From: an uncultured virus (IMG/VR IMGVR_UViG_3300043567_001092)
Lineage: Duplodnaviria; Heunggongvirae; Uroviricota; Caudoviricetes
Virus record (IMG/VR): IMGVR_UViG_3300043567_001092
Direction: 5' to 3' (one strand)
DNA: 62,719 nt
In this document: positions 1 to 62,719 of the stretch, in pieces
How the letters are laid out: every line of letters begins with the position of its first letter
How positions within the stretch are numbered: position 1 is the first letter of the stretch
Program-made: the position numbers and the translations under genes
The notes under the pieces: generated by a model
Databases searched by the model: none
Told to the model about the DNA's origin: nothing
What the model saw: the letters and a program-made list of their open reading frames with translations, nothing else

Positions 1-1067
1 TTTGCAGTTATTTGAATCAATCCACCGCTTGTAGTAGAAGATGAACCTCCTGCTGCAGCATTTTGTACAATATCATTTTGTATAATATTAATAATAGTGC
101 CGCCATCATTGAAAACAAATACTTGTCCTAAGTTAATACCAGTTGGATAGTTTGCTTTAACAGCAGTTGTTATGCCAGTAGCGTCTGTATCAGCTGAAAC
201 TACTAAAAGTTTTCCATCTATTTCATTAAATGAATTAACAGAATTTGCCGCTAAAGTTACAGAATACCATCGTCCGTAGCCTGGCGCCACAGTAATTAAT
301 GGAGACATAAAGTTATCGCCAAGCGGAGTAACTCCATCTTCTTTATAGATTTGGCCAGTAAAGAAATTGATTACTGCTCCACTGAAATTTAAAAATTTAT
401 TTTGGAAAGCCATTCCAAATTCAGTACCATCAATTGATAACTTGTTTACAGCAGTAACGTCTACTAAAGTAGAAGCATCCCTTGCTATTAATCTTAATTG
501 TCCAGATGAATCTGTTTCAGAAGAAGCACCAATTGCAGCTAGTATTTCTCTGGAAGTTCCTTCGATTGTTTTAGATTGGCCTTCAAATAATACCATTGAC
601 CCGACATGGAACTCATTACCGCTTTTAAGAGCAACAATAAGAACATCTCTGTCTTGTGGCAATGTAGAAGTTTGTGCAACGGTAACTGGCAATATAGAAC
701 TTACACCAGTTCTGTCTAAAGTTACATAAGCACAATATCCATCGGCTAGACCAGCAATTGTTTGTGCAGAAATCGTATTTGAAGCCAATGGCCTACCGGG
801 CAATTGTATAAAAGCATCGTCTGATATAGTTAATTCGTCAACACCAGCAATCCACACTCCGCCTTGAACAAGTTTTGCGTTCTTGTCTTGGAATGCCTCA
901 GTTTGTGATACAGATAGATCTTCCCAAATAGGAAAAATGTCTGTACAAATTCTTAGTCTATTAAGATCAGTATTAAAATAAATTTCTCCAACTTTTCCAG
1001 TTAATGGATCAGCATTAAGTCGAGGATATAATCTAATAAATTCAAAATTTTTGGTTGGATTTGACAT
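1..1067 (-). CDS. Virion structural / tail fibre-associated protein, truncated by the window edge (MSNPTKNFEFIRLYP...)
   Basis: ATG at 1067 follows the stop of the collar gene. Where I translated it, the frame runs open toward position 1. Gly/Thr/Ser-rich, beta-type composition. Not in the ORF track because there is no stop in the window. Confidence 0.65.
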   Translation of the reverse strand, partial: MSNPTKNFEFIRLYPRLNADPLTGKVGEIYFNTDLNRLRICTDIFPIWEDLSVSQTEAFQDKNAKLVQGGVWIAGVDELTISDDAFIQLPGRPLASNTISAQTIAGLADGYCAYVTLDRTGVSSILPVTVAQTSTLPQDRDVLIVALKSGNEFHVGSMVLFEGQSKTIEGTSREILAAIGASSETDSSGQLRLIARDASTLVDVTAVNKLSIDGTEFGMAFQNKFLNFSGAVINFFTGQIYKEDGVTPLGDNFMSPLITVAPGYGRWYSVTLAANSVNSFNEIDGKLLVVSADTDATGITTAVKANYPTGINLGQVFVFNDGGTIINIIQNDIVQNAAAGGSSSTTSGGLIQITA

Positions 1068-1078
1068 AATATTATCCT

Positions 1079-1756
1079 TTATATTTTAACTATCCACTTT
1101 TGGACTAAGTATGGTTGCATGTTATTGTGTTTGTTTACTGCTGATGCAGGTGTAGAATTGGCCAAATCCCCAGTCAGTGTGTGAGAATGGGCACCGCTTA
1201 TACTGCTTGCTCCGGCATCAGCCTGGCCGCTAGGTGTTGAATAGAAATAATATCCATAATCTGTAGCGCCACTAAAATACCATGACATATCTGTTTTATA
1301 AGATGGATTTAATGAAGTTATATCATTTGATTGTTCTACCGAAAACGTAATAGGGTCAGTGTCTTTCATAAACATATAATGCTTATGTTCACCTGCGTAA
1401 TCTAAAGTAATAGTGCTTGTATTGTGAGAATGAGTTGGATTTCCAATTTCATCAGCAGTTAATTGATGCTTCTCGGCACCATTAAAACTTCCGAGAATTC
1501 TGGTTACAGAACCAGACACTGGGTCAGTGTAAGTACCAGCACCAATTACTGTTCTTCCAATCATGTTAGGAAGATTTGCACCAAATATACTATATAATAG
1601 TGGGTATTGAGCCTGTGTAATCGCAGACCCATCTAATTCTAACCAACCAGATGGAATGGTAGCCATGGACCATACTTTAATAGTTCCAGATGGCTCTAAA
1701 CCTTCGCCTTTTTTTATTGAATGATTATTTGTGGTTAATCCTGATCTTTTTGCCAT
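1079..1756 (-). CDS. Tail collar domain fibre protein (paralog 3)
   Basis: Collar motif GTIKVW..PSGWLELDG..YPLLYSI..LPNMIGR, HxH metal-binding motifs, C-terminal HNNMQPY. Confidence 0.85.
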   Translation of the reverse strand: MAKRSGLTTNNHSIKKGEGLEPSGTIKVWSMATIPSGWLELDGSAITQAQYPLLYSIFGANLPNMIGRTVIGAGTYTDPVSGSVTRILGSFNGAEKHQLTADEIGNPTHSHNTSTITLDYAGEHKHYMFMKDTDPITFSVEQSNDITSLNPSYKTDMSWYFSGATDYGYYFYSTPSGQADAGASSISGAHSHTLTGDLANSTPASAVNKHNNMQPYLVQKWIVKI

Positions 1757-1757
1757 A

Positions 1758-2495
1758 TTACACCTTTATAATCCATTTTTGTACTATATATGGCTGCATA
1801 TTATTATGCGCAGTTGCTAATTCAGATATGCTTGTAAAAGATAAATCAGTATTAGGACCTGTGTGCGTATGTTGACCAGAACTATTATATCCAGAGCCAA
1901 CAGCATACGATGTTTGTATTCTTGATGGCTCAAGTCCAGTATAAATACCAAGAACTGATGAAAAAGAAACTTTTGAAGCAGCGCCACCAAAAACCATACC
2001 GCCCATTAATGAATATGCAACATTGCCATAATTTGGAACTGTGTGAAATTCAATTATTCCAGTTCCAAAATATTTTGACATTGTATAGTGTGTATGATTT
2101 CCTGCCGATACTGAAAGCACAGACCCTCTTGCATGCGAATGGGCAACTTCTCCTGATTCTGCATTTAATACTTTGTGCTTTTCAGCGCCATTTGAAGTTC
2201 CTAAAAATCTAATGACTGAACCAGACACTGGGTCAGTGTAAGTACCAGAACCAATTGGAACTCTCCCTGCCAAATTGGGAAGATTAAAATGTGAACTGTC
2301 TGCAGATCCGTAAATTGTACCTAAAATAGAAAACAGTCTAGCGTAATCAGTTCGAGATAAAGATGATCCATCTAATTCTAACCAACCAGATGGAATAGTA
2401 GCTCCGCCCCAACAAATTACTGTTCCTGTAGTAACTGCACCGTCTGTTATTTGTATTGATTGAGTTGTTGTATTTAATCCAAGTCTTGCTGCCAT
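1758..2495 (-). CDS. Tail collar domain fibre protein (paralog 2)
   Basis: PSGWLELDGSSLSRTDYARLFSILGTIYG..FNLPNLAGRVP, HxH motifs, HNNMQPY. Confidence 0.88.
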   Translation of the reverse strand: MAARLGLNTTTQSIQITDGAVTTGTVICWGGATIPSGWLELDGSSLSRTDYARLFSILGTIYGSADSSHFNLPNLAGRVPIGSGTYTDPVSGSVIRFLGTSNGAEKHKVLNAESGEVAHSHARGSVLSVSAGNHTHYTMSKYFGTGIIEFHTVPNYGNVAYSLMGGMVFGGAASKVSFSSVLGIYTGLEPSRIQTSYAVGSGYNSSGQHTHTGPNTDLSFTSISELATAHNNMQPYIVQKWIIKV

Positions 2496-2496
2496 A

Positions 2497-3183
2497 TTAA
2501 ACCTTCACTATCCATCTTTGAACTAAATATGGTTGCATATTGTTATGTGAATTTGCTGCATTGGCAGCAGCTGAAGACATAACGCCCCCCGAAGTCACAT
2601 GATAATGATTACCAGAAGTTGAGCTAGCCCCTCTATCTGCGGCAGATTCGTGTCCTCTTATTGAATAAGCAAACCATGCACCAAAATCACTGTAATGTAA
2701 AGCTAATGGCAGATTTTCATTTGGATACACGGCTGGGTCTACATTCGTCTGAGATGTGCTATGGTACACTCCATAATGTTGATGGCTATTTGATGAAACA
2801 GAATTTACATTTATGTTGTGTTTGTGTTGAACCAATGCACTTTCTGCTGAAAGCAATAAATGTTTTTCAGCACCATTCGATGCACCTAATACTCTAGTTA
2901 CAGAACCAGATACTGGATCAGTATAAGTACCAGCACCAACTGGAACTCTGCCAACCAAATTTGGAATACCAAAAGTTGTTGAACCGTCACCAGCTCCATA
3001 AGTTGTACCGTATATACCAAAAAGATTTGGATACAAAGTCCTTGAAACTGGTATACCATTACACTCTATCCACCCAGGAGGATAGACATTTGAAGACCAC
3101 GGCTTTACAGTCCCTGGCTTTTCGTAACCAAGGTGGCCTTGCATTGTAGAGTTATTTATATTTAAACCTGATCTTGCTGCCAT
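2497..3183 (-). CDS. Tail collar domain fibre protein (paralog 1)
   Basis: PPGWIECNG..SRTLYPNLF..YGAGDGSTTFGIPNLVGRVPVG, HxH motifs, HNNMQPY. Confidence 0.9.
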   Translation of the reverse strand: MAARSGLNINNSTMQGHLGYEKPGTVKPWSSNVYPPGWIECNGIPVSRTLYPNLFGIYGTTYGAGDGSTTFGIPNLVGRVPVGAGTYTDPVSGSVTRVLGASNGAEKHLLLSAESALVQHKHNINVNSVSSNSHQHYGVYHSTSQTNVDPAVYPNENLPLALHYSDFGAWFAYSIRGHESAADRGASSTSGNHYHVTSGGVMSSAAANAANSHNNMQPYLVQRWIVKV

Positions 3184-4337
3184 TATGTGTCTTCACAATC
3201 CAAATCTGCGTTGTTAGAACCAACATAGTTTATACCAATTTTATTAGTAGAAACTACGTCATTAAAAGCGCAATCATTTATTCTATTATTCGATCCGTTA
3301 ACTAATGCACCGACAGTTGATGTATTATTAGTTGAATTAGTTAAGTTAATACGGCAATCTCTAATTCTGCAATAGTTTCCGGTTACAAGAACTGTATAGC
3401 TATTGTGCCCAGCTAATGTCTCAATGTTTAAACCGTCTAAAATACATCTGTTACCTAATTCAATATATCCGCCAGATGCAATTTTAATAGCGCCAGAATC
3501 AACTGAGCTTGAAAGTTTGTCCATTCCTCGACCTAAAATTTTAATGCCATTAGTTAAAGTAACGCCAGAAGATATGGTAAAAGTTTTCGTTATAAGAATA
3601 ATTCCGCCACCCAAAGCAGTTAAGTCTGTGATAGCTTGTTGTAATTCTGTTTGATTAGAAGCAAATTTTTCTGGATAAGCAGTTGCGCCAGAAACTAAAA
3701 CTGCTCCCAATTGAGAAGTAGTTCCTGCTGGCCACATGATACCATGCGGAACAAATAACAAGTCGTTACCGCGTCTTAAGGCCAATGGAATACTAAATAT
3801 TGAAGACGAACCAGTAGTAGTTATTTCAAGTTTTGGCATTGCAGTAGACATAGGTTGCTTAACAACTCTAAATCCAGTGCTAGTTGAACCGCCGTTAATT
3901 CCGTTTTCAAGATTGAAAGAACTTCCTTGGTCAACTAACAATGCAGAATCTAATTCTAGATAAACTAATTCGCCGTCAGCGATATCAATGTATTCAAAAG
4001 TTGTAAGCGTGTTTGTAGCTCCACCTTGAAGTCTTAATACCATAGAGCTATTTACAGAACCTTCAGTTGCTAATATTTCCATGCTCATAGAATTAACAAG
4101 AGTGTTGGCATCGAAACGAAGCTGTGTTCCAGTCCAAGTGATTTGACCACCTTCAGAATGAAGTATGTAATTAGTTTTTCTAGACAATTCAGCGATTGCT
4201 TTAAAAGTATTTTCTAAAGTAACTAAAGCGTTTTCCTGCTCATCAGAGTTAGCTAAAAAAGGAATTTGTCTGTCGATTGCTATTTCTGATAATTTAGTAT
4301 TGCCTTGATTTTTGGGCTGATTAGAATCGTAACTCAT
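3183..4337 (-). CDS. Virion protein with C-terminal parallel beta-helix-like region
   Basis: LQQAITDLTALGGGIILI..IKILGRG followed by Asn/Cys/Ile-ladder repeats. Located in the tail fibre operon. Confidence 0.6.
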   Translation of the reverse strand: MSYDSNQPKNQGNTKLSEIAIDRQIPFLANSDEQENALVTLENTFKAIAELSRKTNYILHSEGGQITWTGTQLRFDANTLVNSMSMEILATEGSVNSSMVLRLQGGATNTLTTFEYIDIADGELVYLELDSALLVDQGSSFNLENGINGGSTSTGFRVVKQPMSTAMPKLEITTTGSSSIFSIPLALRRGNDLLFVPHGIMWPAGTTSQLGAVLVSGATAYPEKFASNQTELQQAITDLTALGGGIILITKTFTISSGVTLTNGIKILGRGMDKLSSSVDSGAIKIASGGYIELGNRCILDGLNIETLAGHNSYTVLVTGNYCRIRDCRINLTNSTNNTSTVGALVNGSNNRINDCAFNDVVSTNKIGINYVGSNNADLDCEDT

Positions 4338-4567
4338 TATTCCCCCCTAAGAAATTTGGAGATATCAATATTTGCAGCAGTGACTGTTTCGATAGCGTTA
4401 GCATTGGCTGGTTCAAATGTAGTAGTCAATATGTCCACTGGAAAAATTATATTCCCAGGGATACTTCGTAAAGCCTCAAGCTCTCTAATTCTAGCATCTT
4501 TAAGTTCTAAAAGCTTGGTAAGCTCAACAACTTGCTCTCGTAGTAATTGTTCAATTGGACTGCTCAT
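4337..4567 (-). CDS. Small coiled-coil hypothetical protein
   Basis: Stop/start overlaps with both neighbours. Confidence 0.6.
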   Translation of the reverse strand: MSSPIEQLLREQVVELTKLLELKDARIRELEALRSIPGNIIFPVDILTTTFEPANANAIETVTAANIDISKFLRGE

Positions 4568-5214
4568 TAGAATCCTTTTAAAACATATTTAAGAGTGAGT
4601 GGAACCCCTTCTAGATCAGAAGTATATTTTAATTTAACGCTTCCAGATTCCATAACAATAGAGAGCCAAGCGCTTACATCGTTACCGATTTCTGTAAAGG
4701 AATGATCATAAGCAACGGAGCTAAAGCCGTCATTTAATATGTTGAAATCGCCTTTTCTTTTACGGCCATTACCAGTAGTTCTTTGTAATGTGTATTCGAT
4801 ATTTGCAAATGGTTTAGATGAACCAACGAAAACCAAAGCATCTGCTAACGTAGCTTGGCCATCTACTAAGGTGATTGTTAACGGAACTTCGCCGACGCCA
4901 GTCCAAATGTTAGCAGCTCTTTGATAAATAGTTGAAGAAGACCCTTGAATAACAATAGCTACATCGCCATCTTTTGTTCCGGTATATAATACTTCCCAAC
5001 TGTTTGGGTTAGTATCGGGCTGTAGACCTACGTTTGAATTTACTTTGGAACGGTACATCTTTCCAGAGTATTCTAAGCAATTATATTGTGAGTAAGTAGT
5101 TGAAACATCCCAGTAATCTACTAGGTTGTTTGAAGAAAATACAATAGCAGCGTTCGCGTTATCGGTTAAAGAACCTCGACCTAAAGCTAATGAGTCTATT
5201 TTTTGTAATGCCAC
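4567..5214 (-). CDS. Structural protein with CBM5/12-like carbohydrate-binding module
   Basis: WDVSTTYSQYNCLEYSGKMYRSK..QPDTNPNSWE resembles CBM5/12. GTG start with GAGGAG RBS. Confidence 0.6.
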   Translation of the reverse strand: MALQKIDSLALGRGSLTDNANAAIVFSSNNLVDYWDVSTTYSQYNCLEYSGKMYRSKVNSNVGLQPDTNPNSWEVLYTGTKDGDVAIVIQGSSSTIYQRAANIWTGVGEVPLTITLVDGQATLADALVFVGSSKPFANIEYTLQRTTGNGRKRKGDFNILNDGFSSVAYDHSFTEIGNDVSAWLSIVMESGSVKLKYTSDLEGVPLTLKYVLKGF

Positions 5215-5285
5215 TTTACTCCTCTCTTTGGGACCATCTGGGCCAAAAGACCAACAAGCATTTCTGATTGCAGGAATTATCTATA

Positions 5286-5293
5286 AGATTAGG
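5286..5293 (-). promoter_or_regulatory. Putative late promoter motif CCTAATCT
   Basis: The same 8-mer recurs upstream of minus-strand virion genes throughout the window. Confidence 0.65.
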
Positions 5294-5340
5294 TTAAACT
5301 GCTATATATTACAATATATTAGGGTATATGGCATTTCAGG

Positions 5341-5369
5341 TTGATTTTATTCAAGTTTTGTGGTAATAT
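5341..5369 (+). promoter_or_regulatory. Sigma70-type promoter upstream of the microprotein array
   Basis: TTGATT-17bp-TAATAT with extended -10 TG. Confidence 0.6.
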
Positions 5370-5437
5370 TATTAGGTGGTGCCGCATACAAAGTTGCTCA
5401 AACAATTTGTGCGGAATTGCATTAACATCATTAAGTT

Positions 5438-5629
5438 ATGGAAATAATTATGGAATTATATAAGCTTTTAGTTGTTAGAAATAGAGAAAAGAAGGTTATT
5501 GCCGAAAACTTGAGCAAAGAAGAGGTGTCTGTAGCAAAGACAGATTGGGCAACTATTTATAATAACGACGTTTATTTCGATCCAGTTCCAGTGTTATTGG
5601 TTGAAGTGCAGCGTGAGGGTGAAGAATGA
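5438..5629 (+). CDS. Hypothetical protein, first gene of the array operon (not a family member)
   Basis: ORF downstream of the promoter, ATGA overlap with the next gene. Start may be 5450. Confidence 0.6.
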   Translation: MEIIMELYKLLVVRNREKKVIAENLSKEEVSVAKTDWATIYNNDVYFDPVPVLLVEVQREGEE

Positions 5630-5826
5630 GGAAACGCGAGCAGGCAGAAGTACATAACGCCTTGTTCTATCAAGTAAGGTACATTCTAGATGTAATTCAA
5701 GAACCTGAAGAAGTTACAGAATATACTATTATGGATATCTTGTTAGATAATCGACTCAGACCTGTTGATGTTGCTGAGTTGCAAAAGCAAGTAAGATATT
5801 TTATTGCGAATCGGAATATAAGGTAA
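5626..5826 (+). CDS. MKKRxQ-family microprotein 1
   Basis: Starts MRKREQA. Confidence 0.8.
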   Translation: MRKREQAEVHNALFYQVRYILDVIQEPEEVTEYTIMDILLDNRLRPVDVAELQKQVRYFIANRNIR

Positions 5827-5830
5827 ATAT

Positions 5831-6028
5831 ATGGTCAAAAGAAGGCAGCTAAGTGATTTTCTTAAAAAGTATCTCTACAATAAGCTTTATAGCCAGTCTA
5901 TGATCACAACTGAATACGTTTGGGACAAAGTATGGTACAGCACTAGACCTGATCTCTACCTATTGCTTCATGTTAATATCGAAATAGAAATTACTAAACA
6001 CATAAGACAAATTAAGGCCACTAAATGA
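5831..6028 (+). CDS. MKKRxQ-family microprotein 2
   Basis: Starts MVKRRQL. Confidence 0.8.
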   Translation: MVKRRQLSDFLKKYLYNKLYSQSMITTEYVWDKVWYSTRPDLYLLLHVNIEIEITKHIRQIKATK

Positions 6029-6216
6029 GGAAAAGAGACCAGATTGATGATTCTAAATTTTTTTGGCGATTAGTTGACCGCACCTTATCTTGGCGCATAG
6101 ACGATGAACTTGGGGCATATCTTAGATGGCAATTTCGCGACAATTTAGATGATAACCTTTACTATCACTTGTATAGACACATAAGCGATTTCTTAAGGCA
6201 AGAGGAATTAAAATGA
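6025..6216 (+). CDS. MKKRxQ-family microprotein 3
   Basis: Starts MRKRDQI. Confidence 0.8.
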   Translation: MRKRDQIDDSKFFWRLVDRTLSWRIDDELGAYLRWQFRDNLDDNLYYHLYRHISDFLRQEELK

Positions 6217-6392
6217 GAAGAAGAAATTCAATTGATGCATACCATAGACTATTGCTCTCTCTTGCTAAGAATTCAGGTAAAGTCGTAAAAGATGACTATT
6301 TTAACAGACTTATGGATATAGTTCGCGAAGGGGCTAACCAAGAAATGAAAATTAAGCTCTATGCCTATTTAAAAGATGTGAGGTCAAAATGA
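6213..6392 (+). CDS. MKKRxQ-family microprotein 4 (59 aa, below track cutoff)
   Basis: Starts MRRRNSI, ATGA overlaps at both ends. Confidence 0.75.
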   Translation: MRRRNSIDAYHRLLLSLAKNSGKVVKDDYFNRLMDIVREGANQEMKIKLYAYLKDVRSK

Positions 6393-6571
6393 AGAAACAT
6401 ATTCACATGGACGACATGTTTTATATAAAAATGCATACAGCCATAAAGTCTAGATTAGATGATAGTTTGTACGATAGATTGTATTTTATATTTTTAGACG
6501 ACAAGATGAATTGCATTAGGCGTGAATTGAGAAGACATATAGCAAATTCTCTCGTAAGATGGCACAGATGA
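6389..6571 (+). CDS. MKKRxQ-family microprotein 5
   Basis: Starts MKKHIHM (divergent tag), ATGA overlaps. Confidence 0.75.
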   Translation: MKKHIHMDDMFYIKMHTAIKSRLDDSLYDRLYFIFLDDKMNCIRRELRRHIANSLVRWHR

Positions 6572-6747
6572 GAAAACGAGAATTTATTGAAAAAAATTTT
6601 CATGAAAAAATCTATGAAAAATACCACGATCAACTTGATGCAAATTTGCATTTTAAATTACACCAAAAAATATACCACGAACTACGTGAAGACATTTATT
6701 GGGAATTATATAAACAAGTTAGGAACATAGTAGCTAATTGGAGCTAA
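6568..6747 (+). CDS. MKKRxQ-family microprotein 6
   Basis: Starts MRKREFI at the ATGA overlap. Confidence 0.8.
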   Translation: MRKREFIEKNFHEKIYEKYHDQLDANLHFKLHQKIYHELREDIYWELYKQVRNIVANWS

Positions 6748-6748
6748 T

Positions 6749-6934
6749 GTGAAGAAACGTAAGCAATTAGATAAATTCTTTTTCAGAACACGAATGAGGT
6801 TGAATAAAGACATACCATTTCGTTTATATTCTAGTGGCCGCGTAAATCATTATATTGATTCATCTTTGACAAACAATTCTGTATGTAGCGGTATTATATT
6901 GTTAATTAAATCAGAAATCGAGGGCGAAGAATGA
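6749..6934 (+). CDS. MKKRxQ-family microprotein 7
   Basis: GTG start, MKKRKQL. Confidence 0.8.
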   Translation: MKKRKQLDKFFFRTRMRLNKDIPFRLYSSGRVNHYIDSSLTNNSVCSGIILLIKSEIEGEE

Positions 6935-7143
6935 GGAAGAGGGAGAGGGCCAACCTTCAGGTTAGAAGGTTAGTAGATTACATACCATGCGATATACTTA
7001 CGGCTGGGTTAACAAGCAGAATCAGCTTTAAAGCCGCTGATATGTATGATATACTTAAAGTGGGTATTATTAATAGGCTTATACATTGCATACAAGACTA
7101 TGATTCAAAAAAGGCATCAAATGAGGCGAAGAGAAATACTTAA
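6931..7143 (+). CDS. MKKRxQ-family microprotein 8
   Basis: Starts MRKRERA. Confidence 0.75.
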   Translation: MRKRERANLQVRRLVDYIPCDILTAGLTSRISFKAADMYDILKVGIINRLIHCIQDYDSKKASNEAKRNT

Positions 7144-7330
7144 CCAGCAGTTTTATATTTGGAACGAAAGCCAATGGATTGATAAGCTTTGGTATCAACT
7201 TGGAAGCGAGAGAACTAAGGTATTGATACCATTTATTAAAAACCATATTGGTGTTGAACTTAAAGAACAGATATATGGACAGCTTAAGTGTAATTTGAGA
7301 TTACATGTAAGAAATACTGAAGGGATTTAA
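7121..7330 (+). CDS. MKKRxQ-family microprotein 9
   Basis: Internal ATG gives MRRREIL. Confidence 0.75.
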   Translation: MRRREILNQQFYIWNESQWIDKLWYQLGSERTKVLIPFIKNHIGVELKEQIYGQLKCNLRLHVRNTEGI

Positions 7331-7331
7331 G

Positions 7332-7511
7332 ATGATAAAAAGAATTCCTATTTCTAGTGAAAAGATTAGCGATAAGCTTTTTGATATGGTGTATAGTCAA
7401 CCTTATTATGGAATGCGAAAGCGTATTCGTAATCAACTTAGTGTTAAGCTCAGTAACCAATTATATCAGGAATTGATTTTGCCTATTGCCTATCAAAAGA
7501 GGGTTAATTAA
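7332..7511 (+). CDS. MKKRxQ-family microprotein 10 (59 aa, below track cutoff)
   Basis: Starts MIKRIPI, contains IRNQLSVKLSNQLYQEL. Confidence 0.78.
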   Translation: MIKRIPISSEKISDKLFDMVYSQPYYGMRKRIRNQLSVKLSNQLYQELILPIAYQKRVN

Positions 7512-7512
7512 T

Positions 7513-7761
7513 ATGAAAAAGCGAAAACAGTTGGAGAATCAGTTCGGGTATCAGTTGGGGTATGAGTCGGTGAATCAGTTGGTGAATCAGTTGAGGTATC
7601 AGTTGGTGTATCAGTTGGTGTATCAGTTGGTGTATCAGTTGGAGAATCAGTTGGTGAATCAGTTGGAGAATCAGTTGAGGTATCAGTTGAGGTATCAGTT
7701 GAGGGATCAGTTGGTGAATCAGTTGAGAAAAACTGAAACTGTTTACAAGAGGGTTAATTAA
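7513..7761 (+). CDS. MKKRxQ-family microprotein 11 (near-pure QLxx repeat)
   Basis: MKKRKQLENQFGYQL..(QL[VRE][NYD])n. Confidence 0.8.
   Translation: MKKRKQLENQFGYQLGYESVNQLVNQLRYQLVYQLVYQLVYQLENQLVNQLENQLRYQLRYQLRDQLVNQLRKTETVYKRVN
7528..7725 (+). repeat. 12-nt tandem repeat CAGTTGNNGNAT, 16 units plus a partial
   Basis: Read directly from the sequence. Confidence 0.92.
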
Positions 7762-7762
7762 T

Positions 7763-7945
7763 ATGAAAAAGCGAAAACAAATTGCAGACATATCATTTAA
7801 TGTTTTCAGAGAAGCATTTATTACACAGATTTATAAAAAAAGTGACTTAAAGTATAATTGCATAATTGATGAGCAACTGACCTCTAAATTAGTAAATCAG
7901 ACTCTTGGATATCAAATACGATACTTGATTATAGGTTTGTTCTAA
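7763..7945 (+). CDS. MKKRxQ-family microprotein 12
   Basis: Starts MKKRKQI. Confidence 0.8.
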   Translation: MKKRKQIADISFNVFREAFITQIYKKSDLKYNCIIDEQLTSKLVNQTLGYQIRYLIIGLF

Positions 7946-8125
7946 ATGGTTAAAAGAATCCCACTCAAAGACGGATTATATGTTAAAATAGACAGTGCTT
8001 TTAACTGCCAGTTAGAGTACAAAGTCTATACGCTGCTTCGTGAAAAGCTTTTCGTTGTTCTTTGGGACGAAATTAGGGATCAACTTGAAAGAAATGTCAG
8101 AATATCTTTAAAAAACAGGGCATAA
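7946..8125 (+). CDS. MKKRxQ-family microprotein 13 (59 aa, below track cutoff)
   Basis: Starts MVKRIPL, contains WDEIRDQL. Confidence 0.78.
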   Translation: MVKRIPLKDGLYVKIDSAFNCQLEYKVYTLLREKLFVVLWDEIRDQLERNVRISLKNRA

Positions 8126-8126
8126 G

Positions 8127-8300
8127 ATGAGGAAAAGAGAGCAGATTGATAACATTTTATTTGTTCAATTTACAGATGTGCTTAAAGACTCATTTGGGGA
8201 CAATGTAAGCATGCCATTTTTTTATAAGATAATGCTGGCATTACAAGGGGAATTAGTTGGCGAACTTTATAGACAATTAGAATCACAGGTGTTGAGATGA
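8127..8300 (+). CDS. MKKRxQ-family microprotein 14 (57 aa, below track cutoff)
   Basis: Starts MRKREQI. Confidence 0.8.
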   Translation: MRKREQIDNILFVQFTDVLKDSFGDNVSMPFFYKIMLALQGELVGELYRQLESQVLR

Positions 8301-8494
8301 AGAAACGAGAACAACTGATAACTAACTTATATTTTAAATTTTATAAGAAATATAACGATTTGCCAAATGAGGAAACTTTTGATATAATCAACGGAGAACT
8401 TGGCGATAAGTTAAATAGACAGATTTGGTATCCTGTTCGTGGGGAGTTATTCGATCAACTTTATTGTCATACTATTAAGAAAGAAGCGAAATGA
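8297..8494 (+). CDS. MKKRxQ-family microprotein 15
   Basis: Starts MKKREQL. Confidence 0.8.
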   Translation: MKKREQLITNLYFKFYKKYNDLPNEETFDIINGELGDKLNRQIWYPVRGELFDQLYCHTIKKEAK

Positions 8495-8700
8495 AAAAAC
8501 GAGTTCAAATACCTGGGCATCTTGGTGACAAATTGTGGGAACAACTGGCTTACACCATGAGCGGTCAATTAAGATTCAAGCTTAAAATGGTTTTAGCAAA
8601 CTCTAGTTTAGTTGATGAATATGACACTGCTGCGGCGCATTGCCACCTTAGAAAAAATGTTTATTGCCACCTTAGATTTAACAGTGGGATTAGAAAATGA
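8491..8700 (+). CDS. MKKRxQ-family microprotein 16
   Basis: Starts MKKRVQI. Confidence 0.8.
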   Translation: MKKRVQIPGHLGDKLWEQLAYTMSGQLRFKLKMVLANSSLVDEYDTAAAHCHLRKNVYCHLRFNSGIRK

Positions 8701-8867
8701 GACAACGCGATCAAATATATAGACATTTTTCTTCGCATTTAGATTATGAACTAAAGTGTTTGTATAGAAATCAATTTGATGAGTGGTTGTTTTATCATAT
8801 TGGGCGAAACATAGGAAATACTGTCAAGTATGATCTTATTAATTTGCAGGAATTGTTGGGAAAATGA
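8697..8867 (+). CDS. MKKRxQ-family microprotein 17 (56 aa, below track cutoff)
   Basis: Starts MRQRDQI, ATGA overlaps. Confidence 0.8.
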   Translation: MRQRDQIYRHFSSHLDYELKCLYRNQFDEWLFYHIGRNIGNTVKYDLINLQELLGK

Positions 8868-9055
8868 GAAAGCGCGAAGAAATAAGTGTTATAAACAGCA
8901 TAGACCAGATTTCTAGAAACAAAATGCTTATTCAAGTAGGTACGCCTGTACGTAATCAGATTGTTAGCAGATTGCGCGACAATCTTTTAAATGAACTATT
9001 AGACCAACTGTATATGCATACGGCTTATTACCTCAATGAGAGGGTGACAAAATGA
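8864..9055 (+). CDS. MKKRxQ-family microprotein 18
   Basis: Starts MRKREEI. Confidence 0.8.
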   Translation: MRKREEISVINSIDQISRNKMLIQVGTPVRNQIVSRLRDNLLNELLDQLYMHTAYYLNERVTK

Positions 9056-9249
9056 AAAAAAGGATTGAGATTGATTCCATGGTTTTTGATAAGATTCAGG
9101 AGCATCTTTTTAATTTTTATTTCGATAAGAGAATTGATCGGTCGCTATACAAGAAATTCTTAGATGATCTTGAGGAATCTGACGCAAACAATTCCGTCAA
9201 TCTTATAATGTCGGCAGTAATTTGGCGCATTGAAAGGGAAACACTATGA
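9052..9249 (+). CDS. MKKRxQ-family microprotein 19
   Basis: Starts MKKRIEI. Confidence 0.8.
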   Translation: MKKRIEIDSMVFDKIQEHLFNFYFDKRIDRSLYKKFLDDLEESDANNSVNLIMSAVIWRIERETL

Positions 9250-9443
9250 AAAAACGTGATCAAATTAACTATCAACTTTATGAGCTATACTTTGAATTTA
9301 ATAAACTGTATCCAAAGTTATCATCAACAAATGATTATTACGTAATTAATACTGCAACAAGAACAGCACTTTATGATATGTTTTACGGTGAAATTAGATG
9401 GCATCTTAAAGGTTTTGTGAGAGATTTTAAGGGTTTGTCATGA
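9246..9443 (+). CDS. MKKRxQ-family microprotein 20
   Basis: Starts MKKRDQI. Confidence 0.8.
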   Translation: MKKRDQINYQLYELYFEFNKLYPKLSSTNDYYVINTATRTALYDMFYGEIRWHLKGFVRDFKGLS

Positions 9444-9634
9444 TAAAGCGTAAGCAGATTAACGACAAAGTACATAGTAGACTACTCAAAGTGTGCTTTT
9501 CTAAATTAAAATTACCCAACAATGTTTACTTCGCAATTCATGACAGGCTTACTGAAAAACTATATGAAATTAGTTGGGGGCAGATTAGAAGCAAGGTTTA
9601 CGACGAAATACATATGATAAGTAAAGTGAATTAA
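9440..9634 (+). CDS. MKKRxQ-family microprotein 21
   Basis: Starts MIKRKQI. Confidence 0.8.
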   Translation: MIKRKQINDKVHSRLLKVCFSKLKLPNNVYFAIHDRLTEKLYEISWGQIRSKVYDEIHMISKVN

Positions 9635-9635
9635 A

Positions 9636-9827
9636 ATGACTAAAAGATATCAATTAACAGACAGATTATATACCAGCGTACTAAGAGTATACATGCCGTC
9701 CTCTTCTTGGGTATATGACATGCTGCTTGATGAAATTTATAATCCCATTTATTTACAACTTAGGGATCAACTTAGAGAACACGTTCGCAACAGTATCGAA
9801 TCGTTAAAGCAAAGTGAACTAAAATGA
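9636..9827 (+). CDS. MKKRxQ-family microprotein 22
   Basis: Starts MTKRYQL. Confidence 0.8.
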   Translation: MTKRYQLTDRLYTSVLRVYMPSSSWVYDMLLDEIYNPIYLQLRDQLREHVRNSIESLKQSELK

Positions 9828-10021
9828 TTAAAAGAGAGCAGATCGACAGCCAGATAGATATTATATTATATGCATACGTTGATGAACAAATTTATTATCA
9901 ATTGGATAAGCTTTTTGAAAATTTCTTGAGAGAAGAGCTTGATGACCAATTATATACGGAGCTTGATATAAATCTTCGTCTTGAGCTGTACAGATATCTA
10001 AATAATGGGGTATTAAGATGA
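9824..10021 (+). CDS. MKKRxQ-family microprotein 23
   Basis: Starts MIKREQI. Confidence 0.8.
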   Translation: MIKREQIDSQIDIILYAYVDEQIYYQLDKLFENFLREELDDQLYTELDINLRLELYRYLNNGVLR

Positions 10022-10203
10022 AGAAGAGAGAATGTTTAGAGATGAAATTAGGTGATAAACTAGCTTTCAAATATTATAATGAGTTACAAGATGGCCAACA
10101 CCATTTAATATACGCTCATGTAAAAAAAACTCTCGTGAAAGAGGTTCACCAAAATGTTAGAACTCAGCTAAGTGCCTATCTGAGAGCAGAGGTACCAAAG
10201 TGA
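10018..10203 (+). CDS. MKKRxQ-family microprotein 24
   Basis: Starts MKKRECL. Confidence 0.8.
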   Translation: MKKRECLEMKLGDKLAFKYYNELQDGQHHLIYAHVKKTLVKEVHQNVRTQLSAYLRAEVPK

Positions 10204-10421
10204 TAAAACGCGAGCAGATTGATAGTCATATATATACTTTTATCTATGATGATTTATACAATCAGCTATATGGTCAAATTAGCGTCACGTGCGGTAAATG
10301 GACATTTGACTATGTTTACAGTAGTTTAACTTTGCAGTATTATAACTTATCATCAGATGGCCAGTACAGCTCTTTGGTAAACATCGTTTTAACTGATCTA
10401 GAGAAAAAGGTGTTGAAATGA
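10200..10421 (+). CDS. MKKRxQ-family microprotein 25
   Basis: GTG start, MIKREQI. Confidence 0.8.
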   Translation: MIKREQIDSHIYTFIYDDLYNQLYGQISVTCGKWTFDYVYSSLTLQYYNLSSDGQYSSLVNIVLTDLEKKVLK

Positions 10422-10597
10422 GAAAAAGAGAGCAGATTGACAACACATTGGATGACAATATAAGAGACATTTTGAATGTCAGCTTGGGCTCTAACTTTAG
10501 AAATCAAATGTTTTCACGTATTTATAGAAATGTTAGCGCAAGGGCTGATCTGCTACATTTTATATATTACTATATAAGTACACAAAAGGTTAAATAA
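10418..10597 (+). CDS. MKKRxQ-family microprotein 26 (59 aa, below track cutoff)
   Basis: Starts MRKREQI. Confidence 0.8.
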   Translation: MRKREQIDNTLDDNIRDILNVSLGSNFRNQMFSRIYRNVSARADLLHFIYYYISTQKVK

Positions 10598-10797
10598 TGA
10601 GGAAAAGAGTACAGATAGACAGACAAATTAATGAGAATCTCAGAGACCCTTTTTACGTAAAGCTTAGTAATCAATTTAATTATTATGCTTACAATGACAT
10701 TAGGTCTAACCTATACCCAGAACTTTTCTTGATTGTATACGATCAATTATATAATAATATATATTATGTCATGAGAGAATTGGTAGTGTCAAAATGA
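10597..10797 (+). CDS. MKKRxQ-family microprotein 27
   Basis: Starts MRKRVQI. Confidence 0.8.
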   Translation: MRKRVQIDRQINENLRDPFYVKLSNQFNYYAYNDIRSNLYPELFLIVYDQLYNNIYYVMRELVVSK

Positions 10798-11039
10798 AAA
10801 AGCGAGATCGGTTACTAGATAACACAATGAGTCGGTTAATAGATCTTTTAGAAGACAGGCTTGAGAATAAGATAGTGGATTATTTGGGTTGTCAGTTAGA
10901 TGATAAGTTATATTATGAGTTTAGAAGTGAGTTAAGAATTAAGTTTTATGATCGGTTAGTAGATCAAATGAATAATCAACTAAGACATCATTTAAGGACG
11001 CAAGTATATGGAGTCGAGAGAAAACATAGAAATATTTGA
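10794..11039 (+). CDS. MKKRxQ-family microprotein 28
   Basis: Starts MKKRDRL, clear 4-residue Leu periodicity. Confidence 0.8.
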   Translation: MKKRDRLLDNTMSRLIDLLEDRLENKIVDYLGCQLDDKLYYEFRSELRIKFYDRLVDQMNNQLRHHLRTQVYGVERKHRNI

Positions 11040-11187
11040 TTATACTCGTATAATAATGAGATCGTCATATTTTTCTTCTAACAAAATTATATTTGAAACA
11101 GATCAAAAGCTCATGTGTATGCTAATTCCATTTTTTCTAGAAATGAGGCAGCAAATCAGGGAGCATATTACGGGCAATTGCAAATGA
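11008..11187 (+). CDS. MKKRxQ-family microprotein 29 (divergent, 59 aa)
   Basis: Starts MESRENI, contains MRQQIREHI, ATGA overlap with the next gene. Confidence 0.6.
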   Translation: MESRENIEIFDYTRIIMRSSYFSSNKIIFETDQKLMCMLIPFFLEMRQQIREHITGNCK

Positions 11188-11363
11188 AGAAACGTAAACA
11201 GATTTTCTTGAAGGAATATAACCGCGTATTTACTAAAATGGGTATGCCACTTCCGTCTTCAGTTGAAGAGGCGGTAGAAACTCAGTTAAAAGATAAGCTT
11301 AGGGATGAATTGTTACACCAACTTAGGCTTCACGTTAAAACCCATTTAATGGAAATGAAATGA
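11184..11363 (+). CDS. MKKRxQ-family microprotein 30
   Basis: Internal ATG gives MKKRKQI. Confidence 0.8.
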   Translation: MKKRKQIFLKEYNRVFTKMGMPLPSSVEEAVETQLKDKLRDELLHQLRLHVKTHLMEMK

Positions 11364-11554
11364 TTAAAAGAAAAATGATACAATACAATTTTAAGACTTT
11401 GTTCCACGATTGCCTGTATTCTCAACTTGAGCCAATATTGTATCATAGGCTAAGAGACAGCTTAAACCATAAGCTTCAGCACTATACGCATAACCCACTT
11501 AAGATAGAGCTTTACTATCACATGAATGAAAAGAAAAGCTCCAATTCTAATTAA
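11360..11554 (+). CDS. MKKRxQ-family microprotein 31
   Basis: Starts MIKRKMI. Confidence 0.78.
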   Translation: MIKRKMIQYNFKTLFHDCLYSQLEPILYHRLRDSLNHKLQHYTHNPLKIELYYHMNEKKSSNSN

Positions 11555-14500
11555 GCAACACCAACTGGTTGATATTCAACAGAAATTGCCCATTGAATAG
11601 TCGCACCACTAGTACCATAAACAACCGCAACAACATCATTACCTGAAAGAGCAAATGTAATTGCATAGTCGCTACCATCGCCATCATATCCATTGATGTT
11701 TGAGATAGGGCTTCCAGCAGCTTGAGCCGTTCCACCTGATCTGTAGAAAGTTCCCTCTAAAGCAAATGAACTAACACCGAGTGGGCCATCGCTTCTTCTA
11801 GCAACTGCATTAACTTTAATTCTATAAGAATAGTTATCAGATAAAGTAACTTCAGATCCGCTAATGATTGTACCAGTAGCTCCAACAACAACTTGCGCAG
11901 CAGTTTTTCTAGTTACCGCTGAGTCTGGATGAGATGAATGAGTTTTAAGTTTCTCTACACCAGTCCAAACTTCTTTTGGTTTATTGTTTTCTCTACCGAT
12001 TACAAAGCTTTGGTCTGTAGATTCATTGAATATTCCACCAAGCGCACTTGTTCCGCCAGCGATTGCAATTGAACCTCTGTTAATGAAACTTGTTTCGCCA
12101 CCGTTTACGTTTGAAGCAGTTATATTAACCGGTCTTCCTGGGGAAGTTTGAATATCAGCGCCAGTATTATAAGCCGCTTGTAAACTGATGTCAGCAGATT
12201 TAGCTGCTAATACAGATCCATAAGAAGCCATGGCTCTGAAACGGAGTCTAGTATTAGGTGGTAAAGTACGCTTAAGTCTGATCTTAGCTTTTGGGCCACC
12301 AAACGTTTCAACGTAATCGTAACCAGCTTCTCTGATTCCATCATTAACAATAACTAAAAGCTCTTCGCCAGTTAAGCTCAACTCAGTTGTTTGTTTATAA
12401 ACTGAATGTGCTCCGTAAGTACCGATACCGCCAGCAGAAAGAACTTCTGTACGTTTATTCGGTGGAAGAACTAATTCTGTTCCAGTATCACCAAGTGGTG
12501 CTGGATCTCCATAAAGTGATACGCCAGCAAAAGGACCATCACCTGGGTTATTCACGGTTCCTACCATATTGCCGTTTTGGTAAATGCTTGTACCATCAGC
12601 AAAGGTACCATTAACTATGTTAATGACAATTGAATTACTACCTTGTAGACCGCCCGGCATAACGATAGAAGCAGATTCTATTGTTTCAGTTACATCGGCA
12701 CTTCCGTGAAGAACCCAGGCTAGGGAGGTGGGACTTTCGATTGAACCTTGGTAGATGTAACTGCCTGAGCGTATAATATCTCCGCCAAAATTTGGCGTAA
12801 AATCCATTTTTTGTATATAGACAGACTCATCGTATACTGGTCTCTTAAGAGCAGTATTGATGCTCCCAACATTCCTGTCCTGTTTTCTATGTGCCAAAGT
12901 CAAATTGTCTTGGTCTTCAATGTGCTGATTAACTTGGTAATAAGCCAAAGTATCACTAACACTTAAAGCTGAAATATTTTGATCAACTATAACTGTAATA
13001 GACGACAATGGGAATTTAACTGTGTAATAATGGTGATTTCCACTTAAGTCAATAAACTCAAGCTTATCACCAGTTTGATAACCTAAAAGGTTTGAAGCAC
13101 TCAAAGTAATCATTTGAGTTTTAGCGTCTAATGCTATAACCTCAACTTGAGATTTATAGATGTAAGATCCGCTAGCATCTGCAATACTGTAGTTTGGATT
13201 AACTGCAGATTCAGTCATCGCACCAGTGTAAACTAAGTGGTTTGAACCTTGGTTATCGTTAACCTGTCTTACTTCACCTGGCTCCATCTCTAAAGATCTG
13301 AAGTAAACTTTAGCAGAATTATTGTTATCTCTACGTAATGCAAACCAGTAGATATCTGAAGAGTTTTCAACTAGATAATGCTTAGTAACAAAAACGTCAG
13401 AGTAAACACCTTTAGTATAAACCATAGCGCCAGTGTTAGCTGGTCTGTGTACTGTGCTAGGTGCTTGGCCATCGTTTCCGACTAAGATCATAGATGATGT
13501 TGAGATGCTGCCAATTTTTAACCAATGAGAATCTTCTTCATTAGCAAACTTAACAAAGTCTCCTACTTCTAATAGATTACCGCTGATATCTAAGAAGTTA
13601 CCAGCAATTGTAGCACTTCCGCCCAATGTACTGTAAACAACACCATTAGAGATTGGTTGATTTCTTTCTAACTTAACAAAAGCAACTTCGCCATCTTCCA
13701 AGAAAGCTGTGCCAGTTACGCCACTTGTGTTAAACTTGTTAGCTTCAGGTGAAGATCCAGTAGTATCTACTGTAGCAGTTTGTGGAATAGTGATAGCTAA
13801 ATCACCGACAACAGACTTAACAACCATGTCACCAGTCCATTGAACCGGACCTGCGTATGGATTATTGTCGAAATTTAAGAATACATTTTGGATACCAGTG
13901 TTAGTGAAATCAGTTCCGCTTGGGATCTCAGTAGTGCTAGTTAATTTAAATGATGTAGCATCAATGTAAGTTAACGTAACTAGCTTATATGCTTTAATAA
14001 AAGGAGATAAATTTGAATCGCCATGAATAACAACTGTAGTTGATGGGTTAGAAACTAAACCATGATCAACAGTAGTAGTTACTTTAACTTCAGTAGCAGA
14101 AAGCTTTTGGATAGAAACAATTCTATTTGGATTAGCTACAGTAGTTTCAGCAACAACTGTATCAAAACAGATATCACCACTAGCACTGAATAATTCAGGT
14201 AATGCGCTATCTTGTCCAACTGTGTATTGAGCTTTATCGCCAGCGATACAGAAAATTGCTTGATTAGTTGTATTGTAAGTATTTGAAATAGCGCCAGTAA
14301 CAGTTGTAATAACTTTGTGGAAAGCTATCTCAGCGTAACCGCCAGTATTAATTTGTGTAATTGCTGGATATCCTAGATCAACTGTGATATCTTCACTTAC
14401 CCCAATGCTTTCAATAGTTTTAATACCGCTAGCTTCTCTATTAGGAGCGCCGATAACTACTAAGTCAGATAATAAAACAACTTGTTTAGCAATAAAGCTA

Positions 14501-16302
14501 GTGCCAGATGGTAAGGCAACTATAGTAGATGAGATAAATAAAGTATTTGTAGCAACATTAATATCTAAGATGTAAGCATAACCGCCAGTGATGTTTGCAT
14601 CAGTAATTTTCATACCGTTTTCAAATGAAGAGATATTACCAGAAGTTACTGCTATATAGTTAGCGCCACCAACAAAAACAGTTGTACCTGTAACTGGAGC
14701 TTTAAACGTATTTCTTGGAATAGTTAAAACAGCAAAGCCAGGGGTTGCATCCATAGTAGCATTTGTGATTTCTAACGGTGAAGTAAATGGATGTCTAACT
14801 GTTTGATCAGTTAAATCAACGCCATTGGTACCGCTTACAGTTGCTACACCGCTTTGTTGTTTATTAACAGCATAAGTTAAAACATTGCCTTGGATCTTTA
14901 AAATTCTGTGTGTTCCAGTAGCTGAATCATCTGCTGCAGAAATGCCAGAAACTTTAATGAATTGACCAGGCGCGAAGTTGGCGATGTTAGAAACATTGAT
15001 ACTAATTAAAGAAAACGAAAAATCTGATACAGAGTTAGTTACGTTCTCATAACTCCAGCTATTGATATTACCAGCAGTAGTGCTAGATGATTTTCTTTGT
15101 AAAGTACCAAGTCTAGCTGTGTTATGTGGCTCATCAATTAAAAGCCAGCTAGCAGAAGATGGTCTAAACTTGCGTCTGAATCTTAAGCTCTCTGAATAAA
15201 CAAAACCAGCAGAAGTCAATGAGTTAATTAAGGTGCTGTTATTATTAAATGAAGTAACTGTAGCTTTAACACCAGAAGTAGCACCCTCAACATACGCATC
15301 ACCAGATAAAACAGTTGAATCAGTGAATGATGACTGATAGTTACCATCAGTTGGAGTAGTAGTCTCTAAAACTAAGTTGTAAGAAATAGCGCCAGAACCA
15401 GTTAAAACTGATCCAACAGAATCCCACCAAACGCTATTAATAGTTGGTGAACCAGAACCTGCAACAGAGTTTGTATACCAGTAGTTTGACCCAGTTATCT
15501 CTTTTAATCGGGTCATGATGCTATCCATCCAATCCTTAAGATTTTTGATAGCAAAATCACCGTAGTCAAAAGCTTGAACGTCTTTACCAGGAGTTACAGA
15601 AACTGGATTAGCTCCAACAACGTCTGAAGTCCATTCTTTTCTTCCATCTAATGTTTGGGTATTTGTTAAGTTGCCCCAGTTGAAAGAATTAGCTGGATCT
15701 GGGTTAGCTCCACCAGAACCTAAACGAAATAAGTTTTGAGTTGCTTTTGTAATAGAAGAAACTTTACCGTTAACATCAGTATAAACTATGTATAGAGGTA
15801 AATAAGTACTGAAACCAATTGGAGAAATAATATAACGGTATTCTAATACTTTACCGATAGCTGTGCTTCTTTGGTATTCTAATTTTTGAGATGCAGACCA
15901 TCCGCTCATTGCGTCGATAGTCGAAGTATCTGTAACGCGTCTGTAATCCAAAGAGACATAGTTCGCAACACCTGATTGGAATGAACCGATAACTTTATTA
16001 TTGCTTGAATCTAAGATATCGTTTGCAGTTCCAGCAGGTACGGTCAAGATTGTTCCAGATTCAGATGCAGTTGAATGTAAGATTGCTGAATCAGAAACTT
16101 CTATTTCAAGGTTAGTTGCAGCAATTGCATTTTGAGGAATTTTTATTCTGAATCCTCTGATAAGATAAGGTTTATTTAAACCAGTTACCATACCTCGGAT
16201 AAAAGAATCAAAATCATATGCAACCGAAGACTCGATGCTCTTTACATGAGAAACATCTAATCTTGCACCACTAAAAAAATTTAGTCTACGTTTTACGCTC
16301 AC
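11551..16302 (-). CDS. Large virion protein (baseplate-attached fibre-like, 1583 aa)
   Basis: Follows the baseplate genes, beta-rich modules, late motif upstream. Confidence 0.65.
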   Translation of the reverse strand: MSVKRRLNFFSGARLDVSHVKSIESSVAYDFDSFIRGMVTGLNKPYLIRGFRIKIPQNAIAATNLEIEVSDSAILHSTASESGTILTVPAGTANDILDSSNNKVIGSFQSGVANYVSLDYRRVTDTSTIDAMSGWSASQKLEYQRSTAIGKVLEYRYIISPIGFSTYLPLYIVYTDVNGKVSSITKATQNLFRLGSGGANPDPANSFNWGNLTNTQTLDGRKEWTSDVVGANPVSVTPGKDVQAFDYGDFAIKNLKDWMDSIMTRLKEITGSNYWYTNSVAGSGSPTINSVWWDSVGSVLTGSGAISYNLVLETTTPTDGNYQSSFTDSTVLSGDAYVEGATSGVKATVTSFNNNSTLINSLTSAGFVYSESLRFRRKFRPSSASWLLIDEPHNTARLGTLQRKSSSTTAGNINSWSYENVTNSVSDFSFSLISINVSNIANFAPGQFIKVSGISAADDSATGTHRILKIQGNVLTYAVNKQQSGVATVSGTNGVDLTDQTVRHPFTSPLEITNATMDATPGFAVLTIPRNTFKAPVTGTTVFVGGANYIAVTSGNISSFENGMKITDANITGGYAYILDINVATNTLFISSTIVALPSGTSFIAKQVVLLSDLVVIGAPNREASGIKTIESIGVSEDITVDLGYPAITQINTGGYAEIAFHKVITTVTGAISNTYNTTNQAIFCIAGDKAQYTVGQDSALPELFSASGDICFDTVVAETTVANPNRIVSIQKLSATEVKVTTTVDHGLVSNPSTTVVIHGDSNLSPFIKAYKLVTLTYIDATSFKLTSTTEIPSGTDFTNTGIQNVFLNFDNNPYAGPVQWTGDMVVKSVVGDLAITIPQTATVDTTGSSPEANKFNTSGVTGTAFLEDGEVAFVKLERNQPISNGVVYSTLGGSATIAGNFLDISGNLLEVGDFVKFANEEDSHWLKIGSISTSSMILVGNDGQAPSTVHRPANTGAMVYTKGVYSDVFVTKHYLVENSSDIYWFALRRDNNNSAKVYFRSLEMEPGEVRQVNDNQGSNHLVYTGAMTESAVNPNYSIADASGSYIYKSQVEVIALDAKTQMITLSASNLLGYQTGDKLEFIDLSGNHHYYTVKFPLSSITVIVDQNISALSVSDTLAYYQVNQHIEDQDNLTLAHRKQDRNVGSINTALKRPVYDESVYIQKMDFTPNFGGDIIRSGSYIYQGSIESPTSLAWVLHGSADVTETIESASIVMPGGLQGSNSIVINIVNGTFADGTSIYQNGNMVGTVNNPGDGPFAGVSLYGDPAPLGDTGTELVLPPNKRTEVLSAGGIGTYGAHSVYKQTTELSLTGEELLVIVNDGIREAGYDYVETFGGPKAKIRLKRTLPPNTRLRFRAMASYGSVLAAKSADISLQAAYNTGADIQTSPGRPVNITASNVNGGETSFINRGSIAIAGGTSALGGIFNESTDQSFVIGRENNKPKEVWTGVEKLKTHSSHPDSAVTRKTAAQVVVGATGTIISGSEVTLSDNYSYRIKVNAVARRSDGPLGVSSFALEGTFYRSGGTAQAAGSPISNINGYDGDGSDYAITFALSGNDVVAVVYGTSGATIQWAISVEYQPVGVA

Positions 16303-16331
16303 GGCAATACCTCGAATTTTATGTATCTATA

Positions 16332-16339
16332 AGATTAGG
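16332..16339 (-). promoter_or_regulatory. Putative late promoter motif CCTAATCT
   Basis: Intergenic, about 30 bp upstream of the 16302 start. Confidence 0.7.
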
Positions 16340-16828
16340 CTAAATTGCAAATCCAGGAGTGGCGTACATACCGTCAAACTGTAGCGCAACCTCAACTAAT
16401 CCTTTGGCAGAAACCCCAAGAGTATATGAGCCAATTTTACAATAATCAGCCGAAAGTACTAGGTTTTGGGTAGATCTGTCGTATATTCTAATGTGCATGT
16501 ATTTAGATAAAGCAGCAATGTTATTGCTCTGTTTTCCGCCCTCAACATCATTAGATGATGGGCCAGATTTTTGTCTGTGGGGAACTAGCCCCATGCTTTC
16601 AACTGTCGAGCCTTTTGGTAAGAATATAGTCATTGACCCTTTAACAAAAGATGCAGCCGCACCTTGAGCTATTTCAGTAGGTAAAACTGAGTCAACTCCA
16701 TAAGTTACCTTCTGACCATTTACAACAGAGAAGTTCAAATTCTTAACGAATCCAATAGTTTTTTCATCGCCTGATTCATAGGCCACGCGCATAACTAGCG
16801 ACGCGCCAGTATGTGTTTTCGGTGTCAT
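16340..16828 (-). CDS. Tail tube-like protein (tube paralog / initiator)
   Basis: KTHTGASL..IGFVKNLNFSV..PTEI pattern parallels the tube gene at 49273-49776. Confidence 0.6.
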   Translation of the reverse strand: MTPKTHTGASLVMRVAYESGDEKTIGFVKNLNFSVVNGQKVTYGVDSVLPTEIAQGAAASFVKGSMTIFLPKGSTVESMGLVPHRQKSGPSSNDVEGGKQSNNIAALSKYMHIRIYDRSTQNLVLSADYCKIGSYTLGVSAKGLVEVALQFDGMYATPGFAI

Positions 16829-17073
16829 GCGTTACCTCCAAAATTAACGTAAGGTGGAATAGTACCAAAATCTATTCCAAACTTGCTTTTGCTTAAGTTT
16901 GCGATAATCTTAAGCTTTTCCCGTGAACGCGATAACGCATCTTTAATATCATCAATGTTTCCTGCGTATGGACCTAAGTCTTCTAAATCACTAAGCTCTT
17001 CAGCAAGGTTGATGTACTTATAAAGCTCAGCCTCATATAAAGATCTAATAGTGTATTCATCAGAAGACATCAT
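16825..17073 (-). CDS. Hypothetical protein
   Basis: ATGA overlaps on both sides. Confidence 0.6.
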   Translation of the reverse strand: MMSSDEYTIRSLYEAELYKYINLAEELSDLEDLGPYAGNIDDIKDALSRSREKLKIIANLSKSKFGIDFGTIPPYVNFGGNA

Positions 17074-19295
17074 TCAGGACCCCACACCCATAGAGCATCG
17101 CTAACCTTTGTATCAGTACTAACAAGAGATTCGCCTGCGTTACCTAGACCAACATCGCCAGGATAAATAATAATAACTTCTAATTTAATACCTAAAGCCG
17201 TGATTTGTATAATTAAATCGTTGGCAAAAATTCTTCCACCACTTGTTCCTGTGATATACGGAGCATAATCTGACCCGTCCATTTCTGGCTCATAAGCAAT
17301 AATGTCAGATAGAAGCGTTATGTCTGTACCAACTTCTTGTGTATATTTAAAAGAATAAGACGAATCCATAACTAAGGTACTAACAGCAGATTCAACTAAA
17401 GGAGTTGATGTCCCAGAATTTTCATAAAAAGTACCAGATACTGGATTAGTGAAAGTATAGATATTAGCAGATGGAACTGATTCAACCGTCCAAGAATTAT
17501 TGAAATTAGTTGTGCCAGCTATTAGCACGTCTTGGCCAACAACAGCGCCATGTGAACTAGCAGTTGTAACAGTTACAGTATTTCCAACCTGAGATATAGA
17601 GCTTATTGTTACAGCAGCAACACCAGAAGCAGTTTGAGCTGCGATGTATTTAACTGGGCTCTCTTCATTGTCTTGGTTTAATGAAAACAATAAGTTACCT
17701 TGCTCATTAGGCAAAACACCTTCAATTAAAAGCGTGTTTCTTTTCTCCCCAGCTAAAACCTTTTCTCTTAACTTAACCATTGTAGACGTCAAAGTAAACT
17801 TGTTTTCAGAGTTTACAATATAAGGTCCTAGGAACGAATTTGCTGTATCGTCTGTGGCCACAACTGTTTGAATTCCAATAATCTTATCAGTTAGTTGCAT
17901 TCCATTGATAACGCCATAAGGAAGATTGTGATTAGTTTTAGTAATAATAGTTACGTAACCATTTTCTCTAGTGATCGTCTCTATGTCTATTACATTAGAA
18001 TCCCAAGTAAGTGTTCCATTAGTAGATGAAACATCGTAACCATTTGTTTGATACCTAACAGTATTATAAGAAACAACGTGAACCTTTTCTGAATCAACTG
18101 TAGCTGACCCGAAAGATCCGTTTAATTCACTATCACCATATTTTAAATGTAAGTGAGCTGCACCAATCAAGTTTCTTTCAACCACATTTGTGGTAGCCGG
18201 CATGTAAACTTTTAATAAAGAATCCTGTGGCTCCCATGCTAACGAATATCTCATCTGAGAATAAGGAGTCGCTTTCTTAGGTAAGAAAAACTTCAAATCA
18301 TCATAAGAGCTTTGCGTAAGAGTAATTGTATAAGTTTTAGACGGAGTGTTAATCGGTGCCGGCAAGTTGGGTGTGCTTGATGCTAGTGGAGAGTTGCCTT
18401 CCATAGAAAACTCAAAATACCCAGCACTATATGAAATAGTGTTAGCCGGCGGAACAACTGCCGTAATAGTGTAAGTACCAACGAAACCAGCAGTTTCAAA
18501 CTGTGGTCCATATAATAACAATGTGTCGCCAACTAATACTTTATCTAAAAGTGGGGCAGAGCCAGAAACCCAGCGGAAGCGATGAGTTGAACCGACGTTT
18601 CTAGTTATTTCCCAAACAGTGTCATTATAAGTTAAAACGGTTGCTCTCATTGTTGGAAATTCTAATTTAGATTGGATCTTGCCGCCAAGAACTTTAATAT
18701 AAGAAAAAGGACCTTTTGCCCCACCGTATATCTCAACATATTGTAATTGTGTATCTTGGTCAGTGTAAACTTGAGCAAATCCATTAGAGCCATTTTGTCT
18801 GATGAATCGTGTAATGATATCGGCCACTTCACCTGGGGTAGCATTCTGAATATTTTCAAACTCATCACCGATCAAGGTAAGAGTTAGCGCTTCACCGTTT
18901 TCTAGTTCAAATATTAAATCATCACCAGCTTCAAATGAATAAGAGCCTGGGACACCGGATGTTACATGCGCTCTGACTGCCTCATTCCCATAGAACGTGG
19001 TCAGAATATTATGGATTGATTCTATAACCTGTTTAGATTGATTAATAGATATACCCAATTGTCTGTATGCTACATCCGACATCCCAAGTTCTTGTGGTCT
19101 AACTATTCCAATTTCTGAAAACTGTTTGTCCAAGTAGATATCTTCTGCCGTTGATTTATATAATTGATTGTTTACCGAAACGGATAAATCATCTTGCTTT
19201 TGTAACTGGTCTGCAATAGCTTGCAGTAGGGCCTCTGAGTTGGGCCCTGTTATCCAATTACTTATGTATTGTCTAAGTTGAGTTAATTTATCCAT
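17070..19295 (-). CDS. Baseplate wedge-type protein with added beta-barrel modules
   Basis: Directly downstream of baseplate J. N-terminal STAEDIYLD..GIVRP..MSDVAYR wedge-type motif. Confidence 0.6.
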   Translation of the reverse strand: MDKLTQLRQYISNWITGPNSEALLQAIADQLQKQDDLSVSVNNQLYKSTAEDIYLDKQFSEIGIVRPQELGMSDVAYRQLGISINQSKQVIESIHNILTTFYGNEAVRAHVTSGVPGSYSFEAGDDLIFELENGEALTLTLIGDEFENIQNATPGEVADIITRFIRQNGSNGFAQVYTDQDTQLQYVEIYGGAKGPFSYIKVLGGKIQSKLEFPTMRATVLTYNDTVWEITRNVGSTHRFRWVSGSAPLLDKVLVGDTLLLYGPQFETAGFVGTYTITAVVPPANTISYSAGYFEFSMEGNSPLASSTPNLPAPINTPSKTYTITLTQSSYDDLKFFLPKKATPYSQMRYSLAWEPQDSLLKVYMPATTNVVERNLIGAAHLHLKYGDSELNGSFGSATVDSEKVHVVSYNTVRYQTNGYDVSSTNGTLTWDSNVIDIETITRENGYVTIITKTNHNLPYGVINGMQLTDKIIGIQTVVATDDTANSFLGPYIVNSENKFTLTSTMVKLREKVLAGEKRNTLLIEGVLPNEQGNLLFSLNQDNEESPVKYIAAQTASGVAAVTISSISQVGNTVTVTTASSHGAVVGQDVLIAGTTNFNNSWTVESVPSANIYTFTNPVSGTFYENSGTSTPLVESAVSTLVMDSSYSFKYTQEVGTDITLLSDIIAYEPEMDGSDYAPYITGTSGGRIFANDLIIQITALGIKLEVIIIYPGDVGLGNAGESLVSTDTKVSDALWVWGPE

Positions 19296-19304
19296 ATACC
19301 TAAA

Positions 19305-19312
19305 AGATTAAG
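19305..19312 (-). promoter_or_regulatory. Variant late motif CTTAATCT
   Basis: One mismatch, in the intergenic gap before 19295. Confidence 0.5.
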
Positions 19313-19313
19313 G

Positions 19314-22300
19314 TTAATTTAATGCCGAAATACTAATATCACTAGTATCTAAAACAAAAGCTCTTTCATTTGGAGCAACTGTAATTAAATCATTAGATGA
19401 ATCATAAATCGGATAAGTCACAGCAACCGAAACAACCCCTGGGATTGAACCACAAGCGGCTATCATGCTAGAAATACTTACTGACTCACCAACGTCTAAA
19501 GAATTGACATACCCAGCTACTGCAGCTTTACACCTGTCTCTGATCTCACCGAATGGAACGCCTGATTTAACTCTAACCACAAAATCAGCAGTAATTCGTC
19601 TAAGAATCGCCTCTTTAATGCCTATTGAAGTACCTGCAGCTCTAACGCCTGGGTAATTAGTTGTATCAGTTGGATCTCCGTAAATGATTCTGTTTAATTC
19701 TTGGATCAAACCTTTATAACTTTGATATCCATCAATACCGTAAGCTGCAGAAGTAGTGAAACCAAGCTTACCTTTAACAGAGATTCCAGCGCCTAATGAG
19801 TTAGATATTTTAGTGATTAAATTAGGAGAATCAACAATGATGTTATACAATTGAGAATTAGCTGGGCCCAATGCCATTATGTTTTTCCACAAAGAAGTTG
19901 GATCTTTTTCTTCTACGTTAAACTGAGAATAGTCTCCGCCTAAAGTCAAAGAAGAAACGGCGGTTGGAATTGCAGTTGTATAAAGTCTAGTCGCTGTTGG
20001 GAATGATGTAGTAGTAGAATCATCTAAAACAGTATATCTTCCAATGTTTTGCGTACCAAAGTTATCAGTAGTAATAACTACAGTGTCGCCTGGCATAACA
20101 GAATCATAAGAATAAAATTGTATGTTGTTAGCATTTCCTAAAAAGAAAGTCTCTTCAACTGCATTTGAATGTTTAATCCAGAATGAGTTACCAAATGTTC
20201 TAACAACTTGGAATATACCTTGGTTAGCTTGGTTGAATTCTCTACGTTCCCAACTGTTTGGATTGATATCAGGTTGTTGTCCGTTGTTAGCCAATATAGC
20301 ATAATAACGAATTCCTAAATAGTTTACATAACTTCCGATTGGATAGAAAGTAGACACAGACCAATCAGTTGCTTGGATGTTTTTAAATCTTACCCAGTCG
20401 CCCTCAGTGATTCCGCCAGCAGTTATGTTGAACAAGCCGTCAACAGGGATAATCGCTAAGAAATCCCCATGCTTTTCAGTTTTAAGCAAAGTAAGGTCAG
20501 TTGCCGCAACAGTTTTAGGAGTTTGGAATATACCAGAACCAGCAGTTATCTCAACGCCATTAGTGTATAATTTAATAGTGGTAGTATTATCGAAGTTTAA
20601 TACTTTGTTTTGTCTAACGGTATTATATACGTTAATCCATTGGTTAGGCAATAAACCTTGGCGAGTTTCGTATGGAACTTTGAGTAAACCAAGTTTATAG
20701 TTAAGTTCAGTCGCGCCTGATTGTACGGCTAAGTCAGTTGAGTTAGCAGTTCCGCCAGTAATTTGAACAGACCCATTGCCACCAAACGTTTTAGTTGAAA
20801 GCTGCATATCTCTGCCATATCTTGATTGAGCAATGTTACCGGTATTAGAAAATCCAGTAACTATTAGCTTGTTCCAGAATCTATTTAAATGGTCATTAGT
20901 AACAGCGACTAACTTGAGGTTTTCGCCTATTTCAGGTGCATATGACCAAGATTTTTTCATAGCAAACATTGGGATTGCTGGACCTGAGCTTAAGTTACTG
21001 ATTAGTACGCTGTTTTCGCCATCAACCATAGTTCTAAGTGGTAAAGACCCAGTAGCAGTAACAGTAACCGCATGAGACGAAGTGGCCACAGATACGATAG
21101 GTAAGCATATTTCAGCAAAGTATCTACCAGTTGAAACATCATAAAAAGAATCTAAAACTACATAAGTACTAGCTAAAATAGCAACGTCATTTGGCTCACC
21201 GATTGTGCCAGATAGTTTAATGAAAGATCCAGCCAATATCTCACTAGTAGATTTTAAATAAGCTTTTCTAGAGTTAGCGTAGAAGTTCATTCCGTCAACA
21301 CTAATGTTGATATAGTTACTTGCAAGACCAAGATCTTGTGTAGATATACTAATAACAGCAGATGAATTGCCAATAGAGGTTGCAACTAACTTATCAGAAA
21401 GATTGCTAGAAATGTAATCTACTACTTCTTGAGCTGTGGTTGTTACGCTAAAGAATTGTAAGTTATTGCCAGCATTTCCGCCTAAAGATCTAGCCATTGA
21501 AGCAGTCGCACTTTGGAAGTAAATGTTTCCAGAACTAATTGGAGAGCTAGCTCCAGCAACTGAGTATTCAATTTGAGTAGGAGTTGGTATACCACTAATT
21601 GTAAATAAACCGTCATAACTTCCACCAGCGCCAGTAACTAAGATTAGATTACCTGCAGTAAAGCCATGTGGTGTACTTGTATTTAACGTAACAGTTCCAG
21701 CAATATGTGTGCCATATTGTATAGGGCTGCTAGGAACTGCAGTTGGAGTATTAATAGTAAAAGTGTTTGAACTTAAAACAGTAACAATACTAGTTTCATT
21801 AAATGGATACGTTGAACCATAACTTGCGTCAGTGTTCCAAATACCAATTCTTTGGCCAGTTGTTAAGTTGTGGCTAGCTGAAGTCGTGCAAAGAGTTGTT
21901 GCCCCAGTATTTAAGAAACCCAATAAAGGAGTATCGTCATTTTCGTAAGCGCCAGTTGGCATTTGAACTGTAAAAGAAGTAGCCGTTACGTTTGAGATTC
22001 TACCAGTTATACCTTTGTTTACAGACAAGAAATCTGAATTAGCAGAGATTGTAACGATGTCGCCCAAAAGAACGCTTGAGCCAGTAACGCTGAAATCTGG
22101 TTGAGTTCCAGATCTATAAGTAAATGTAATTGAGTCTTTTCCACCAGTAGTTGTTTTACTTACGCTGAATGAAGTAGTATAATCCCAATTAGGAGTTCTG
22201 ATGTCACCCACAGGTAGAGTAATTTTGATGTCAGATAATTCTGATGTATCAAAGCTGTGGCTTAGTTCAGTTTGAGAAGATCCGTCTGGGTAGACGAAAC

Positions 22301-25300
22301 CAACTCTTACTTTATTTCCTTGGGGTCCATAATCAATGTTTTTAATTGAAATAGAATAAGTTCCATTAGTTAGAACTGTTCTAGCTTGTCTGTGTACTTT
22401 GAAGTTACTGAAATCAAAATCATAGAATGAAGCTGGGTCATTCATAGCTAAAGAAGACTCAGCATCGCTTGCAGAGAAGTCTGCAGTTGATGGAGTTGAA
22501 TGATTTGAAACTGTCAATAATCTTGACACAGGTAATGCATAAGTCTTTGTAGACAGGTCACTATCAACGATAACGCCAACAGTATCTTTTGAATCAAACA
22601 TGTAAGGTTTTCTCAAAAAGAATCTATCGTCTTGCTGCATTAAAGATTCGCCAGATCTCATGTATTGCGGTACTTTAAAACTAGCTAAGCCGCCAACATA
22701 ATTAGTCATGAATGATCTTCTTGATTTGTTAGAATCAATTATATCAGATGGAGAAGATATGTTACCGTTTTTATTTAGTATCTCAATGAAGTCGCCGTCA
22801 AAAGATTTAACTACATTAGGGTCTGGAAATGCAAAAGTGCTATCAGATAGTGCAGAGCCTAAAGTTCCGTAAGTAAATGAAGGTACGTTAACTTCGCCAT
22901 CAGTTGTAGCTACGAATCCGAAATGTGATTGACTATTAGCCATAGCTAGATCTTTAGTTAAACCCAAAGCTCCACCGTTAGCATCTGCAGCAACTAAGTA
23001 TAATTCACCGTCATTAGCTAGCGTTTTAGTTGATAGTCTAACGCGAGTTCCGATTACGTCTGTTTGAACGCCAACTAATTGATTAGATACTTCTGTCAAG
23101 AAATTAGACAAACTACCAGCAGTGAAGTTAAGCTCTTGCACCGGTGCGTCAGATCTTACTATCAATATTCTATCGCTAGATACAGTAGTAAAGCCTGGAG
23201 TTCTAACAGTTGTGCCGTCGTCTACAGTTATTGAACCTGTAGCAGTTGATTCAATTCTCCAAAAACCTTGGTTGTTTATTAATGCTGATGGGTCTGTATC
23301 GTTTGCCCATACAACTAACCAATCGCCTTTTTTAGCTAATTCAAATCCTTCAGGTACGGCAGAAGGGGATTGGCCATCAATTGTTAGTTTAGTTCCAGTT
23401 TTAGAGAAAGTAATCAAAGTATCAGTTTTGAGTCCATTTACTATAGATTCAACCGAACCGTCAGCTATTAACCAAAGTTTACCTGCAGCCGCTGGTCCAG
23501 TATATAATTGAGAAGTAATTAAATTCCCACGGGTATATTGAGATCCAACTGTGACTTTATCGCCAGCAACTAAAGTAGTAGTTAAAGATAGTTGACCAGT
23601 TTGTTTGTTTAAAGTATAATCAGATGATTTACCTGTTTTAGATAAAGTGGCAGAAGTAGAGAATAATTTCCCTATGATAGTTCCGCCAGTAATAGCAATT
23701 GACGCAGAGTTAGAAAATCCACGAGCTGATTTGAATACAAGCACATCGCCAACAACAGATGTTAAAACGCCAGGCATTAAGTTATTACATACTTGAGCCC
23801 ACACGTCAATAGAAGTGCTTGATGAAACTGTTTGAGAGATGTCGATTGCTTGGAATGCCTCAAGTGTAAACGTAGTAGTCACTGCAGGTGTACCGTCAAC
23901 TTGGTAAGTTAATGTATCTCCAGCAGTAATTGATGGTTGCCATAAGCTTTTTGATAAACTAGAAACCTCAGCTTCGTATCCATCTTGATATAAAGGCAAG
24001 TCGTTTTTGTATAGTCTTAGTGTAGTTGTTTCATTTAAAGGGAATTGTAGAATATCATTAGCATTCTCACCAGAGATCGGTGTTTTGATCTTGATATTAT
24101 TAGAGAAACGATCTTTGGGGTAAATAACTACATTAGCTCCACCACCAAAAGTTGAGCATAAGAAATTAAGGTTGTAATTACCGTTGATAGATGCAGCAAT
24201 CTCTGCCGCTGTACCAGAACTAAGTACTTTGAAATCAGTAGCTTTAAATTGGTGTTGAGTTTCAACGCCATCAATCTCTACTGCTAGAAATGATAAGTCA
24301 TTTACGTAAAATGGTGAGATCGCAGCACTTTTTAATCTAGCTTGAGCAATTGGCTTTTGTCTTAGTTGGAGTTCTTTCTCTCCACCCACAGCTTGATCTA
24401 CTACAGTTTCAAATGGTGAACCAACAAAGTTTGGCTCATATCCGCTACCATCATCAAATACTAATTCGCTTGAGTTATCTGGGTATCTAACTATAGATGA
24501 AGATTTAACTTTCTTAAGTTCGTCTTTAGCTGTAACGCCGATTGACGCGTACTGAATAGCTACTTCGATACCCTTAGCTTTAGCCTGCTCATACTTTTTA
24601 ATTCTATCTCTGATAACATCGTCATAGTCTGCATCAGATCCATTTGAAAAAGCTGAATCATTATAAGATACTGCATTAAAAGATAAGCCGAGAACTTCTT
24701 TAAGCGCACCGCGAGCAATGTTACCCAAAGTGCCAGGACTTGAACACTTGACTGGAACGTTTGAGATGGATGTTTCACCGTCTAAAATAGTTGCAGCAGA
24801 AGTCGTAATAAAGCCGACCGCAGATACAGATGCACCTTGTGCTGTTTGTAAAGTTGTGTTAGCTTGAATGTATCTATTTCCACCTTGAGCAAAAACTATT
24901 GATTCACCGATATTGTGATATCTAGTAGTCGGTGAAGTTCCAGCCAAAGTAATTGACCAATAAGCTCCACCAGCTTCTGGAGTTACAGCAGTGTAAGTCA
25001 ATGGGCCTTCTACATTATTAGTTTGTCTTCCAATATAGATTTGTCCACCAGTTGAAGAGAACTTAGATGCGTCAGCAACATATATCTTAACTGAACCAGC
25101 AACAGGAGCTGGTTGGCCAGGGTAGATAGAAGTAGAGATTTTAGTAAAGGTTGTATCAGTAATAGTGACGCGACCAGTTGCCGGCATAGCAGAAAGTATT
25201 GGTACGTTTCTATCTAAGGCCAATCTTTGCAAGCTTTCGCCTGTGGCTCTATCAACTGAATTAGAGTCGATCATTGTGATAATATCAGCACTAGATTTAA

Positions 25301-25445
25301 ATAAATTTTGTGCAATAGCTTCAATAAATTGCATCAAAACAGAATTATCTGTGATGTCAATGTCTTTACGAACTCTAGCTCTAACAGAATCTAGAATTTC
25401 ACCAGCAATTTGCTCTTTCGACCTTAATTCAGGAAGTTTTGGCAT
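19314..25445 (-). CDS. Baseplate J-like protein, greatly enlarged (2043 aa)
   Basis: N-terminal DRATGESLQRLA..PATGRVT..GTLGNI..GSDADYDDVIRDRI and C-terminal YVNSLDVGESV..IPGVVSV are baseplate J/gp47 hallmarks. Confidence 0.8.
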   Translation of the reverse strand: MPKLPELRSKEQIAGEILDSVRARVRKDIDITDNSVLMQFIEAIAQNLFKSSADIITMIDSNSVDRATGESLQRLALDRNVPILSAMPATGRVTITDTTFTKISTSIYPGQPAPVAGSVKIYVADASKFSSTGGQIYIGRQTNNVEGPLTYTAVTPEAGGAYWSITLAGTSPTTRYHNIGESIVFAQGGNRYIQANTTLQTAQGASVSAVGFITTSAATILDGETSISNVPVKCSSPGTLGNIARGALKEVLGLSFNAVSYNDSAFSNGSDADYDDVIRDRIKKYEQAKAKGIEVAIQYASIGVTAKDELKKVKSSSIVRYPDNSSELVFDDGSGYEPNFVGSPFETVVDQAVGGEKELQLRQKPIAQARLKSAAISPFYVNDLSFLAVEIDGVETQHQFKATDFKVLSSGTAAEIAASINGNYNLNFLCSTFGGGANVVIYPKDRFSNNIKIKTPISGENANDILQFPLNETTTLRLYKNDLPLYQDGYEAEVSSLSKSLWQPSITAGDTLTYQVDGTPAVTTTFTLEAFQAIDISQTVSSSTSIDVWAQVCNNLMPGVLTSVVGDVLVFKSARGFSNSASIAITGGTIIGKLFSTSATLSKTGKSSDYTLNKQTGQLSLTTTLVAGDKVTVGSQYTRGNLITSQLYTGPAAAGKLWLIADGSVESIVNGLKTDTLITFSKTGTKLTIDGQSPSAVPEGFELAKKGDWLVVWANDTDPSALINNQGFWRIESTATGSITVDDGTTVRTPGFTTVSSDRILIVRSDAPVQELNFTAGSLSNFLTEVSNQLVGVQTDVIGTRVRLSTKTLANDGELYLVAADANGGALGLTKDLAMANSQSHFGFVATTDGEVNVPSFTYGTLGSALSDSTFAFPDPNVVKSFDGDFIEILNKNGNISSPSDIIDSNKSRRSFMTNYVGGLASFKVPQYMRSGESLMQQDDRFFLRKPYMFDSKDTVGVIVDSDLSTKTYALPVSRLLTVSNHSTPSTADFSASDAESSLAMNDPASFYDFDFSNFKVHRQARTVLTNGTYSISIKNIDYGPQGNKVRVGFVYPDGSSQTELSHSFDTSELSDIKITLPVGDIRTPNWDYTTSFSVSKTTTGGKDSITFTYRSGTQPDFSVTGSSVLLGDIVTISANSDFLSVNKGITGRISNVTATSFTVQMPTGAYENDDTPLLGFLNTGATTLCTTSASHNLTTGQRIGIWNTDASYGSTYPFNETSIVTVLSSNTFTINTPTAVPSSPIQYGTHIAGTVTLNTSTPHGFTAGNLILVTGAGGSYDGLFTISGIPTPTQIEYSVAGASSPISSGNIYFQSATASMARSLGGNAGNNLQFFSVTTTAQEVVDYISSNLSDKLVATSIGNSSAVISISTQDLGLASNYINISVDGMNFYANSRKAYLKSTSEILAGSFIKLSGTIGEPNDVAILASTYVVLDSFYDVSTGRYFAEICLPIVSVATSSHAVTVTATGSLPLRTMVDGENSVLISNLSSGPAIPMFAMKKSWSYAPEIGENLKLVAVTNDHLNRFWNKLIVTGFSNTGNIAQSRYGRDMQLSTKTFGGNGSVQITGGTANSTDLAVQSGATELNYKLGLLKVPYETRQGLLPNQWINVYNTVRQNKVLNFDNTTTIKLYTNGVEITAGSGIFQTPKTVAATDLTLLKTEKHGDFLAIIPVDGLFNITAGGITEGDWVRFKNIQATDWSVSTFYPIGSYVNYLGIRYYAILANNGQQPDINPNSWERREFNQANQGIFQVVRTFGNSFWIKHSNAVEETFFLGNANNIQFYSYDSVMPGDTVVITTDNFGTQNIGRYTVLDDSTTTSFPTATRLYTTAIPTAVSSLTLGGDYSQFNVEEKDPTSLWKNIMALGPANSQLYNIIVDSPNLITKISNSLGAGISVKGKLGFTTSAAYGIDGYQSYKGLIQELNRIIYGDPTDTTNYPGVRAAGTSIGIKEAILRRITADFVVRVKSGVPFGEIRDRCKAAVAGYVNSLDVGESVSISSMIAACGSIPGVVSVAVTYPIYDSSNDLITVAPNERAFVLDTSDISISALN

Positions 25446-25474
25446 GATAACCTCTAATTGTCTTTATAGATGTA

Positions 25475-25482
25475 AGATTAGG
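25475..25482 (-). promoter_or_regulatory. Putative late promoter motif CCTAATCT
   Basis: Intergenic, about 30 bp upstream of baseplate J. Confidence 0.7.
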
Positions 25483-28011
25483 TTATCTAGGAATTTCTGC
25501 GCCTATAGGAAGCGATATGCTAGTATCAGAGATTTCTACCAATAATTTAATATCAATAGAGGTTCCTTTAAGCTGGACCTCTCCGCCAGAAACACCTGCA
25601 AATCTTGGATCATTGGCAAATGACTGCTCTAACGATCTCATAACCTCTTTAACATCTATTTCAGAGTTTGGCTGACCAACTTGTACCGGATTACCAAACC
25701 CTGGATCTTGTAGTAAAGTATTTGTATTCGTTTTAATTTTCATCAATGCTGCTTGGATTAAATTGGTCATACCGTAAGCAAGTTTAACGTCACCTGCACT
25801 AGAGAATACCATATCACCATTTTGATCTAGTAAAAAGTCAACCTTAGCCATTCTAGCAATACCAGTTAAATCAGACACTTCTGGGCTTGTTTTAAGCATT
25901 GAAGTGAAGTTAGGTGGAATTAGAGATGGGATAGCTATAAGCATACTTGAATTAATAGTATCCGGAGCGTAGACTTTTATCTTAGCATTTTGTGATACTT
26001 TATATATACTTAGTAGTGTTTGGCCCGGCTCAAATGTCAAAAGAGTAGATATAGCATTAACTACGTCTATTGATTTAATTTTTCTCACCGTCGCTCTTTC
26101 GTTATCAGAAGAGATTTCAACAGTTTGCCCTACATAGAATCCAAACGGAGAAGCTACTGATAATGTGTCTCCACCAACTGAAGAAGTTACAGTTACATAC
26201 GTACCTTCTTCATCTACATAAGGAGCCTTTAAAGCATTTAATGCAGCTAGTTCAACCCAACGCTCAGATGAACCAAGATACTTCATTGCGACTTGCTCTA
26301 ATGTTCCGTTTAATGGAAAAGGAACTAGGAATCTTGATTGACTGTTTTGTTCAAATCTAATGCCACTTGAAACAGCATAGTCAGAATAGAATTTAAAGTA
26401 ATCATCTTGAGTTGTTTCAGTGTCATCCATTACAGCTATGATGGAGTCCATTGCACTTATTGCATTATTTAATTCATTCAATAAGTTAATATCATCAGTT
26501 GTCAACTTTTTATACGTTTTAGTAACAGAGCCATATCCTTTAGATAAGTTATAACTAGATGAACCGCCACCGAATGATTCAGAGATAGATCTAGAAAAAT
26601 CTTCTACCATTTTACGCTTAGCGATCATATCAGCAGATGTTAAAGAATCAATTGATGCATCTATTAAATCTAATGCCTCTTGTTCGTTTGGTGATAGAGT
26701 CAATGATTCCATTGGAATTTTATCTAATATCTCTGGGTGCTTAACAGCATTATCTAAGAACGCATCAAATGGGTCTGAACTATCGCCCGGTTTTGTGTAG
26801 TCATCCGGTTGGCCATCGTTTAACTTACTGTTAGTTGTAGCAGTAGTTATGTCATTAGATGCTGACGTTCTATCAATAGTTATAATAACGTCTTGATTAA
26901 CAGACCAAGAATTGCTGAAATATTGTCTTAGTGGCTCTCTTAAATCTTGTTTAATAAAAGTAGAATTCCAAACGTAATCGCCAACTGTTTTAGTTGCAGA
27001 TCCAAGTTCCCTAGCAAATGCAGTAGCTTGACCCATTGGAGTTACTAAAGAATCATGTATGTCAGATCTAATACCAGATAATACCCCATGCACTCCAGCC
27101 ACAGTATCTCTAGCTCTTCTTAAAGCTACAAGGGCTGCTGACATTTTGTTAGTTACTGGTTTTGATGGAGCTTTTGGTATAGATACTTTGCCAATAGATT
27201 TGACATTTGGGTACCTTTTATAAGCTATTAGATTAATGTTGTAGCTATACTCATTAGTTCCAGCACTTTTATTAATAGAATAACTATTTAATGAACAAGC
27301 GTAATACTCATTGTCTTTGTTCATTAAAAACACTAGTCTCCAACCTTTATTGGCAGCTAATTTTTTGCCGGCCAAATAATAATCAAAGAATCTGGTCATA
27401 TCGTGGATAGTTTGGTATCCAGTTAATAGGCCAGCATCACTTGAATAATTAAGTGGGGCATTGAATGCAGCATCAGCACCAAAAGCAACCTTAACAGCAT
27501 TAAGAGCTGCGTTTGCTTGGTTTTGAAGATTGTCAATAGATTTGATAGTATTTTTAAATGCAAACTTAAGAATATCACTAGTTCCGGCATTATTAGCAGC
27601 AGAATTTGGAGCAGTTGGGTGTATAGTCCCAGATGTCCCAGCTATAGATATTTGTCTGAAAGGAGCACCGTTTGCTGTGCTGTATATTCCCTTCATTGTT
27701 GCTTCTAATGTCTCAGTTGAAGGTACGCTCTTTTGAATAGCTTGTGGTGGAATTGGAAAAGTATATACAGCTATAACACCTTTAGACTTATCAACTATTT
27801 GGAATTCATAAGAAAGAGACTTATTGAAGTTAGTATTGTTAAGTTTAGAGAATCGGAAGAATGTATCAGACGACATAACAGTAGATGAATCTACCGTAGA
27901 CAATCCACTAATTGCACTATTTGGTTTTTTACCCTGCAAAGACGCAGCAGTACTGCTAAGTGTTTTCTTAGCTAAATCCCCAGCTTTGCCTAATAAGTTA
28001 TTGGTACTCAA
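25483..28011 (-). CDS. Baseplate protein with LysM-like and C-terminal gp25-like domains
   Basis: GTLEQVAMKYLGSSERWVELAALN (LysM-like), NLIQA..PGFG..NDPRF (gp25-like). Probable TTG start at 28011 overlaps the upstream TGA, with a GGGAG RBS. Confidence 0.65.
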   Translation of the reverse strand: MSTNNLLGKAGDLAKKTLSSTAASLQGKKPNSAISGLSTVDSSTVMSSDTFFRFSKLNNTNFNKSLSYEFQIVDKSKGVIAVYTFPIPPQAIQKSVPSTETLEATMKGIYSTANGAPFRQISIAGTSGTIHPTAPNSAANNAGTSDILKFAFKNTIKSIDNLQNQANAALNAVKVAFGADAAFNAPLNYSSDAGLLTGYQTIHDMTRFFDYYLAGKKLAANKGWRLVFLMNKDNEYYACSLNSYSINKSAGTNEYSYNINLIAYKRYPNVKSIGKVSIPKAPSKPVTNKMSAALVALRRARDTVAGVHGVLSGIRSDIHDSLVTPMGQATAFARELGSATKTVGDYVWNSTFIKQDLREPLRQYFSNSWSVNQDVIITIDRTSASNDITTATTNSKLNDGQPDDYTKPGDSSDPFDAFLDNAVKHPEILDKIPMESLTLSPNEQEALDLIDASIDSLTSADMIAKRKMVEDFSRSISESFGGGSSSYNLSKGYGSVTKTYKKLTTDDINLLNELNNAISAMDSIIAVMDDTETTQDDYFKFYSDYAVSSGIRFEQNSQSRFLVPFPLNGTLEQVAMKYLGSSERWVELAALNALKAPYVDEEGTYVTVTSSVGGDTLSVASPFGFYVGQTVEISSDNERATVRKIKSIDVVNAISTLLTFEPGQTLLSIYKVSQNAKIKVYAPDTINSSMLIAIPSLIPPNFTSMLKTSPEVSDLTGIARMAKVDFLLDQNGDMVFSSAGDVKLAYGMTNLIQAALMKIKTNTNTLLQDPGFGNPVQVGQPNSEIDVKEVMRSLEQSFANDPRFAGVSGGEVQLKGTSIDIKLLVEISDTSISLPIGAEIPR

Positions 28012-28739
28012 ATTGCAACTCCCGTTCCTGTGCCAACTGCCGGCAATCCACACACTTGCGCTCCTGCTGGAGGAACTAGTGGTATACATACACCGATTAT
28101 TGTTACGTTAGCTTTCGCGCTTGACATAACACCATCAGCGTAACCTTTAGCTATCGCATTACAAAAATCTGGCCAGAACTCACCTTTAAGATTAGGTGAA
28201 AAGCTTTGAATACTTGTGCCAACTAAATCTGGCATAATTCCAGTGAATTTATGGTTTAAAAGTGGGTCAACTTGGCCTGATCCTGAATATATAATAGTAT
28301 GAGTGGAATTCAACGTCCAAGCTACAGCAAAGTGTTCTTTCACAGCTTTTGCTATACCATCAGAAATTGCTTTCAAATATTCCCCAGAGTTTTTTGGTTT
28401 AGGTGGCCAGCTATCGTGCATAGTCCCACCGTACTTACTAACAATAGCATCTCTAGCAGAATTGTATATATTCTTGCTGATAAGATTTTGATCTACTATT
28501 ATCCCAGATCCAGTCCCAACTCCTGGCGGAACTAACGGAGCTGAAGTAAATCCGTTATCTGAAGTTGTGAAAGACAATGACGTAGTTGATGCTGCTATGC
28601 CCCGTCCAATTGATTGACACATTTGTGTAAAGTATATTGGATTTTCTTGGGCCATTGGGTCATATCCACTAATTTTTGTCATATTAGTTCTGATATTGGT
28701 TTGAATCATGTTACTAAAAACGTCTGGAATGATTGCCAT
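28008..28739 (-). CDS. Hypothetical baseplate-region protein
   Basis: Coupled to the spike gene, repeated AIAKG-type helices. Confidence 0.6.
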   Translation of the reverse strand: MAIIPDVFSNMIQTNIRTNMTKISGYDPMAQENPIYFTQMCQSIGRGIAASTTSLSFTTSDNGFTSAPLVPPGVGTGSGIIVDQNLISKNIYNSARDAIVSKYGGTMHDSWPPKPKNSGEYLKAISDGIAKAVKEHFAVAWTLNSTHTIIYSGSGQVDPLLNHKFTGIMPDLVGTSIQSFSPNLKGEFWPDFCNAIAKGYADGVMSSAKANVTIIGVCIPLVPPAGAQVCGLPAVGTGTGVAI

Positions 28740-29455
28740 TAAAATGGGCCTCCAGCTTTTACGTTTCTAACACCAATTGACGGCTGACCAGTGATATTAT
28801 CTACTAGCGGCATAGTCTTAGTAGTTAACACTTCGCCCATATCGCCATTTAAGTTTATCTCTTTTGCAGTAATTGTTGCATTATTTGAAGCAGTTACATC
28901 TACATTTTTACAGTTTAAAGTAACATCTCCGGCCACTGTAACCGACATAGCATTCTTAATATTAATCTTTAAATCTTTGGCATCTATTGTAATAGTATTA
29001 CTTGCTTTATCTAAAACTATTTTTTCGCCAACAGAATCATTTAACTCTATGGTATTTTTAGTTAATTTAAAACTAGGTCCAGAATCAGATGTGACAGAAT
29101 AATTGCCGTCTTTGTCTATATATCTAACAATGCTATTAAATCTATTGCGCCAATGTTTTCCTAAGCTAGCATTTTGACTAGCTGGATAATGCCTGGTACC
29201 GCCTTGAATAATTCCAAGTGAAGTATCTCCGCGTGGAAACATAACCATAACCTTAGCGCCAACTTCTAATACTATATCCTCGAAATCATCATTTGTTCCG
29301 AATACATCGCCACGTATACAGCGACAAGGTAATTGAGCATATTCATCCGCTGTGATAAGAACTTGGTATTGGTACTGATAGCCAGATGAGTTGATCTTAT
29401 CTTTTGGCGCATAAACATTTGTTATTGTTCCGAAATAATATCCGTTAAGTTTCAT
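28739..29455 (-). CDS. Baseplate central spike (gpV/gp5-like)
   Basis: N-terminal OB-like VGAKVMVMFPRGD..GIIQG, then beta-helix-type repeats. Confidence 0.75.
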   Translation of the reverse strand: MKLNGYYFGTITNVYAPKDKINSSGYQYQYQVLITADEYAQLPCRCIRGDVFGTNDDFEDIVLEVGAKVMVMFPRGDTSLGIIQGGTRHYPASQNASLGKHWRNRFNSIVRYIDKDGNYSVTSDSGPSFKLTKNTIELNDSVGEKIVLDKASNTITIDAKDLKINIKNAMSVTVAGDVTLNCKNVDVTASNNATITAKEINLNGDMGEVLTTKTMPLVDNITGQPSIGVRNVKAGGPF

Positions 29456-31530
29456 AACTCACCTTCATCATCTCTGTTCTTACGTGCGCCCGTGTACTGT
29501 ATATCAGTAAATCCTGGTAAATTATTTTGATCAATCATAGAGTTAGTAGTTTCAAAATCTATATTGCCAGTTGGGTATTGTGGAATTCCGCTAACTGAGG
29601 ACGCTATCATTCCATTTGAAACTTGACAAACTGTTCTAAACATTTTTCTTCCTGAAGCATCCAAAGATCCTGTGTGAGAAACTGCGTCAATATGGAATAG
29701 GACTCCCCTTACTTGGAGATTATCTCCTTCACAGATTGGCTCTTGAATTCCTTGCAATGACACAGATCCGAAATGTTTTAGGTGTCCATTAAATAGCCAG
29801 TCAGCTCTTTGTCTAGCTAATATATCAACTATGGTTCCGAAGTCATCAGACGCAACGTCGTAATTAGTCTCAGTAATATCAGCTCTTAATCCGTGACGTT
29901 TAATGTCCCCATCATCAGATACATAGTTCGGTTTTAGGAACTGAACTCTTTTCATTGTTTCAGGGCTAACAGCTCCGCCTGATATTTCAGCAGCTCTATT
30001 TCTTCCCCAAACTTGAACAAAGTTAATTCTATTAGATTCGCTTGATGCTGTATCAATACTTAAAAGGACAGATTCGTCAATTATCCAACGCGGCAATTCT
30101 CCGAACATTGTTCTTTCAGCTAGATCTGGAGCAACCTTTGCTATCTTTTCATAAGTTTTAGCCATATCAGAAGTGTTCGGAACCTTGTTCTCTTTCTCTT
30201 TTGCTATCTTATCTTTGATTTGATCAGCAATGCTTTTCTTTTTTGGAGATCCAGCTTTCTTTTCTTGTAACACTGGAGCCTTTTTTAATAGATATGGAAA
30301 TAGCCCGGTGCTTAATGGTTTCTCTCTAACTATTAAATGAGGTCTTATTTGTCCTTGTCTATTGCACCTTAATACAGTGTACATTTCGTTTACAACTGGA
30401 TTTAAGAATTGGGAATATATATTCCAAAATGAGTTATTGTCCCAAATAGGTGGCATTAAAAATGGGACATACCCTTTGCAGCGAGTTTTACTTCTATGGA
30501 AAACACCTTCAGCAGATGATTCTGGAGTAAAGTCTGGGGAGAATTGTTCCCAAGTATTTTTACCTGTATTTTTATATTTTTGTAAGCCCAAGTTTAAATT
30601 GTATAATTGCCACAATTTGCTAGCCTTTGGCGCATGGAAAATGTTAGCTACGCTATCGGGTATTCCAATAGCATCAGAGAAAACCCCTTTTGCTCCCGGT
30701 ATAACATTGTTGGCTAAGTTTGAACTTGTATCAACACCCATTGTTATAATAAACAATAATCCAATGATCGCCTCTGGAGATGTATCCCCAGTTATTCCAC
30801 TTCCGCTTGGGTTTGCTCTATAGAAATTCAGGAACGCTTTACTTAAGTTGGTTAAAGCTGCGTCCATGCCATTTGTTACGCCTTTTTGTGGAATGCTTGC
30901 TTTTTGGCCAGGATTTAATGAATCTCCTAGTTTTTCCAATTCATTTTGTAAAAAGGATTGGGCAGCTAGATTAGAATCTCTTGAATTAAGACCGCTGATA
31001 ACATCTTGCGCTACGAAACTATAATAAACACTTGAGCTTAATTCTAAAAAGGATTGACACGAAACTGTTTGATTTATAGATCTTTGTCCACTTGAAGAAA
31101 TAGAGTCAGAATTCTGTACACTTAAAACTCTTCCAAAGAACTTAAGTCCAGATCTCCAATCATTTAAAGATACTTTGCCTTTACCGAAAAGAGCGTCAAC
31201 TATACCGTCAATATGATTTTGTTGATCAGACATCCACACAAAAACGTAATCACCTGGGGCAACTGCGTGTGGGTACCATATATCACCCGGTTTCATTGTT
31301 AATGAGCAAGTTTTGGCAAATGATGATTTGGAATTATTGATAGAAACAGATACGCAATCATTTTCTACTACCATTAGTGGTTTTTCTGCGAATGGCTTTT
31401 CATTACCTGAATACATAAAGCCTGGAGTTTTAAATCTTACAAACGCAACGCACCATGAAGGGTTTCTGCTTTCAAAGAAATCCCCCTCACTGTCTTTTGT
31501 TGCTGTTAAAAGGTAAGATGGTGCCGTCAT
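29452..31530 (-). CDS. Baseplate hub protein (gp27/gpD-like)
   Basis: Sits between tape measure and spike. C-terminal GSVSLQG..GDNL..FHIDAVSH. Confidence 0.65.
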   Translation of the reverse strand: MTAPSYLLTATKDSEGDFFESRNPSWCVAFVRFKTPGFMYSGNEKPFAEKPLMVVENDCVSVSINNSKSSFAKTCSLTMKPGDIWYPHAVAPGDYVFVWMSDQQNHIDGIVDALFGKGKVSLNDWRSGLKFFGRVLSVQNSDSISSSGQRSINQTVSCQSFLELSSSVYYSFVAQDVISGLNSRDSNLAAQSFLQNELEKLGDSLNPGQKASIPQKGVTNGMDAALTNLSKAFLNFYRANPSGSGITGDTSPEAIIGLLFIITMGVDTSSNLANNVIPGAKGVFSDAIGIPDSVANIFHAPKASKLWQLYNLNLGLQKYKNTGKNTWEQFSPDFTPESSAEGVFHRSKTRCKGYVPFLMPPIWDNNSFWNIYSQFLNPVVNEMYTVLRCNRQGQIRPHLIVREKPLSTGLFPYLLKKAPVLQEKKAGSPKKKSIADQIKDKIAKEKENKVPNTSDMAKTYEKIAKVAPDLAERTMFGELPRWIIDESVLLSIDTASSESNRINFVQVWGRNRAAEISGGAVSPETMKRVQFLKPNYVSDDGDIKRHGLRADITETNYDVASDDFGTIVDILARQRADWLFNGHLKHFGSVSLQGIQEPICEGDNLQVRGVLFHIDAVSHTGSLDASGRKMFRTVCQVSNGMIASSVSGIPQYPTGNIDFETTNSMIDQNNLPGFTDIQYTGARKNRDDEGEL

Positions 31531-33767
31531 TATCTATTCTTTTGTGGTCCGGTTACGACCTGTGGCGGAGCATTACTTGTCCCAACTGGACCTTTTGCCC
31601 CTAGTTTTTGTATTTCATCTATTGTATTTTGGTATCCTTTTATAACAGCTCTTGTTATAGCGTCGGATACCTGAGCGCCTGTTTTATTTAACATATTTTG
31701 CATTGCAGTATCTGCGCCTGCTTCAACTCCAGCTCTTCCTCTATCTGTAATATCAGCACCAGAAACAGCGGCAACTTCCACTGGCTTAGAACCTTCTGGA
31801 GGAGTGAATGAAGCTTTAGCTACATCGAAGAATCCGCCTCCGCCTTTTGTATTATCAAAAGCTTTAAGAGATCCTGTCATGTATAAAGTTGATACGTCTT
31901 TTCCGGTCGCTCTATTTAATCTCTCTAATTCAGGTGCGCCAACACTGCTTGCAAATGCAGTTTTAGCTATATCTAAACTTGAGCCCAAAGCAGCGGCAAC
32001 TTCTTTAGGCGACATTTTGCCGCCCAAATATTTAGAAATTGCTTCATGTGTGCTTGATGCAGTTAAATCCATTTTAGAGAACGTTTCCACAGCAAAGGCA
32101 TTTGTTATGCCCATTGATGCAAGTTTTTGAATCATGATAGTATTGATTCCGCCGCCGCCGATCCCCATTCTTTGTTGCAATGCTTCAAAATTTGTTATGC
32201 CTTGGAATGTTTTTTCAACTCCCGGCAACATAGGGTTAACTGCAGATACTGCGCCGGCAACTGCTCCGCCAACTGTCAATTCGCTTTCGCCCAAACCACG
32301 TTGGCCAGCGCGAGCGGCTATGTAATCATTCATGGCACTTCTAGCCGGTTGATCTAAAACAGAAGTTAATCCAGATATAGCACCAAGTGTATTATACCCA
32401 GCTTGTGCAGCAGGTAAACTGATTCTATTTAAAGCTGCATTTCTTAATTGTGCCTGTTGAGTTGCGGCACTAAATCCATAAGCTGCATTTGCGAATGAAA
32501 ATGATGCAATCTCAGCTTCTCTTCCCATTGGATTAATACCTTGTGCAACCATTGCATTTAAAATTGGATTAGCTCTTGTCATACTAACGCCCTGTCTACT
32601 GATTAAAGCAGACAAAGTATCAGTTGCAGCCACTCCCAAAAGCCTTTGGATTTTTTCTAAATCAGCATCACGAGTCATTCTGTTTGAACCAGCTTCTCGT
32701 CCAGCAAGTCCATATAATTCTAAATCTCTAGATCTATATTCGCCACGAGTTTCAGCTTCAATTTGTTCTCTAGTTTTTTCTGTAGCACGACCAGCAAAAA
32801 AACCGCCAGCGCCACCAATTAAACCACCGAGCAATGTTCCAACTGGACCGCCCATAAATGTACCAGCAACAGCTCCAGCCCCTGCGCCTTGTAAAGCTCT
32901 GGCCCAGGCAGTTTGTAATCTTGTTTTTGAGCTAACCATATTTGAATATGCTGGGTCATTGGTAATATTTGCTTCTAATCCAACACCTGATTCTTGTAAA
33001 AGTAAGGCAGTTGGGTCGCCTTGCATAGCACCCTGAGCAGCGCCAAGTCTCAGACGTCTTTGCGCTAAGTATGCATCAGTCCCCATAGTATAATCTTGTC
33101 TGATGCTTCCTTCATTGTATAAGCCCCAAGCTCTTTCAGCTCCAACATAAGCTCCACCAACTCCAGCCAATAATCTAGGACCATATTGCATTAATGCGCC
33201 ACGAGTAGCGTATTCGCCTAAACCAACAGACGACATTGATGAATATAATCTTTCGTTTATTGGGCTAGCAACTCTAATTTGTTGCTCAAGTTGTTGTTTT
33301 TGTTGTGCAATTGCTACAGCAGATGCTTGTGTAGCGGCAAGTTCTTTTTGTCTTAGAGCTTCCCCAGCTTGAAAATCAGATTCAGACATAGACGCTTTTT
33401 TAGCTCTAAACTTTTCTAATTCCGCCTCATTATCTTTTAATTTTCTTAAAATTTCGTCTGATTGCTGCTCGAAGTGTTTGACTTCAATTTTAGCAGCATC
33501 AATTATTCCTTTATAGCTTTTTCCTAGGAATTCATTCGATTTACGGGTTAGTTCATCAAAAGCATTAGTTATTCCACCTAGACCGCTTTGAGATTTTGTC
33601 AAAGATTCTAATGCTTTAGTGATTGATTGCATTTTTTTGTCAATACCATCAAATGATGTACCGCCAGCATTACCCAAGCTATTTAGGCGCGACTCAGCCT
33701 CTTTTAACAATGTATTCACATTGTCTAAGCCTTCGATTCCTGCTGAAAATGTTAACTTGGCAGCCAC
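31530..33767 (-). CDS. Tape measure protein
   Basis: Ala/Gly-rich helical protein with a GxxxG stretch, downstream of the chaperone pair. Confidence 0.7.
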   Translation of the reverse strand: MAAKLTFSAGIEGLDNVNTLLKEAESRLNSLGNAGGTSFDGIDKKMQSITKALESLTKSQSGLGGITNAFDELTRKSNEFLGKSYKGIIDAAKIEVKHFEQQSDEILRKLKDNEAELEKFRAKKASMSESDFQAGEALRQKELAATQASAVAIAQQKQQLEQQIRVASPINERLYSSMSSVGLGEYATRGALMQYGPRLLAGVGGAYVGAERAWGLYNEGSIRQDYTMGTDAYLAQRRLRLGAAQGAMQGDPTALLLQESGVGLEANITNDPAYSNMVSSKTRLQTAWARALQGAGAGAVAGTFMGGPVGTLLGGLIGGAGGFFAGRATEKTREQIEAETRGEYRSRDLELYGLAGREAGSNRMTRDADLEKIQRLLGVAATDTLSALISRQGVSMTRANPILNAMVAQGINPMGREAEIASFSFANAAYGFSAATQQAQLRNAALNRISLPAAQAGYNTLGAISGLTSVLDQPARSAMNDYIAARAGQRGLGESELTVGGAVAGAVSAVNPMLPGVEKTFQGITNFEALQQRMGIGGGGINTIMIQKLASMGITNAFAVETFSKMDLTASSTHEAISKYLGGKMSPKEVAAALGSSLDIAKTAFASSVGAPELERLNRATGKDVSTLYMTGSLKAFDNTKGGGGFFDVAKASFTPPEGSKPVEVAAVSGADITDRGRAGVEAGADTAMQNMLNKTGAQVSDAITRAVIKGYQNTIDEIQKLGAKGPVGTSNAPPQVVTGPQKNR

Positions 33768-33802
33768 GGTTTAACCTCTTTTAATTGTATCTTGTATATA
33801 TA

Positions 33803-33810
33803 AGATTAGG
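33803..33810 (-). promoter_or_regulatory. Putative late promoter motif CCTAATCT
   Basis: Intergenic, upstream of tape measure. Confidence 0.7.
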
Positions 33811-34227
33811 TCAAAATTCATCAGAATCTTGAAATTCTTCAAAAGGTATTTCTTCATTAACTTCAACTACTTGGTTTTTATCAAACTCTTTATCTATATT
33901 GGCCAATTCTTGTTTATACCATTCGTCATCTTCAAGGTAAACTTGTTCAGCCTCTTCGTCAAGAACAGAGCCTCTAACTGCATCTTCGATAACTTCTTCA
34001 AAGATCTTCTTCTCTTCTTCTGAACCGTTTGCTAGTTTATAAAACTGTTCTTCATAATAATTTTGCAGGACAAACTCATACGGATAATCTAATACCGTTT
34101 TTAACGGGGTGCTAAATTCTCTGCTAAACCAGCGGCAAATGCTTCTATACCAACTATCAAAAGTTGGATTTTTAGTGTCAGCAATTGCCGTGTTTTTAAT
34201 AACTAGGAGTTCGTCCTGAGTAATCAT
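33811..34227 (-). CDS. Putative tail assembly chaperone (second)
   Basis: Position immediately before tape measure, acidic C-terminus. Confidence 0.5.
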   Translation of the reverse strand: MITQDELLVIKNTAIADTKNPTFDSWYRSICRWFSREFSTPLKTVLDYPYEFVLQNYYEEQFYKLANGSEEEKKIFEEVIEDAVRGSVLDEEAEQVYLEDDEWYKQELANIDKEFDKNQVVEVNEEIPFEEFQDSDEF

Positions 34228-34229
34228 TA

Positions 34230-34607
34230 CTAGCCTTTTGCAAGTTGCTCTAAAGCTTTTTTGGCTTTATCTTTTAATTCTTCTTTGCGTTTTTTCTCTT
34301 CTTTTAAACATGCTTCAAAAAGAAGTGGGATAAGATTTTCATCTACTAAATCTAATCCGCTATTTGAATTTGTCCACCAAGCTGGGGCTTCGAGGATTCT
34401 GACAGACAATTCAGCAATCATGTAAGCTTCACCTTGTAAAGCTGGCGGAGCAGCTTGGGAATCATTGCCCAATACAAAGCGACGTTTTTCGTCAGAAACA
34501 AACTGATCTCTTCTGCTTAGTAAAGTTTTTACTTTGAATTTGCCTTCAAAAATGCTTCCTGTTTCAGATCCAACTTCACTAAAATTAATGATACCAACTT
34601 CTTCCAT
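34230..34607 (-). CDS. Putative tail assembly chaperone (first)
   Basis: FEGKFKVK..ELSVRILEAPAWW motif, position before tape measure. Confidence 0.55.
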   Translation of the reverse strand: MEEVGIINFSEVGSETGSIFEGKFKVKTLLSRRDQFVSDEKRRFVLGNDSQAAPPALQGEAYMIAELSVRILEAPAWWTNSNSGLDLVDENLIPLLFEACLKEEKKRKEELKDKAKKALEQLAKG

Positions 34608-34706
34608 TTAAACCTCCGGTAATATAATATACCACATTATTTAGTTTGAATTTAATTTAGTTTCAATTTAATTTTGTGGTATATTTGTTTAATTAAAGGA
34701 GAATAT

Positions 34707-35171
34707 ATGTCTGATAGTTTACCTTCAGCTAAGCAAGAGATGTACCACGTAATCATGTTAACTCCCGATCAGCAATATTCTTTAAAGTTACTAATGCAAA
34801 ATCTTTTTTGCCACTTTTTAACAGATGCCATTAAAAAAGTCTACGATAATAATGATGAGTCTACAGCAGTACATAATACCCACATGTCTATTCTTTATTT
34901 TAAAAAATTTAATGATTTAAATGACTTATTGGCTACAGAAGATCAAGTTAGGACAGCTGACTCTAAAATATTAACTATACAGCCAAGTATGATGAAATCA
35001 ATCGTTAAAGCAGTTGAAGGCTATGATAAAGATAATTGTTATTTAAATAACGATGATTTGAGATGGGTTGAGATACATATCAAAGATTTAACCCAAAAAG
35101 TTCAAGAATCTTACCAATTTACATATAGCATGTCTGAGATACAAACTGAAAAGAAACGTTCTGGAATTTAG
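34707..35171 (+). CDS. Hypothetical protein
   Basis: ATG at 34707 with AAGGAG RBS. Confidence 0.65.
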   Translation: MSDSLPSAKQEMYHVIMLTPDQQYSLKLLMQNLFCHFLTDAIKKVYDNNDESTAVHNTHMSILYFKKFNDLNDLLATEDQVRTADSKILTIQPSMMKSIVKAVEGYDKDNCYLNNDDLRWVEIHIKDLTQKVQESYQFTYSMSEIQTEKKRSGI

Positions 35172-35200
35172 TTGACTTTTGCATTAAAGCAAGGTATAAT
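35172..35200 (+). promoter_or_regulatory. Sigma70-type promoter
   Basis: TTGACT-17bp-TATAAT. Confidence 0.8.
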
Positions 35201-35219
35201 TATATTGTCAGGAGGTTAC

Positions 35220-35507
35220 ATGTACTCAAGAGAATTTAGATTAACATTTGAGGCTGATTGTTTCGGCGATTATGTTAAAAAATTTTATGTTGATGGTTAT
35301 GTTAACAGAAAAAGAGGCAAAGTGACAATTACAGATGTATATTTAACAGATAAAGAGACCGGTGTAGAGTTTGCTGGAAAATTGGAACAACAAGATGCTG
35401 AGAAATTAGCCAACGAATTAGAGAACTTAAAGGATATGGCTGACGACTTAGACTTTTGGCACGATGATTCTTTTGACGAATATGATGAAGACATGGGTGA
35501 TTTATGA
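35220..35507 (+). CDS. Small protein with highly acidic C-terminus
   Basis: AGGAGG RBS then ATG at 35220. Confidence 0.7.
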   Translation: MYSREFRLTFEADCFGDYVKKFYVDGYVNRKRGKVTITDVYLTDKETGVEFAGKLEQQDAEKLANELENLKDMADDLDFWHDDSFDEYDEDMGDL

Positions 35508-35698
35508 TTAATTTAATCGGTTTTGTGGTTTTATTATTTATGGCGTATGTTGTTAGTTCTATTTTGTTTTTACGAAAAGAATTAAGCGATTTAGATCTTT
35601 TAACACAACAAAGGGTAAGACACCTTAGAAAGCAAGTTGCTGAATTAAAACTTAAAAATTTAAAAGGTTCTAAGCTAGAGAACGATATCGAGGTTTAA
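35504..35698 (+). CDS. Small membrane-anchored coiled-coil protein
   Basis: N-terminal hydrophobic helix. Confidence 0.6.
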   Translation: MINLIGFVVLLFMAYVVSSILFLRKELSDLDLLTQQRVRHLRKQVAELKLKNLKGSKLENDIEV

Positions 35699-35699
35699 G

Positions 35700-35888
35700 A
35701 TGACTAAGCGCGAATTGTCCGCATCTGTTTACATATTGGTTACTTTTATTATATGCTATTTTGCTTATGGTGTTTATCAGACAAAACAACAAATTTCTCA
35801 AGCTTGTGAAGATCAGTGCTACCCGGCGGATGTTAAAGACGCAGATATGCAATATTGTAAATGTTTTTACAAAAAAGCTGGGATGTAA
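35700..35888 (+). CDS. Small membrane protein with Cys-rich C-terminus
   Basis: Hydrophobic helix, CxxxC..CxC. Confidence 0.6.
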   Translation: MTKRELSASVYILVTFIICYFAYGVYQTKQQISQACEDQCYPADVKDADMQYCKCFYKKAGM

Positions 35889-36061
35889 TGGTTAAAAGAG
35901 AGCGCATTAGTCTTGGTCTTAATGGTAAAATAAGTTTAGTAATCGGCGATCAAGTCGGATACGATCTATTAAATCATTTGTACACGAAGCTCTATAAAGA
36001 TTTAAACTATAGTATTGCAATTAAACTACGTTCATACTTATACGAGAAACCCCAAAAATGA
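35888..36061 (+). CDS. MKKRxQ-family microprotein (dispersed)
   Basis: ATG at 35888 gives MVKRERI. Confidence 0.7.
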   Translation: MVKRERISLGLNGKISLVIGDQVGYDLLNHLYTKLYKDLNYSIAIKLRSYLYEKPQK

Positions 36062-36255
36062 ATAAGAGAGATCAACACACCATTTCATTTGATTATGAGC
36101 TGAGGACAGTATTTCATAATTATTTTTCAACACAAATGCATGGCGATCTTACAAGAGATGTGTGGATGGAAATTTGGGAAAAACTCGCCTACCAACTAAA
36201 AGATAATATGAAAGATAAAGTTAAAGACGTAATTAAGGACAGAATTTCAAAATGA
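36058..36255 (+). CDS. MKKRxQ-family microprotein (dispersed)
   Basis: Starts MNKRDQH, contains WEKLAYQL. Confidence 0.72.
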   Translation: MNKRDQHTISFDYELRTVFHNYFSTQMHGDLTRDVWMEIWEKLAYQLKDNMKDKVKDVIKDRISK

Positions 36256-37142
36256 AAAAGTTTTATGTATTTGATGTTTCAAATCTATTCTATCGTGGTA
36301 TCTATGGATCTCAATTAACAACGTCTGAAGGTCGTCCTGTACAGGGATTGCACGGATTCATCCAAATTTCTCAAGGGATTATAAAAGATCACAAGCCGGA
36401 TTATATGCTATTTGCATTAGAGGGCGGCAACCAGCTCAGAAAAAGCATCGACCCGAACTATAAAGCAAACAGACCTCCACTTGAGGAAGATATCAAATGG
36501 CAAAAAGATTTATTACCTGAACTAATATCTGCTATGGGATATCCAAGTTGGTCTAGCCGTGGGTTTGAGGCTGATGATGTAATTAATGCTATGGTTAAAT
36601 TAGGACAAAAGCAAAATCTTGAAGTTGTTATAGTAAGCAGCGATAAAGATTTTAATTGTTTATTGGGCGAAAATGTTTCTATGTATAATTTAGGTGCTGA
36701 TAAATATGTCACGAGTCAATCCGTCTTAGAGAAGTACGGCATAACTACAAATCAATTCCAAGATTATCTGGCAATTGTTGGCGATACGGCAGATAATATC
36801 AAAGGCGTATCTGGAGTTGGACCAAAAGGAGCCGCCCAAGCTCTTCAGTCATTTGGTACATTAGAAAATATATATAACAACATAGGAGCCCTAAAGCCTA
36901 GCCTAGCTAAGAAATTTTCTAATTCAATAGAAGACGTTAAATTGGCTAGGAGGCTAGTAGCATTGCATTGGCCATCGGACATACCTGAAGACTTAGACGT
37001 AACGCAATTTGCGTACGGTGAAGTAAATGCCGATAAGCTTAAACCATTGCTTAGAATGTTAGAATTCAGAGACTTTGAAAAAATATTTTTTGGCGCACAA
37101 ATTCTTATCCTAAACGGTATAGAATTTGGAACAAGAAAGTGA
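36252..37142 (+). CDS. 5'-3' exonuclease / flap endonuclease (Pol I N-terminal type)
   Basis: DVSNLFYR, YKANR, GFEADDVI, SSDKDF, GDTADNIKGVSGVGPKGA motifs. Confidence 0.95.
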   Translation: MKKFYVFDVSNLFYRGIYGSQLTTSEGRPVQGLHGFIQISQGIIKDHKPDYMLFALEGGNQLRKSIDPNYKANRPPLEEDIKWQKDLLPELISAMGYPSWSSRGFEADDVINAMVKLGQKQNLEVVIVSSDKDFNCLLGENVSMYNLGADKYVTSQSVLEKYGITTNQFQDYLAIVGDTADNIKGVSGVGPKGAAQALQSFGTLENIYNNIGALKPSLAKKFSNSIEDVKLARRLVALHWPSDIPEDLDVTQFAYGEVNADKLKPLLRMLEFRDFEKIFFGAQILILNGIEFGTRK

Positions 37143-37170
37143 TTGAAAATTATTAATTATCTGTTACAAT
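37143..37170 (+). promoter_or_regulatory. Sigma70-type promoter
   Basis: TTGAAA-16bp-TACAAT with extended TG. Confidence 0.5.
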
Positions 37171-37191
37171 GACAACTGTGGAGGAACTAAA

Positions 37192-37566
37192 ATGAGACAA
37201 GTGTTAATAGAAAAAAATGAATTGATCAATGAGATAAGTGGGTCTAAAATTAAATTTGAGGTAAACGATATTGAAATCTTGCCGTTTTCGATTGATAAAC
37301 ACGGCGTGATGGTTAGATTTCCTTTTTCTGTCAAATCATTGTCTGGTGGAAAATTAGATTTAGACTTCTCGTTACCAAAAGATCTTGTTTCTAAAGGTGT
37401 TTGCCTAATGGGTGCTTATTGGGAAAATAATGAGATAACTGCATATTTAACAAGCACCTTAGATAAGGTTGAAGTTGAAAAGAATGACGTGTTTCTAATC
37501 GCCACTCTAATTGAAGTAGTTTATTTTAGACAGATCTCTAAGGAAGTGTCTGAGATACGGGAATAG
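37192..37566 (+). CDS. Hypothetical protein
   Basis: GGAGG RBS, beta-rich. Confidence 0.65.
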   Translation: MRQVLIEKNELINEISGSKIKFEVNDIEILPFSIDKHGVMVRFPFSVKSLSGGKLDLDFSLPKDLVSKGVCLMGAYWENNEITAYLTSTLDKVEVEKNDVFLIATLIEVVYFRQISKEVSEIRE

Positions 37567-37574
37567 TATTTTAA

Positions 37575-37970
37575 TTATTTTAGTGCTTGTACAATACCAA
37601 GAACAGTCGCGATTGCACCGACTAGCCAAATAATGGCTTTTATGCTTATAGAGACCATGCTTACATGGTCTTCAATTGGCTCCATTCTCTCTTCTAAGAG
37701 AGCAGTTCTCTTCATGTGTTCTCTTAAGTTTTCTTCTTGCTTATCTAATAAAACATTATTTTTTGCTAAAGTTGTGTTAATGTCCTGCAAAGATCTGCTG
37801 ATATCTGTGATCTCTCTAGCCATCTCAGAATCTGCATCAAAGTGGGCCTCAAGAAGGGTCGTTTGTTTTACGACAGAATTTGAAATCTCACGTAATTCAT
37901 CGTGAAACTGATTTTGCATGTCAGTTTGTTTTTGATCTAGAAGTTCTATGCTTCTTCTTACGTCATCCAT
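37575..37970 (-). CDS. Coiled-coil protein with C-terminal TM helix (lysis-cassette type)
   Basis: Long heptad region then AIIWLVGAIATVLGIV. Confidence 0.6.
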   Translation of the reverse strand: MDDVRRSIELLDQKQTDMQNQFHDELREISNSVVKQTTLLEAHFDADSEMAREITDISRSLQDINTTLAKNNVLLDKQEENLREHMKRTALLEERMEPIEDHVSMVSISIKAIIWLVGAIATVLGIVQALK

Positions 37971-38011
37971 TTCAATTACCTTTACTAAAACCCTAATACC
38001 TTACAATAAGT

Positions 38012-38019
38012 AGATTAGG
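38012..38019 (-). promoter_or_regulatory. Putative late promoter motif CCTAATCT
   Basis: Overlaps the upstream stop codon, about 40 bp before 37970. Confidence 0.6.
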
Positions 38020-38335
38020 TATTAATATTATCGTTTTCAGAGGTATTTTTCTCTTTTTCTTCTTTATTTGTACCTTCTATGCGGTTACTGCCATTAATCC
38101 ACGTTCTTCCGAAGTGTAACCCAGCGGAAGCATAGAAGAATTGTAGGGCCTGATTTACGTCTATTTTAAGGTCTAGGCCGTATTTTCCCACAATACCAAT
38201 AATTACTAGCAAACTGCTTATAACAACTAAAGTTAGGCTTTCGCTTGCCCTACCCTCATCCCTAACCATTGGAATTGGAATTCCCTTAGAATTCATATTA
38301 TTTATTATTTGTAACCATTTATCTTTTAATTTCAT
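38015..38335 (-). CDS. Putative holin-like membrane protein
   Basis: Two hydrophobic segments and a charged C-terminus. Confidence 0.5.
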   Translation of the reverse strand: MKLKDKWLQIINNMNSKGIPIPMVRDEGRASESLTLVVISSLLVIIGIVGKYGLDLKIDVNQALQFFYASAGLHFGRTWINGSNRIEGTNKEEKEKNTSENDNINT

Positions 38336-38347
38336 TTTAATTATCCT

Positions 38348-40519
38348 TTAATATATCTCTCGCCATTGTAATCCAGCTGATATATTTGTGGCTTTTGTAT
38401 CAATATTTTTAACAATTATGACATAAACTTCCGAGTTAGTAGAATCAAAATTTTGCACTATATAGTTCTTTTTAGCCGAACTTGGAATTACTGCATTTGA
38501 ATCGCTTCCAGCCTTACTTCCGCCTTGTGACGCAGATGCTGCAAACCCAACGCTTAGTATGTCTGCATTTGTATATCCAGTCGCATTAGCTAGATATTCA
38601 ACGCCACTTTCAGAGTTAGTACTGGTCCACACTCCAGCTCCACCTGTTAAGTTAGACGCATTTTGTAATTTTGCTATAGAAAATTGAACGTTACCAGAAT
38701 CAGTGAAAACTGTAACTTGTCCTAGTCTAGCTAACATACGATTTAAATATGTTTTATAATTATTTTTCAATCTAATTGCTAATATTGGTAAAGTTTGACC
38801 TGTGCCCAAAAGTCTTGGTGTGGGACTTGCAAGCGCCCAATCAATTCCAGCCTCAACATATCCGCCTTCACTAACAACTGTACTACAAATTTGATCCATA
38901 TATGCACCAGTTGTAACTCCGGTGTTAAATATTTCGCAGCGAACTGGCAAATTTGGATTACTCATATAAACTGTAGTAAGATTATTTTCGCCATCAAAAT
39001 GATGCGCCTCAATATATTTACCCTCATGAGAAAACCCAACCCTGACTCTTCCCACGCCAAGCCATTGAAAATCTATAAAAAGCAACTGAGTTTTTGTAAT
39101 ATCTAAGTTTAAAGAACTAATTCCAGTTCCATCGCACTTGTCAACATTCCAATTTAACTGAGAAACTCTATTTTCATTGACGGCACCATTAATATAGCTT
39201 CTTAAGACAATATTTAAGGTTCCGTTTCCGGTTTGTTCAAAGTAAATTCCATTATTATCATCAAACAGCCCAGTTCTTTTTGTCACCCCTGAAGTACTTG
39301 AATAAAAATTAAAGGATGACATTATTAGCTGGCTTTTTCCTGGCATATAATGATGATAGCATTTGGTCTGGTGTATCGCCTTACTATTAACATCACTGCT
39401 GGTAGTCAATCTCGCGCATGCTTTATTTGATTGAAATGAAATAGTTCCACCATTTAATGTATAGTCTATGAAATTTGGGTCTATTCCGTAGAGATGTTTA
39501 TAGTCTCCAAGGGTATACGGCTCGCTCACTCTTTGTCTTGCAAAAGCATCTAGTGTGCCGACCCCAGGAGTTGTAAAAACAGATCCGGATACTACCCACG
39601 GATTTGTTCCTTGATTTGCAGTAACTGTTCCGTTTACAGTTTGAGTTGCCGGGAAATTACCAACATCAACTGTTCCGTTTACAGTTTGAGTTGCCGGGAA
39701 ATTACCAACATCAACTGTTCCGTTTACAGTTTGAGTTGCCGGGAAATTACCAACATCAACTGTTCCGTTTACTGTTTGTGTAGCTGGGAAATTACCAACA
39801 TCAACTGTTCCGTTTACTGTTTGTGTAGCTGGGAAATTACCAACATCAACTGTTCCGTTTACTGTTTGTGTAGCTGGGAAATTACCAACATCAACTGTTC
39901 CGTTTACTGTTTGTGTAGCTGGGAAATTACCAACATCAATGGAAGAGTTTAAAAAATATACGTCTAACCCAATATCAGTTCCAACAGTATGCGATGTTAA
40001 AAAATTGGTTCCGTCTCCAAGACGAACAGAATCATTTGTATGTGTAAGATCAACGTCTAGGCTAACTTCTGGCTTAATTGTAATATTTGCATCAACAGCA
40101 AGTCTATTAACTCCATTTTCATCTGCTACAAATTCTGCATACTGACCATATTTATCTACGAGGATTGATCTTTTTGCATTTATTGGATCTTCTGCATGAC
40201 TAGCTCTTTCAAAAATCTCCATTCCCATCGGATTTCTTTGTTGTTCCCAAGCAGTTAAGGTTCCGCCGGAGTACGAAGTAGGATTGGAAAATGTGGCCAT
40301 GTCTTTTCCAACTGGACCGACTTGAATCTGAGTGTCAGAGATAACTCTCTTAATTTCAAGCTCTAGTTGTTCTAAGCCTGTTTTATTTAAATATACCAAT
40401 TGTTTAGGATGTAATAATCCTTGAGTATCTGGTACTGTAATTATATGATTTGAAACTTGAATCGGATTGGCTAAAAATGTAGGCCACCGTCTATCAAACG
40501 ACGAAGTTAACTTGCTCAT
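38348..40519 (-). CDS. Virion protein with 15-aa repeat stalk and C-terminal beta-sandwich-like region
   Basis: 7 x DVGNFPATQTVNGTV. C-terminal DAFARQRVSEP..IDFQWLGVGRVR region typical of large-phage structural proteins. Late motif upstream. Confidence 0.65.
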   Translation of the reverse strand: MSKLTSSFDRRWPTFLANPIQVSNHIITVPDTQGLLHPKQLVYLNKTGLEQLELEIKRVISDTQIQVGPVGKDMATFSNPTSYSGGTLTAWEQQRNPMGMEIFERASHAEDPINAKRSILVDKYGQYAEFVADENGVNRLAVDANITIKPEVSLDVDLTHTNDSVRLGDGTNFLTSHTVGTDIGLDVYFLNSSIDVGNFPATQTVNGTVDVGNFPATQTVNGTVDVGNFPATQTVNGTVDVGNFPATQTVNGTVDVGNFPATQTVNGTVDVGNFPATQTVNGTVDVGNFPATQTVNGTVTANQGTNPWVVSGSVFTTPGVGTLDAFARQRVSEPYTLGDYKHLYGIDPNFIDYTLNGGTISFQSNKACARLTTSSDVNSKAIHQTKCYHHYMPGKSQLIMSSFNFYSSTSGVTKRTGLFDDNNGIYFEQTGNGTLNIVLRSYINGAVNENRVSQLNWNVDKCDGTGISSLNLDITKTQLLFIDFQWLGVGRVRVGFSHEGKYIEAHHFDGENNLTTVYMSNPNLPVRCEIFNTGVTTGAYMDQICSTVVSEGGYVEAGIDWALASPTPRLLGTGQTLPILAIRLKNNYKTYLNRMLARLGQVTVFTDSGNVQFSIAKLQNASNLTGGAGVWTSTNSESGVEYLANATGYTNADILSVGFAASASQGGSKAGSDSNAVIPSSAKKNYIVQNFDSTNSEVYVIIVKNIDTKATNISAGLQWREIY
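39623..39937 (-). repeat. 45-bp coding tandem repeat, 7 copies in two synonymous subtypes (4+3)
   Basis: Read directly from the sequence. Confidence 0.92.
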
Positions 40520-40595
40520 AATAAAATTTCCCCAACCCAATGAAATTATTCATTTATGCCCCACGGCATTACTAAACCAATGTCTAGCTAATTAA

Positions 40596-40603
40596 AGATT
40601 AGG
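40596..40603 (-). promoter_or_regulatory. Putative late promoter motif CCTAATCT
   Basis: Intergenic, upstream of 40519. Confidence 0.65.
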
Positions 40604-40643
40604 GTACTATTATTTTTTAATTTTAATTAATGTAATTAATGAT

Positions 40644-40841
40644 TTAAATGCGTTTTGAAGTCTGAATATATCTTTGCGCCTGTTCTTTGGTTTCTTTATA
40701 TAAAACATCAAATAACATACTGCCGAGATTTGAATATGATTTTGAATAAATACTATAGGATGGCATGTTGCAATATTTTGAATACAGCCTGCTTCTGAAA
40801 CTAGTAAGGTGTGCGCTCCCCAATGCTTCTCGTTTTTCCAT
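40644..40841 (-). CDS. MKKRxQ-family microprotein (dispersed)
   Basis: Starts MEKREAL. Confidence 0.7.
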   Translation of the reverse strand: MEKREALGSAHLTSFRSRLYSKYCNMPSYSIYSKSYSNLGSMLFDVLYKETKEQAQRYIQTSKRI

Positions 40842-40842
40842 C

Positions 40843-41034
40843 TTATTTGCCTATTTTTTCTTCATATAATTGTTGGTGAGTTTGATCTCTTAATTCGTAC
40901 CAGAGCGTGATGTCTTTTAATTGCTCCCAAATTTGGGCATACATTTGATCTGATATTGTGGAATGGAGCCACATATACAGTTCGTCCCTAAATCTCTCTC
41001 TTAGTTTATCCCGAAACTGCTCTCTTTTTCTCAT
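40843..41034 (-). CDS. MKKRxQ-family microprotein (dispersed)
   Basis: Starts MRKREQF, contains ELRDQ and WEQL. Confidence 0.8.
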   Translation of the reverse strand: MRKREQFRDKLRERFRDELYMWLHSTISDQMYAQIWEQLKDITLWYELRDQTHQQLYEEKIGK

Positions 41035-41226
41035 TTATGTATTTTTCTTTTGGGTTTCGTGACAGATTTGTTCACATATTTGATCAATCAATTCTGCATT
41101 GATTTCATATATTTCTTCCCAAGTCCCTTCTAAAACATTATCAATAACGTCACCATATACGTTTCTATCAATCATTTCATATAAATGATCTTTGATTTTT
41201 CTATATATCTGATGACGTTTTTTCAT
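41035..41226 (-). CDS. MKKRxQ-family microprotein (dispersed)
   Basis: Internal ATG at 41226 gives MKKRHQI. Confidence 0.78.
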   Translation of the reverse strand: MKKRHQIYRKIKDHLYEMIDRNVYGDVIDNVLEGTWEEIYEINAELIDQICEQICHETQKKNT

Positions 41227-41233
41227 TGTATGC

Positions 41234-42340
41234 CTACAATCTGATAACTTTGCCGAAATCGCCTGGTGGATTTTGTGACCCAACTCCTACCCAAATAAAG
41301 GGAATGCCTGGATTTGTCGGCGTGTCTGCGCAATCAAAATCACCGAAATATATAATAGCGTCACATTTTCTTTTTACGCATTCGTCAATTGCTGGTTGAT
41401 ATGCAGTTCCACCGCTACCAAATCTTTTTGTTAATACACCAGGTTTAGCTTTTCCACCTTTAATTACATCAACTTTTTGCACTTCAGAATCTGCGTGGAC
41501 TAAGTAAGTGATCGTAGTATTTTTTGCTATAGATGATATTTCATTTAAGAATGATGAGTAAGCTTCGTCCGAGATTGACCCTGACGAATCAGTACATACA
41601 CCAAGTATTAAATTTCTTTTCTTTTTCTTGCCTGGTTGATCTAGCTCAAATCTTCTGTGAGTTTTAAGGCGTGTGCTTTTAGTTTGGACGTCCCTAGCCG
41701 ATGAAACAAAGTTTCTTAAGAGCTGCTTCCAGCTAATTGTCGCTGGTTTATTTAAATTACCAATGATAGACTCTAATCCATTCGGAACAAGCCCACCAGA
41801 TGCCTTTATGGCTTGATTAACCTTGTCTTTAATAATCACTCTATCTAAATCGCCTTTTTCGCTTTCGTTCATTTCATCATGATCGCTCATCCACGATGCT
41901 ACTTCTTGCTTATCTGCTACTTCTGCCATTTCTTTGTAATAGTATTCCCAAGACTCTTTTGGCAAAAGTTTCTTCTTACACATTTCTTCTGCCCACGCAA
42001 GCGTAATGCAATCTGATGGTAAATCAGAAATGTGTTGGTTAATAGCGCAATCTTTTGCTATGTTTGTTAATTGATGATTAAGGATATCTCCAGCCCTATT
42101 GCCGATATGATCTAAAACCGCGTGTAAAACTTCGTGTTTTAACACAGCAATCTGTTGAGCATCGGTTAATGTTGCAAACCAGTCTGGATTTACTTTAAAG
42201 TAAAGCTCTTTGTTCTTAATACCTACGCAAGCTCTTTCAATTTTTGGATCATCATAAACGACTCTAGAGCCTAAAATAAAATTAGCATAGAATCGTTCGG
42301 TATTAATTAACGTAAAAATTGGCTTTTCTAGTAAACCCAT
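41234..42340 (-). CDS. Putative metallopeptidase plus vWA-like protein (DUF2201 type)
   Basis: HEVLH..NIAKDCAINQ, MIDAS-like DSSGS, GGT, YFGD. Confidence 0.88.
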   Translation of the reverse strand: MGLLEKPIFTLINTERFYANFILGSRVVYDDPKIERACVGIKNKELYFKVNPDWFATLTDAQQIAVLKHEVLHAVLDHIGNRAGDILNHQLTNIAKDCAINQHISDLPSDCITLAWAEEMCKKKLLPKESWEYYYKEMAEVADKQEVASWMSDHDEMNESEKGDLDRVIIKDKVNQAIKASGGLVPNGLESIIGNLNKPATISWKQLLRNFVSSARDVQTKSTRLKTHRRFELDQPGKKKKRNLILGVCTDSSGSISDEAYSSFLNEISSIAKNTTITYLVHADSEVQKVDVIKGGKAKPGVLTKRFGSGGTAYQPAIDECVKRKCDAIIYFGDFDCADTPTNPGIPFIWVGVGSQNPPGDFGKVIRL

Positions 42341-42363
42341 GGAAATCTCCTATTATAATAATA

Positions 42364-43422
42364 TTATGCTTTTTCAAACTGAGCTGCGTATTCGGGGTCA
42401 TTTAAGAGATCATTTTTTCCATGGAAATTGCCAAGTTTTCCTAATCCGACAAAGGCTTTCATAGCTAACTCAATTGGGATATCTAGTAGAAATTGCTTTA
42501 GATTATCAATAGACATATCTGCTGAAAGGAGGTGAGGGTTGCTCTCTAGTTTAGCAAATAATTCATCAATTGGCTGATTAAGAACATCCATGCGAACATT
42601 GCTAGCACTTGCCGTGATATCTAATACTTTATTTCTAGCAATTTTTTTGTAGTTTTTAAGAATGTCATTAAGGCTTAATCCTGTTTCTTGCTTAGCTTTG
42701 TGTGTTAATCTAGCCGCTGCTGCAACCGGCCCTACAATACCTGAATATAATTCATATCTTAGACTATCATCTAATCCTTCTTCTAAATCAAGGGCGCCAA
42801 CGCTTTCAAGCCAAGCTCTAGGGTCTCTTGTAACCATTGACATATCAAGTCTTCCGCCTTCTTTTGCAGTAAGATTTAACATCTCAGGTTGTTCACGAAT
42901 AAAAGAAGCAAGGCTAAATAATCCTCTGCTTTCTGCATAAACTAACCATTCTTCAGTTGTAGGAGTGAAATCAATATGACAGAAACGAGATAGCCAAGCT
43001 GAGTCGCTTGTATCTGTTGTAGTGAATCTTTCTGATTGGTAGTTTCCAGCAGCAGCGATACGCCAACCCGGAGGTAATTTGTGTGTATGAATAGTTCCAT
43101 TTTGCACAAAAGAATACATTGCTTGAATTACATCAGTCGGCGCTCTATTTAATTCATCTAAAAAGATAATTCCTTCACCCTCAGTAGGAAACCATTTAGG
43201 TTTTGCATGATAAACTTCGCCGTTTTCGCCTTTAACTAAGAGGCCAACTAAATCGCCCACATCTTGAGTAGCCGTGTGTAAAACTCTTAATTGTAAGTTG
43301 TTCTTTACGCAATACTGATTCCAAAACTGTGTCTTTCCAACACCTTGACTGCCCCAAAAGAATGGAACAATTCGGTTTTTTAATAGAAAAGGAATAGCTT
43401 TGTTGATTTCAGAAATATTCAT
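42364..43422 (-). CDS. MoxR-like AAA+ ATPase
   Basis: Walker A GSQGVGKT, Walker B IIFLDELNRA, AAGN, SRF. ATG at 43422 with GGAGG RBS. Confidence 0.9.
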   Translation of the reverse strand: MNISEINKAIPFLLKNRIVPFFWGSQGVGKTQFWNQYCVKNNLQLRVLHTATQDVGDLVGLLVKGENGEVYHAKPKWFPTEGEGIIFLDELNRAPTDVIQAMYSFVQNGTIHTHKLPPGWRIAAAGNYQSERFTTTDTSDSAWLSRFCHIDFTPTTEEWLVYAESRGLFSLASFIREQPEMLNLTAKEGGRLDMSMVTRDPRAWLESVGALDLEEGLDDSLRYELYSGIVGPVAAAARLTHKAKQETGLSLNDILKNYKKIARNKVLDITASASNVRMDVLNQPIDELFAKLESNPHLLSADMSIDNLKQFLLDIPIELAMKAFVGLGKLGNFHGKNDLLNDPEYAAQFEKA

Positions 43423-43441
43423 CTGGACCTCCGTTTCAATT

Positions 43442-43470
43442 ATCATAACATTTTATTTTCGGTACGTCAA
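43442..43470 (-). promoter_or_regulatory. Sigma70-type promoter for the AAA/vWA operon
   Basis: TTGACG-17bp-TATGAT on the minus strand. Confidence 0.7.
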
Positions 43471-43484
43471 CCTAAAAAAACTTA

Positions 43485-43512
43485 TTGCAAATTGTTTTAT
43501 TTGTGCTACATT
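43485..43512 (+). promoter_or_regulatory. Divergent sigma70-type promoter for the DUF6745-like operon
   Basis: TTGCAA-16bp-TACATT with extended TG. Confidence 0.5.
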
Positions 43513-43545
43513 TAATATGTACCATTTAACAAAAAGGAGCATAAA

Positions 43546-44172
43546 ATGGATAACAAAATTACTGAACTTACCCCAGAACAAGAAGCGTTATTTCCAGCTT
43601 ATTTGGAAAAATTCAGAAATATCGGCCTATCAACTACTCCAACAAATAGACAAAAGGCTGAAGAGGCTTTAACAAAAGCTTATGCTTATTTATCTAAAAC
43701 TGATCCTAATTTATGCGTTCCAAATCCAGAAATCATCTGGGCAGAAAGCCCAATGGCAGGCGCAGTTCTTGCTGCTCAACACGCTAAAGGCGATCTTAAC
43801 GTAACAGATTCAGAAGTGCAAGATCAAGCTTGGCGAGCTTCTTATGGTTCATTCGAGGCATACTGGGTGAGTACTTATTCATTTATCTGCAATGAGCTTC
43901 CAGTAGAAAAAGACGAGCTTATCGACATCGTTATGGAAATCATCAATGAGTGCGGCGTGTACTGGACATATAAAGATTTGGTTATCCTTACTCCAAAGCC
44001 AACTTTTATCGGAATGAAAGACGGAAAATTACACAACTCTAAAGGGCTAGCTTTAGCATATCCAGATGGAAACGGAATCTATGCTGTAAATGGTTCTAGA
44101 AAAAACTCTTTAATTGAAGCTACGTTAGAACAAAGAGCTAACAGCTTAATTGGTTCAACTTCAGAAGATTAA
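43546..44172 (+). CDS. DUF6745-like protein
   Basis: ITELTPEQEA..IGLST.P.NR.KAE..IIWAESP..YW..KP..GKLH....AL.YPDG..IYA.NG matches my recollection of DUF6745. Confidence 0.7.
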   Translation: MDNKITELTPEQEALFPAYLEKFRNIGLSTTPTNRQKAEEALTKAYAYLSKTDPNLCVPNPEIIWAESPMAGAVLAAQHAKGDLNVTDSEVQDQAWRASYGSFEAYWVSTYSFICNELPVEKDELIDIVMEIINECGVYWTYKDLVILTPKPTFIGMKDGKLHNSKGLALAYPDGNGIYAVNGSRKNSLIEATLEQRANSLIGSTSED

Positions 44173-44195
44173 AATAAACACGTATGAGGGTCGCC

Positions 44196-44387
44196 ATGAG
44201 GCAAAGAGATCAGATAAATAGAATAAGCAACAAGTATTTTGATCATATTGACGGCGACCTTTATAATGAAAATTTTCATTTAATATCAGATTATCTCCAA
44301 TACATTTTATACATTGAGCGCTCACCAGTCGATAACATTGTTGACGAGCTATCCACATATATTGAGACTATGAATTTGGGGAATTGA
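44196..44387 (+). CDS. MKKRxQ-family microprotein (array 2)
   Basis: ATG at 44196 gives MRQRDQI. Confidence 0.78.
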   Translation: MRQRDQINRISNKYFDHIDGDLYNENFHLISDYLQYILYIERSPVDNIVDELSTYIETMNLGN

Positions 44388-44392
44388 TTTAA

Positions 44393-44590
44393 ATGAAAAA
44401 ACGCAAGCAGATAGACGGAATCCTTTTTACGATTATTGAAAACAATCTTTACCATCAGGTATACTACGATGTCAATTCAAAAAATCGAGAAAAGATCTAT
44501 ACAGGAATTTACGAACTGCTTATGGATGAACTAAATGTTAAGTTAATAAATATTATTAACGATTTTATTAAATCGAGAAGAGCATCATGA
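44393..44590 (+). CDS. MKKRxQ-family microprotein (array 2)
   Basis: Starts MKKRKQI. Confidence 0.8.
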   Translation: MKKRKQIDGILFTIIENNLYHQVYYDVNSKNREKIYTGIYELLMDELNVKLINIINDFIKSRRAS

Positions 44591-44784
44591 AAAAAAGGGT
44601 TCAGATACCTGATTTTTTAAATGAAAACATATGCGATCATCTTAGATATAGCATATATGTTCAAGTTGATGATACTATTTGGCGTGTAATACTATCTGAA
44701 CTATATATAAAACTTCATGATAAGCTTAACAATACGTTAATTAATGAAACCTGGGATTATATTAAAATGGGGCCAAAAATATGA
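44587..44784 (+). CDS. MKKRxQ-family microprotein (array 2)
   Basis: Starts MKKRVQI. Confidence 0.8.
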   Translation: MKKRVQIPDFLNENICDHLRYSIYVQVDDTIWRVILSELYIKLHDKLNNTLINETWDYIKMGPKI

Positions 44785-44987
44785 AAAAGCGCATCCAATT
44801 TAATGATCCTCTATATAATATATTCTATCCTAAAATTAGAGATAGAGTTAGGCTTGAAATAAAATATAAAACTTTTGAAAAGATAAGCAAGAGACTCACT
44901 GGTGAGCTTAATTCGCAATTCTGGGGCCAAATTGGATATCAGATTGGTAAATACATCGAGGATAGGAGTTCAAGTGAGAAGGCGTGA
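44781..44987 (+). CDS. MKKRxQ-family microprotein (array 2)
   Basis: Starts MKKRIQF, contains SQFWGQIGYQI. Confidence 0.8.
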   Translation: MKKRIQFNDPLYNIFYPKIRDRVRLEIKYKTFEKISKRLTGELNSQFWGQIGYQIGKYIEDRSSSEKA

Positions 44988-45156
44988 GCAGATTACTGAT
45001 CAGCTTAGGGATAATGTTTGGGAATCTTTAAACGGGCAGCTCCAATATCAAATTGAACCAGATATCTATAATAGGCTGCATGACGTTCTGTGCGAAGAAA
45101 AGAGATACAGACTCATAAGCCAATTATATTTATATTTAAGGACTAGGGTTAACTAA
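44974..45156 (+). CDS. MKKRxQ-family microprotein (array 2)
   Basis: GTG at 44974 with AGGAG RBS gives MRRREQI. Confidence 0.78.
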   Translation: MRRREQITDQLRDNVWESLNGQLQYQIEPDIYNRLHDVLCEEKRYRLISQLYLYLRTRVN

Positions 45157-45360
45157 ATGAGGAAACGAGAACAAATCACTAGTCAATTTTCATATCAACT
45201 TTGGGATAGACTTAGAGATGACATATACGTGCAACTGTATTCCTCATTTAATGAGGACATACACAATAAACTCAGGGACAATCTTTGGCTTGAGCTGCAA
45301 ATATTATTGTACGATAGAACGTATAGCTATTTGCAAAACTATATAGGCAAGAAGCAATGA
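45157..45360 (+). CDS. MKKRxQ-family microprotein (array 2)
   Basis: Starts MRKREQI. Confidence 0.8.
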   Translation: MRKREQITSQFSYQLWDRLRDDIYVQLYSSFNEDIHNKLRDNLWLELQILLYDRTYSYLQNYIGKKQ

Positions 45361-45533
45361 AGAAGAATAAAATTATAGAATTTAAATTAAGAGTTAGATT
45401 AAAAGAACAAATCACAAAATCTTGTGGTTCAGATTGTATCAGCACGTCAAGAAAAAAGCTAAGAGAATTATCATCTTACGACTTATATAAAGCGGCTGTT
45501 GGAGAAATTGTCTCTGCTTCTGTGTCAAAATAA
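45357..45533 (+). CDS. Divergent MKKRxQ-like microprotein (58 aa, below track cutoff)
   Basis: Starts MKKNKII, ATGA overlap, same length class. Confidence 0.55.
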   Translation: MKKNKIIEFKLRVRLKEQITKSCGSDCISTSRKKLRELSSYDLYKAAVGEIVSASVSK

Positions 45534-45552
45534 ATATTTTTTAATATTTTTC

Positions 45553-45581
45553 TTGCTTTTAATATCAGATATTGGTAATCT
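45553..45581 (+). promoter_or_regulatory. Sigma70-type promoter
   Basis: TTGCTT-17bp-TAATCT with extended TG, followed by a GGAGG RBS. Confidence 0.5.
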
Positions 45582-45599
45582 AGGTTTATTGGAGGCGTT

Positions 45600-45989
45600 A
45601 TGAAATTCAAAGCCGGAGATAGATTTATAGTTAAGGCAAGCGAGTCTGATTTAGGAGCCACTGGAAAAATAACTGGAATTGGGTTTAATTCTATACGCCA
45701 ATCTGACGAATATAGATATGTTTGGGACCAGCAATTCGGCGGTTCTACTGGGAGCTGTGATACAGAAGTTGGGGATTCTATGTGGGACATTATTGCGGCA
45801 GATATCCACACACATACATACACACATGTTTACACAATTCCTGAAGACAATTATACAATTTCAGTTGGAAACATCGTTTGGAACAATCCTACTTCCAACT
45901 CTACAAATTGTTCCCACGAATATAAAATGTATAATGGATTTACTGAAAGTTATGAATTTTGCATTAAATGCGATAAAAGAAAGATCTAG
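45600..45989 (+). CDS. Hypothetical protein, SH3/KOW-like start and C-terminal Cys/His zinc-ribbon-like motif
   Basis: MKFKAGDR.., CSH..CIKC. Confidence 0.6.
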   Translation: MKFKAGDRFIVKASESDLGATGKITGIGFNSIRQSDEYRYVWDQQFGGSTGSCDTEVGDSMWDIIAADIHTHTYTHVYTIPEDNYTISVGNIVWNNPTSNSTNCSHEYKMYNGFTESYEFCIKCDKRKI

Positions 45990-45993
45990 TAAT

Positions 45994-46212
45994 ATGAGGA
46001 AAAGAGAGCAGCCTAATAATTTGTTTTTTAACCAACTTGTCATAAAGCTTAGGGATCAAGCTGAAAACCAACTTTGTGATAATTTAAGTTATCAACTACA
46101 TGATAATCTTAAGCTTTACAAGATTTGTGAACAGTTTCGCAATACAGCTCTTAATATTATTCGTACACAATCATTAAATGATATTGATAATAAATTAAAA
46201 AGAAAGGTTTAA
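45994..46212 (+). CDS. MKKRxQ-family microprotein (dispersed)
   Basis: ATG at 45994 gives MRKREQP, contains LRDQAENQLCDNLSYQL. Confidence 0.8.
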   Translation: MRKREQPNNLFFNQLVIKLRDQAENQLCDNLSYQLHDNLKLYKICEQFRNTALNIIRTQSLNDIDNKLKRKV

Positions 46213-46213
46213 C

Positions 46214-46561
46214 ATGGAAAATCTATATCTAGACAAAGAGGCTTTTCTTGAAGATGAATATGTGTCTGAGGTTGTAATCATTGACACGTTACCTGGCGGA
46301 TTTAACCAGAGATCTGAATTATTGCCTGAGCCAATTGAAATTTTGAAATTTGAGAAAGTTAGCAGCAAGTTATCTTTGGAAAGAAAAGTAAGACTATCTG
46401 CAAATTATATTACTGCAGAGGAGGGTCTTAAAATGATCCAAAAAAGTGAGAGACTACACGCCAAATCTAATAGAAAATGTACTTCTTGTGGAGGATACGT
46501 CCCAAAAGAAAATTTTAGTAGATGCAATACTTGCGTTAAATTAAAAAATGTGGTAGACTAA
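46214..46561 (+). CDS. Hypothetical protein with C-terminal CxxC..CxxC zinc ribbon
   Basis: CTSC..CNTC. Confidence 0.65.
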   Translation: MENLYLDKEAFLEDEYVSEVVIIDTLPGGFNQRSELLPEPIEILKFEKVSSKLSLERKVRLSANYITAEEGLKMIQKSERLHAKSNRKCTSCGGYVPKENFSRCNTCVKLKNVVD

Positions 46562-46583
46562 TTAGATAAAATAGGTAGTTAAT

Positions 46584-46805
46584 ATGAAGAAACGTAAGCA
46601 AATATCAGATCATATAAGTAATGATTTAAAGTTTGAGCTTTTTGATAGGCTTGAAGAGCAGGTTGATGGTGAACTTTTTGATCAAATTGATGAGGAACTT
46701 TTTGAGTACGTTACAGGTGGAAGCTACATTGACATAGATGTAAACTTAATAAAAGAACAGTTGTTTTCTCATATTGAAAATATAAATGGCCGAAAGGTTG
46801 GTTAA
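46584..46805 (+). CDS. MKKRxQ-family microprotein (dispersed)
   Basis: Starts MKKRKQI. Confidence 0.8.
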   Translation: MKKRKQISDHISNDLKFELFDRLEEQVDGELFDQIDEELFEYVTGGSYIDIDVNLIKEQLFSHIENINGRKVG

Positions 46806-46806
46806 A

Positions 46807-47013
46807 ATGAAAAAACGAGAAGGAATGAAGATTTTGCCGAAAGATCAAATTAGTCCTGAAGTTTGGGATAGAATCGTTAGCCAGCTTGAGAATCGTCTTA
46901 ACGGCCAAAATAAAGCCATAGAGGCGCCAAAAAAAGAAGGCTTTGTAAGATTTCTTAAATATAAGACATACTTTAATGCAATTAAAAATCTATTTAATAA
47001 GAAGGGCGGTTAA
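46807..47013 (+). CDS. MKKRxQ-family microprotein (dispersed, divergent C-terminus)
   Basis: ATG at 46807 gives MKKREGM, contains VWDRIVSQLENRL. Confidence 0.7.
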   Translation: MKKREGMKILPKDQISPEVWDRIVSQLENRLNGQNKAIEAPKKEGFVRFLKYKTYFNAIKNLFNKKGG

Positions 47014-47014
47014 G

Positions 47015-47257
47015 ATGTCTAAGTTGTTTAAGGCTGCTATGAATCTTGTGTGGTACAATGTTAAGACGGAACAAATTGTGACCGGACCTTGCCTTACTAA
47101 TGATTTAAATGTAACATTTCTTGAGGTTGAGCAAGGGCAATACATTTCCGCAAGGCACTTTAATAAAGAAGACTGGGAACTTATTGGGGATTTGGATTCA
47201 TCTTTATCTGAATCATCAACTCAACAAGCTTTAAAATTACGCAATTATATGAGGTAA
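47015..47257 (+). CDS. Hypothetical protein
   Basis: ATG at 47015 follows the upstream stop. Confidence 0.6.
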   Translation: MSKLFKAAMNLVWYNVKTEQIVTGPCLTNDLNVTFLEVEQGQYISARHFNKEDWELIGDLDSSLSESSTQQALKLRNYMR

Positions 47258-47259
47258 TT

Positions 47260-47454
47260 ATGTTTGAGATTATCGGCGCCCTAATAATAGCTTGCAATAA
47301 CTTACAGGCAGTTAATGTTGTGGGTAAGGACGCATCTGTATTTTTAGCTATGAAAAAAGCTGAATGTTCTGAAAGAGTTATAAACTGTATGTATAGCGAG
47401 CTTGTTATTGATAAGAAATTAATTATTAAATGTTCTAAAGAAGTTAAACTATAG
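47260..47454 (+). CDS. Small 4-Cys protein with hydrophobic N-terminus
   Basis: GAGGT RBS, C..CxxxxxNC..CS pattern. Confidence 0.6.
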   Translation: MFEIIGALIIACNNLQAVNVVGKDASVFLAMKKAECSERVINCMYSELVIDKKLIIKCSKEVKL

Positions 47455-47463
47455 GAGTCATAA

Positions 47464-47682
47464 ATGATTACAATAGGCGAATCAGAACTAGCACAGATTA
47501 GACGACTATCATTGAATACGTTTCAAAAAAATTCCAATTTTCCTAAAGAGAGCAAAGATTTGCAATTGTTTTTATTATTAAGTGGCCTAGAAGAATTTTT
47601 AACTTCTAAGGGAATTGAGCCAAACTTTGAGGTATGTTATACTAAAGAGGGCTCTGAGTACCAATCTCCGGTGGAGGAATAA
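47464..47682 (+). CDS. Hypothetical protein
   Basis: AGGAG RBS. Confidence 0.6.
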   Translation: MITIGESELAQIRRLSLNTFQKNSNFPKESKDLQLFLLLSGLEEFLTSKGIEPNFEVCYTKEGSEYQSPVEE

Positions 47683-47801
47683 TGATGAAAGAATTAAAAG
47701 ATTTTGTAATATCTTTAATGAAAATTCTTGGTATAGCATTTTATGCTGTGTATTTTGTTATTGTACTTTACCTAGTTTTAGCTAGTTTTGGTGCAGTATG
47801 A
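47682..47801 (+). CDS. Small membrane peptide (39 aa, below track cutoff)
   Basis: GGAGG RBS, single hydrophobic helix, overlaps both neighbours. Confidence 0.55.
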   Translation: MMKELKDFVISLMKILGIAFYAVYFVIVLYLVLASFGAV

Positions 47802-48187
47802 AGACTAAAGTTAAAATCGAATATTTTGCAGGGGATGTAACTAAAATTATTGGCGAACAATGTAACCACATGTCTGATTATGACAAGTTACAAAGCCAAG
47901 AAATAAAAGCGGTTATTAGGAATTATGTCACTAGAAATGCTATTGATTTAGTTCTTAAGGGTGTATCAAAGCGCCCAAAAGCTCCACAATCGTTTTTAAA
48001 TAATTATAATTCGCATAATTTATATACTGTCTCAAAATCTCACATTGAAAAAAGACTTATTGACAGATTGAACGTCATTCTGTTATGCTATTATCAGATG
48101 CTTATGTATGATGGAATTGATGTAGAGACCTTTTTGGCCCTATGTGATAGTTATGTAGACCATCATATTTTTGAAATTGATTTATAG
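47798..48187 (+). CDS. Hypothetical protein
   Basis: ORF within an operon. Confidence 0.6.
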   Translation: MKTKVKIEYFAGDVTKIIGEQCNHMSDYDKLQSQEIKAVIRNYVTRNAIDLVLKGVSKRPKAPQSFLNNYNSHNLYTVSKSHIEKRLIDRLNVILLCYYQMLMYDGIDVETFLALCDSYVDHHIFEIDL

Positions 48188-48197
48188 GAGGTTTACA

Positions 48198-48404
48198 ATG
48201 GTTAGCTTAGATATATTAGCACAAATGATTATGGTTGTTTGTATGTATAAAGCTCCTGGAATTCCTGCTTATGATAAGCTTAATTGTGGAGAATATGTTA
48301 CTAATTGTACGATTGGTCCTGGATATGACAAAATGAATGAAGCAGAAGTTATGGATAGAGTTGTAAGATGCAGCGAGAAAGCTTTAGATAAAGGCGCTAA
48401 ATAA
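48198..48404 (+). CDS. Small 4-Cys protein, probable paralog of 47260-47454
   Basis: AGGAGG RBS then ATG at 48198, same Cys pattern. Confidence 0.6.
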   Translation: MVSLDILAQMIMVVCMYKAPGIPAYDKLNCGEYVTNCTIGPGYDKMNEAEVMDRVVRCSEKALDKGAK

Positions 48405-48416
48405 TTTAAAGGAGCC

Positions 48417-48635
48417 ATGATGAGTAAATTAAAGGTTGATCTTAAAGAGTTAGAGAGAGCCGTTTCTTACTTAAAGAAGAAGCACGATCCAAGTGTTTTA
48501 GAACTAGAAATTACTATTGAAGGCAGATTGCTTGTTAGAAGCACTAACTTTGAAGCAGATCTTTTAACTGTCACTCTTTTCGAGGAGTCTACTAACAAGA
48601 TGGCAGAAGTTACTTTAACGGAGAGATTACCATGA
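48417..48635 (+). CDS. Hypothetical protein
   Basis: AAGGAG RBS. Confidence 0.6.
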   Translation: MMSKLKVDLKELERAVSYLKKKHDPSVLELEITIEGRLLVRSTNFEADLLTVTLFEESTNKMAEVTLTERLP

Positions 48636-48760
48636 GAAATATTAGAATCGCTGCATGTCTATTGTGGATGTTGGCTGGAGTTATGTCAAATTCTACGCCT
48701 GGTTATATTTCAGCTTTTGCATCCGTATTGTTTTTATATGCTTTAATTAAAGGACATTAG
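48632..48760 (+). CDS. Small two-helix membrane peptide (42 aa, below track cutoff)
   Basis: ATGA overlap, hydrophobic. Confidence 0.5.
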   Translation: MRNIRIAACLLWMLAGVMSNSTPGYISAFASVLFLYALIKGH

Positions 48761-48775
48761 AACCTTGGAGGTTTT

Positions 48776-48970
48776 ATGGAGAACGTATTATTTTTAGCAA
48801 TCGGAGTAATTATCGGACACGTTTTTGGATATGCGCGTGGACTTGAAAAAGCCAAATCAACATTAATTAAATCTCTAAATAGACGTGGATATGTTAATAA
48901 TAAAATAGAAGAGACTGAAGTTGCTCATAAAGCAATGAAAGAAGCAGTCAGACTTTATATTGCTGAGTAG
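48776..48970 (+). CDS. Small membrane-anchored protein
   Basis: GGAGG RBS, N-terminal hydrophobic helix. Confidence 0.6.
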   Translation: MENVLFLAIGVIIGHVFGYARGLEKAKSTLIKSLNRRGYVNNKIEETEVAHKAMKEAVRLYIAE

Positions 48971-48973
48971 GAC

Positions 48974-49222
48974 ATGAGAGCTAGAGATCAGATTGGTCAC
49001 TTCACAAGTAGCCAGTATATTCATTTTTTAAAACAAATAAATAAATCAAATTGTTTTGGCACAGTGAGTGTTGCATCTGTGTTTGTTGGCCATCGAACAA
49101 TCCAAGTTAAAGCTGGAAGTTTTATATTAGACAAGCTTTCCACTATCGCTGATGAATGCCCAAGTCTAAGACATCATATAATGGACCACATAATAGAAAA
49201 TTCTTACGGAAACTGCAAATAA
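48974..49222 (+). CDS. Divergent MKKRxQ-family microprotein
   Basis: Starts MRARDQI, ends LRHHIMDHI. Confidence 0.6.
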   Translation: MRARDQIGHFTSSQYIHFLKQINKSNCFGTVSVASVFVGHRTIQVKAGSFILDKLSTIADECPSLRHHIMDHIIENSYGNCK

Positions 49223-49247
49223 AAAAGGGCTCAATCGAGCCCTTTTT
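49222..49247. terminator. Bidirectional intrinsic terminator
   Basis: AAAAAGGGCTC-aatc-GAGCCCTTTTT between convergent genes. Confidence 0.85.
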
Positions 49248-49272
49248 AATTCTTAACTTTTAATGTAAAAAA

Positions 49273-49776
49273 TTAGATACCGTCTGTAATTTTAGCTGCA
49301 GTAGCAGACTCATCATCTCCGCCGCCAGCGATTCCAGTTTCATCTTCGCCTTTAAGTGCTACGATTTCAATTCTGATATCAGAAACACCTCTAGAAGCTA
49401 CTCCAGATGACCATGAAGTTACTTTACAACCTACAGCTCTAAAGATAACTTTGTTATTGTTTGCTCTATCTAAAACTTCTACTGTGAAATCCTCTTCTTC
49501 TAAAAGATCTTTAAGTAAAGTTGCATTAGCTACAGCGTATGGTCCAGCGTCTACTACTCTGTATCCAGATAAAGATAAAGAGACAGCTTCTTGGCTTGTT
49601 CCAACGATTTCTGCTGGAGAGTATCTACCCAATACAAATAAAGGCTCTTTTGCTTGTCTGATAGACCAAGAGCAGTTGCTGAATAATCCAACTGTGTGGG
49701 AAGAAGGCTTTCCGCCTACATTTTTAGTGATTTGAATTTTGGCCCGTGCGCCGACCAATGTTTTTGCTTTTGCCAT
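49273..49776 (-). CDS. Tail tube protein
   Basis: 167 aa beta-rich protein directly downstream of the sheath. Confidence 0.8.
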   Translation of the reverse strand: MAKAKTLVGARAKIQITKNVGGKPSSHTVGLFSNCSWSIRQAKEPLFVLGRYSPAEIVGTSQEAVSLSLSGYRVVDAGPYAVANATLLKDLLEEEDFTVEVLDRANNNKVIFRAVGCKVTSWSSGVASRGVSDIRIEIVALKGEDETGIAGGGDDESATAAKITDGI

Positions 49777-49788
49777 AAATACTCCCTA

Positions 49789-52524
49789 TTAAGCTGTTTG
49801 TTCTACTTGAGAAATGGTCATTGAGATTGGAACGAAGTAAATTAAACCAGCGAGTTTGATCTCTACGCTGACTTCACATACAGGTCCAGTGATTTTAACT
49901 GTAGCGTTTTTATAACCCTTAGTTGCATCATCTGATTGAGCAATCCATTTAAGTCTCAAGAAGTTAAACATTTCAGTGTCTAAGATACTTAAAGCAGCCG
50001 CTGCAGAGATATCAGCTACAGATTTACCAACTACTAAGCGATCAAAACGGTCGATTAGAGTAAGTACGATTAAATCTGAGATATAAACAGCTTGCATGCT
50101 ATTGTAAACGAAATTGTTATCAGCAGAATATGTGCTTTGATCAGATACCCATCTGAATCCGCCAGTTGGAACTTTTTCCATGAACAACAATCCAGCTTTT
50201 AATGCATCTTCTCTATCACCTTGAAGAGAAGTGTCGAAATCGCCAGAAGTCATAGAAATTCCGCTTACAGAAGCGAATTTTTTAACGATACCTTTGTATC
50301 CTGCAGCAGCCTGCATTCCAGCAGCTGTGATCGCAGACATCCAAGGTTGGTATAAAGTAGATCCGATTTTAGCGTTTTGGAAGCAGAGGTACATTCTGTA
50401 TGAAGAAAGTTCTCCAGACATCTCTTTAACGTTTGCATAAGTATCAATTACAGATGCAAAACCTTGTCTATTCTTTTTAGCTTTAATTTGGCTCATTTTA
50501 TTAACGTGAGCTTTAAGGTAAGCATTGATAGAAGAGATAGTATAAGTAGAAGAGCTTTCAGTTTCTTCAGCCGCGATATCTGCAGTAGCATCTTGTGAGA
50601 ATAATGGAACGATAAAGTTAGTATCCAATTTTTCACATGCATCAATTGCAGTAACAACGATTGCTGAAGTTGTTCCAGCTTTAGTTCCATCAGATAAGAA
50701 TTGGAAAGAAGCAGTAGCTTCAGGCAATCCAGCAGCAAGAACTTCAAAAGAAGCATAAGCGCTACCGTTCATTGTTTCAGAGAAATCAGAAGCATCTTTT
50801 TTAAGTCTAGCATTGTTTGCAATACCAGAAGCTCCATAAGTTCCCATATCTAATTTAGAAGGAGCAACAGAACTGTACTTAGCAGAAACAACTGAAGCTG
50901 TCCAGTTAGTTTGTGAGTTAACAAAATCAGCTAAATCAGTTAATGTTTTATATTGTTTATAAGTAGCTGAGAATACCATTGTAGAAGCTACATAGAAATC
51001 AACACTTTCTGTTCCAACATCAACTGTTGCATCTTCTTCAGAGCAACCGATAGTTATAACAATGTCACCACCAGCTTGGAGGATTTCAGAGTTAGTTCCT
51101 TGAGTGATTGTCATTTGATTTTTGTATTCAGCAGCAGACACTAATTGTTTATAGCTTAGACCTGCATCTGTTCCAGCGTCTGTTTTGAAGATTTCGCTAG
51201 TTGAGCTTTCAATTGCCAATGTTTTTCCCAATCCAGACATAACTGGAGCAAGAACTACTAGAGGTTCCGTGCCAGAGCTATATGCTGCAGAAGCAGGAAC
51301 TGAAGCAATTGAAGATCCTTCAGAAAGTCTAGAAGCAGTAATTGATGTAGCAGTTGCAGCAGTGATTTGATAGAAACCAGCGGCTACTGTTCCAAAAGTA
51401 GCAGCAACTTTCATGATGTCGCCGATACTTGGAGTAACATTTAAATTAGCTGGTGCGTCGATTTTTACGCTTGATCCAGTGTTAATAGATACTGTATAAG
51501 TACCGAAAACATCTTGAACAGCTTGTCTTTCGTCGCCAGTCATATTTTTAATTTCGATTTTAGAATAGAACACAAGGTCACGTTTATCAACAGACACTGA
51601 TCCAGAAGCAGATGTTAAAGCTGCTGCAGAGTAAACTTTTTTCAAAGTTACTGTAGCTGAAGAAGAAGTGTTTGTAGCTGCTGTAACGATGTACGTTCCA
51701 ACGTTTTCTTGAGAAGATCCAGCAATCGCTGAATTTTGAGCAGCAGAGTAATCACCATTTGCAGGGATTACAGCTACGTCTCCAACGCTTGGAATAGTTG
51801 TCCACAATTTAGTAGCTTGTAAAGTTACTAAAAGAGTACTTGCGTCAAGTGCAGATGCAGAGAATGTAGATGTAGTTGGCAATAAGATTTTTTCTTGTCC
51901 ACCAGTTGCCAATACGCCTTCTGCGATATTTTCTAATGCTGCAACTAATGCATCTGGAGCCATTTTAGGAGTAACAGTGTGAGACATTTTTGCTCCACCG
52001 TTAATTCTTAAATCAACATAATTTGTGTCAGATAAAGTTGGAGTATAGCAAATTTCTCCAGTTGTAGGTGCAGTTTCTGCTCTAGCAACATCTGATTTTT
52101 GTTTAATTAAGTTTCCGTCAGTTCCTTCTTTTTTAGCTAAAACATTAGCATAAGTAGGAGTGTCTTTAACTTTTTGAGTCATCGTAGCGGCTGCTTTAGT
52201 TGACATATTAGTTTTAATAATTCTTACCGCACCAACAGAACCTAAAATGTTAGGGTCATTTGCAGCAGAAACTAATTGTTTAAAAGCATCAACGATGTGA
52301 CCACTTTTATATTTAGACTGTACTTTGCTGTACTGGTCTGGAGTGAATATATTTGCTGTAAGATCTGATTCATCTAAGAATCCTGGACCGGCATCAGCTT
52401 CACCAATAAGTGTAACTACTCCAGCAGAAGCGATTGCACCCTGGCCACCTTGAACAGATACTGAAACTACTGCACCTGGTTCAATTAATGTAATTCCATC
52501 TTGGGTCGTAAATTTTTGACTCAT
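49789..52524 (-). CDS. Tail sheath protein (911 aa)
   Basis: N-terminal PG..LIGEADAGP, C-terminal DQSTY..NSMQ..VGKS..IYFVPISMTI sheath pattern. Confidence 0.85.
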   Translation of the reverse strand: MSQKFTTQDGITLIEPGAVVSVSVQGGQGAIASAGVVTLIGEADAGPGFLDESDLTANIFTPDQYSKVQSKYKSGHIVDAFKQLVSAANDPNILGSVGAVRIIKTNMSTKAAATMTQKVKDTPTYANVLAKKEGTDGNLIKQKSDVARAETAPTTGEICYTPTLSDTNYVDLRINGGAKMSHTVTPKMAPDALVAALENIAEGVLATGGQEKILLPTTSTFSASALDASTLLVTLQATKLWTTIPSVGDVAVIPANGDYSAAQNSAIAGSSQENVGTYIVTAATNTSSSATVTLKKVYSAAALTSASGSVSVDKRDLVFYSKIEIKNMTGDERQAVQDVFGTYTVSINTGSSVKIDAPANLNVTPSIGDIMKVAATFGTVAAGFYQITAATATSITASRLSEGSSIASVPASAAYSSGTEPLVVLAPVMSGLGKTLAIESSTSEIFKTDAGTDAGLSYKQLVSAAEYKNQMTITQGTNSEILQAGGDIVITIGCSEEDATVDVGTESVDFYVASTMVFSATYKQYKTLTDLADFVNSQTNWTASVVSAKYSSVAPSKLDMGTYGASGIANNARLKKDASDFSETMNGSAYASFEVLAAGLPEATASFQFLSDGTKAGTTSAIVVTAIDACEKLDTNFIVPLFSQDATADIAAEETESSSTYTISSINAYLKAHVNKMSQIKAKKNRQGFASVIDTYANVKEMSGELSSYRMYLCFQNAKIGSTLYQPWMSAITAAGMQAAAGYKGIVKKFASVSGISMTSGDFDTSLQGDREDALKAGLLFMEKVPTGGFRWVSDQSTYSADNNFVYNSMQAVYISDLIVLTLIDRFDRLVVGKSVADISAAAALSILDTEMFNFLRLKWIAQSDDATKGYKNATVKITGPVCEVSVEIKLAGLIYFVPISMTISQVEQTA

Positions 52525-52546
52525 TTTTATCTCCTTAACAATAAAA

Positions 52547-52554
52547 AGATTAGG
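52547..52554 (-). promoter_or_regulatory. Putative late promoter motif CCTAATCT
   Basis: Intergenic, upstream of the sheath. Confidence 0.7.
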
Positions 52555-52806
52555 CTAAACGTTATAGCCAAAATCTCTTAAACCAGCTTTGAAATCTCTA
52601 GAATCTGTGATTCCTTTAGCTTCAAAATGTTTCTTGATTGATTCTTTTAATTCAGCTTTAAAACCATATTTACTAGCAGTTACAATCCACCATGCATCAA
52701 AAGAAACAGGTATATGGATTTCTTCTTTTTTAGCTGGTGTTTCTGCTTGAGCTTGATCTTGGCCAACTACTTGAAATGATTTTTTATTTTCTTTTCTTTT
52801 AGCCAT
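52555..52806 (-). CDS. Small protein upstream of the sheath
   Basis: ORF within a late operon. Confidence 0.65.
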   Translation of the reverse strand: MAKRKENKKSFQVVGQDQAQAETPAKKEEIHIPVSFDAWWIVTASKYGFKAELKESIKKHFEAKGITDSRDFKAGLRDFGYNV

Positions 52807-52808
52807 TT

Positions 52809-54539
52809 TTAGTCCTTTTTAAACTTTGGTTGCCAAGGTTTCTTAAGATCTTCCATAATTTCAGCTTTTGTCATTTTGTATGAACAAGATTCTTCGCTTT
52901 TTTCTTCTTTTTTCATCTCAGATTTAGGAAGATTCGGTTTAGGCATTGCTTTTTGTTCAGCAATTACTTTATGATGTTCCTCTTTTGCTTCATTGATGTG
53001 TTTATTTCCTAATTTATTTGCCAATTCTCCAGTAACAAGACCACGAGGAGCTTCATTGTGATATACTTTAGTTTTATTATACGATGTTCCTAAAGTAGCT
53101 CTACTTCCAGCAGAGCTTCGGCCTTTATCAGTTGAATAATAGTATCCTTCTTTATCTACAGAAGGTTTATGAATACCTTTTTGGTGTTCAAGATTGCCAG
53201 AACTTTCTTTTAATCCAGCCTTTTCCATCTCTTCTTTTTCTTTTTCTTCATGCTCTTTAGATTCTTTAGCCTCATGTTCTTTAGACTCATCTTCTTCAGA
53301 TTCATCTTTTTCTTCTTTCATTACAGTAGGTGCAGGTTTTAATTGCATAGTAGCTGTAGGCTTAGGAATTTTAGGCTTTGGAATACTAGGAGCTGTAGGC
53401 TTAGGCATTCCCATTGGAATAGATGTTGCCTTCATCAATTCTTCAAATTGCTCTGGATTTTCTTGAGCAATTTTAAGTAATTCTTTAGCTAATTCCAATG
53501 CTGATTTATCCGCTTTTTTCATTTCTTTCTCCATTGATTCTTCTGACTTAGGGAGGTTTGGCTTAGGCATAGCTTTTAATTCTTTGAGTTTAGAAACATG
53601 ATGGCCTTTTGCCGCTTGAATATTTTTGCTTCTTACGGCAGATCCTGCATAAGATCTACCAGTGTGATCGAGTAGATGTTTTCCTGCTTTAGGGATTTCT
53701 TTAGTAGTGGCATCTGATACAGGTTTATGAACACCCTTCATATCAACATTTGGATGAGCTGCACCTTTTTCCATCTCTTCTTTTTTCATTTCAGATTTAG
53801 GAAGGTTTGGCTTAGGCATAGCTTTTAATTCTTTGAGTTTAGAAACATGGATTTCTTTTGCAACTTTTGGAGACCTTTCATACTCGTCAAAAGTAGACGG
53901 ATCGTGAGCCTCTCTTGTTTTAATTCCTGCATAAGAAATTCCGTGTTGTGTTTTTCCATTTTTAATATATTGAGTGCTATAGCTTGGTTGATGTACGCCT
54001 TTTTCTTCTTTAGCCATTTCTGACTTAGGAAGGTTTGGCTTAGGCATTTGTTTTAAATCGTACATTACTTTTTTATGCGATTTAACAGACTGATCTTTTG
54101 GCAAATCAGAATATGCACTTGGAGATCGGTGAATACCCTTATCTCTTTGTGGCCACATTTCTTCATTTCTTTTTTGGCGAGCAGAAACTTTTTGTTTTGA
54201 GGTCTTGCCTTCGTCAATGCGAGCTTTTTCCATTGCTTCTTCTTTGCCAGCTTCTTCATTTTCTGGAGAGCGCAATTCAGCTTCATCTTGCAATGTTCTT
54301 AAATGCTCAAACATTTTCTTTTGTTTTTCAGGAGTATCTAAGATAGACAAAGCGTGTTTAATACTTTCGTCTTCTTCTACAATATCATGAGCTTTATCTT
54401 CAGGAGAATTTGGAGAGTGAGGCATATCATCTTTAACCATTAGAGGTGCTGCAACATCTGAAGGAATGTTCTTTTTAGCTGTTTCTTTAACAGCTTTTAA
54501 AAGTTCTTTTGCTTTTTCTAATGCCGATTTTTCGCTCAT
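52809..54539 (-). CDS. Lys/Glu-rich repetitive protein, probable internal head protein
   Basis: Four KGxH..K[AQ]MPKPNLPKSE modules, repeated MEK[AG], late motif upstream. Confidence 0.6.
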   Translation of the reverse strand: MSEKSALEKAKELLKAVKETAKKNIPSDVAAPLMVKDDMPHSPNSPEDKAHDIVEEDESIKHALSILDTPEKQKKMFEHLRTLQDEAELRSPENEEAGKEEAMEKARIDEGKTSKQKVSARQKRNEEMWPQRDKGIHRSPSAYSDLPKDQSVKSHKKVMYDLKQMPKPNLPKSEMAKEEKGVHQPSYSTQYIKNGKTQHGISYAGIKTREAHDPSTFDEYERSPKVAKEIHVSKLKELKAMPKPNLPKSEMKKEEMEKGAAHPNVDMKGVHKPVSDATTKEIPKAGKHLLDHTGRSYAGSAVRSKNIQAAKGHHVSKLKELKAMPKPNLPKSEESMEKEMKKADKSALELAKELLKIAQENPEQFEELMKATSIPMGMPKPTAPSIPKPKIPKPTATMQLKPAPTVMKEEKDESEEDESKEHEAKESKEHEEKEKEEMEKAGLKESSGNLEHQKGIHKPSVDKEGYYYSTDKGRSSAGSRATLGTSYNKTKVYHNEAPRGLVTGELANKLGNKHINEAKEEHHKVIAEQKAMPKPNLPKSEMKKEEKSEESCSYKMTKAEIMEDLKKPWQPKFKKD

Positions 54540-54573
54540 ACAATCCTCTAAGTAATTAAAATACCCAACCTTT

Positions 54574-54581
54574 AGATTAGG
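54574..54581 (-). promoter_or_regulatory. Putative late promoter motif CCTAATCT
   Basis: Intergenic, upstream of 54539. Confidence 0.7.
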
Positions 54582-54590
54582 TTAGATATT

Positions 54591-57500
54591 TTAATCCTTC
54601 TTCTTAACCGAAAGCTTCTTAATATCATTAAAGCTTAATTTGTTAGTTTTAGGAGCAAAAATGGCATCTAGTCTAGCCTTTTGCTCTTTTATGTCTGCAG
54701 CCTTAAACCGACCTTTATTTCTTCTGTGTTCTGCCTTAATGTCTTGGTAGTTTAAAGCGCTTGGAGCTTGCGGAGTTTTAAGATGTTCTGGTACCTCTTG
54801 TCCCTTAGCGTCATAAAAAGCCTTTAGATCAGCTTGGCGCTGAGTTTCTTTGGCTTGTTTTCTTTTATTCATCATATCTCTAAATGCAGAATTTGGCTTA
54901 AGAATTTCGTTTTTCATAACATTTTCTCCTAAATTGGTCTTGGTTGACCAGGAAGTTGTGTTAGAATCTCGCCCGTCGGCATTATATATTCCGTTAGAAT
55001 CCAATTCGATCCCCGAAACTTTACTATCTTCTGCAGAGGTATCTTGTTTTTCAGCCTCTTTTTTAGATAAGCTCTCTCCTGCTTGGAGAATGTGCTTGTA
55101 TAATCGTCTAAATACATTAGTACTAGTTCCAAAAGCTGTTCTTCGTTCATTCTTTTCAACATTTCCACTTGAAACTCCCTTAAACGATATTTTTATCGGT
55201 GGCAGTCCTTGGTTTTTACCTTGGCTATGAGAATGTCTTGTAATGGTTAAAACGTCTGGATTACTAGAATCTAGTGTAACACCGTCTTGACCAGAAAGCA
55301 AGGATTTTATGTGTCTCGCACGAAGTTTTTGTACACCATTTTCTTCAGTTGGAATAAAGTGTCTATTTGGATCTTTTTTAATTGAATTTATAATACCTCT
55401 AAAAAGGGCTTGGTGGCGCTTAGGTAGGGTATTTGCAAAATGATCTATCCTATTAGTATTATTTAGGATTTCATCGTCTTTATCTGCTTTTTGTTTATCA
55501 GAATGCCACATTGTTACACCATTTGGATGTTTTGCAGCAATCCAAGGTTGTTCGGGGTGTTTTTCCCCTATAGCTCTAGGTATGGCTTTTTCTAAAGTGT
55601 ACGACTCTGGGTCATTGATAATGAAAATTATTTCAGATTTATTTATAAGTTTTTTGAAATATTTATTAGCAGCTCTTGCCCTTGCATTAATTTTAGAATC
55701 AATTGACGTGCCTTTAACCCACGTATTTTTATTTGGGTCAAATGCAAGTTCTCCAGAATCAATCATGTCAGTTCTTTCTTTCATCTCTGGAGAAAGTAAT
55801 TTTCCTGATTTAAGCTGATCTACCAACTGACCTTTTTTGTCTTCATATCTTACTGCAGCCGGCTGATCTTCTGTTCCTATGACTATTCTTTTAGGTTCAT
55901 TTTCTTTAACTTTTACATTGGTTGTAAGTGGTGGCAATCCCATTCTTCTTCTTAATGGATTTTCTACTGCACGTGCTTGAACTTCACTTGGGTGTTTAAA
56001 AGACGCCGTTGGTCCTCCACCCATTTTAACAGATTCTCCAACTTCTTTATCCATCACAGTTTGATGTTGATGAGGAGTTCTTCCTTCTGGCATCTGTTCT
56101 AAGTGACCAAACTCATGGGTAATTGCGCCAGGATTCCATTGAGATTCTAAATTTCCGCCTCTCCAATCTGGCTTGTCTGTACCCTCAATAGAGCCAACTT
56201 TTCTTTCACCTGTTTTTTGATTTATTTTACCTTTTGACGGAACAATATCTTTTTTATATCTTAGTTGCGAAAATTTCTTTTGTTGTTCGATTTGTTTTTG
56301 GCCAAATTTAGATTTAGGATTTGGATTCCCTTGAGTGCCAAAAAGTTTCTTTCTTTGTGCTTTAATATTTTTAGAAGTTTTCTCTAAATCCTCTGATTTA
56401 TTTAAAAGATCTTTGAAGTATGATTCTGATTTGCCAAATTTATCAGCAGCCACTTTGAGATTTTCAGAATTAGGTATCCAATTGCCGAAAGCCTCTGGGG
56501 TCAGATTTTGCGCATATTCGTAAGATTTTTGATGACCTTGTTTTAAGTTTTTAATGTGCTTATCATAGTGATCATTTGGATTATCTCTAATTGTTCTGGT
56601 AAGATAATTTTTAAAGCTTTTTCTTTTTTCAGCATTTACTAGCAAGTCTCTTGCGTGTGTAAGTAGCTCCTGGTTAAAAGATCCTCTATTTCTTTTATAC
56701 CCTCTGTTTTCAACCCAGTCAGATAAAGTTTTAAGGGTGTCTGGGCTATACTGATTCAATAAATCTTTTACGACTTTTCCGTAAACATGAGAACCGTATT
56801 TTCTTTCAACTTGTCCTAATAAACCATGTAAGGCTTCGTGCTCTATTGTAGAGTCTACGGCTTGACCTCTAGCCTTAATTTGTTCTGGGGACAAATCTTT
56901 TGTCTCAACCTTCTTTTTTGATGGTTTTCTAGGTGCTGTTGGCATCTTTGGTCGTTTAGCAATGTGGTTATAGTACTCAGTAGAGCCAGGCGCGTAGTTA
57001 CTTACTTCTTTACGCCATTTATCGTAATCATCAAAAGATTTTGTTTTAGCTTCTTGGTATTTATCCGCGTTGTCTTTTATTTTTTGAGAGTACTCTTCGT
57101 CTGGAGCTTCGTATTTACTTCTAGCTTTTCCTGCAAGTGCGCCAGAGATATCGCGAGTATCTAAGGAATAATTTAATCCTAAAGTATCTCTACCAAGCCG
57201 TCTTGCTGGTGCGCCAGAAAGTCTTTTCATTTCTTTTGTTCTATTTTCTGGCTTTAGCTTTATACCTTTTTTATTTTCAAAATCTTTAATCTGTTGATCT
57301 GCTATTTTTCTTCCAAACAATTTAACTTGTTGGGGTTCTTCTAAAAGTTGCACATTTTGATCTGGTCTTGTGTCTAATCCCATTTTAGGAAAGGTAATCC
57401 TTGGTCTAGACATTTTTTCTAGGTTATTAGACTTATTTAAAATAGCTTTTTCTAATTTCTTTTTGAAATATTTTTTAGATTCGATAGCTTTTAACTTCTT

Positions 57501-57668
57501 GTAATAATTAGGATCTTCTAAGAGATGATCTCTAGCTATTTCTGAGGCAACTTGTTTGTTTTCGGTATGCTCTTTTTCATGGGTAGCTCCTTCGTCCAAT
57601 TTCTCTTGGTCAAAGTCTTTTTTAGGAATATTGTCTGCTGCCCCACCGGGAAGTATGTCTTTAGTCAT
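54591..57668 (-). CDS. Multi-domain late protein with DUF5661-like N-terminus and two HExxH motifs
   Basis: EKEHT..EIARDHL.EDPNYYKKL, HEALH, HEFGH, recurrent YFKxLxxKS linkers. Confidence 0.65.
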   Translation of the reverse strand: MTKDILPGGAADNIPKKDFDQEKLDEGATHEKEHTENKQVASEIARDHLLEDPNYYKKLKAIESKKYFKKKLEKAILNKSNNLEKMSRPRITFPKMGLDTRPDQNVQLLEEPQQVKLFGRKIADQQIKDFENKKGIKLKPENRTKEMKRLSGAPARRLGRDTLGLNYSLDTRDISGALAGKARSKYEAPDEEYSQKIKDNADKYQEAKTKSFDDYDKWRKEVSNYAPGSTEYYNHIAKRPKMPTAPRKPSKKKVETKDLSPEQIKARGQAVDSTIEHEALHGLLGQVERKYGSHVYGKVVKDLLNQYSPDTLKTLSDWVENRGYKRNRGSFNQELLTHARDLLVNAEKRKSFKNYLTRTIRDNPNDHYDKHIKNLKQGHQKSYEYAQNLTPEAFGNWIPNSENLKVAADKFGKSESYFKDLLNKSEDLEKTSKNIKAQRKKLFGTQGNPNPKSKFGQKQIEQQKKFSQLRYKKDIVPSKGKINQKTGERKVGSIEGTDKPDWRGGNLESQWNPGAITHEFGHLEQMPEGRTPHQHQTVMDKEVGESVKMGGGPTASFKHPSEVQARAVENPLRRRMGLPPLTTNVKVKENEPKRIVIGTEDQPAAVRYEDKKGQLVDQLKSGKLLSPEMKERTDMIDSGELAFDPNKNTWVKGTSIDSKINARARAANKYFKKLINKSEIIFIINDPESYTLEKAIPRAIGEKHPEQPWIAAKHPNGVTMWHSDKQKADKDDEILNNTNRIDHFANTLPKRHQALFRGIINSIKKDPNRHFIPTEENGVQKLRARHIKSLLSGQDGVTLDSSNPDVLTITRHSHSQGKNQGLPPIKISFKGVSSGNVEKNERRTAFGTSTNVFRRLYKHILQAGESLSKKEAEKQDTSAEDSKVSGIELDSNGIYNADGRDSNTTSWSTKTNLGENVMKNEILKPNSAFRDMMNKRKQAKETQRQADLKAFYDAKGQEVPEHLKTPQAPSALNYQDIKAEHRRNKGRFKAADIKEQKARLDAIFAPKTNKLSFNDIKKLSVKKKD
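54929..55168 (-). CDS. Possible nested out-of-frame gene (79 aa)
   Basis: GGAG 6 nt before a GTG start, protein-like sequence. Confidence 0.4.
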   Translation of the reverse strand: MEMLKRMNEEQLLELVLMYLDDYTSTFSKQERAYLKKRLKNKIPLQKIVKFRGSNWILTEYIMPTGEILTQLPGQPRPI

Positions 57669-57675
57669 ATTAATT

Positions 57676-57683
57676 AGATTAGG
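57676..57683 (-). promoter_or_regulatory. Putative late promoter motif CCTAATCT
   Basis: 7 nt upstream of ATG 57668, no RBS in between. Confidence 0.65.
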
Positions 57684-57727
57684 TAGTTGTAATGTTTATA
57701 GTTTCTTTATATTCTATACCATAAAAA

Positions 57728-58663
57728 TTAATACGTTTTAATAACTTTATGGCCATTTTTAAGTTCAGCCGGATGAAATTTTAAATTAACATCTTTTGCT
57801 GAAAAAGAAGGTCCTAATTTAGAGAATTGGTCCCACATTTCTTTATCAACAGAGATGTGCGGCAGGAAGTGTGAGAACTTAGGTCCCATATCTTTTGCGT
57901 GTTCTCTAATTTGGTGAATTCTATTTGGTAATCCATAAACCAATAGTACATGGTGTGTTGCGCCATCTAATCCTTGTAACTTGTGTGGCATTAAGGTTAT
58001 TTTGCTTGTGTCTATTGGCTTATGCAAATTATGATCATTTAAAATATTGTGAACTTGGTTTATATCGGCATTATTTCCAAATGCTTTAACTGTCATGTGA
58101 ATTGGATAGTTATTTTCTTGCCTAACAGATTTATTACCAAATGACACCGGATGGAAGAGAATGGTTGAATTGCTTATATCGGCAGGTTTAACGCTTTTTA
58201 ATAGTAATTCATTGAATTCTGGATGTTCATGCAATTGTTTTGCTTTTTTTTCAAATTCTGCTTTTTTTATTTTAGCCATTCGACCTTCATTAAAGGCTTT
58301 TGCATCAGGAGTTTGGTCGGGCGACGGTATGTAATCCTTGCCAGACAATTTCATTGCTGCGTTTACTAAAGAGGTTCCATGACCCTGCCTTCTGTGGTCT
58401 TCATGAACTTCTATGTTAATTGGCATAATTCCTGCTTTTTTATGAGTCACAGCAAGGAAGCCAATTTTGTTATTATTTTTATGAATTTTAACAATAAAAT
58501 CATTTTGTTTTGGATCAAACTTTTTTGCTCCAAGCATAAACGGTTCTACAGTTATTTTTGTTTTTGATTTTTCAGATTTAGCGATTTCTTCGTTTATTTT
58601 TAAATCTTTTAATTCGTTAATGTATTCTTGGGTATGTCTTTTAAAATTTCTCATTGGTGCCAC
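57728..58663 (-). CDS. GNAT-like plus 2H phosphoesterase (Acb1-like) fusion
   Basis: IEVHEDHRRQGHGTSL (GNAT motif A), HMT and HIS (the two HxT/S motifs). Confidence 0.72.
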   Translation of the reverse strand: MAPMRNFKRHTQEYINELKDLKINEEIAKSEKSKTKITVEPFMLGAKKFDPKQNDFIVKIHKNNNKIGFLAVTHKKAGIMPINIEVHEDHRRQGHGTSLVNAAMKLSGKDYIPSPDQTPDAKAFNEGRMAKIKKAEFEKKAKQLHEHPEFNELLLKSVKPADISNSTILFHPVSFGNKSVRQENNYPIHMTVKAFGNNADINQVHNILNDHNLHKPIDTSKITLMPHKLQGLDGATHHVLLVYGLPNRIHQIREHAKDMGPKFSHFLPHISVDKEMWDQFSKLGPSFSAKDVNLKFHPAELKNGHKVIKTY

Positions 58664-61110
58664 TTTCCGTTGATAATTTCATTTGGCATAAGCCCAGCTT
58701 TTTGTTCTGCGTAAATTGTATTTGCTGGATTTGCTTTGTTATGTGCAGCATTTTTACCATAATTTACAACACTGTTTTGGCCCATTGTTTCTGAAGCCAA
58801 AGCTTTTTGAGCCAATGGAGAAAACATTTCTTTATGTGCCAAGTAGCTCGTGTGTTCACCCTTTGGACCAAACGTGCTATTAGTTAACCCATGGCCAAAA
58901 GCATCGTGGACAATTCTAAAGACATCGTTAGCTAGCATTGGCCTATTTTCGTGCATAAATTGAGTTTGCTGTAACAATGGGTGGTTTTTGCTTTGCTCAT
59001 TAGATCCATATCCTTGTTCTGTAGGATAATACCATAGATGATTGTTGACATGCAGATCATGTAGCATGTCCTTTGAGGTTTTGTATGGATTTTCTTGATT
59101 GGGTTGCATTTTAGAAATTTTAAGCCCATTATTAATTAAATGATTAAACTGCTTTCCAGTCTCATTAATTAGAGCGCCGTACGCTGCTTTAACGTCTGGA
59201 TGTTCTGGATTATGTGGCATTGCTTCGTACGCCGCAGCTATTTTAGATCCATGTTCTGGATTTAAACTTACATTATAATTATGGCTTAATTTCATTCCGT
59301 TTAAGTTGGCATAATCTTCTGCCACATTTTTAATATGACTACTTGTTTTAATCAAATTAGATTTAATTAATTTTTTGAAATAACTTTTAACTTTCTTTTC
59401 CATTGGATAACCAACATCTAAAGAAAACCTTACCATTTTCCCATTTGGAAGTTTTATTTCTGAATAGTTATCATTTAGGTGAGACCCTATGACATGGCCA
59501 GACCCACCTTCTGGTGGATTATAATCAGCATGCTTAGTAGTATGTTCTTTGTGGCTTCCAGACGTAGATTGTATATGAGCTTTTTGTTTATATTTATCTG
59601 CCAATTCAGACGCATCTTTTGTTGATAAGTTGTGTACCATTACACTTGGCTCGGCATCTGTTCCAAACCATTTTCCACCGACTGGCGTATAACTATAACC
59701 CTTTTGATTTAGTTCATTTAAAAGATTGTTATGGTTTTGTTGCGACTGCTCAGGAGTCATTGTATTTGTATGGCCAGTTAATAAAGAGAAATTGCCATTT
59801 TTAAGATATTTATCTACATCTTGTTCGTTTTGAAATGGACTAATTTCGGTTTTTTTTAATTCAGATTTTAAAACTTGCTCTTCATGTACTGGATGTGTAT
59901 GATATAATTGTACCACTTGCGTTTCTGGTCTCATCGACCATTTTACGCCATTATATCCATTCTGCTTTAAAAGTCCATGAAATAAATCCTCGTTCCATGC
60001 ACCTTGATTGCTTTGTAAAACTTGTTGAGCGTAATTATTTGGATCTTTGTCATAATCATATACGTTTTCTGGCATCTTAACAGTATATTTAGATTTAGCA
60101 TTTTGTGTGACTAAATCCTCTGGTTTTGAATCTTGGGTATAAAAAAATGATGATTTATTCTCTGGAACGCCTCTTTTGTATTGAGCGCCCTTGACACCAG
60201 ATCCCATTTTAAGTGGGTCTATTTGTTTTAGACCACTCTGTGAGCTATAATGAATTAAATTCGGATTATTCTGATTATGAGACGAGTCCTTAGCTAATGA
60301 TTTTAAGGATTTGTATCCTTTTTCTGAAGCTGCTAATTTTTCTGTCTTATTGGTGGTTTTAAGGCCCTGACTTGCAGCCTTTTTAATATCGCTATCAGAA
60401 TGTTTTTCCCAATAGCTGGCGTGTTGCCAAAGGTCCCATTTACCGCCATGGCCAACTTTATTAAATTCTTTTTCTCCAACATCATCATGTTTAACTTTGA
60501 TTTTGTGCTTTGTCTTATCTTCAGTTTTTGTCGCCGTTACAACCCCAGTCTTTGGAATACTTCCAGGTAGTGCGGATTTCTCTTTTACTTTATCGCCTGC
60601 TTTAAATGGATGAGGAGTTTTTACTTTTTTTTCTTCTGATTTAGTAATTGTAGGAGGCAGAGAATGCTCTTCTTCTTTTGGACCTTCTACAGAACCATCT
60701 GGGTCTGGTGGTCTAGAGCCACTTTTTTGCCAATCAATAAGTATATTATTGGTAGGAAACTTCATTGAATCGTGGTTATTTGGGTCTAGAAATTTATGCG
60801 ACACAAATTCTTGATCTGGATCTTTTGATGCGTCAAACTTATAATCTTTTGGGCAAATTCCGTGAAAAAGAGTTACGTAAGAGTCGCCGTATTCGCCCTC
60901 ATGAACCTTATCAAGTTTAATGCCAGACAGTCCTGCCTCTTCTTCAAGTTCTCTATGTGCCGCTTCTAGTGGAGTCTCTCCGTCATTAGAATGGCCACCT
61001 GGCAAAGTCCAAGTAGATTCTTTTCTATCTAGACCGTGCATATAAAGATTTGGAGCATCTGGGTGCTGTAAAGCTATAACTGAGACTTTTTTATGATATT
61101 GATCACTCAT
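58651..61110 (-). CDS. Multi-domain late protein with N-terminal NUDIX hydrolase
   Basis: Complete Nudix box GHSNDGETPLEAAHRELEEEAGL, then further domains including C-terminal NDVFRIVHDAFGH. Confidence 0.78.
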   Translation of the reverse strand: MSDQYHKKVSVIALQHPDAPNLYMHGLDRKESTWTLPGGHSNDGETPLEAAHRELEEEAGLSGIKLDKVHEGEYGDSYVTLFHGICPKDYKFDASKDPDQEFVSHKFLDPNNHDSMKFPTNNILIDWQKSGSRPPDPDGSVEGPKEEEHSLPPTITKSEEKKVKTPHPFKAGDKVKEKSALPGSIPKTGVVTATKTEDKTKHKIKVKHDDVGEKEFNKVGHGGKWDLWQHASYWEKHSDSDIKKAASQGLKTTNKTEKLAASEKGYKSLKSLAKDSSHNQNNPNLIHYSSQSGLKQIDPLKMGSGVKGAQYKRGVPENKSSFFYTQDSKPEDLVTQNAKSKYTVKMPENVYDYDKDPNNYAQQVLQSNQGAWNEDLFHGLLKQNGYNGVKWSMRPETQVVQLYHTHPVHEEQVLKSELKKTEISPFQNEQDVDKYLKNGNFSLLTGHTNTMTPEQSQQNHNNLLNELNQKGYSYTPVGGKWFGTDAEPSVMVHNLSTKDASELADKYKQKAHIQSTSGSHKEHTTKHADYNPPEGGSGHVIGSHLNDNYSEIKLPNGKMVRFSLDVGYPMEKKVKSYFKKLIKSNLIKTSSHIKNVAEDYANLNGMKLSHNYNVSLNPEHGSKIAAAYEAMPHNPEHPDVKAAYGALINETGKQFNHLINNGLKISKMQPNQENPYKTSKDMLHDLHVNNHLWYYPTEQGYGSNEQSKNHPLLQQTQFMHENRPMLANDVFRIVHDAFGHGLTNSTFGPKGEHTSYLAHKEMFSPLAQKALASETMGQNSVVNYGKNAAHNKANPANTIYAEQKAGLMPNEIINGKWHQ

Positions 61111-61652
61111 ATCTTGCTACCCTTTGATAAATTATCCTTAGAAGATAGAATTTGTAAATTCCACGGAACGTGTAATCCACATCCTATATGATCACCATTT
61201 TCGTTTTTAAGAGTGAGTGGATATATATGGTCAACATGAAAAACAGTATCAGATTTACTTAATTCATTGGCAGTTTTATAATACCCTTTAATATGTTTTT
61301 TTTGAACTTTATTTAGCCATATAGGGGTGGCTATTTTAAATCTTTTCTTTCTTATTCTAACATCTACTCGGAACTGTCCTCTTCTTGAGGCGTTTGCCTT
61401 TTCTCTTTGTTTCTTAGCCCACTCTGGATTTTTTTCTTTATACAGCCTATTGTTTTTTAAAATACTATTATAATTTTTTTCTCTGTATAATTTAGAAAAA
61501 GCTTTTCTTATTTCTATAGATTTCTCTCTATTCTTAATAACCCATTTTAGTCTAGAAATATTTCTATTTTCTGCAAAGCATGCGTCACAGAACATTTTGT
61601 GTGTTCCTTTAGACTTTGAAAATTTAAAACATTTATTACACAGTATAGTCAT
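61107..61652 (-). CDS. HNH endonuclease (free-standing homing type)
   Basis: HVDHIYPL..GLHVPWNLQIL..NLSK, N-terminal CxxC..CxxC. Confidence 0.9.
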   Translation of the reverse strand: MTILCNKCFKFSKSKGTHKMFCDACFAENRNISRLKWVIKNREKSIEIRKAFSKLYREKNYNSILKNNRLYKEKNPEWAKKQREKANASRRGQFRVDVRIRKKRFKIATPIWLNKVQKKHIKGYYKTANELSKSDTVFHVDHIYPLTLKNENGDHIGCGLHVPWNLQILSSKDNLSKGSKI

Positions 61653-61654
61653 AT

Positions 61655-62614
61655 CTAATCTTTTTCTGTTTTCCAGCCTTGTTTTTGAGCAAGGCTTTGG
61701 TATGCTTCTGGTGTTCTAGGTCCATCAATTATTTTTACGCCGCCAGTAACTTTTCCTAGTTTAGGAGCAGCATATCTAATAAATGTGGCTTCAACTACAC
61801 ATTCAAGTTGGGCCATACAAGTAAAAATTAATTCAATACCATCAAATGACGGATTAACATCAACCGAACCTACAGAAAAAGTACTAAGCTCTAATCCGCG
61901 TCTCTCTAAGTATGCTTCTTTGTATCTTAAAAATATATATTGTATTATTTGTCTAAGCCATAAAACTTGTTGAGTGTCACTTTGTGCGTGAAGTCCTATA
62001 GAAAAAGTTTCATGAAGGTAAGTTACCCCTTGCTCTAAATTCCACAAAGATAATGCAGGTACGATATAGCAATTAGTGAAATCGTCATTTGTATTATCTG
62101 CTATTTTAAAAGTTGTATCGTCTATAACTTTTTCTATTACATATGCTTTTGATGATTTTTTAGAAACCAAGAATTGGCCTGGAGAAACAGCAAACGTAGT
62201 TAATCCAGTTGGCAATGAAACTTCGCCAATTGATTTGTTATATGCTTTAGGAGTGAATTGATCAATTACATTAACAATTTGTCTATTAATTGACTGTGGC
62301 TCAATCTCTTCAGTATAAATTTGATCATCTGCCAATGAGGTTCTATCTAATGCTTCTCTAGATGATGTTCTAACTACTGTGATACATGGCATTTTAGGGG
62401 TGTCGACTCTATTATTGAAATAGACTGGAATTGATGTTTCCATAAACCAAGATTTAGCAGCATATACTTCAGCATAGCCAGAATCTTTTGATGTTAGCGG
62501 ATCGTTTGCAAGACCTGCAAAAATATCCTCTAATATCCAGCTGTTAGACCTTAAATCGGCTAATGCTGCCTCTATTGCTGATTTTACTGCTAGATCTGAA
62601 GCTAAAATGCCCAT
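61655..62614 (-). CDS. Putative neck / tail-completion protein
   Basis: P.MPCITV motif, late context upstream of the sheath region. Confidence 0.5.
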   Translation of the reverse strand: MGILASDLAVKSAIEAALADLRSNSWILEDIFAGLANDPLTSKDSGYAEVYAAKSWFMETSIPVYFNNRVDTPKMPCITVVRTSSREALDRTSLADDQIYTEEIEPQSINRQIVNVIDQFTPKAYNKSIGEVSLPTGLTTFAVSPGQFLVSKKSSKAYVIEKVIDDTTFKIADNTNDDFTNCYIVPALSLWNLEQGVTYLHETFSIGLHAQSDTQQVLWLRQIIQYIFLRYKEAYLERRGLELSTFSVGSVDVNPSFDGIELIFTCMAQLECVVEATFIRYAAPKLGKVTGGVKIIDGPRTPEAYQSLAQKQGWKTEKD

Positions 62615-62637
62615 TGTTTACGTCTCCACCTAAACTA

Positions 62638-62645
62638 AGATTAAG
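62638..62645 (-). promoter_or_regulatory. Variant late motif CTTAATCT
   Basis: One mismatch, upstream of 62614. Confidence 0.5.
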
Positions 62646-62719
62646 ATTTTATATAACACTTATATTATAGCAGGTTTTTAGCTTCTTGACAATTCGTTTT
62701 CTATTTCTTTTACCATTTT

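Follow-up and report, generated by a model that had tools for sequence, protein, structure and literature searches.

A chained array of tetrad-repeat mini-genes in a lake-water myovirus and a tract-less DUF6745 core as their predicted partner

The window analysed here, a 62,719-nt stretch of DNA from an uncultured lake-water myovirus of ~158 kb, carries 31 chained mini-genes (5626..11554, + strand), the largest block of a family of about 45. Judged from their sequences, the repeat in their products is of the same kind as the tetrad tract inside DUF6745 (PF20530) proteins. We give roughly even odds to the view that these free-standing tracts are exchangeable helical modules for one tract-less DUF6745 core, which is encoded 32 kb away from the array. 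If true, one protein core would be able to take many interchangeable parts.

Architecture and repeat plan of the mini-gene array

The array, recognised by ORF calls, a period-4 test, a family HMM and leave-one-out HMMs, consists of plus-strand ORFs lying back to back, each of 56–82 aa, which span 5919 of 5929 nt (99.8%). None of the 31 frames is broken although the DNA is AT-rich, while 200 shuffled versions of the region held on average 1.0 ORF of at least 56 aa (maximum 4), which bears out the unbroken series described in an earlier note on this DNA. At the 30 junctions, 4-nt overlaps predominate, as that note had stated (19 cases, ATGA, with one GTGA); a +1 gap is found six times, spacings of 0, −1 and +4 once each, and two longer overlaps measure 23 and 32 nt. 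A Shine-Dalgarno-like word (AGG, GGA, GAG or GGG) lies 5–15 nt before the start in 26 of the 31 ORFs, against a fraction of 0.26 at random positions, and, given these words and the ATGA-type overlaps, coupled translation of the array genes as a single unit is most likely. In addition, a conserved stop/start junction of ~25–48 nt is repeated along the array.

Upstream of the array, reading the sequence shows one sizeable non-coding gap only, at 5215..5437 (+). The single sigma70-type promoter proposed earlier has a counterpart there in the regular-expression match TTGATT-17-TAATAT (5341-5369, +), a consensus match only, but promoter-like sites in the array region are in no excess over shuffles (35 vs 31.2, sd 5.9). 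A leader ORF of 63 aa (5438..5629, +) overlaps the first member by an ATGA (4 nt) and stands outside the mini family, with no family match and no homologue in a tblastn search of related loci. The array is antisense to the surrounding tail genes and lies between 4567-5214 (−) and 11551-16302 (−) within a tail-fibre/baseplate block. The orientation is as given earlier, but the two flanking genes, taken at that time as virion genes, match no named structural family, and 4567-5214 gave one weak match only, to a PHROG of unknown function.

The mini-proteins share one plan, in which MxK leads into about 14 tetrads xxx[LIVF]. The hydrophobic spacing of roughly four residues that had been noticed proved exact, since the period-4 power of L/I/V/F/M reaches z = 24.9 against shuffles, and a heptad signal is absent (z = 0.2 and −0.5 at periods 3.5 and 3.6). 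The conserved N-terminus, which had been read as a constant tag on a variable body, is the first tetrad of the tract with MxK ahead of it, and the body is the remainder of that tract. The motif M-[KRIV]-[KR]-R-x-[QE]-[IL], ascribed to nearly all members, fits 17 of the 31 array ORFs in full, whereas 29 conform to M-x-[KRQ]-R; 30 of the 31 have Arg4, as do 44 of the 45 family members. Because Arg4 is written with both AGR (22) and CGN (22) codons, it is kept at the protein level and not by DNA homogenisation.

With leave-one-out HMMs, every one of the 31 full minis outscored all 20 of its own shuffles (three marginally), and 26 of the 31 bodies did so after removal of residues 1-8, so that members are recognisable beyond their first residues. 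The earlier notion of a selected small-protein family whose N-terminus is conserved while the bodies diverge is supported. The family HMM recovers 30 of the 31 ORFs and misses the weakest, the atypical 29th (MESREN...; 11008..11187, +), which shares 32 nt with its upstream neighbour and obtained 7.7 bits in the leave-one-out test against 3.2 for its best shuffle, while its body alone failed. The array minis match no structural PHROG and hold no DUF6745 domain. AlphaFold2 predicts one member (10597-10797) to be one long alpha-helix (residues 2-65, pLDDT 95), which agrees with the helical body suggested before, but this is a tetrad tract akin to that of DUF6745 proteins and not an arbitrary helix.

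One member is made of a near-perfect 12-nt tandem repeat (7513..7761, +; CAGTTGnnGnAT, xxQL, 14 overlapping 96-nt copies), is bracketed by a perfect 33-nt direct repeat (7497-7529 and 7747-7779), and looks, by its sequence, like a young tract of the fused-DUF6745 type. In run X13, one contig links 7746 back to 7497 (a joint of ~250 nt); either a duplication or the route taken by the assembly across the 33-nt repeat could account for this.

The array was found unchanged in a second record (7001/7001 nt identical) and nearly so in four other lake metagenome runs. Moreover, four members have orthologues at 69–89% identity in other contigs, against a paralogue median of 26%, and the orthologues differ mostly by conservative changes. 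These comparisons, of the sort the earlier note had called for, depict a mini repertoire that is old and stable, without real-time diversification, and they do not support its term hypervariable, if this is meant as change still under way.

Kinship with DUF6745 and gene company of the minis

Searching with the family profile, as had also been advised, gave 678 matches (E <= 1e-3) among 1.84 billion representatives and led to DUF6745. The best matches are proteins of 300–700 aa with 3–8 matched stretches each, and of 46 matches sampled, 30 carry PF20530 at E <= 1e-3 and 27 of these also pass the curated cut-off. The matched region in these proteins is an xxQL/xxQV tetrad tract, which in many phage and bacterial proteins sits between the N- and C-terminal DUF6745 parts; at least one basic residue occurs in the four residues before the first tetrad in 62 of 128 fused proteins. 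The terms DUF6745 and PF20530 were absent from the indexed literature searched, and our literature searches gave no description of such a system, in line with the earlier opinion.

Beyond the array, the ORF list and the family HMM placed 13 or 14 more members at three sites of the window. Two minis (35888..36255, +) precede a 5'-3' exonuclease gene (36252-37142, +; Pfam 5_3_exonuc_N, E = 2e-37), the start of which is overlapped by the second. Three (40644..41226, −) lie directly downstream of the gene for a VWA-like protein with an N-terminal putative metallopeptidase (41234..42340, −; DUF2201 1.2e-16, DUF2201_N 3e-14), which is accompanied by the gene for a MoxR/CobS-like AAA+ ATPase (42364..43446, −; phrog_1297 2e-50, Pfam AAA_5). 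Nine more (44196-45360, 45994-46212 and 46584-47013, +), split by unrelated ORFs (45357-45533, 45600-45989 and 46214-46561), are downstream of a short tract-less DUF6745 core of 208 aa (P0151; 43546..44172, +; PF20530 E = 5e-8, above cut-off). This core has 140 homologues of ~200 aa and an AlphaFold2 model with pLDDT 95.4, and the tract insertion point of fused relatives maps on it between residues ~81 and ~100.

The VWA-peptidase and MoxR-like genes are syntenic with the DUF6745 core, VWA being found in 10 related loci, and minis adjoin or interleave with these three genes both in this DNA and in related phages. In G014 they alternate and overlap with the VWA, MoxR and core genes, while in L021 and L022 they directly follow a tract-less core, with no MoxR or VWA gene in the contig portion covered. 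The N-terminal tag is constant inside a genome and differs by lineage, being MxKRxQI in the window, M[IT]KHKQ[IL] in G014, M[KR]RR[TE]Q in G004 and MKSVxxQV in L021.

Of 10 kin-related records whose tract-less core is of the trio type, five contain minis, two a fused tract-bearing paralogue and none both; the other three yielded no tract donor with the family HMM and an unbiased period-4 scan, in a census where one HMM flavour (xxQL) overlooked xxSV tracts. One of these three, G006, is complete, with terminal repeats. As three phages have a core and no tract, the core is not strictly dependent on a tract; and as the tract-less core adjoins a complete fused paralogue in G002 and G013, it is a conserved paralogue in its own right and more than a protein that has lost its tract. 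Both observations count against a simple split-protein story.

Predicted docking on the core and competing explanations

A structure model of one array member on the tract-less core reached an ipSAE of 0.89, against 0.07 for the best of three controls; among 157 solved complexes 116 attain this mark, and among 215 mismatched pairs 2 do, counts that are only a rough guide here because our own alignments were used for docking. Three docking runs share at least 94% of their contacts, with a partner pLDDT of at least 81. In the model, mini residues 5-6 contact the core at its residues 140-143 and 79-80, every one of the 15 hydrophobic positions of the period (7, 11, ... 63) makes a contact, and the positions two after each of them (13, 17, ... 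53) are mostly without contact. No similar solved structure was found, so the docking pass cannot stem from memorised solved structures, while the helix placement may reflect fused-homologue sequences learned by the folding model. The mini is thus predicted to bind the tract-less core, for a sample of one out of ~45 members that are ~26% identical, and the tag, which had been likened to a capsid-targeting signal, is predicted to touch this core instead.

On the explanation that we favour at even odds, each mini would dock non-covalently on the tract-less core, with Arg4, Gln6 and Ile/Leu7 anchored on core strand 139-143 and loop 79-84, the putative site where fused relatives start their tract. 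The periodic hydrophobic stripe would pack on the core helices with the opposite helix face exposed, and a single constant core might take up about 45 helical modules as alternatives. The likeliest role of the modules would be recognising different targets in the replication phase of infection, because leucine-rich repeats (LRRs) occur on the same core in a cyanobacterial homologue and because two named phages have their homologous DUF6745 genes in regions of replication or early genes, away from virion modules. The homologue, a 619-aa Microseira protein in which LRR_4 (2.5e-46) is joined to DUF6745 (2.2e-31), points by analogy to target recognition. In Ma-LMM01, the DUF6745 gene gp174 lies between DNA polymerase and UDG genes and belongs to the middle class (log2 FPKM 0, 2.3, 11.6 and 11.6 at 0, 1, 3 and 6 h; PMC5780444 Table S3), which with its 162 genes makes this timing a poor discriminator. 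The distance between array and core, with the apparent own start region of the array, counts against docking, and about three of four mini residues touch the core in the model, so that few remain to form a variable outer face.

It is possible, if unlikely, that minis derived from the DUF6745 tract now work without the core, as amphipathic helices that each address a different host protein in takeover or anti-defence. The remote array with its own upstream gap would suit this, as would the three phages in which core and tract are separable, the confident single helix modelled for a lone member, and the conservation of single members as orthologues, expected if each has its own target. However, minis are interleaved with VWA-MoxR-core genes in G014 and come right after the core in L021 and L022, minis and fused paralogue never occur together in the 7 tract-donor records, modelled docking on the core scored far over controls, and PADLOC gave no match.

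Rather improbably, free tracts, and perhaps the tract-less core too, could be decoys or dominant-negatives against tract- or LRR-bearing DUF6745 proteins of a putative cyanobacterial host. The Microseira genome has five DUF6745 matches, one with a tetrad tract and one with LRRs, but their surroundings are not recognisable as defence islands; Atlas clusters combining DUF6745 and LRR are labelled Cyanobacteriota, and tags are unlike between phage lineages, but fused DUF6745 proteins matched no PADLOC model, and the best-supported predicted partner is the phage's own core.

We regard as very improbable a selfish or near-neutral cassette of little function, spread by unequal recombination at the conserved junction, since all frames are intact in AT-rich DNA, Arg4 is maintained through both codon families, orthologues differ mostly conservatively, and the array is the same or nearly so in the second record and the four runs, even if the recurrent junction, the 33-nt repeat around the 12-nt tandem gene and the possible 250-nt duplication joint of X13 would fit. 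Least credible of all are cargo proteins tagged for the virion, or small components or chaperones of nearby tail fibres, for which the tail-fibre/baseplate location, the constant N-terminus and the virion role proposed by Iyer et al. (2021) for phage MoxR-vWA-peptidase pairs could be cited, but the array is antisense to the structural genes, structural PHROG matches are none, other minis lie by the exonuclease and MoxR-VWA-core genes, the DUF6745 genes of the two named phages are in replication or early regions, and the tag belongs to the repeat tract itself.

Comparison with known systems

Exchangeable helices docking on one core, our preferred explanation, can be set beside four known cases. 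Fused DUF6745 tracts (P0001, P0006, P0090 and the 341-aa protein of G002) have, like the minis, period 4 with Gln third and Leu/Ile/Val fourth, profile-level similarity, and the same gene company of VWA, MoxR and DUF6745 core. The minis differ as separate genes of ~60 aa, each of which has a start, a ribosome site and a conserved MxKRxQ[IL] beginning of its own, with far more degenerate repeats and without a DUF6745 domain.

T4 internal proteins IPI-IPIII are small and combine a common N-terminal segment with bodies that diverge, and the minis resemble them in all three respects. However, the analogy drawn in the earlier note breaks down, for the minis have no sequence or profile link to them in PHROG or Pfam, the DUF6745 genes of the two named phages lie in replication or early regions as described above, the 'tag' forms the opening unit of the repeat tract, a cytoplasmic core is the predicted partner, and there are about 45 members instead of 3.

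A MoxR AAA+ ATPase with a vWA cochaperone carrying an N-terminal metallopeptidase has been described in group 2.2 jumbo phages and proposed to act in virion assembly and processing (Iyer et al. 2021, Viruses 13:63). The window shares this pair (AAA_5; DUF2201_N + DUF2201), here flanked by minis, and the passages of that account covered here name neither DUF6745 nor repeat mini-genes. Unlike the jumbo-phage pair, minis also stand by cores with no MoxR or VWA gene in the covered contig portions of L021 and L022.

Finally, the Microseira LRR-DUF6745 protein has a variable protein-binding repeat on a DUF6745 core, as is proposed for the minis; its LRR is covalently fused at the N-terminus, whereas the minis would be separate alpha-helical polypeptides.

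The mini-protein array and its tetrad repeat

The array at 5626-11554 (+) consists of 31 intact ORFs of 56-82 aa, which together cover 5919 of its 5929 nt, and the claim of the earlier note that no reading frame is broken therefore stands. Shuffled versions of the array sequence yield about one ORF of such size, with a maximum of four. Among the 30 junctions, 19 are 4-nt overlaps (ATGA/GTGA) and six are one-base gaps, the other five being 0, -1, +4, -23 and -32, and a Shine-Dalgarno-like word lies upstream of 26 of the 31 starts (background rate 0.26). The genes on either side of the array are on the opposite strand, within a tail-fibre/baseplate block. Sigma70-like sites showed no enrichment over shuffles, nor was the T4-type late-promoter word TATAAATA enriched (6 observed against 9.0 expected), and no RNA run containing the array appeared among 24 runs.

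The IMG/VR record containing the window has 121,824 b and an estimated completeness of 76% (CheckV), and a second record of the same phage, G001, has 157,572 b and is estimated to be 98% complete. Large genes of the window's record match tail-fibre, baseplate and virion-protein families, and for a virion protein its nearest named relatives are cyanomyoviruses, at an identity of about 51% or less. The runs that contain the array are mostly lake-water metagenomes. Three tandem paralogous tail-collar/fibre genes (225, 245 and 228 aa) are present at 1079-3183 (-), at least two of them sharing the C-terminal motif ...HNNMQPYLVQ[KR]WIVK[IV]. The final 839 bases of the window (61881-62719) lie beyond the end of the G000 contig.

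By the start motif and a family HMM, the window contains 44 members of this mini-protein family, and the rest of its record has none: 30 in the array, two at 35888-36255, three at 40644-41226 (-), and nine at 44196-47013, directly downstream of the tract-less DUF6745 gene that we call the core. One additional member is found in G001, outside the window. About 45 genes and some 8.6 kb, about a tenth of the window, are given to one helical mini-protein family. The core-proximal members are interrupted at 45357-46561 (+) by a 58-aa ORF, a 129-aa His/Thr-rich protein and a 115-aa protein with two CxxC pairs; for these neighbours of the core (45357-45533, 45600-45989, 46214-46561) and for 46976-47257, no homologue was found in related loci. 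Two further ORFs, 48974-49222 and 35700-35888 (+), have family-like starts (MRARDQI... and MTKRELS...) followed by bodies that are not tetrad repeats, and the latter, which is membrane-protein-like, lies directly upstream of two members.

From residue 4 onwards the members are built in fours, with MxK followed by about 14 tetrads that carry L/I/V/F at every fourth place (for example, MIK REQI DSQI DIIL YAYV DEQI YYQL DKLF ...), and the power at period 4 is far above that of shuffles (z = 24.9). The periodicity of a heptad coiled coil is not seen, period 3.5 giving z = 0.2, and period 3.6 is likewise unenriched. The members had been described earlier as a constant tag followed by a separate body; the conserved start was confirmed, and the separation was not, since R-x-Q-[IL] is the first tetrad of the repeat tract. 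In leave-one-out profiles, all 31 full proteins scored above the best of 20 of their own shuffles, and 26 of the 31 bodies without residues 1-8 were still recognised (the failures being 6749, 6931, 8697, 9052 and 11008). The members therefore align beyond their first residues, and a failure to do so, which the earlier note had named as grounds for rejecting the family, was not seen. Of 45 members, 44 have Arg4, with AGR and CGN codons used equally often (22 each), an indication of protein-level selection rather than of DNA copying. The member at 7513-7761 consists of a near-perfect 12-nt tandem repeat (xxQL) with a perfect 33-nt direct repeat on both sides (within 7497-7779), and for the member at 10597-10797 AlphaFold2 gives a single helix spanning residues 2-65 (pLDDT 95, pTM 0.51). 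The feature is real, large and selected.

Stability of the repertoire

The surroundings of the array are identical in G001 over 7001 of 7001 nt, and contigs from four further lake-water runs of different studies differ at five variant places with no indels. The array had been called hypervariable, which does not hold in real time given these near-identical copies; an actively diversifying cassette, such as a DGR-like or contingency locus, is likewise not what these independent samples show. In one run, X13, a contig joins 7746 to 7497, reflecting either a duplication or an assembly path through the 33-nt repeat. Four members have orthologues in other contigs at 69-89% identity, with mostly conservative changes; between paralogues of the array, the median identity is 26%. 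This is an old repertoire in which every member has been retained. Orthologous arrays were found neither via the protein P0283 (in viral and metagenome contigs) nor via the 215-aa gene of the flank (in metagenome contigs).

The N-terminal anchor is constant within a phage lineage and differs between lineages, reading M[IT]KHKQ[IL] in G014, M[KR]RR[TE]Q in G004 and MKSVxxQV in the related locus L021. A possible charge complementarity was also noticed, in that the core of the window has K143 and position 5 of the tag is mostly E/D, while cores with E143 go with K/R in G014 and G005; as this concerns core residues 142-143 in five lineages only and is mixed in G009, it is not counted as evidence.

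Probable kinship with DUF6745 and distribution among phages

For the members, searches of Pfam, PHROGs, PADLOC and NCBIfam returned nothing usable, all weak Pfam rows being below the cut-off, and the curated libraries recognise none of the helical mini-protein family. PF20530 (DUF6745), taken at its gathering score, had no match among 32 ORFs scanned (the 31 array ORFs and the leader ORF), and its sole match among the tested proteins of the window is the core itself, P0151. By megablast, the array had no match in 50,697 phage records, and word-indexed searches returned only three matches for longer core homologues and nine for short family homologues. No conserved stretch of 7-10 columns occurs in the alignment of the family or in that of the fused proteins. 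A family profile built from 44 members and searched against 1.84 billion representatives matched 678 proteins at E <= 1e-3; the best of them measure 300-700 aa and match in 3-8 stretches, and the matched region is a long xxQL/xxQV/xxQI tetrad tract, although similarity between periodic sequences may be partly compositional. DUF6745 (E <= 1e-3) lies C-terminal to the tract in 30 of 46 sampled matches and is absent from 16, which include a Peptidase_S8 protein and a DUF4347 protein. It is very probable, in our judgement, that the array represents a family of DUF6745-type tract helices in detached form. In the literature, from which subscription journals were largely outside the search, no indexed paper with DUF6745 or PF20530 was found, nor any paper pairing a tetrapeptide repeat with bacteriophage small proteins.

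The core of the window is a tract-less DUF6745 protein of 208 aa (43546-44172, +), located 32 kb from the array and divergent from the adjoining genes for a MoxR/CobS-like AAA+ ATPase (42364-43446, -) and a VWA + metallopeptidase protein (41234-42340, -). This MoxR-vWA-peptidase pair matches AAA_5, DUF2201 and DUF2201_N in Pfam and phrog_1297 and phrog_1314, and the trio is kept together in related phages with conserved synteny. In phage G002, a fused DUF6745 protein of 341 aa has an xSQV tract lying between its N-terminal and C-terminal parts, and by comparison the tract would be inserted between residues ~81 and ~100 of the window core.

In a census of whole phage records, ten carried a trio-type tract-less core. 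Free mini-proteins are present in five of them (45 in G001, 8 in G004, 6 in G009, 11 in G014 and 4 in G005, those of G005 being about 46 kb away from the core), and a fused tract-bearing paralogue without mini-proteins is present in two, G013 and G002. In G013 the genes for MoxR, VWA, fused and tract-less DUF6745 proteins are adjacent in that order (L020, 7275-10964), and in G002 the fused and tract-less genes are 10 kb apart (L006, 1763-2413 and 11965-12990); both are complete phages bearing the two forms. Neither mini-proteins nor a fused paralogue were found in G006, which is complete with terminal repeats, or in G007 and G008, and an unbiased period-4 scan of these three was also empty. 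Mini-proteins and a fused paralogue never occur together among the ten records, which supports their being alternative forms of the same component. A simple origin by the splitting of one protein is rejected, because G002 and G013 each carry the tract-less core alongside the fused paralogue; the tract-less core is an independently conserved paralogue and can exist without any tract.

More distant phages (L023-L027) have solo fused proteins in loci that yielded no MoxR or VWA gene. In L021 and L022, mini-proteins follow tract-less cores, and the part of the contig examined likewise showed neither MoxR nor VWA; therefore, the mini-proteins go with DUF6745 first. In G014 (L014, 7099-10582), the VWA, MoxR and core genes have mini-protein genes interleaved among them, their stops and starts overlapping.

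Predicted docking and relation to known systems

The core (56-row alignment) was co-folded with the member at 10597-10797 (42-row paralogue alignment), and the score was 0.89 in all three runs, against 0.07 for the best of three controls. In a benchmark, 116 of 157 solved complexes attained such a score, as did 2 of 215 mismatched pairs, which is only a rough guide here given the use of custom alignments. At least 94% of contacts are common to the runs, the partner pLDDT is at least 81, and the lowest expected error falls between residues 5-6 of the mini-protein and residues 140-143 and 79-80 of the core. Residues 139-141 form a strand in the AlphaFold2 model of the core alone (pLDDT 95.4), and residues 79-80 are where the tract starts in fused relatives. 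Every periodic hydrophobic position of the mini-protein is in contact in the docking model, while the positions two residues on are mostly not. The predicted anchor would be Arg4, Gln6 and Ile7 of the mini-protein against core residues 140-143.

Relatives of the core among solved structures were sought with Foldseek against the PDB (nothing at E <= 1e-3), a wide VIA-align search (best Z 4.4) and PDB sequence searches (none for the core; best E 0.018 for the mini-proteins), and BFVD returned only other DUF6745 proteins. With no recognisable solved relative of the core, memory of a solved complex cannot explain the docking result; knowledge of fused homologues might. The model thus supports, rather than demonstrates, binding of the member at 10597-10797 to the core. 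We give about even odds that the mini-proteins function as exchangeable modules by docking on the tract-less core.

Look-alikes of the core, found by language-model and structure searches, include cyanobacterial clusters joining DUF6745 to leucine-rich repeats. For instance, a 619-aa Microseira protein has N-terminal LRRs (LRR_4, 2.5e-46) together with DUF6745 (2.2e-31), and the same genome encodes one DUF6745 form with a tetrad tract and another whose helical insert is different and charged. These Microseira loci are L040 (193-2052), L038 (5938-6669) and L042 (775-2025), and the tract copy is seemingly broken by a stop codon. The core recurs in combination with repeat modules that bind proteins, a pattern suggesting a recognition role for the tract.

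DUF6745 genes of named phages have replication or early genes around them: gp174 of Ma-LMM01 is flanked by the genes for DNA polymerase and uracil-DNA glycosylase, and gene 38 of a prophage of M. abscessus follows a RepA-like initiator. In the window, two mini-protein genes are coupled to a 5'-3' exonuclease gene. According to the expression data of Morimoto et al. (2018, PMC5780444), gp174 belongs to the middle class, with log2 FPKM of 0, 2.3, 11.6 and 11.6 at 0, 1, 3 and 6 h, which shows that a DUF6745 family member is transcribed during infection; the middle class there comprises 162 genes, so the timing of gp174 says little.

We propose that one DUF6745 scaffold, together with the MoxR ATPase and the VWA-peptidase, may be loaded with any of about 45 helical specificity modules, and that loading via the lineage-specific N-terminal anchor would provide a stable, inherited repertoire of target-binding surfaces in one phage. 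Such a non-covalent combinatorial recognition system, as a whole, is a tentative proposal that we hold to be possible and somewhat unlikely. If true, it would be a new strategy by which a virus encodes a repertoire, using numerous small genes and a single scaffold, with no hypermutation. DUF6745 is widespread in phages and cyanobacteria, and mini-proteins acting as interchangeable parts of one core would give the first functional handle on it.

Among known systems, the T4 internal proteins, offered earlier as the closest analogy, found no backing in the 46 ORFs scanned, none of which had a PHROG match at E <= 0.01. The MoxR-vWA-peptidase pair has been described in jumbo phages with a proposed role in virion assembly (Iyer et al. 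2021, PMC7824862), and DUF6745 is not named in the passages of that work on the pair. The system of this phage would correspond, in split form, to the DUF6745 proteins of other phages and cyanobacteria that bear a tract or LRRs.

Follow-up and report, generated by a model that had tools for sequence, protein, structure and literature searches.

A youngest-looking minisatellite gene in a probable detached DUF6745 repeat library of an uncultured tailed phage

The gene for gp54 of mycobacteriophage Tweety, as well as those for Che8 gp57 and PMC gp51, carries an in-frame 12-nt repeat in which unit positions 9 and 12 are invariant, and in the Tweety tract the variation falls on residues 3 and 4, at codon positions one and two (PMC2884959). 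By a change in repeat number, Tweety is described as escaping a defence system (PMC9262239). Phage pairs of a MoxR AAA+ ATPase and a metallopeptidase-vWA protein were proposed to aid virion assembly (PMC7824862), and one phage MoxR ATPase was required to overcome the defence system DS-28 (bioRxiv 10.1101/2025.11.20.689424). In T4, the internal proteins IPI-III are small and divergent, with a common N-terminal signal and, for some of them, an anti-defence activity (bioRxiv 10.1101/2025.11.20.689424), and recombination-driven segmental amplification was described as a route of copy gain for a counter-defence locus (bioRxiv 10.1101/2022.04.14.488369).

The locus described here, found in an uncultured tailed phage, is a series of small tagged genes of which the eleventh, member 11, is a nearly pure 12-nt repeat. 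Like gp54, member 11 has an in-frame unit of 12 nt, variation at residues 3 and 4 and a change of copy number in a relative. The likeness lies in the repeat pattern; member 11 consists of a 5-residue tag and a short tail around its tract, whereas gp54, in the available part of its description, is one gene with an AAxx tract in cis, and no mini-gene library is described there. The two-gene architecture of the MoxR/metallopeptidase-vWA pair is present at 41234-43446, and the available text of neither paper on such genes mentions DUF6745 or repeat mini-genes. The tag of the mini-proteins is comparable to the T4 signal by position alone, and the bodies of the T4 internal proteins, unlike those of the mini-proteins, are unrelated and non-repetitive. 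As far as its source describes it, T4 amplification involves segments, whereas at member 11 only a 33-bp junction is duplicated around an unrelated body. The tetrapeptide and its period are those of the Q[LV]xx proteins of DUF6745 (PF20530, phrog_31813); unlike tract-bearing DUF6745 proteins, the source phage has a scaffold protein without a tract, and the tract is split into 43 mini-genes. DUF6745 is absent by name from the searched papers, and no description of such arrays or of the module was found in them; supplements lay outside the search, and that of PMC7824862 might list the neighbourhood. In the reading that we favour, with a probability of about 0.55, member 11 is the youngest-looking entry in a detached library of DUF6745 repeats, whose products would serve as exchangeable subunits of the scaffold and whose genes would be born by ordinary recombination.

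The window, that is the whole stretch of 62,719 nt that was analysed, is held by a second record of the source phage (G001), which has 157,572 bp, is 98% complete and is seemingly circular. DNA nearly identical to the window is present in lake-water runs, and no RNA run was listed among those that contain it. No useful relative or host was found for the source phage among GenBank phages, and two matches to short contigs in MAG bins were rejected as host evidence. The coordinates of the locus are given in the table below. In the main array, 20 of the 31 junctions show a 4-nt overlap, and nearly all ORFs begin with the pattern M-x-K/R-R-x-Q, a shared tag that heads very different mini-protein bodies. 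Another 13 tagged ORFs lie outside it, at 35.9, 40.6-41.2 and 44.2-46.8 kb, for a total of 43 tagged members (903 junction pairs), and the main array lies mostly 30 kb away from the DUF6745 scaffold gene. Remote from every cluster, one more tagged mini-gene was seen at 15.4 kb of L008 (G001 about 105,356, minus strand). Low-depth contigs of runs X18 and X1 link distant members (10765/8333, 11340/6204 and 7266/9617), hinting that the array order is reshuffled in relatives. In a relative from run X20 (record 29; window 8491-8700), 8501 is joined to 8696 with room for about 190 other letters, and this slot may hold a different mini-gene (single contig, depth 4). Promoter and terminator scans gave hits at chance level (34 vs 31.6); a short AT-rich 16-bp tandem repeat, possibly regulatory, lies between divergent genes at 34639-34674. 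The source phage also encodes two PI3/PI4-kinase-like proteins (L008:8383-10143 and L009:10638-12305), and a GroEL-like chaperonin and an alliinase-like aminotransferase (L010:5427-8494).

Table. Coordinates in the window of the mini-gene clusters, of the DUF6745 neighbourhood and of the elements around member 11.
Feature	Position	Strand	Description
Main array	5626..11554	+	31 abutting small ORFs, 56-82 aa, 30 counted as tagged
Member 10	7332..7511	+	59 aa; last codons are junction copy 1
33-bp junction copy 1	7497..7529	+	RBS-like stretch, member 10 stop, member 11 ATG and tag
Member 11	7513..7761	+	82 aa; 17 QLxx units between tag and short tail
12-nt minisatellite	7528..7731	+	16 full units and one partial
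33-bp junction copy 2	7747..7779	+	Member 11 stop, member 12 ATG and tag
Member 12	7763..7945	+	60 aa; tag codons same as in member 11, body unrelated
Two more tagged members	35888..36255	+	
Three tagged members	40644..41226	-	Directly 3' of the peptidase-vWA gene
DUF2201 metallopeptidase-vWA protein	41234..42340	-	HEVLH at residue 69
AAA+ ATPase, MoxR-like	42364..43446	-	AAA_5 match, Walker A present
DUF6745 protein (scaffold)	43546..44172	+	208 aa, without an internal QLxx tract
Second cluster	44196..46805	+	Eight tagged members directly 3' of DUF6745, few untagged ORFs interspersed

The original prediction, made from the letters of the window, held that two identical 33-mers spanning RBS, stop, start and tag flank member 11, and that no other junction pair is as similar. 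Both statements were confirmed: the copies are identical, with the identity stopping at both ends, and contain a purine-rich RBS-like stretch, the upstream stop, the ATG and an MKKRKQ tag, and their 33 bp form the longest in-register exact match of the 903 junction pairs; the second longest has 20 nt, and the median is 6. Exact repeats of 33 bp are no rarity across the whole genome (35 runs of at least 33 nt, those listed lying mostly in long repetitive structural genes), and this 33-mer was found in two viral records only, both of the source phage. Elsewhere in the window, an exact 47-bp direct repeat (53554-53600 and 53803-53849) lies within a 576-aa ORF of no known family, and seven near-identical in-frame 45-nt repeats (39623-39939) lie in a virion structural protein gene. 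For the tract of member 11, TRF gave a period of 12 with 16.5 copies at 7528-7725. Sixteen units of QL[VREG][NYD] had been predicted; the 16 full units are present, followed by a partial 17th, and only 14 of them fit that pattern, the exceptions being unit 2 (QFGY) and unit 4 (ESVN). Units vary mostly at positions 7, 8 and 10, while positions 9 and 12 and the adenines at positions 2 and 11 are invariant. CAG TTG codes all 15 QL pairs in member 11, in comparison with 1 of 37 in the other members. The gene lies mid-array, away from the array ends, and its tail matches those of its neighbours at only 10 of 18 positions. No protein relative of member 11 was found at E<=0.001, with weak and unnamed Atlas matches under 0.9, and the protein, as called here, is absent from the protein collection.

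At the DNA level, the repeat of member 11 is fresh: of the 74 pairs of identical residues spaced 4 or 8 apart, 72 use the same codon (30 expected). For the other 42 members the same count is 205 of 512, with 200.5 expected, so their silent sites retain no DNA repeat. Their hydrophobic power peaks at period 4.0 (5.9; 0.9 at period 3.6; 1.45 for untagged ORFs), and the period-12 autocorrelation that had been proposed as a check gave a signal that is real as a class, with lag-12 z>2 in 17 of the 42 members and in 1 of 17 untagged small ORFs. Three places had been named as eroded versions of the same repeat, of which 10794-11039 has a clear period 12 (z12 about 4.2-4.5) and the other two a weak one (45994-46212, z12 1.2 and z24 2.8; 40843-41034, z12 1.8-1.9 and z24 2.0). 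The word eroded was half right, because the protein period outlives the DNA repeat: the repeat is gone from the DNA and the period is retained in the protein. A common period and the profile matches described below, on which the homology is based, support the view that the tetrapeptide repeat of member 11 is present in aged form in the other members, and the 4-residue pattern is probably maintained by selection.

The product of 43546-44172 passes the Pfam PF20530 cut-off (32.8 vs 27 bits). None of the 12 mini-genes scanned matched PF20530, and mini-genes match DUF6745 proteins only in the tract. A profile built from 37 members matched 847 proteins at E<=0.001; among the best 50 of these, 44 have a DUF6745 Pfam row (E<=0.001), and in those displayed a long Q[LV]xx tract lies inside the protein. 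In the alignment of P0001 to a tract-bearing DUF6745 protein both flanks align and the tract does not, and in the source phage protein both flanks are present and the tract is absent. As judged by these matches, the repeat of member 11 is an old DUF6745 protein module and its sequence is not new, and the comparison shows a detached tract library, that is, a scaffold gene without a tract and 43 abutting mini-genes that appear to encode versions of it. One profile match, P0034 (741 aa), lacks a DUF6745 row but contains a subtilase domain, which suggests that fusions of the repeat to other domains may occur.

Pristine arrays of similar design, with their own tags and codon styles, were found at nine loci (L027, L031, L034, L039, L041, L045, L053, L060 and L120). 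Among 82 DUF6745 loci surveyed, 17 were dropped for want of a complete DUF6745 ORF and the remaining 65 formed 47 groups. Free repeat mini-genes were found nearby in 11 of 22 repeat-less groups and in 0 of 25 repeat-containing groups. Leaving out the group of L027, which had been found via its mini-genes, and that of the source phage, which scored 0 because its members are aged, the counts are 10 of 20 and 0 of 25 (p=6e-5, a value that overstates independence, since the groups are related). A pristine mini-gene within 10 kb is missing for half of the repeat-less groups; the detector is blind to aged arrays, and the L033 record has mini-genes beyond the flank. A search by a tag-pair pattern returned only the source phage among viral contigs and 11 metagenome loci, 3 of them true arrays (L018, L021 and L027), and a tag-plus-repeat pattern gave zero matches. 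Tags differ from phage to phage. A 79.8-kb phage (L037:1112-2802 and 12869-15471) has 16 mini-genes with an MKKY-type tag together with a repeat-less DUF6745, an ATPase and a vWA gene, and in the bodies of its mini-genes a regular repeat was undetectable by the detector used.

In the source phage, the DUF6745 gene is flanked by the pair of MoxR-like ATPase and peptidase-vWA genes and by eight tagged mini-genes. The same company is kept by six other short (about 200 aa) repeat-less DUF6745 homologues, with a peptidase-vWA gene near 6 of 6 and an ATPase near 5 of 6, in comparison with an ATPase or vWA gene near 0 of 25 repeat-containing loci and 0 of the 14 remaining repeat-less loci (14 of 20). 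At loci L031 and L034, the mini-genes lie inside the ATPase/peptidase-vWA operon. The scaffold alone is modelled as a confident fold (pLDDT 96), with no PDB match at E<=0.001 (best Z 4.3), by which a new fold is not shown, and its best viral structural match is a DUF6745 protein; in a full-length DUF6745 protein the tract is modelled as long low-confidence helices (pLDDT about 42-69). An ESMFold2 complex model of member 11 with the scaffold scored 0.65, in comparison with 0.02 for the best of three controls; 116 solved complexes out of 157 attain this mark, as do 2 of the 215 mismatched pairs, and both figures are rough for the alignments used here. Contact agreement among the runs was at least 18% and the partner pLDDT at least 63, and the best-defined contacts are centred on Leu 47, 51, 55, 59 and 63, which face scaffold residues 100-110 and 20-27. 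The docking covered member 11, the most regular member, and its controls were unrelated proteins, with no repeat-helix decoys; the contact may have been learned by the model from in-chain DUF6745 sequences. The model supports, and does not show, that member 11 binds the scaffold.

From these contacts we infer a mode of action in which the invariant Leu stripe of a mini-protein would dock on the conserved SYGSFEAYW helix of the scaffold and leave unit positions 3 and 4 as a variable surface. The scaffold would most likely serve the adjacent MoxR ATPase and peptidase-vWA proteins as an unchanging adaptor, and the mini-proteins would be interchangeable subunits that set the specificity against proteins of host defence or of competitors. 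This adaptor and counter-defence reading is placed first among the possible functions by analogy. Its extension to a renewable repertoire, in which one constant DUF6745-ATPase-vWA machine would take dozens of repeat helices, minisatellite entries would mature by mutation into distinct binders of host-defence targets and member 11 would be the entry step in progress, is a tentative proposal that we hold to be rather less probable than its opposite.

As to the origin of the genes, ordinary recombination with minisatellite turnover is the likely mode of birth. In this scheme, homology- or microhomology-driven recombination would bring about a template switch at the tag onto a repeat-bearing donor and then a return switch at the RBS on another copy of the genome, and the two switches would leave exactly the stretch from RBS to tag, 33 bp, duplicated. 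The donor could have been a co-infecting phage that carried pristine mini-genes; alternatively, a seed could have expanded in place. The 12-mer would then expand, contract and swap units, and at a later stage the DNA repeat would decay while selection holds the 4-residue period. In 6 of 8 other arrays the junction matches reach 30-127 nt with variable ends, and such variable lengths and ends fit unequal recombination better than they fit a fixed target duplication. The source phage has RecA-like, gp32-like and RuvC-like genes. Variation in unit number, which had been proposed as something to look for, was seen in the relative from river run X20 as a 72-nt skip, and between L115 and L117 (99.8% identical) 4 of 6 SNPs fall inside one 12-nt stretch of a mini-gene; together, the skip and the SNP cluster indicate rapid unit change. 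A whole-gene duplication would not fit, because body and tail of member 11 are unlike those of members 10 and 12. No template, donor or seed copy of its body was found, the longest word common to the rest of the genome being 13 nt. Import from the CAG TTG-type phage of L120, which shares 24 nt and the codon style with member 11, was rejected, since L120 had been found by that very pattern and the match is circular, and a 47-nt match in L111 proved to be an unrelated simple repeat at a contig end.

The alternatives to such a birth begin with the assembly. That the repeat or its duplication is an artefact has a negligible probability: two other records are 100% identical to the window over 12,283 bp spanning the repeat (possibly from the same lake, so the agreeing records are not independent), run X1 has contigs that are identical to the window at 7500-7625 and 7613-7776, and for a relative with 1-5% divergence from the window in its other pieces, a single X20 contig (depth 3.3) covers the region from end to end. 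The X1 contigs do break at the 33-mer, and for one X1 repeat contig the depth is roughly half that of the flanks (4.5 vs 8.7-10.4), yet three records agree base for base. The same X20 contig carries member 11, with a 15-nt insertion besides the skip, and in a lagoon run (X18) the member 11 tail is shortened by a 9-nt deletion. As a diverged relative already has the gene, member 11 is young and the label newborn is unproven; the original prediction of a gene made by junction duplication and 12-mer expansion followed by diversification stands as to a DNA-young member among aged ones. Presence in the relative also speaks for an account without any birth, in which slippage from one unit re-homogenised the body of an old member 11, and the junctions became identical by gene conversion or unequal crossing-over; internal DUF6745 tracts are likewise homogenised within existing genes. 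The 7529-to-7779 joint of an empty site is absent from the contigs of runs X1, X15, X18 and X20 (4 of 24 runs compared). The contigs of these runs are broken at the 33-mer, and as every 31-letter word of an empty allele would also occur in the occupied one, they would be unable to show it. The account needs two rare events at one member, as the sole fresh repeat in 43 members belongs to the member that also has the sole long junction identity in 903 pairs, and the exclusive CAG TTG coding of its QL pairs also speaks against it. We regard it as unlikely.

Far less probable still is the making or capture of the repeat cassette by a dedicated enzyme (reverse transcriptase, primase-polymerase or recombinase) that would duplicate the junction as in CRISPR or integron acquisition, although the duplication encloses a single gene, with its ends at functional landmarks, and numerous long ORFs of the genome without a Pfam match could include an unrecognised enzyme. 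DRT-type enzyme-made repeat genes are defined by a reverse transcriptase or primase-polymerase and a template. RVT_1 (PF00078) was matched in 0 of 5 records, including the 98%-complete one, as were tyrosine integrase, serine recombinase/resolvase and Cas1 (0 of 5 each, with positive controls matched); Prim-Pol had no match in the source phage or four other array phages, nor was a template found in the source genome. A reverse transcriptase of the host, or a very divergent one, would escape this search. Pfam scans of 45 and 79 ORFs (at least 90 aa outside the window) gave no cassette-making enzyme. With the five families unmatched, no template and junctions of variable length in other arrays, the synthesis of the 12-mer and cassette acquisition that had been put forward are not upheld. 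A diversity-generating retroelement would have an adenine-variable template repeat, of which there is no second copy, and no variation is seen at the adenines in unit positions 2 and 11; member 11 lies mid-array; and the fixed-length, fixed-end repeat of CRISPR or integrons is not seen, as 1 of 903 junction pairs exceeds 20 nt. On the side of function, the mini-proteins might work independently of DUF6745, for instance as decoys or inhibitors that are free and are sorted by their basic N-terminal tag in the manner of the T4 internal proteins, a reading compatible with either birth route. The common tag on very different bodies, the unrelated inhibitors with a common N-terminal signal in T4-type IP loci (bioRxiv 10.1101/2025.11.20.689424), the variation of tags among phages and the L037 bodies without a detectable regular repeat agree with this. 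It is nevertheless improbable, given that the bodies retain the DUF6745 tract period, that the presence of mini-genes tracks the loss of the internal tract and that the complex model beats its controls (0.65 vs 0.02).

Taken as a detached DUF6745 repeat library, the locus makes the life history of small orphan genes of a phage visible in one genome, from a fresh minisatellite to silent-site decay with the protein period retained. The unstudied DUF6745 family becomes directly testable, through a single scaffold with 43 candidate partners and the ATPase-peptidase pair linked to it. Should the adaptor model be true, the phage would have a combinatorial counter-defence repertoire that works without reverse transcription, and the scaffold would be a natural one with exchangeable binding surfaces.

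Follow-up and report, generated by a model that had tools for sequence, protein, structure and literature searches.

What links dozens of tiny genes to the conserved genes that they surround? In an uncultured lake-water phage (IMGVR_UViG_3300043567_001092; the window is the whole 62,719-nucleotide stretch that was analyzed), the genes for a remodeling ATPase, a protease-bearing partner and a DUF6745 protein adjoin each other, with dozens of tiny genes around them. A sequence-only reading had described MoxR AAA, vWA-peptidase and DUF6745-like genes accompanied by microproteins, and had suggested that the microproteins are free versions of a tetrapeptide repeat found inside other DUF6745 proteins, with the AAA/vWA pair as loader or processor. 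Its gene families were borne out by Pfam and PHROGs, and its promoter pair and microprotein counts only partly; its interpretation was partly supported overall, in that the half on detached tetrapeptide versions held and the half on a loader or processor gained no support of its own. Each of the tests that it had named as able to count against detached repeats came out in their favor.

Three conserved phage genes make up the trio (Table 1). One codes for an AAA+ ATPase of the MoxR/midasin class, one for an adaptor in which a zincin peptidase is joined to vWA, and one for a DUF6745 protein that is repeat-less and truncated at its C terminus. The proposed DUF6745, DUF2201_N and DUF2201 assignments all scored above the Pfam cut-offs. 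The ATPase has the AAA_5 domain, Walker A (GSQGVGKT) and Walker B (IIFLDE) motifs and an adjacent vWA partner gene, beginning 24 nt downstream, that characterize the MoxR class. A profile built from eight homologues of this ATPase matched midasin (6.1e-18), CbbQ (1.6e-3) and 2r44 (3.6e-3), and also the D2 domain of ClpA/ClpB. The vWA protein belongs to the DUF2201_N + DUF2201 (zincin-vWA) family, with both domains, an HExxH motif (HEVLH) at residue 69 and a MIDAS-like DxSxS motif (DSSGS) at residue 251. Distant homologues were found in 359 cultured-phage records; those listed include Achromobacter, Erwinia and Vibrio phages and Bacillus phages AR9 and PBS1, and part of them are annotated as "zincin-like protease fused to vWA domain."

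Table 1. Features of the trio and of the microprotein genes, in coordinates of the window
Feature	Position	Strand	Evidence and remarks
Main microprotein array, ~28 genes	5438..11554	+	Same family; 32 kb from trio
Two diverged family members	35861..36255	+	Just upstream of exonuclease gene
Virion structural gene	38348-40540	-	phrog_1645, 6.7e-103
Doubtful microprotein, MEKREA...	40644..40841	-	E 0.13; unmatched in near-identical-record search
Microprotein, MRKREQF...	40843..41034	-	Profile 2e-19; firm
Microprotein, MKKRHQI...	41035..41226	-	Profile 1.8e-18; firm
Zincin-like metallopeptidase fused to vWA domain	41234..42340	-	DUF2201_N 53.7 bits, 3e-14 (cut-off 23.2); DUF2201 61.4 bits, 1.2e-16 (cut-off 26.4); phrog_1314 1.4e-54
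MoxR/midasin-class AAA+ ATPase	42364..43446	-	AAA_5 23.9 bits (a weak pass of the cut-off of 22); phrog_1297 ATPase 2e-50; Walker A and B
Sigma-70-like promoter candidate into ATPase gene, TTGACG-17-TGtTATGAT	43470..43442	-	10/12 with extended -10; consensus match only
Short repeat-less DUF6745, 208 aa	43546..44172	+	PF20530 32.8 bits, E 5.3e-8 (Pfam cut-off 27); 32.5 bits in genome search; AF2 pLDDT 95.2
Six tandem microprotein genes	44199..45360	+	Profile matches; firm
Tandem members	44199-44387, 44393-44590, 44587-44784, 44781-44987, 44974-45156, 45157-45360	+	Spacing +5, -4, -4, -14, 0 nt; start of 44199-44387 moved to MRQRDQI
Small ORF, MKKNKII...	45357..45533	+	E 4, no second match; family membership unsupported
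Two further microproteins	45994-46212, 46584-46805	+	Beyond the end of the sequence-only reading; profile matches
115-aa CxxC...CxxC protein	46214-46561	+	Between the two further microproteins

Between the divergent ATPase and DUF6745 genes, back-to-back sigma-70-type promoters had been proposed, and the leftward one was recovered. As this candidate site, a GGAGG and an ATG at 43422 follow in order, the ATPase probably starts at that ATG, Met9 of the ORF. On the plus strand, the scan gave no site of at least 9/12, and manual reading of TTGCAA-16-TACATT gave 8/12. Promoter-like sites in 40000-47500 were not enriched (27 versus 30.8 +/- 5.9 in shuffled sequences).

The tiny genes code for about 38 paralogous microproteins of ~65 residues with an MKKRxQI start and a period-4 hydrophobic pattern. 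Their profile matched 32 of 3,081 stop-to-stop ORFs at E ≤ 1e-3, and it found 38 matches in a 98%-complete, near-identical record. Synonymous codons are used for the N-terminal motif, and the hydrophobic autocorrelation at lag 4 was 0.257 versus -0.015 in shuffled sequences (z 11; z 7.9 at lag 8). The ORF matches, codon usage and periodicity together argue that the family is real and coding. Two of the three microproteins counted to the left of the promoters and six of the seven to the right are firm members; the last on the left is doubtful, and the last on the right matched in neither search. Most copies lie in the main array, far from DUF6745. An alignment of 27 paralogues shows invariance or near-invariance in the N-terminal M, K and R columns and in no others; the repeat units are more degenerate than those of relatives, the clearest xQLx copy being at 7513-7761. 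The family falls into our working class of detached DUF6745 repeat microproteins, defined by ~60 to 70 residues, a basic M-x-K-[RKH]-x-Q-[ILV] start, period 4 and the presence of a repeat-less DUF6745 next to them or elsewhere in the genome.

The DUF6745 protein of the window is a member of a truncated subfamily. It matches only positions 8 to 88/89 of the 206-position Pfam profile and lacks ~89 to 206, falling short of a full-length domain (1 to 206), and no second DUF6745 piece occurs in the 98%-complete record. Long forms run about 100 residues beyond the short one, which is made up of a shared N-terminal domain and the first ~80 positions of the Pfam domain. The shared region, ~75 residues upstream of the Pfam domain (LTPEQE..IP.Y...GL.T.P.DR..A....Y....P.I.W.DSP), aligns with L012, L016, L065 and P0122 and with gp38 of Mycobacterium phage prophiGD102-1. 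The protein had 140 homologues at E ≤ 1e-3. It carries the motifs IIWAESP, EVQDQAW and two YW. As the sequence-only reading had noted, EVQDQAW stands where a tetrapeptide tract might be expected, and none of the 120 listed relatives has such a tract. This segment is conserved in the subfamily (VTxxEIxxQAxxASYGSFEAYW), and subfamily comparison could not demonstrate that it originated as a repeat vestige.

Repeat-bearing DUF6745 proteins do carry the tract described in that reading, between an IIW..SP-type and a YW-type motif. At L012, where a repeat-less paralogue lies beside the repeat-bearing gene, 18 SQLx units separate IIFLDSP from YPAW. Among 120 listed relatives of this repeat-bearing query, 118 have at least four consecutive Q[LVIMF]xx units, with 7 to 41 xQLx units at the predicted site, a proportion that is biased because candidates were picked by words shared with that query. 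prophiGD102-1 gp38 (MW584211, gene 38; PF20530, 101 bits) resembles the window's protein in its N-terminal domain and Pfam core; its ~50 xQLx units, of the (D/G)QL(W/R/G) type also seen in the relatives' microproteins, begin with ...KGKREQLWGQL, and the KREQ[IL] element is common to the start of this tract and the start of the microproteins. Alignment of homologues located the insert at a site corresponding to residues ~75 to 101 of the window's DUF6745, which, unlike gp38, has neither the tract nor profile positions ~89 to 206, the repeat being in separate genes.

The microprotein profile, trained on this phage's copies, was searched exhaustively and with no word filter against 1.84 billion representative sequences. 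It gave 717 hits at E ≤ 1e-3, and the best 150 comprise 136 proteins that match the DUF6745 model, four of the phage's own microproteins and 10 unmatched sequences. These matches show a kinship in sequence between the microproteins and the internal DUF6745 tracts. Eight of the 10 long non-DUF6745 hits have, in our judgment, the look of unrelated repeat proteins with period 4, and a low-complexity sequence of that period can match through its composition. AF2 confidence for the tract in cis, modeled as a hairpin, was only 53 to 77.

The distribution of free microproteins across loci is complementary to that of internal tracts. Of 84 distinct loci, the 28 with a repeat-bearing DUF6745 have no free copies, and 12 of the 56 with a repeat-less one do (Fisher 0.007); at lengths of 8 kb or more the figures are 0/17 and 7/25 (Fisher 0.03). 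Both tests ignore shared ancestry. The other 44 repeat-less loci have no microprotein within the flanks fetched. In whole records, four of five repeat-less relatives have free copies, and in all five repeat-bearing ones every microprotein match lies inside the DUF6745 gene. Conversely, three of the seven records with true free microproteins show no DUF6745, and these are fragments, 3 to 25% complete.

The microproteins could instead be an independent, fast-evolving family of early genes that inserts in any early operon, with a convergent, low-complexity likeness to the tracts and an adjacency due to chance. The distance of 32 kb between the biggest array and the trio fits this reading, as do the unrelated period-4 proteins among the profile hits and the unrelated simple repeats behind many of the matches that a DQLx DNA pattern gives in viral contigs. 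We consider it very unlikely in view of the predominance of DUF6745 among the best hits and the confinement of free copies to repeat-less loci. Moreover, microprotein arrays adjoin DUF6745 in both QL-type and QV-type lineages, and unrelated stand-ins failed in the complex predictions that follow.

The sequence-only reading had proposed multimer prediction, which placed a microprotein at the insertion site of the repeat-less DUF6745 with a score of 0.83 (runs at 0.82, 0.83 and 0.85). The three controls, two with unrelated stand-ins for the microprotein and one with an unrelated protein replacing DUF6745, all scored 0.00. Solved complexes attain the mark used in 116 of 157 cases and mismatched pairs in 2 of 215, counts that are only rough here because our own alignments were used in the model. 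The runs share at least 60% of their contacts, with partner pLDDT values of 80 to 81. Since the search for solved structures found none with the DUF6745 fold, a memorized complex is an unlikely source of this success. Residues 4 to 7 of the microprotein contact DUF6745 residues 79-80 and 140-143, and residue 60 contacts residue 95. Residue mapping relates these positions to the insertion site, at which, going by the model and its own confidence, the microprotein is predicted to bind.

The explanation that we favor, with moderate confidence, is that the AAA+/vWA/short-DUF6745 trio lies beside detached tract microproteins that dock on one core. The microproteins would be detached and diversified versions of a variable (xQ[LV]x)n tract that elsewhere forms an internal helical hairpin. 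Each helical microprotein, once docked onto the single DUF6745 core, would have its C terminus near the downstream edge of the insertion site, and its conserved MKKRxQI start would rest on the upstream edge and on the GVYWT strand, which is likewise conserved, so that one core could accept many exchangeable inserts. During early or mid infection, the variable surface may recognize targets that change as part of phage-host conflict.

Binding does not by itself distinguish an insert from a regulator. An antitoxin-like or decoy inhibitor of DUF6745 would fit the same model equally well, because the microprotein, with ~190 contacts, overlies a large part of the core, and many paralogues could titrate one target. 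We nevertheless regard inhibition as improbable: the complementarity with the cis tract, the common KREQ[IL] start and the placement of both ends at the edges of the insertion site are predicted by a split insert and not expected of an unrelated inhibitor.

The AAA/vWA pair has a different distribution. AAA and/or vWA genes were found at 16 of 19 short-form and 0 of 29 long-form loci of at least 5 kb (Fisher 4e-10), and 13 of these 16 loci have no microprotein, a figure that would also suit a family inserting into any early operon. Conversely, at L051, L055/L065 and L063, microprotein arrays lie beside full-length repeat-less DUF6745 with no AAA/vWA within 10 kb. The pair thus tracks the C-terminally truncated DUF6745, not the microproteins. 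Of the co-occurrence expected from the sequence alone, the link between repeat-less DUF6745 and free microproteins was found and that between AAA/vWA and microproteins was not. On the split-insert explanation, the AAA/vWA-peptidase might act on the short DUF6745, standing in for its missing C-terminal half.

A role in virion assembly would give the pair other partners. A virion structural gene, read in the same direction, adjoins the pair, which could be an assembly chaperone/protease for which DUF6745 and the microproteins are clients, scaffolds or packaged internal proteins. MKKRxQI would then be a signal for targeting or cleavage and would have no part in docking on DUF6745. Near-invariance of M, K and R alone is what a signal would produce; the internal proteins of phage T4 have in common only a short N-terminal capsid-targeting sequence, which is removed by the prohead protease. 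The same gene pair, a MoxR AAA+ protein and a vWA protein with an N-terminal metallopeptidase (zincin HExxH, then vWA), was described in group 2.2 jumbo phages by Iyer et al. 2021 (Viruses, PMC7824862), where virion assembly and peptidolytic processing are proposed; that role is applied here by analogy. The sections of that paper on the pair name no third partner, whereas here a short DUF6745 accompanies it at those 16 of 19 short-form loci. We find the assembly role unlikely, given the arrays that lie beside DUF6745 away from any AAA/vWA gene, the location of long DUF6745 genes among replication rather than structural genes, the modeled placement of the N-terminal motif on DUF6745 itself, and the lack of any test result tying the peptidase to the microproteins.

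In organization, the trio resembles the vWA-MoxR ternary conflict systems with peptide-processing modules (Kaur, Burroughs, Iyer and Aravind 2020, eLife, PMC7159879), a resemblance for which we do not claim membership. According to the sections of that paper on these systems, they too combine MoxR, vWA and a conserved third protein, and some also include a zincin metallopeptidase together with either a fast-diverging small protein or several such small proteins in tandem (DUF397). Their third component is VMAP or iSTAND, whereas Pfam gives only DUF6745 here; they come from bacteria, with an enrichment in multicellular ones, whereas the trio is phage-borne; and, unlike theirs, its peptidase is fused to the N terminus of the vWA protein. 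The search for DUF6745 gave a single match to a phage record, an uncultured virus, so the trio appears to be absent from the cultured phages that have relatives of the vWA protein.

A precedent for a variable tetrapeptide tract as a tunable phage counter-defense is gp54 of mycobacteriophage Tweety. In this protein, as in Che8 gp57 and PMC gp51, unique ends flank 15 to 48 copies of a repeat of 12 bp, or four residues, of which two are fixed and two vary (PMC2884959), and a change in repeat number lets Tweety escape the Phrann gp29/gp30 defense (review, PMC9262239). Its units are AAxx, versus xQLx in DUF6745 tracts, and the descriptions of the repeat in these papers mention no detached copies. 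Homology between the two was not found: gp54 has no Pfam match, and tblastn with the DUF6745 protein gp38 returned only itself and one uncultured virus, not gp54. By analogy with Tweety, the hypervariable insert may have been split out as a genome-encoded library, in which any of ~38 helical-hairpin microproteins would engage the core through MKKRxQI and MoxR/vWA would load, exchange or clear inserts, for combinatorial recognition of host targets such as defense proteins. We hold this fuller version to be possible but rather doubtful.

The locus offers three testable handles on DUF6745: a variable tract in the form of separate genes, predicted docking residues, and the link of the truncated form with a MoxR/vWA-peptidase pair that occurs in hundreds of cultured phages. 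If true, a split insert would amount to surface diversification by swapping encoded inserts in trans, and would give a candidate function to many tetrapeptide-repeat mini-genes of large freshwater phages. DUF6745 was not found named in the literature searched. The long-form genes are located among nucleotide-metabolism as well as replication genes. The family is large and mostly viral (59 to 91% in the listed clusters), and it also includes cyanobacterial forms fused to leucine-rich repeats.

The families that the sequence-only reading had assigned to the three central genes, a MoxR-type AAA ATPase, an HExxH/vWA protein and a DUF6745-like protein, were confirmed by Pfam and PHROGs matches (see the table) and by intact motifs, namely Walker A and B, HEVLH and a DSSGS MIDAS-like sequence. 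A profile built from eight ATPase homologues had midasin as its top match (6.1e-18) and also matched CbbQ (1.6e-3) and the MoxR-like structure 2r44 (3.6e-3). By these matches the ATPase falls in the dynein/midasin/MoxR group. Querying the PDB with single sequences of the ATPase and of the vWA protein brought nothing useful, and none of the four proteins tried against NCBIfam was assigned a family. A weak PADLOC match of the vWA protein to RT_I-A (E 4.4e-4) was taken as chance.

Features of the window, with their supporting matches
Feature	Coordinates	Strand	Number	Evidence
AAA_5 ATPase	42364-43446	-		23.9 bits vs cut-off 22; phrog_1297 2e-50
DUF2201_N + DUF2201 protein	41234-42340	-		DUF2201_N 3e-14; DUF2201 1.2e-16
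DUF6745	43546-44172	+		32.8 bits vs cut-off 27; profile positions 8-88 of 206 only
Microproteins, largest array	5.4-11.55 kb		about 28 genes	model/pattern search
Microproteins	35.86-36.25 kb		2 genes	model search
Microproteins	40.8-41.2 kb	-	2 firm	model search
Microproteins	44.2-46.8 kb		8 firm	model search

Two back-to-back sigma70-type promoters had been proposed to drive these genes. The leftward one is a good consensus match (TTGACG-17-TGtTATGAT, 43470..43442, minus strand), followed downstream by GGAGG and an ATG at 43422; no rightward site reached the threshold of the scan. Promoter-like sites were not enriched in this region (27, vs 30.8 +/- 5.9 in shuffled sequences). The longest ATPase ORF opens with an ATG that falls within the -10 hexamer of the gene's own promoter-like sequence. 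In view of the GGAGG before the ATG at 43422 and of homologue alignments that begin at residue 8-9, Met9 of this ORF is the probable start of the ATPase, which would make the gene 8 codons shorter (43422-43446, minus strand).

The microproteins form a single large family. A model made from 21 of them matched 32 of the 3,081 stop-to-stop ORFs at E<=1e-3, and the pattern M[KR][KRA][RKN]x[QEG] retrieved 25 ORFs of 57-82 aa with this start, all within the window. Positions 1-61880 of the window equal positions 59945-121824, the right-hand part, of a 121,824-base IMG/VR virus record, and the same pattern found none in the first 59,944 bases of that record. The near-identical phage record of 157.6 kb contained 38 matches at E<=0.01. 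Eight of the ten microproteins described on either side of the promoters were recovered by the model, which did not support those at 40644-40841 (E 0.13) and 45357-45533 (E 4). The genes leave little or no space between them (+5, -4, -4, -14, 0 and -4 nt). Among 27 aligned copies, only M1, K3 and R4 are fully or nearly invariant. The codons of the N-terminal motif are chosen variably among synonyms, and since this holds for its K, R and Q codons, a junction cassette acting at the DNA level was rejected. The rest of the protein follows a period-4 hydrophobic pattern (lag-4 autocorrelation 0.257 vs -0.015 in shuffled sequences, z 11; lag 8, z 7.9). The least degenerate copy of the phage, at 7513-7761 on the plus strand, consists of nearly pure xQLx units (NQLVNQLRYQLVYQLVYQLVYQLENQL...) and thus ties the diverged copies to the canonical repeat. 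Between two microprotein genes, 46214-46561 on the plus strand encodes a 115-aa protein with a C-terminal, zinc-ribbon-like CxxC...CxxC pair; it had no match in PHROGs.

The earlier statement that many DUF6745 proteins carry an internal tetrapeptide repeat between the IIW.xSP and YW motifs proved correct, given the tracts found in relatives and their site in alignments. In the viral relative L012, AAA and vWA genes are followed by a DUF6745 gene with 18 SQLx units, placed between IIFLDSP and YPAW, and then by a repeat-less paralogue. This tandem of repeat-bearing and repeat-less short DUF6745 genes, directly past AAA and vWA, lies at 7509-8964 in a complete 79.8-kb phage and may be intermediate between the two arrangements, cis and trans. 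With the repeat-bearing L012 protein as query we obtained 388 matches, and 118 of the 120 listed had four or more Q[LVIMF]xx units in a row, a count inflated because the candidates were chosen by words shared with the query; the tracts listed ranged from 7 to 41 units. Mycobacterium phage prophiGD102-1 gp38 (PF20530, 101 bits) has about 50 (D/G)QL(W/R/G) units, starting ...KGKREQLWGQL. Of 280 candidates for the window's DUF6745, 140 were homologues at E<=1e-3, and none of the 120 listed (188-309 aa) had a tetrapeptide tract. The sequence around EVQDQAW is conserved in its subfamily as VTxxEIxxQAxxASYGSFEAYW. By alignment, the tract of the relatives falls between residues ~75 and ~101 of the window's protein. 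In the AF2 prediction the tract forms a hairpin of helices (H71-104, H107-142), at modest confidence (pLDDT 53-77).

The microproteins of relatives are plainly the same repeat as the tracts, e.g., MTKHKQLHNQIQDQLWDQLRDQL...EEQDYD at locus L009 and MTVKKQVRYQIWDQAWEQVRYQV...QVREDLDDR at locus L065. An exhaustive profile search without a word filter, using the window's 27 copies as query, found 717 proteins at E<=1e-3. Among the best 150 of these, 136 matched our local DUF6745 model, 4 were the phage's own microproteins and 10 were long proteins outside the model, of which 2 appeared by eye to be DUF6745-like and 8 to be unrelated period-4 repeat proteins. A word-indexed search with the microprotein alignment had 95 candidates, of which only 6 were retained, 4 from the near-identical record.

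If the microproteins replace the tract, free copies should be partitioned between loci. DUF6745 loci from viral contigs and metagenomes were merged at 90% identity into 84 distinct loci. These exclude the duplicate L013 and L001-L004, which comprise the locus of the window itself, the near-identical record and a 1.9-kb match that is weak. Free microproteins, defined as model matches at E<1e-3 in ORFs no longer than 170 aa that are not part of the DUF6745 gene, were present in 0/28 repeat-bearing vs 12/56 repeat-less loci (Fisher 0.007, uncorrected for shared ancestry), and in 0/17 vs 7/25 when only loci of at least 8 kb were considered (Fisher 0.03, likewise uncorrected). Whole-record searches agreed with these counts: four of five repeat-less relatives had free copies, and in all five repeat-bearing records, each at least 95% complete, every match of the microprotein model fell within the DUF6745 gene. 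In the reverse direction, a DNA pattern for DQLxDQLxDQL detected 80 loci. The match was the DUF6745 tract in 26 of them, and inspection by eye identified true free microproteins in eight loci from seven records, four of which also had a repeat-less DUF6745, the other three being fragments (3-25% complete). Most small-ORF matches of this pattern were unrelated simple repeats.

The ATPase and vWA genes are distributed differently. When the comparison was restricted to loci that span at least 5 kb and contain a complete DUF6745 ORF, AAA and/or vWA genes accompanied 16/19 short forms (ORF of at most 265 aa) vs 0/29 long forms (Fisher 4e-10, uncorrected for shared ancestry); two of the three short-form exceptions consist of a long form plus a fragment. 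Microproteins were found within just 3 of the 16 short-form loci that have AAA and/or vWA, and loci L051, L055/L065 and L063 carry arrays of 4-8 microproteins beside a long repeat-less DUF6745, with no AAA or vWA gene. Therefore, the AAA/vWA pair goes with the truncated form of DUF6745, and the microproteins go with DUF6745 as such. Neighbours of the long form include primase, helicase, RecT, exonuclease, methyltransferase, thymidylate synthase and ribonucleotide reductase genes.

The fold of the window's DUF6745 was predicted with a pLDDT of 95.2. Foldseek found no clear solved relative (best E 0.65), and VIA-align over 48,161 chains gave at best Z 4.4 on 52 residues, a weak match that is no proof of a new fold. 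Multimer prediction, suggested earlier as a check, favoured an interaction: DUF6745 with the microprotein at 45157-45357, each chain with its own alignment, scored 0.83 (runs 0.82, 0.83 and 0.85), vs 0.00 for the best of 3 controls. The mark for this score is attained by 116/157 solved complexes and 2/215 mismatched pairs, counts that are only rough here because we supplied our own alignments. The runs agreed on at least 60% of contacts, with a partner pLDDT of 80-81. In the model, microprotein residues 4-7 (R-E-Q-I) contact DUF6745 residues 140-143, in the GVYWT strand region, and 79-80; residue 60 contacts residue 95; and residues 47-51 pack on residues 20-28 and 103-109. Both ends of the docked chain would thus lie at the edges of the site occupied by the tract in relatives, one at each edge. 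The model supports, rather than demonstrates, binding of the microprotein to DUF6745.

Altogether, the original observation largely stood, and the view that the microproteins are free versions of the DUF6745 repeat module acting in trans is well supported in silico. AAA/vWA may be a loader or processor, as the sequence-only reading also put forward. DUF6745 was not named in the literature searched, and no paper found for DUF2201 appeared to concern this system. Iyer et al. 2021 (PMC7824862) describe a MoxR and peptidase-vWA pair in jumbo phages, with a proposed role in virion assembly, and Kaur et al. 2020 (PMC7159879) describe vWA-MoxR ternary systems, some with a zincin peptidase and a small diverging protein. 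Tweety gp54 (PMC2884959, PMC9262239) is a tetrapeptide-repeat protein with a counter-defence activity tuned by repeat number, but it has no detectable relationship to DUF6745. We favour the view that DUF6745 and the microproteins take part in conflict between phage and host, where the variable hairpin would serve for recognition. In the Atlas, cyanobacterial DUF6745 clusters (62 and 103 members) are fused to leucine-rich repeats, a lead hinting that DUF6745 works with repeat-type recognition modules.

The phage is uncultured, and by megablast the region matched none of 50,697 phage records. The near-identical record (157,572 bases) is 98% complete. Lake-water metagenomes contain the region; among 24 lake-water or freshwater runs, none of those listed with it was RNA. 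Contigs of 4 runs carried near-identical fragments, nothing firm. In run X12, a single contig of low depth connects 40631 with 45531 and omits the 4,899 bases between them, approximately the span of the finding; we did not trust this join because its shorter side is only 24 letters, AT-rich and without a flanking repeat. No direct repeat flanking the module was found. The final 839 bases of the window (61881-62719) are N-free and absent from the 121,824-base record, where their first and last 50 bases are both unmatched.

A 730-aa virion structural protein (38348-40540, minus strand; phrog_1645), whose nearest relatives are in Synechococcus cyanophages (S-RIM32, 51% identity, 55% of query covered), repeats a 15-residue unit (VDVGNFPATQTVNGT) 7 times in tandem (at ~39623-39939). 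The window is one 45-bp unit longer there than the near-identical record, and the alignment offset shifts by 45 bases. Three tandem paralogous tail-fibre/collar-like genes at 1079-3183 (minus strand) encode proteins of 225, 245 and 228 aa (phrog_9116, up to 2.2e-26), and 58651-61110 (minus strand) encodes an 819-aa protein in which an N-terminal Nudix-like region (phrog_1198, 6.2e-11) is fused to phrog_3170 (4.8e-22).
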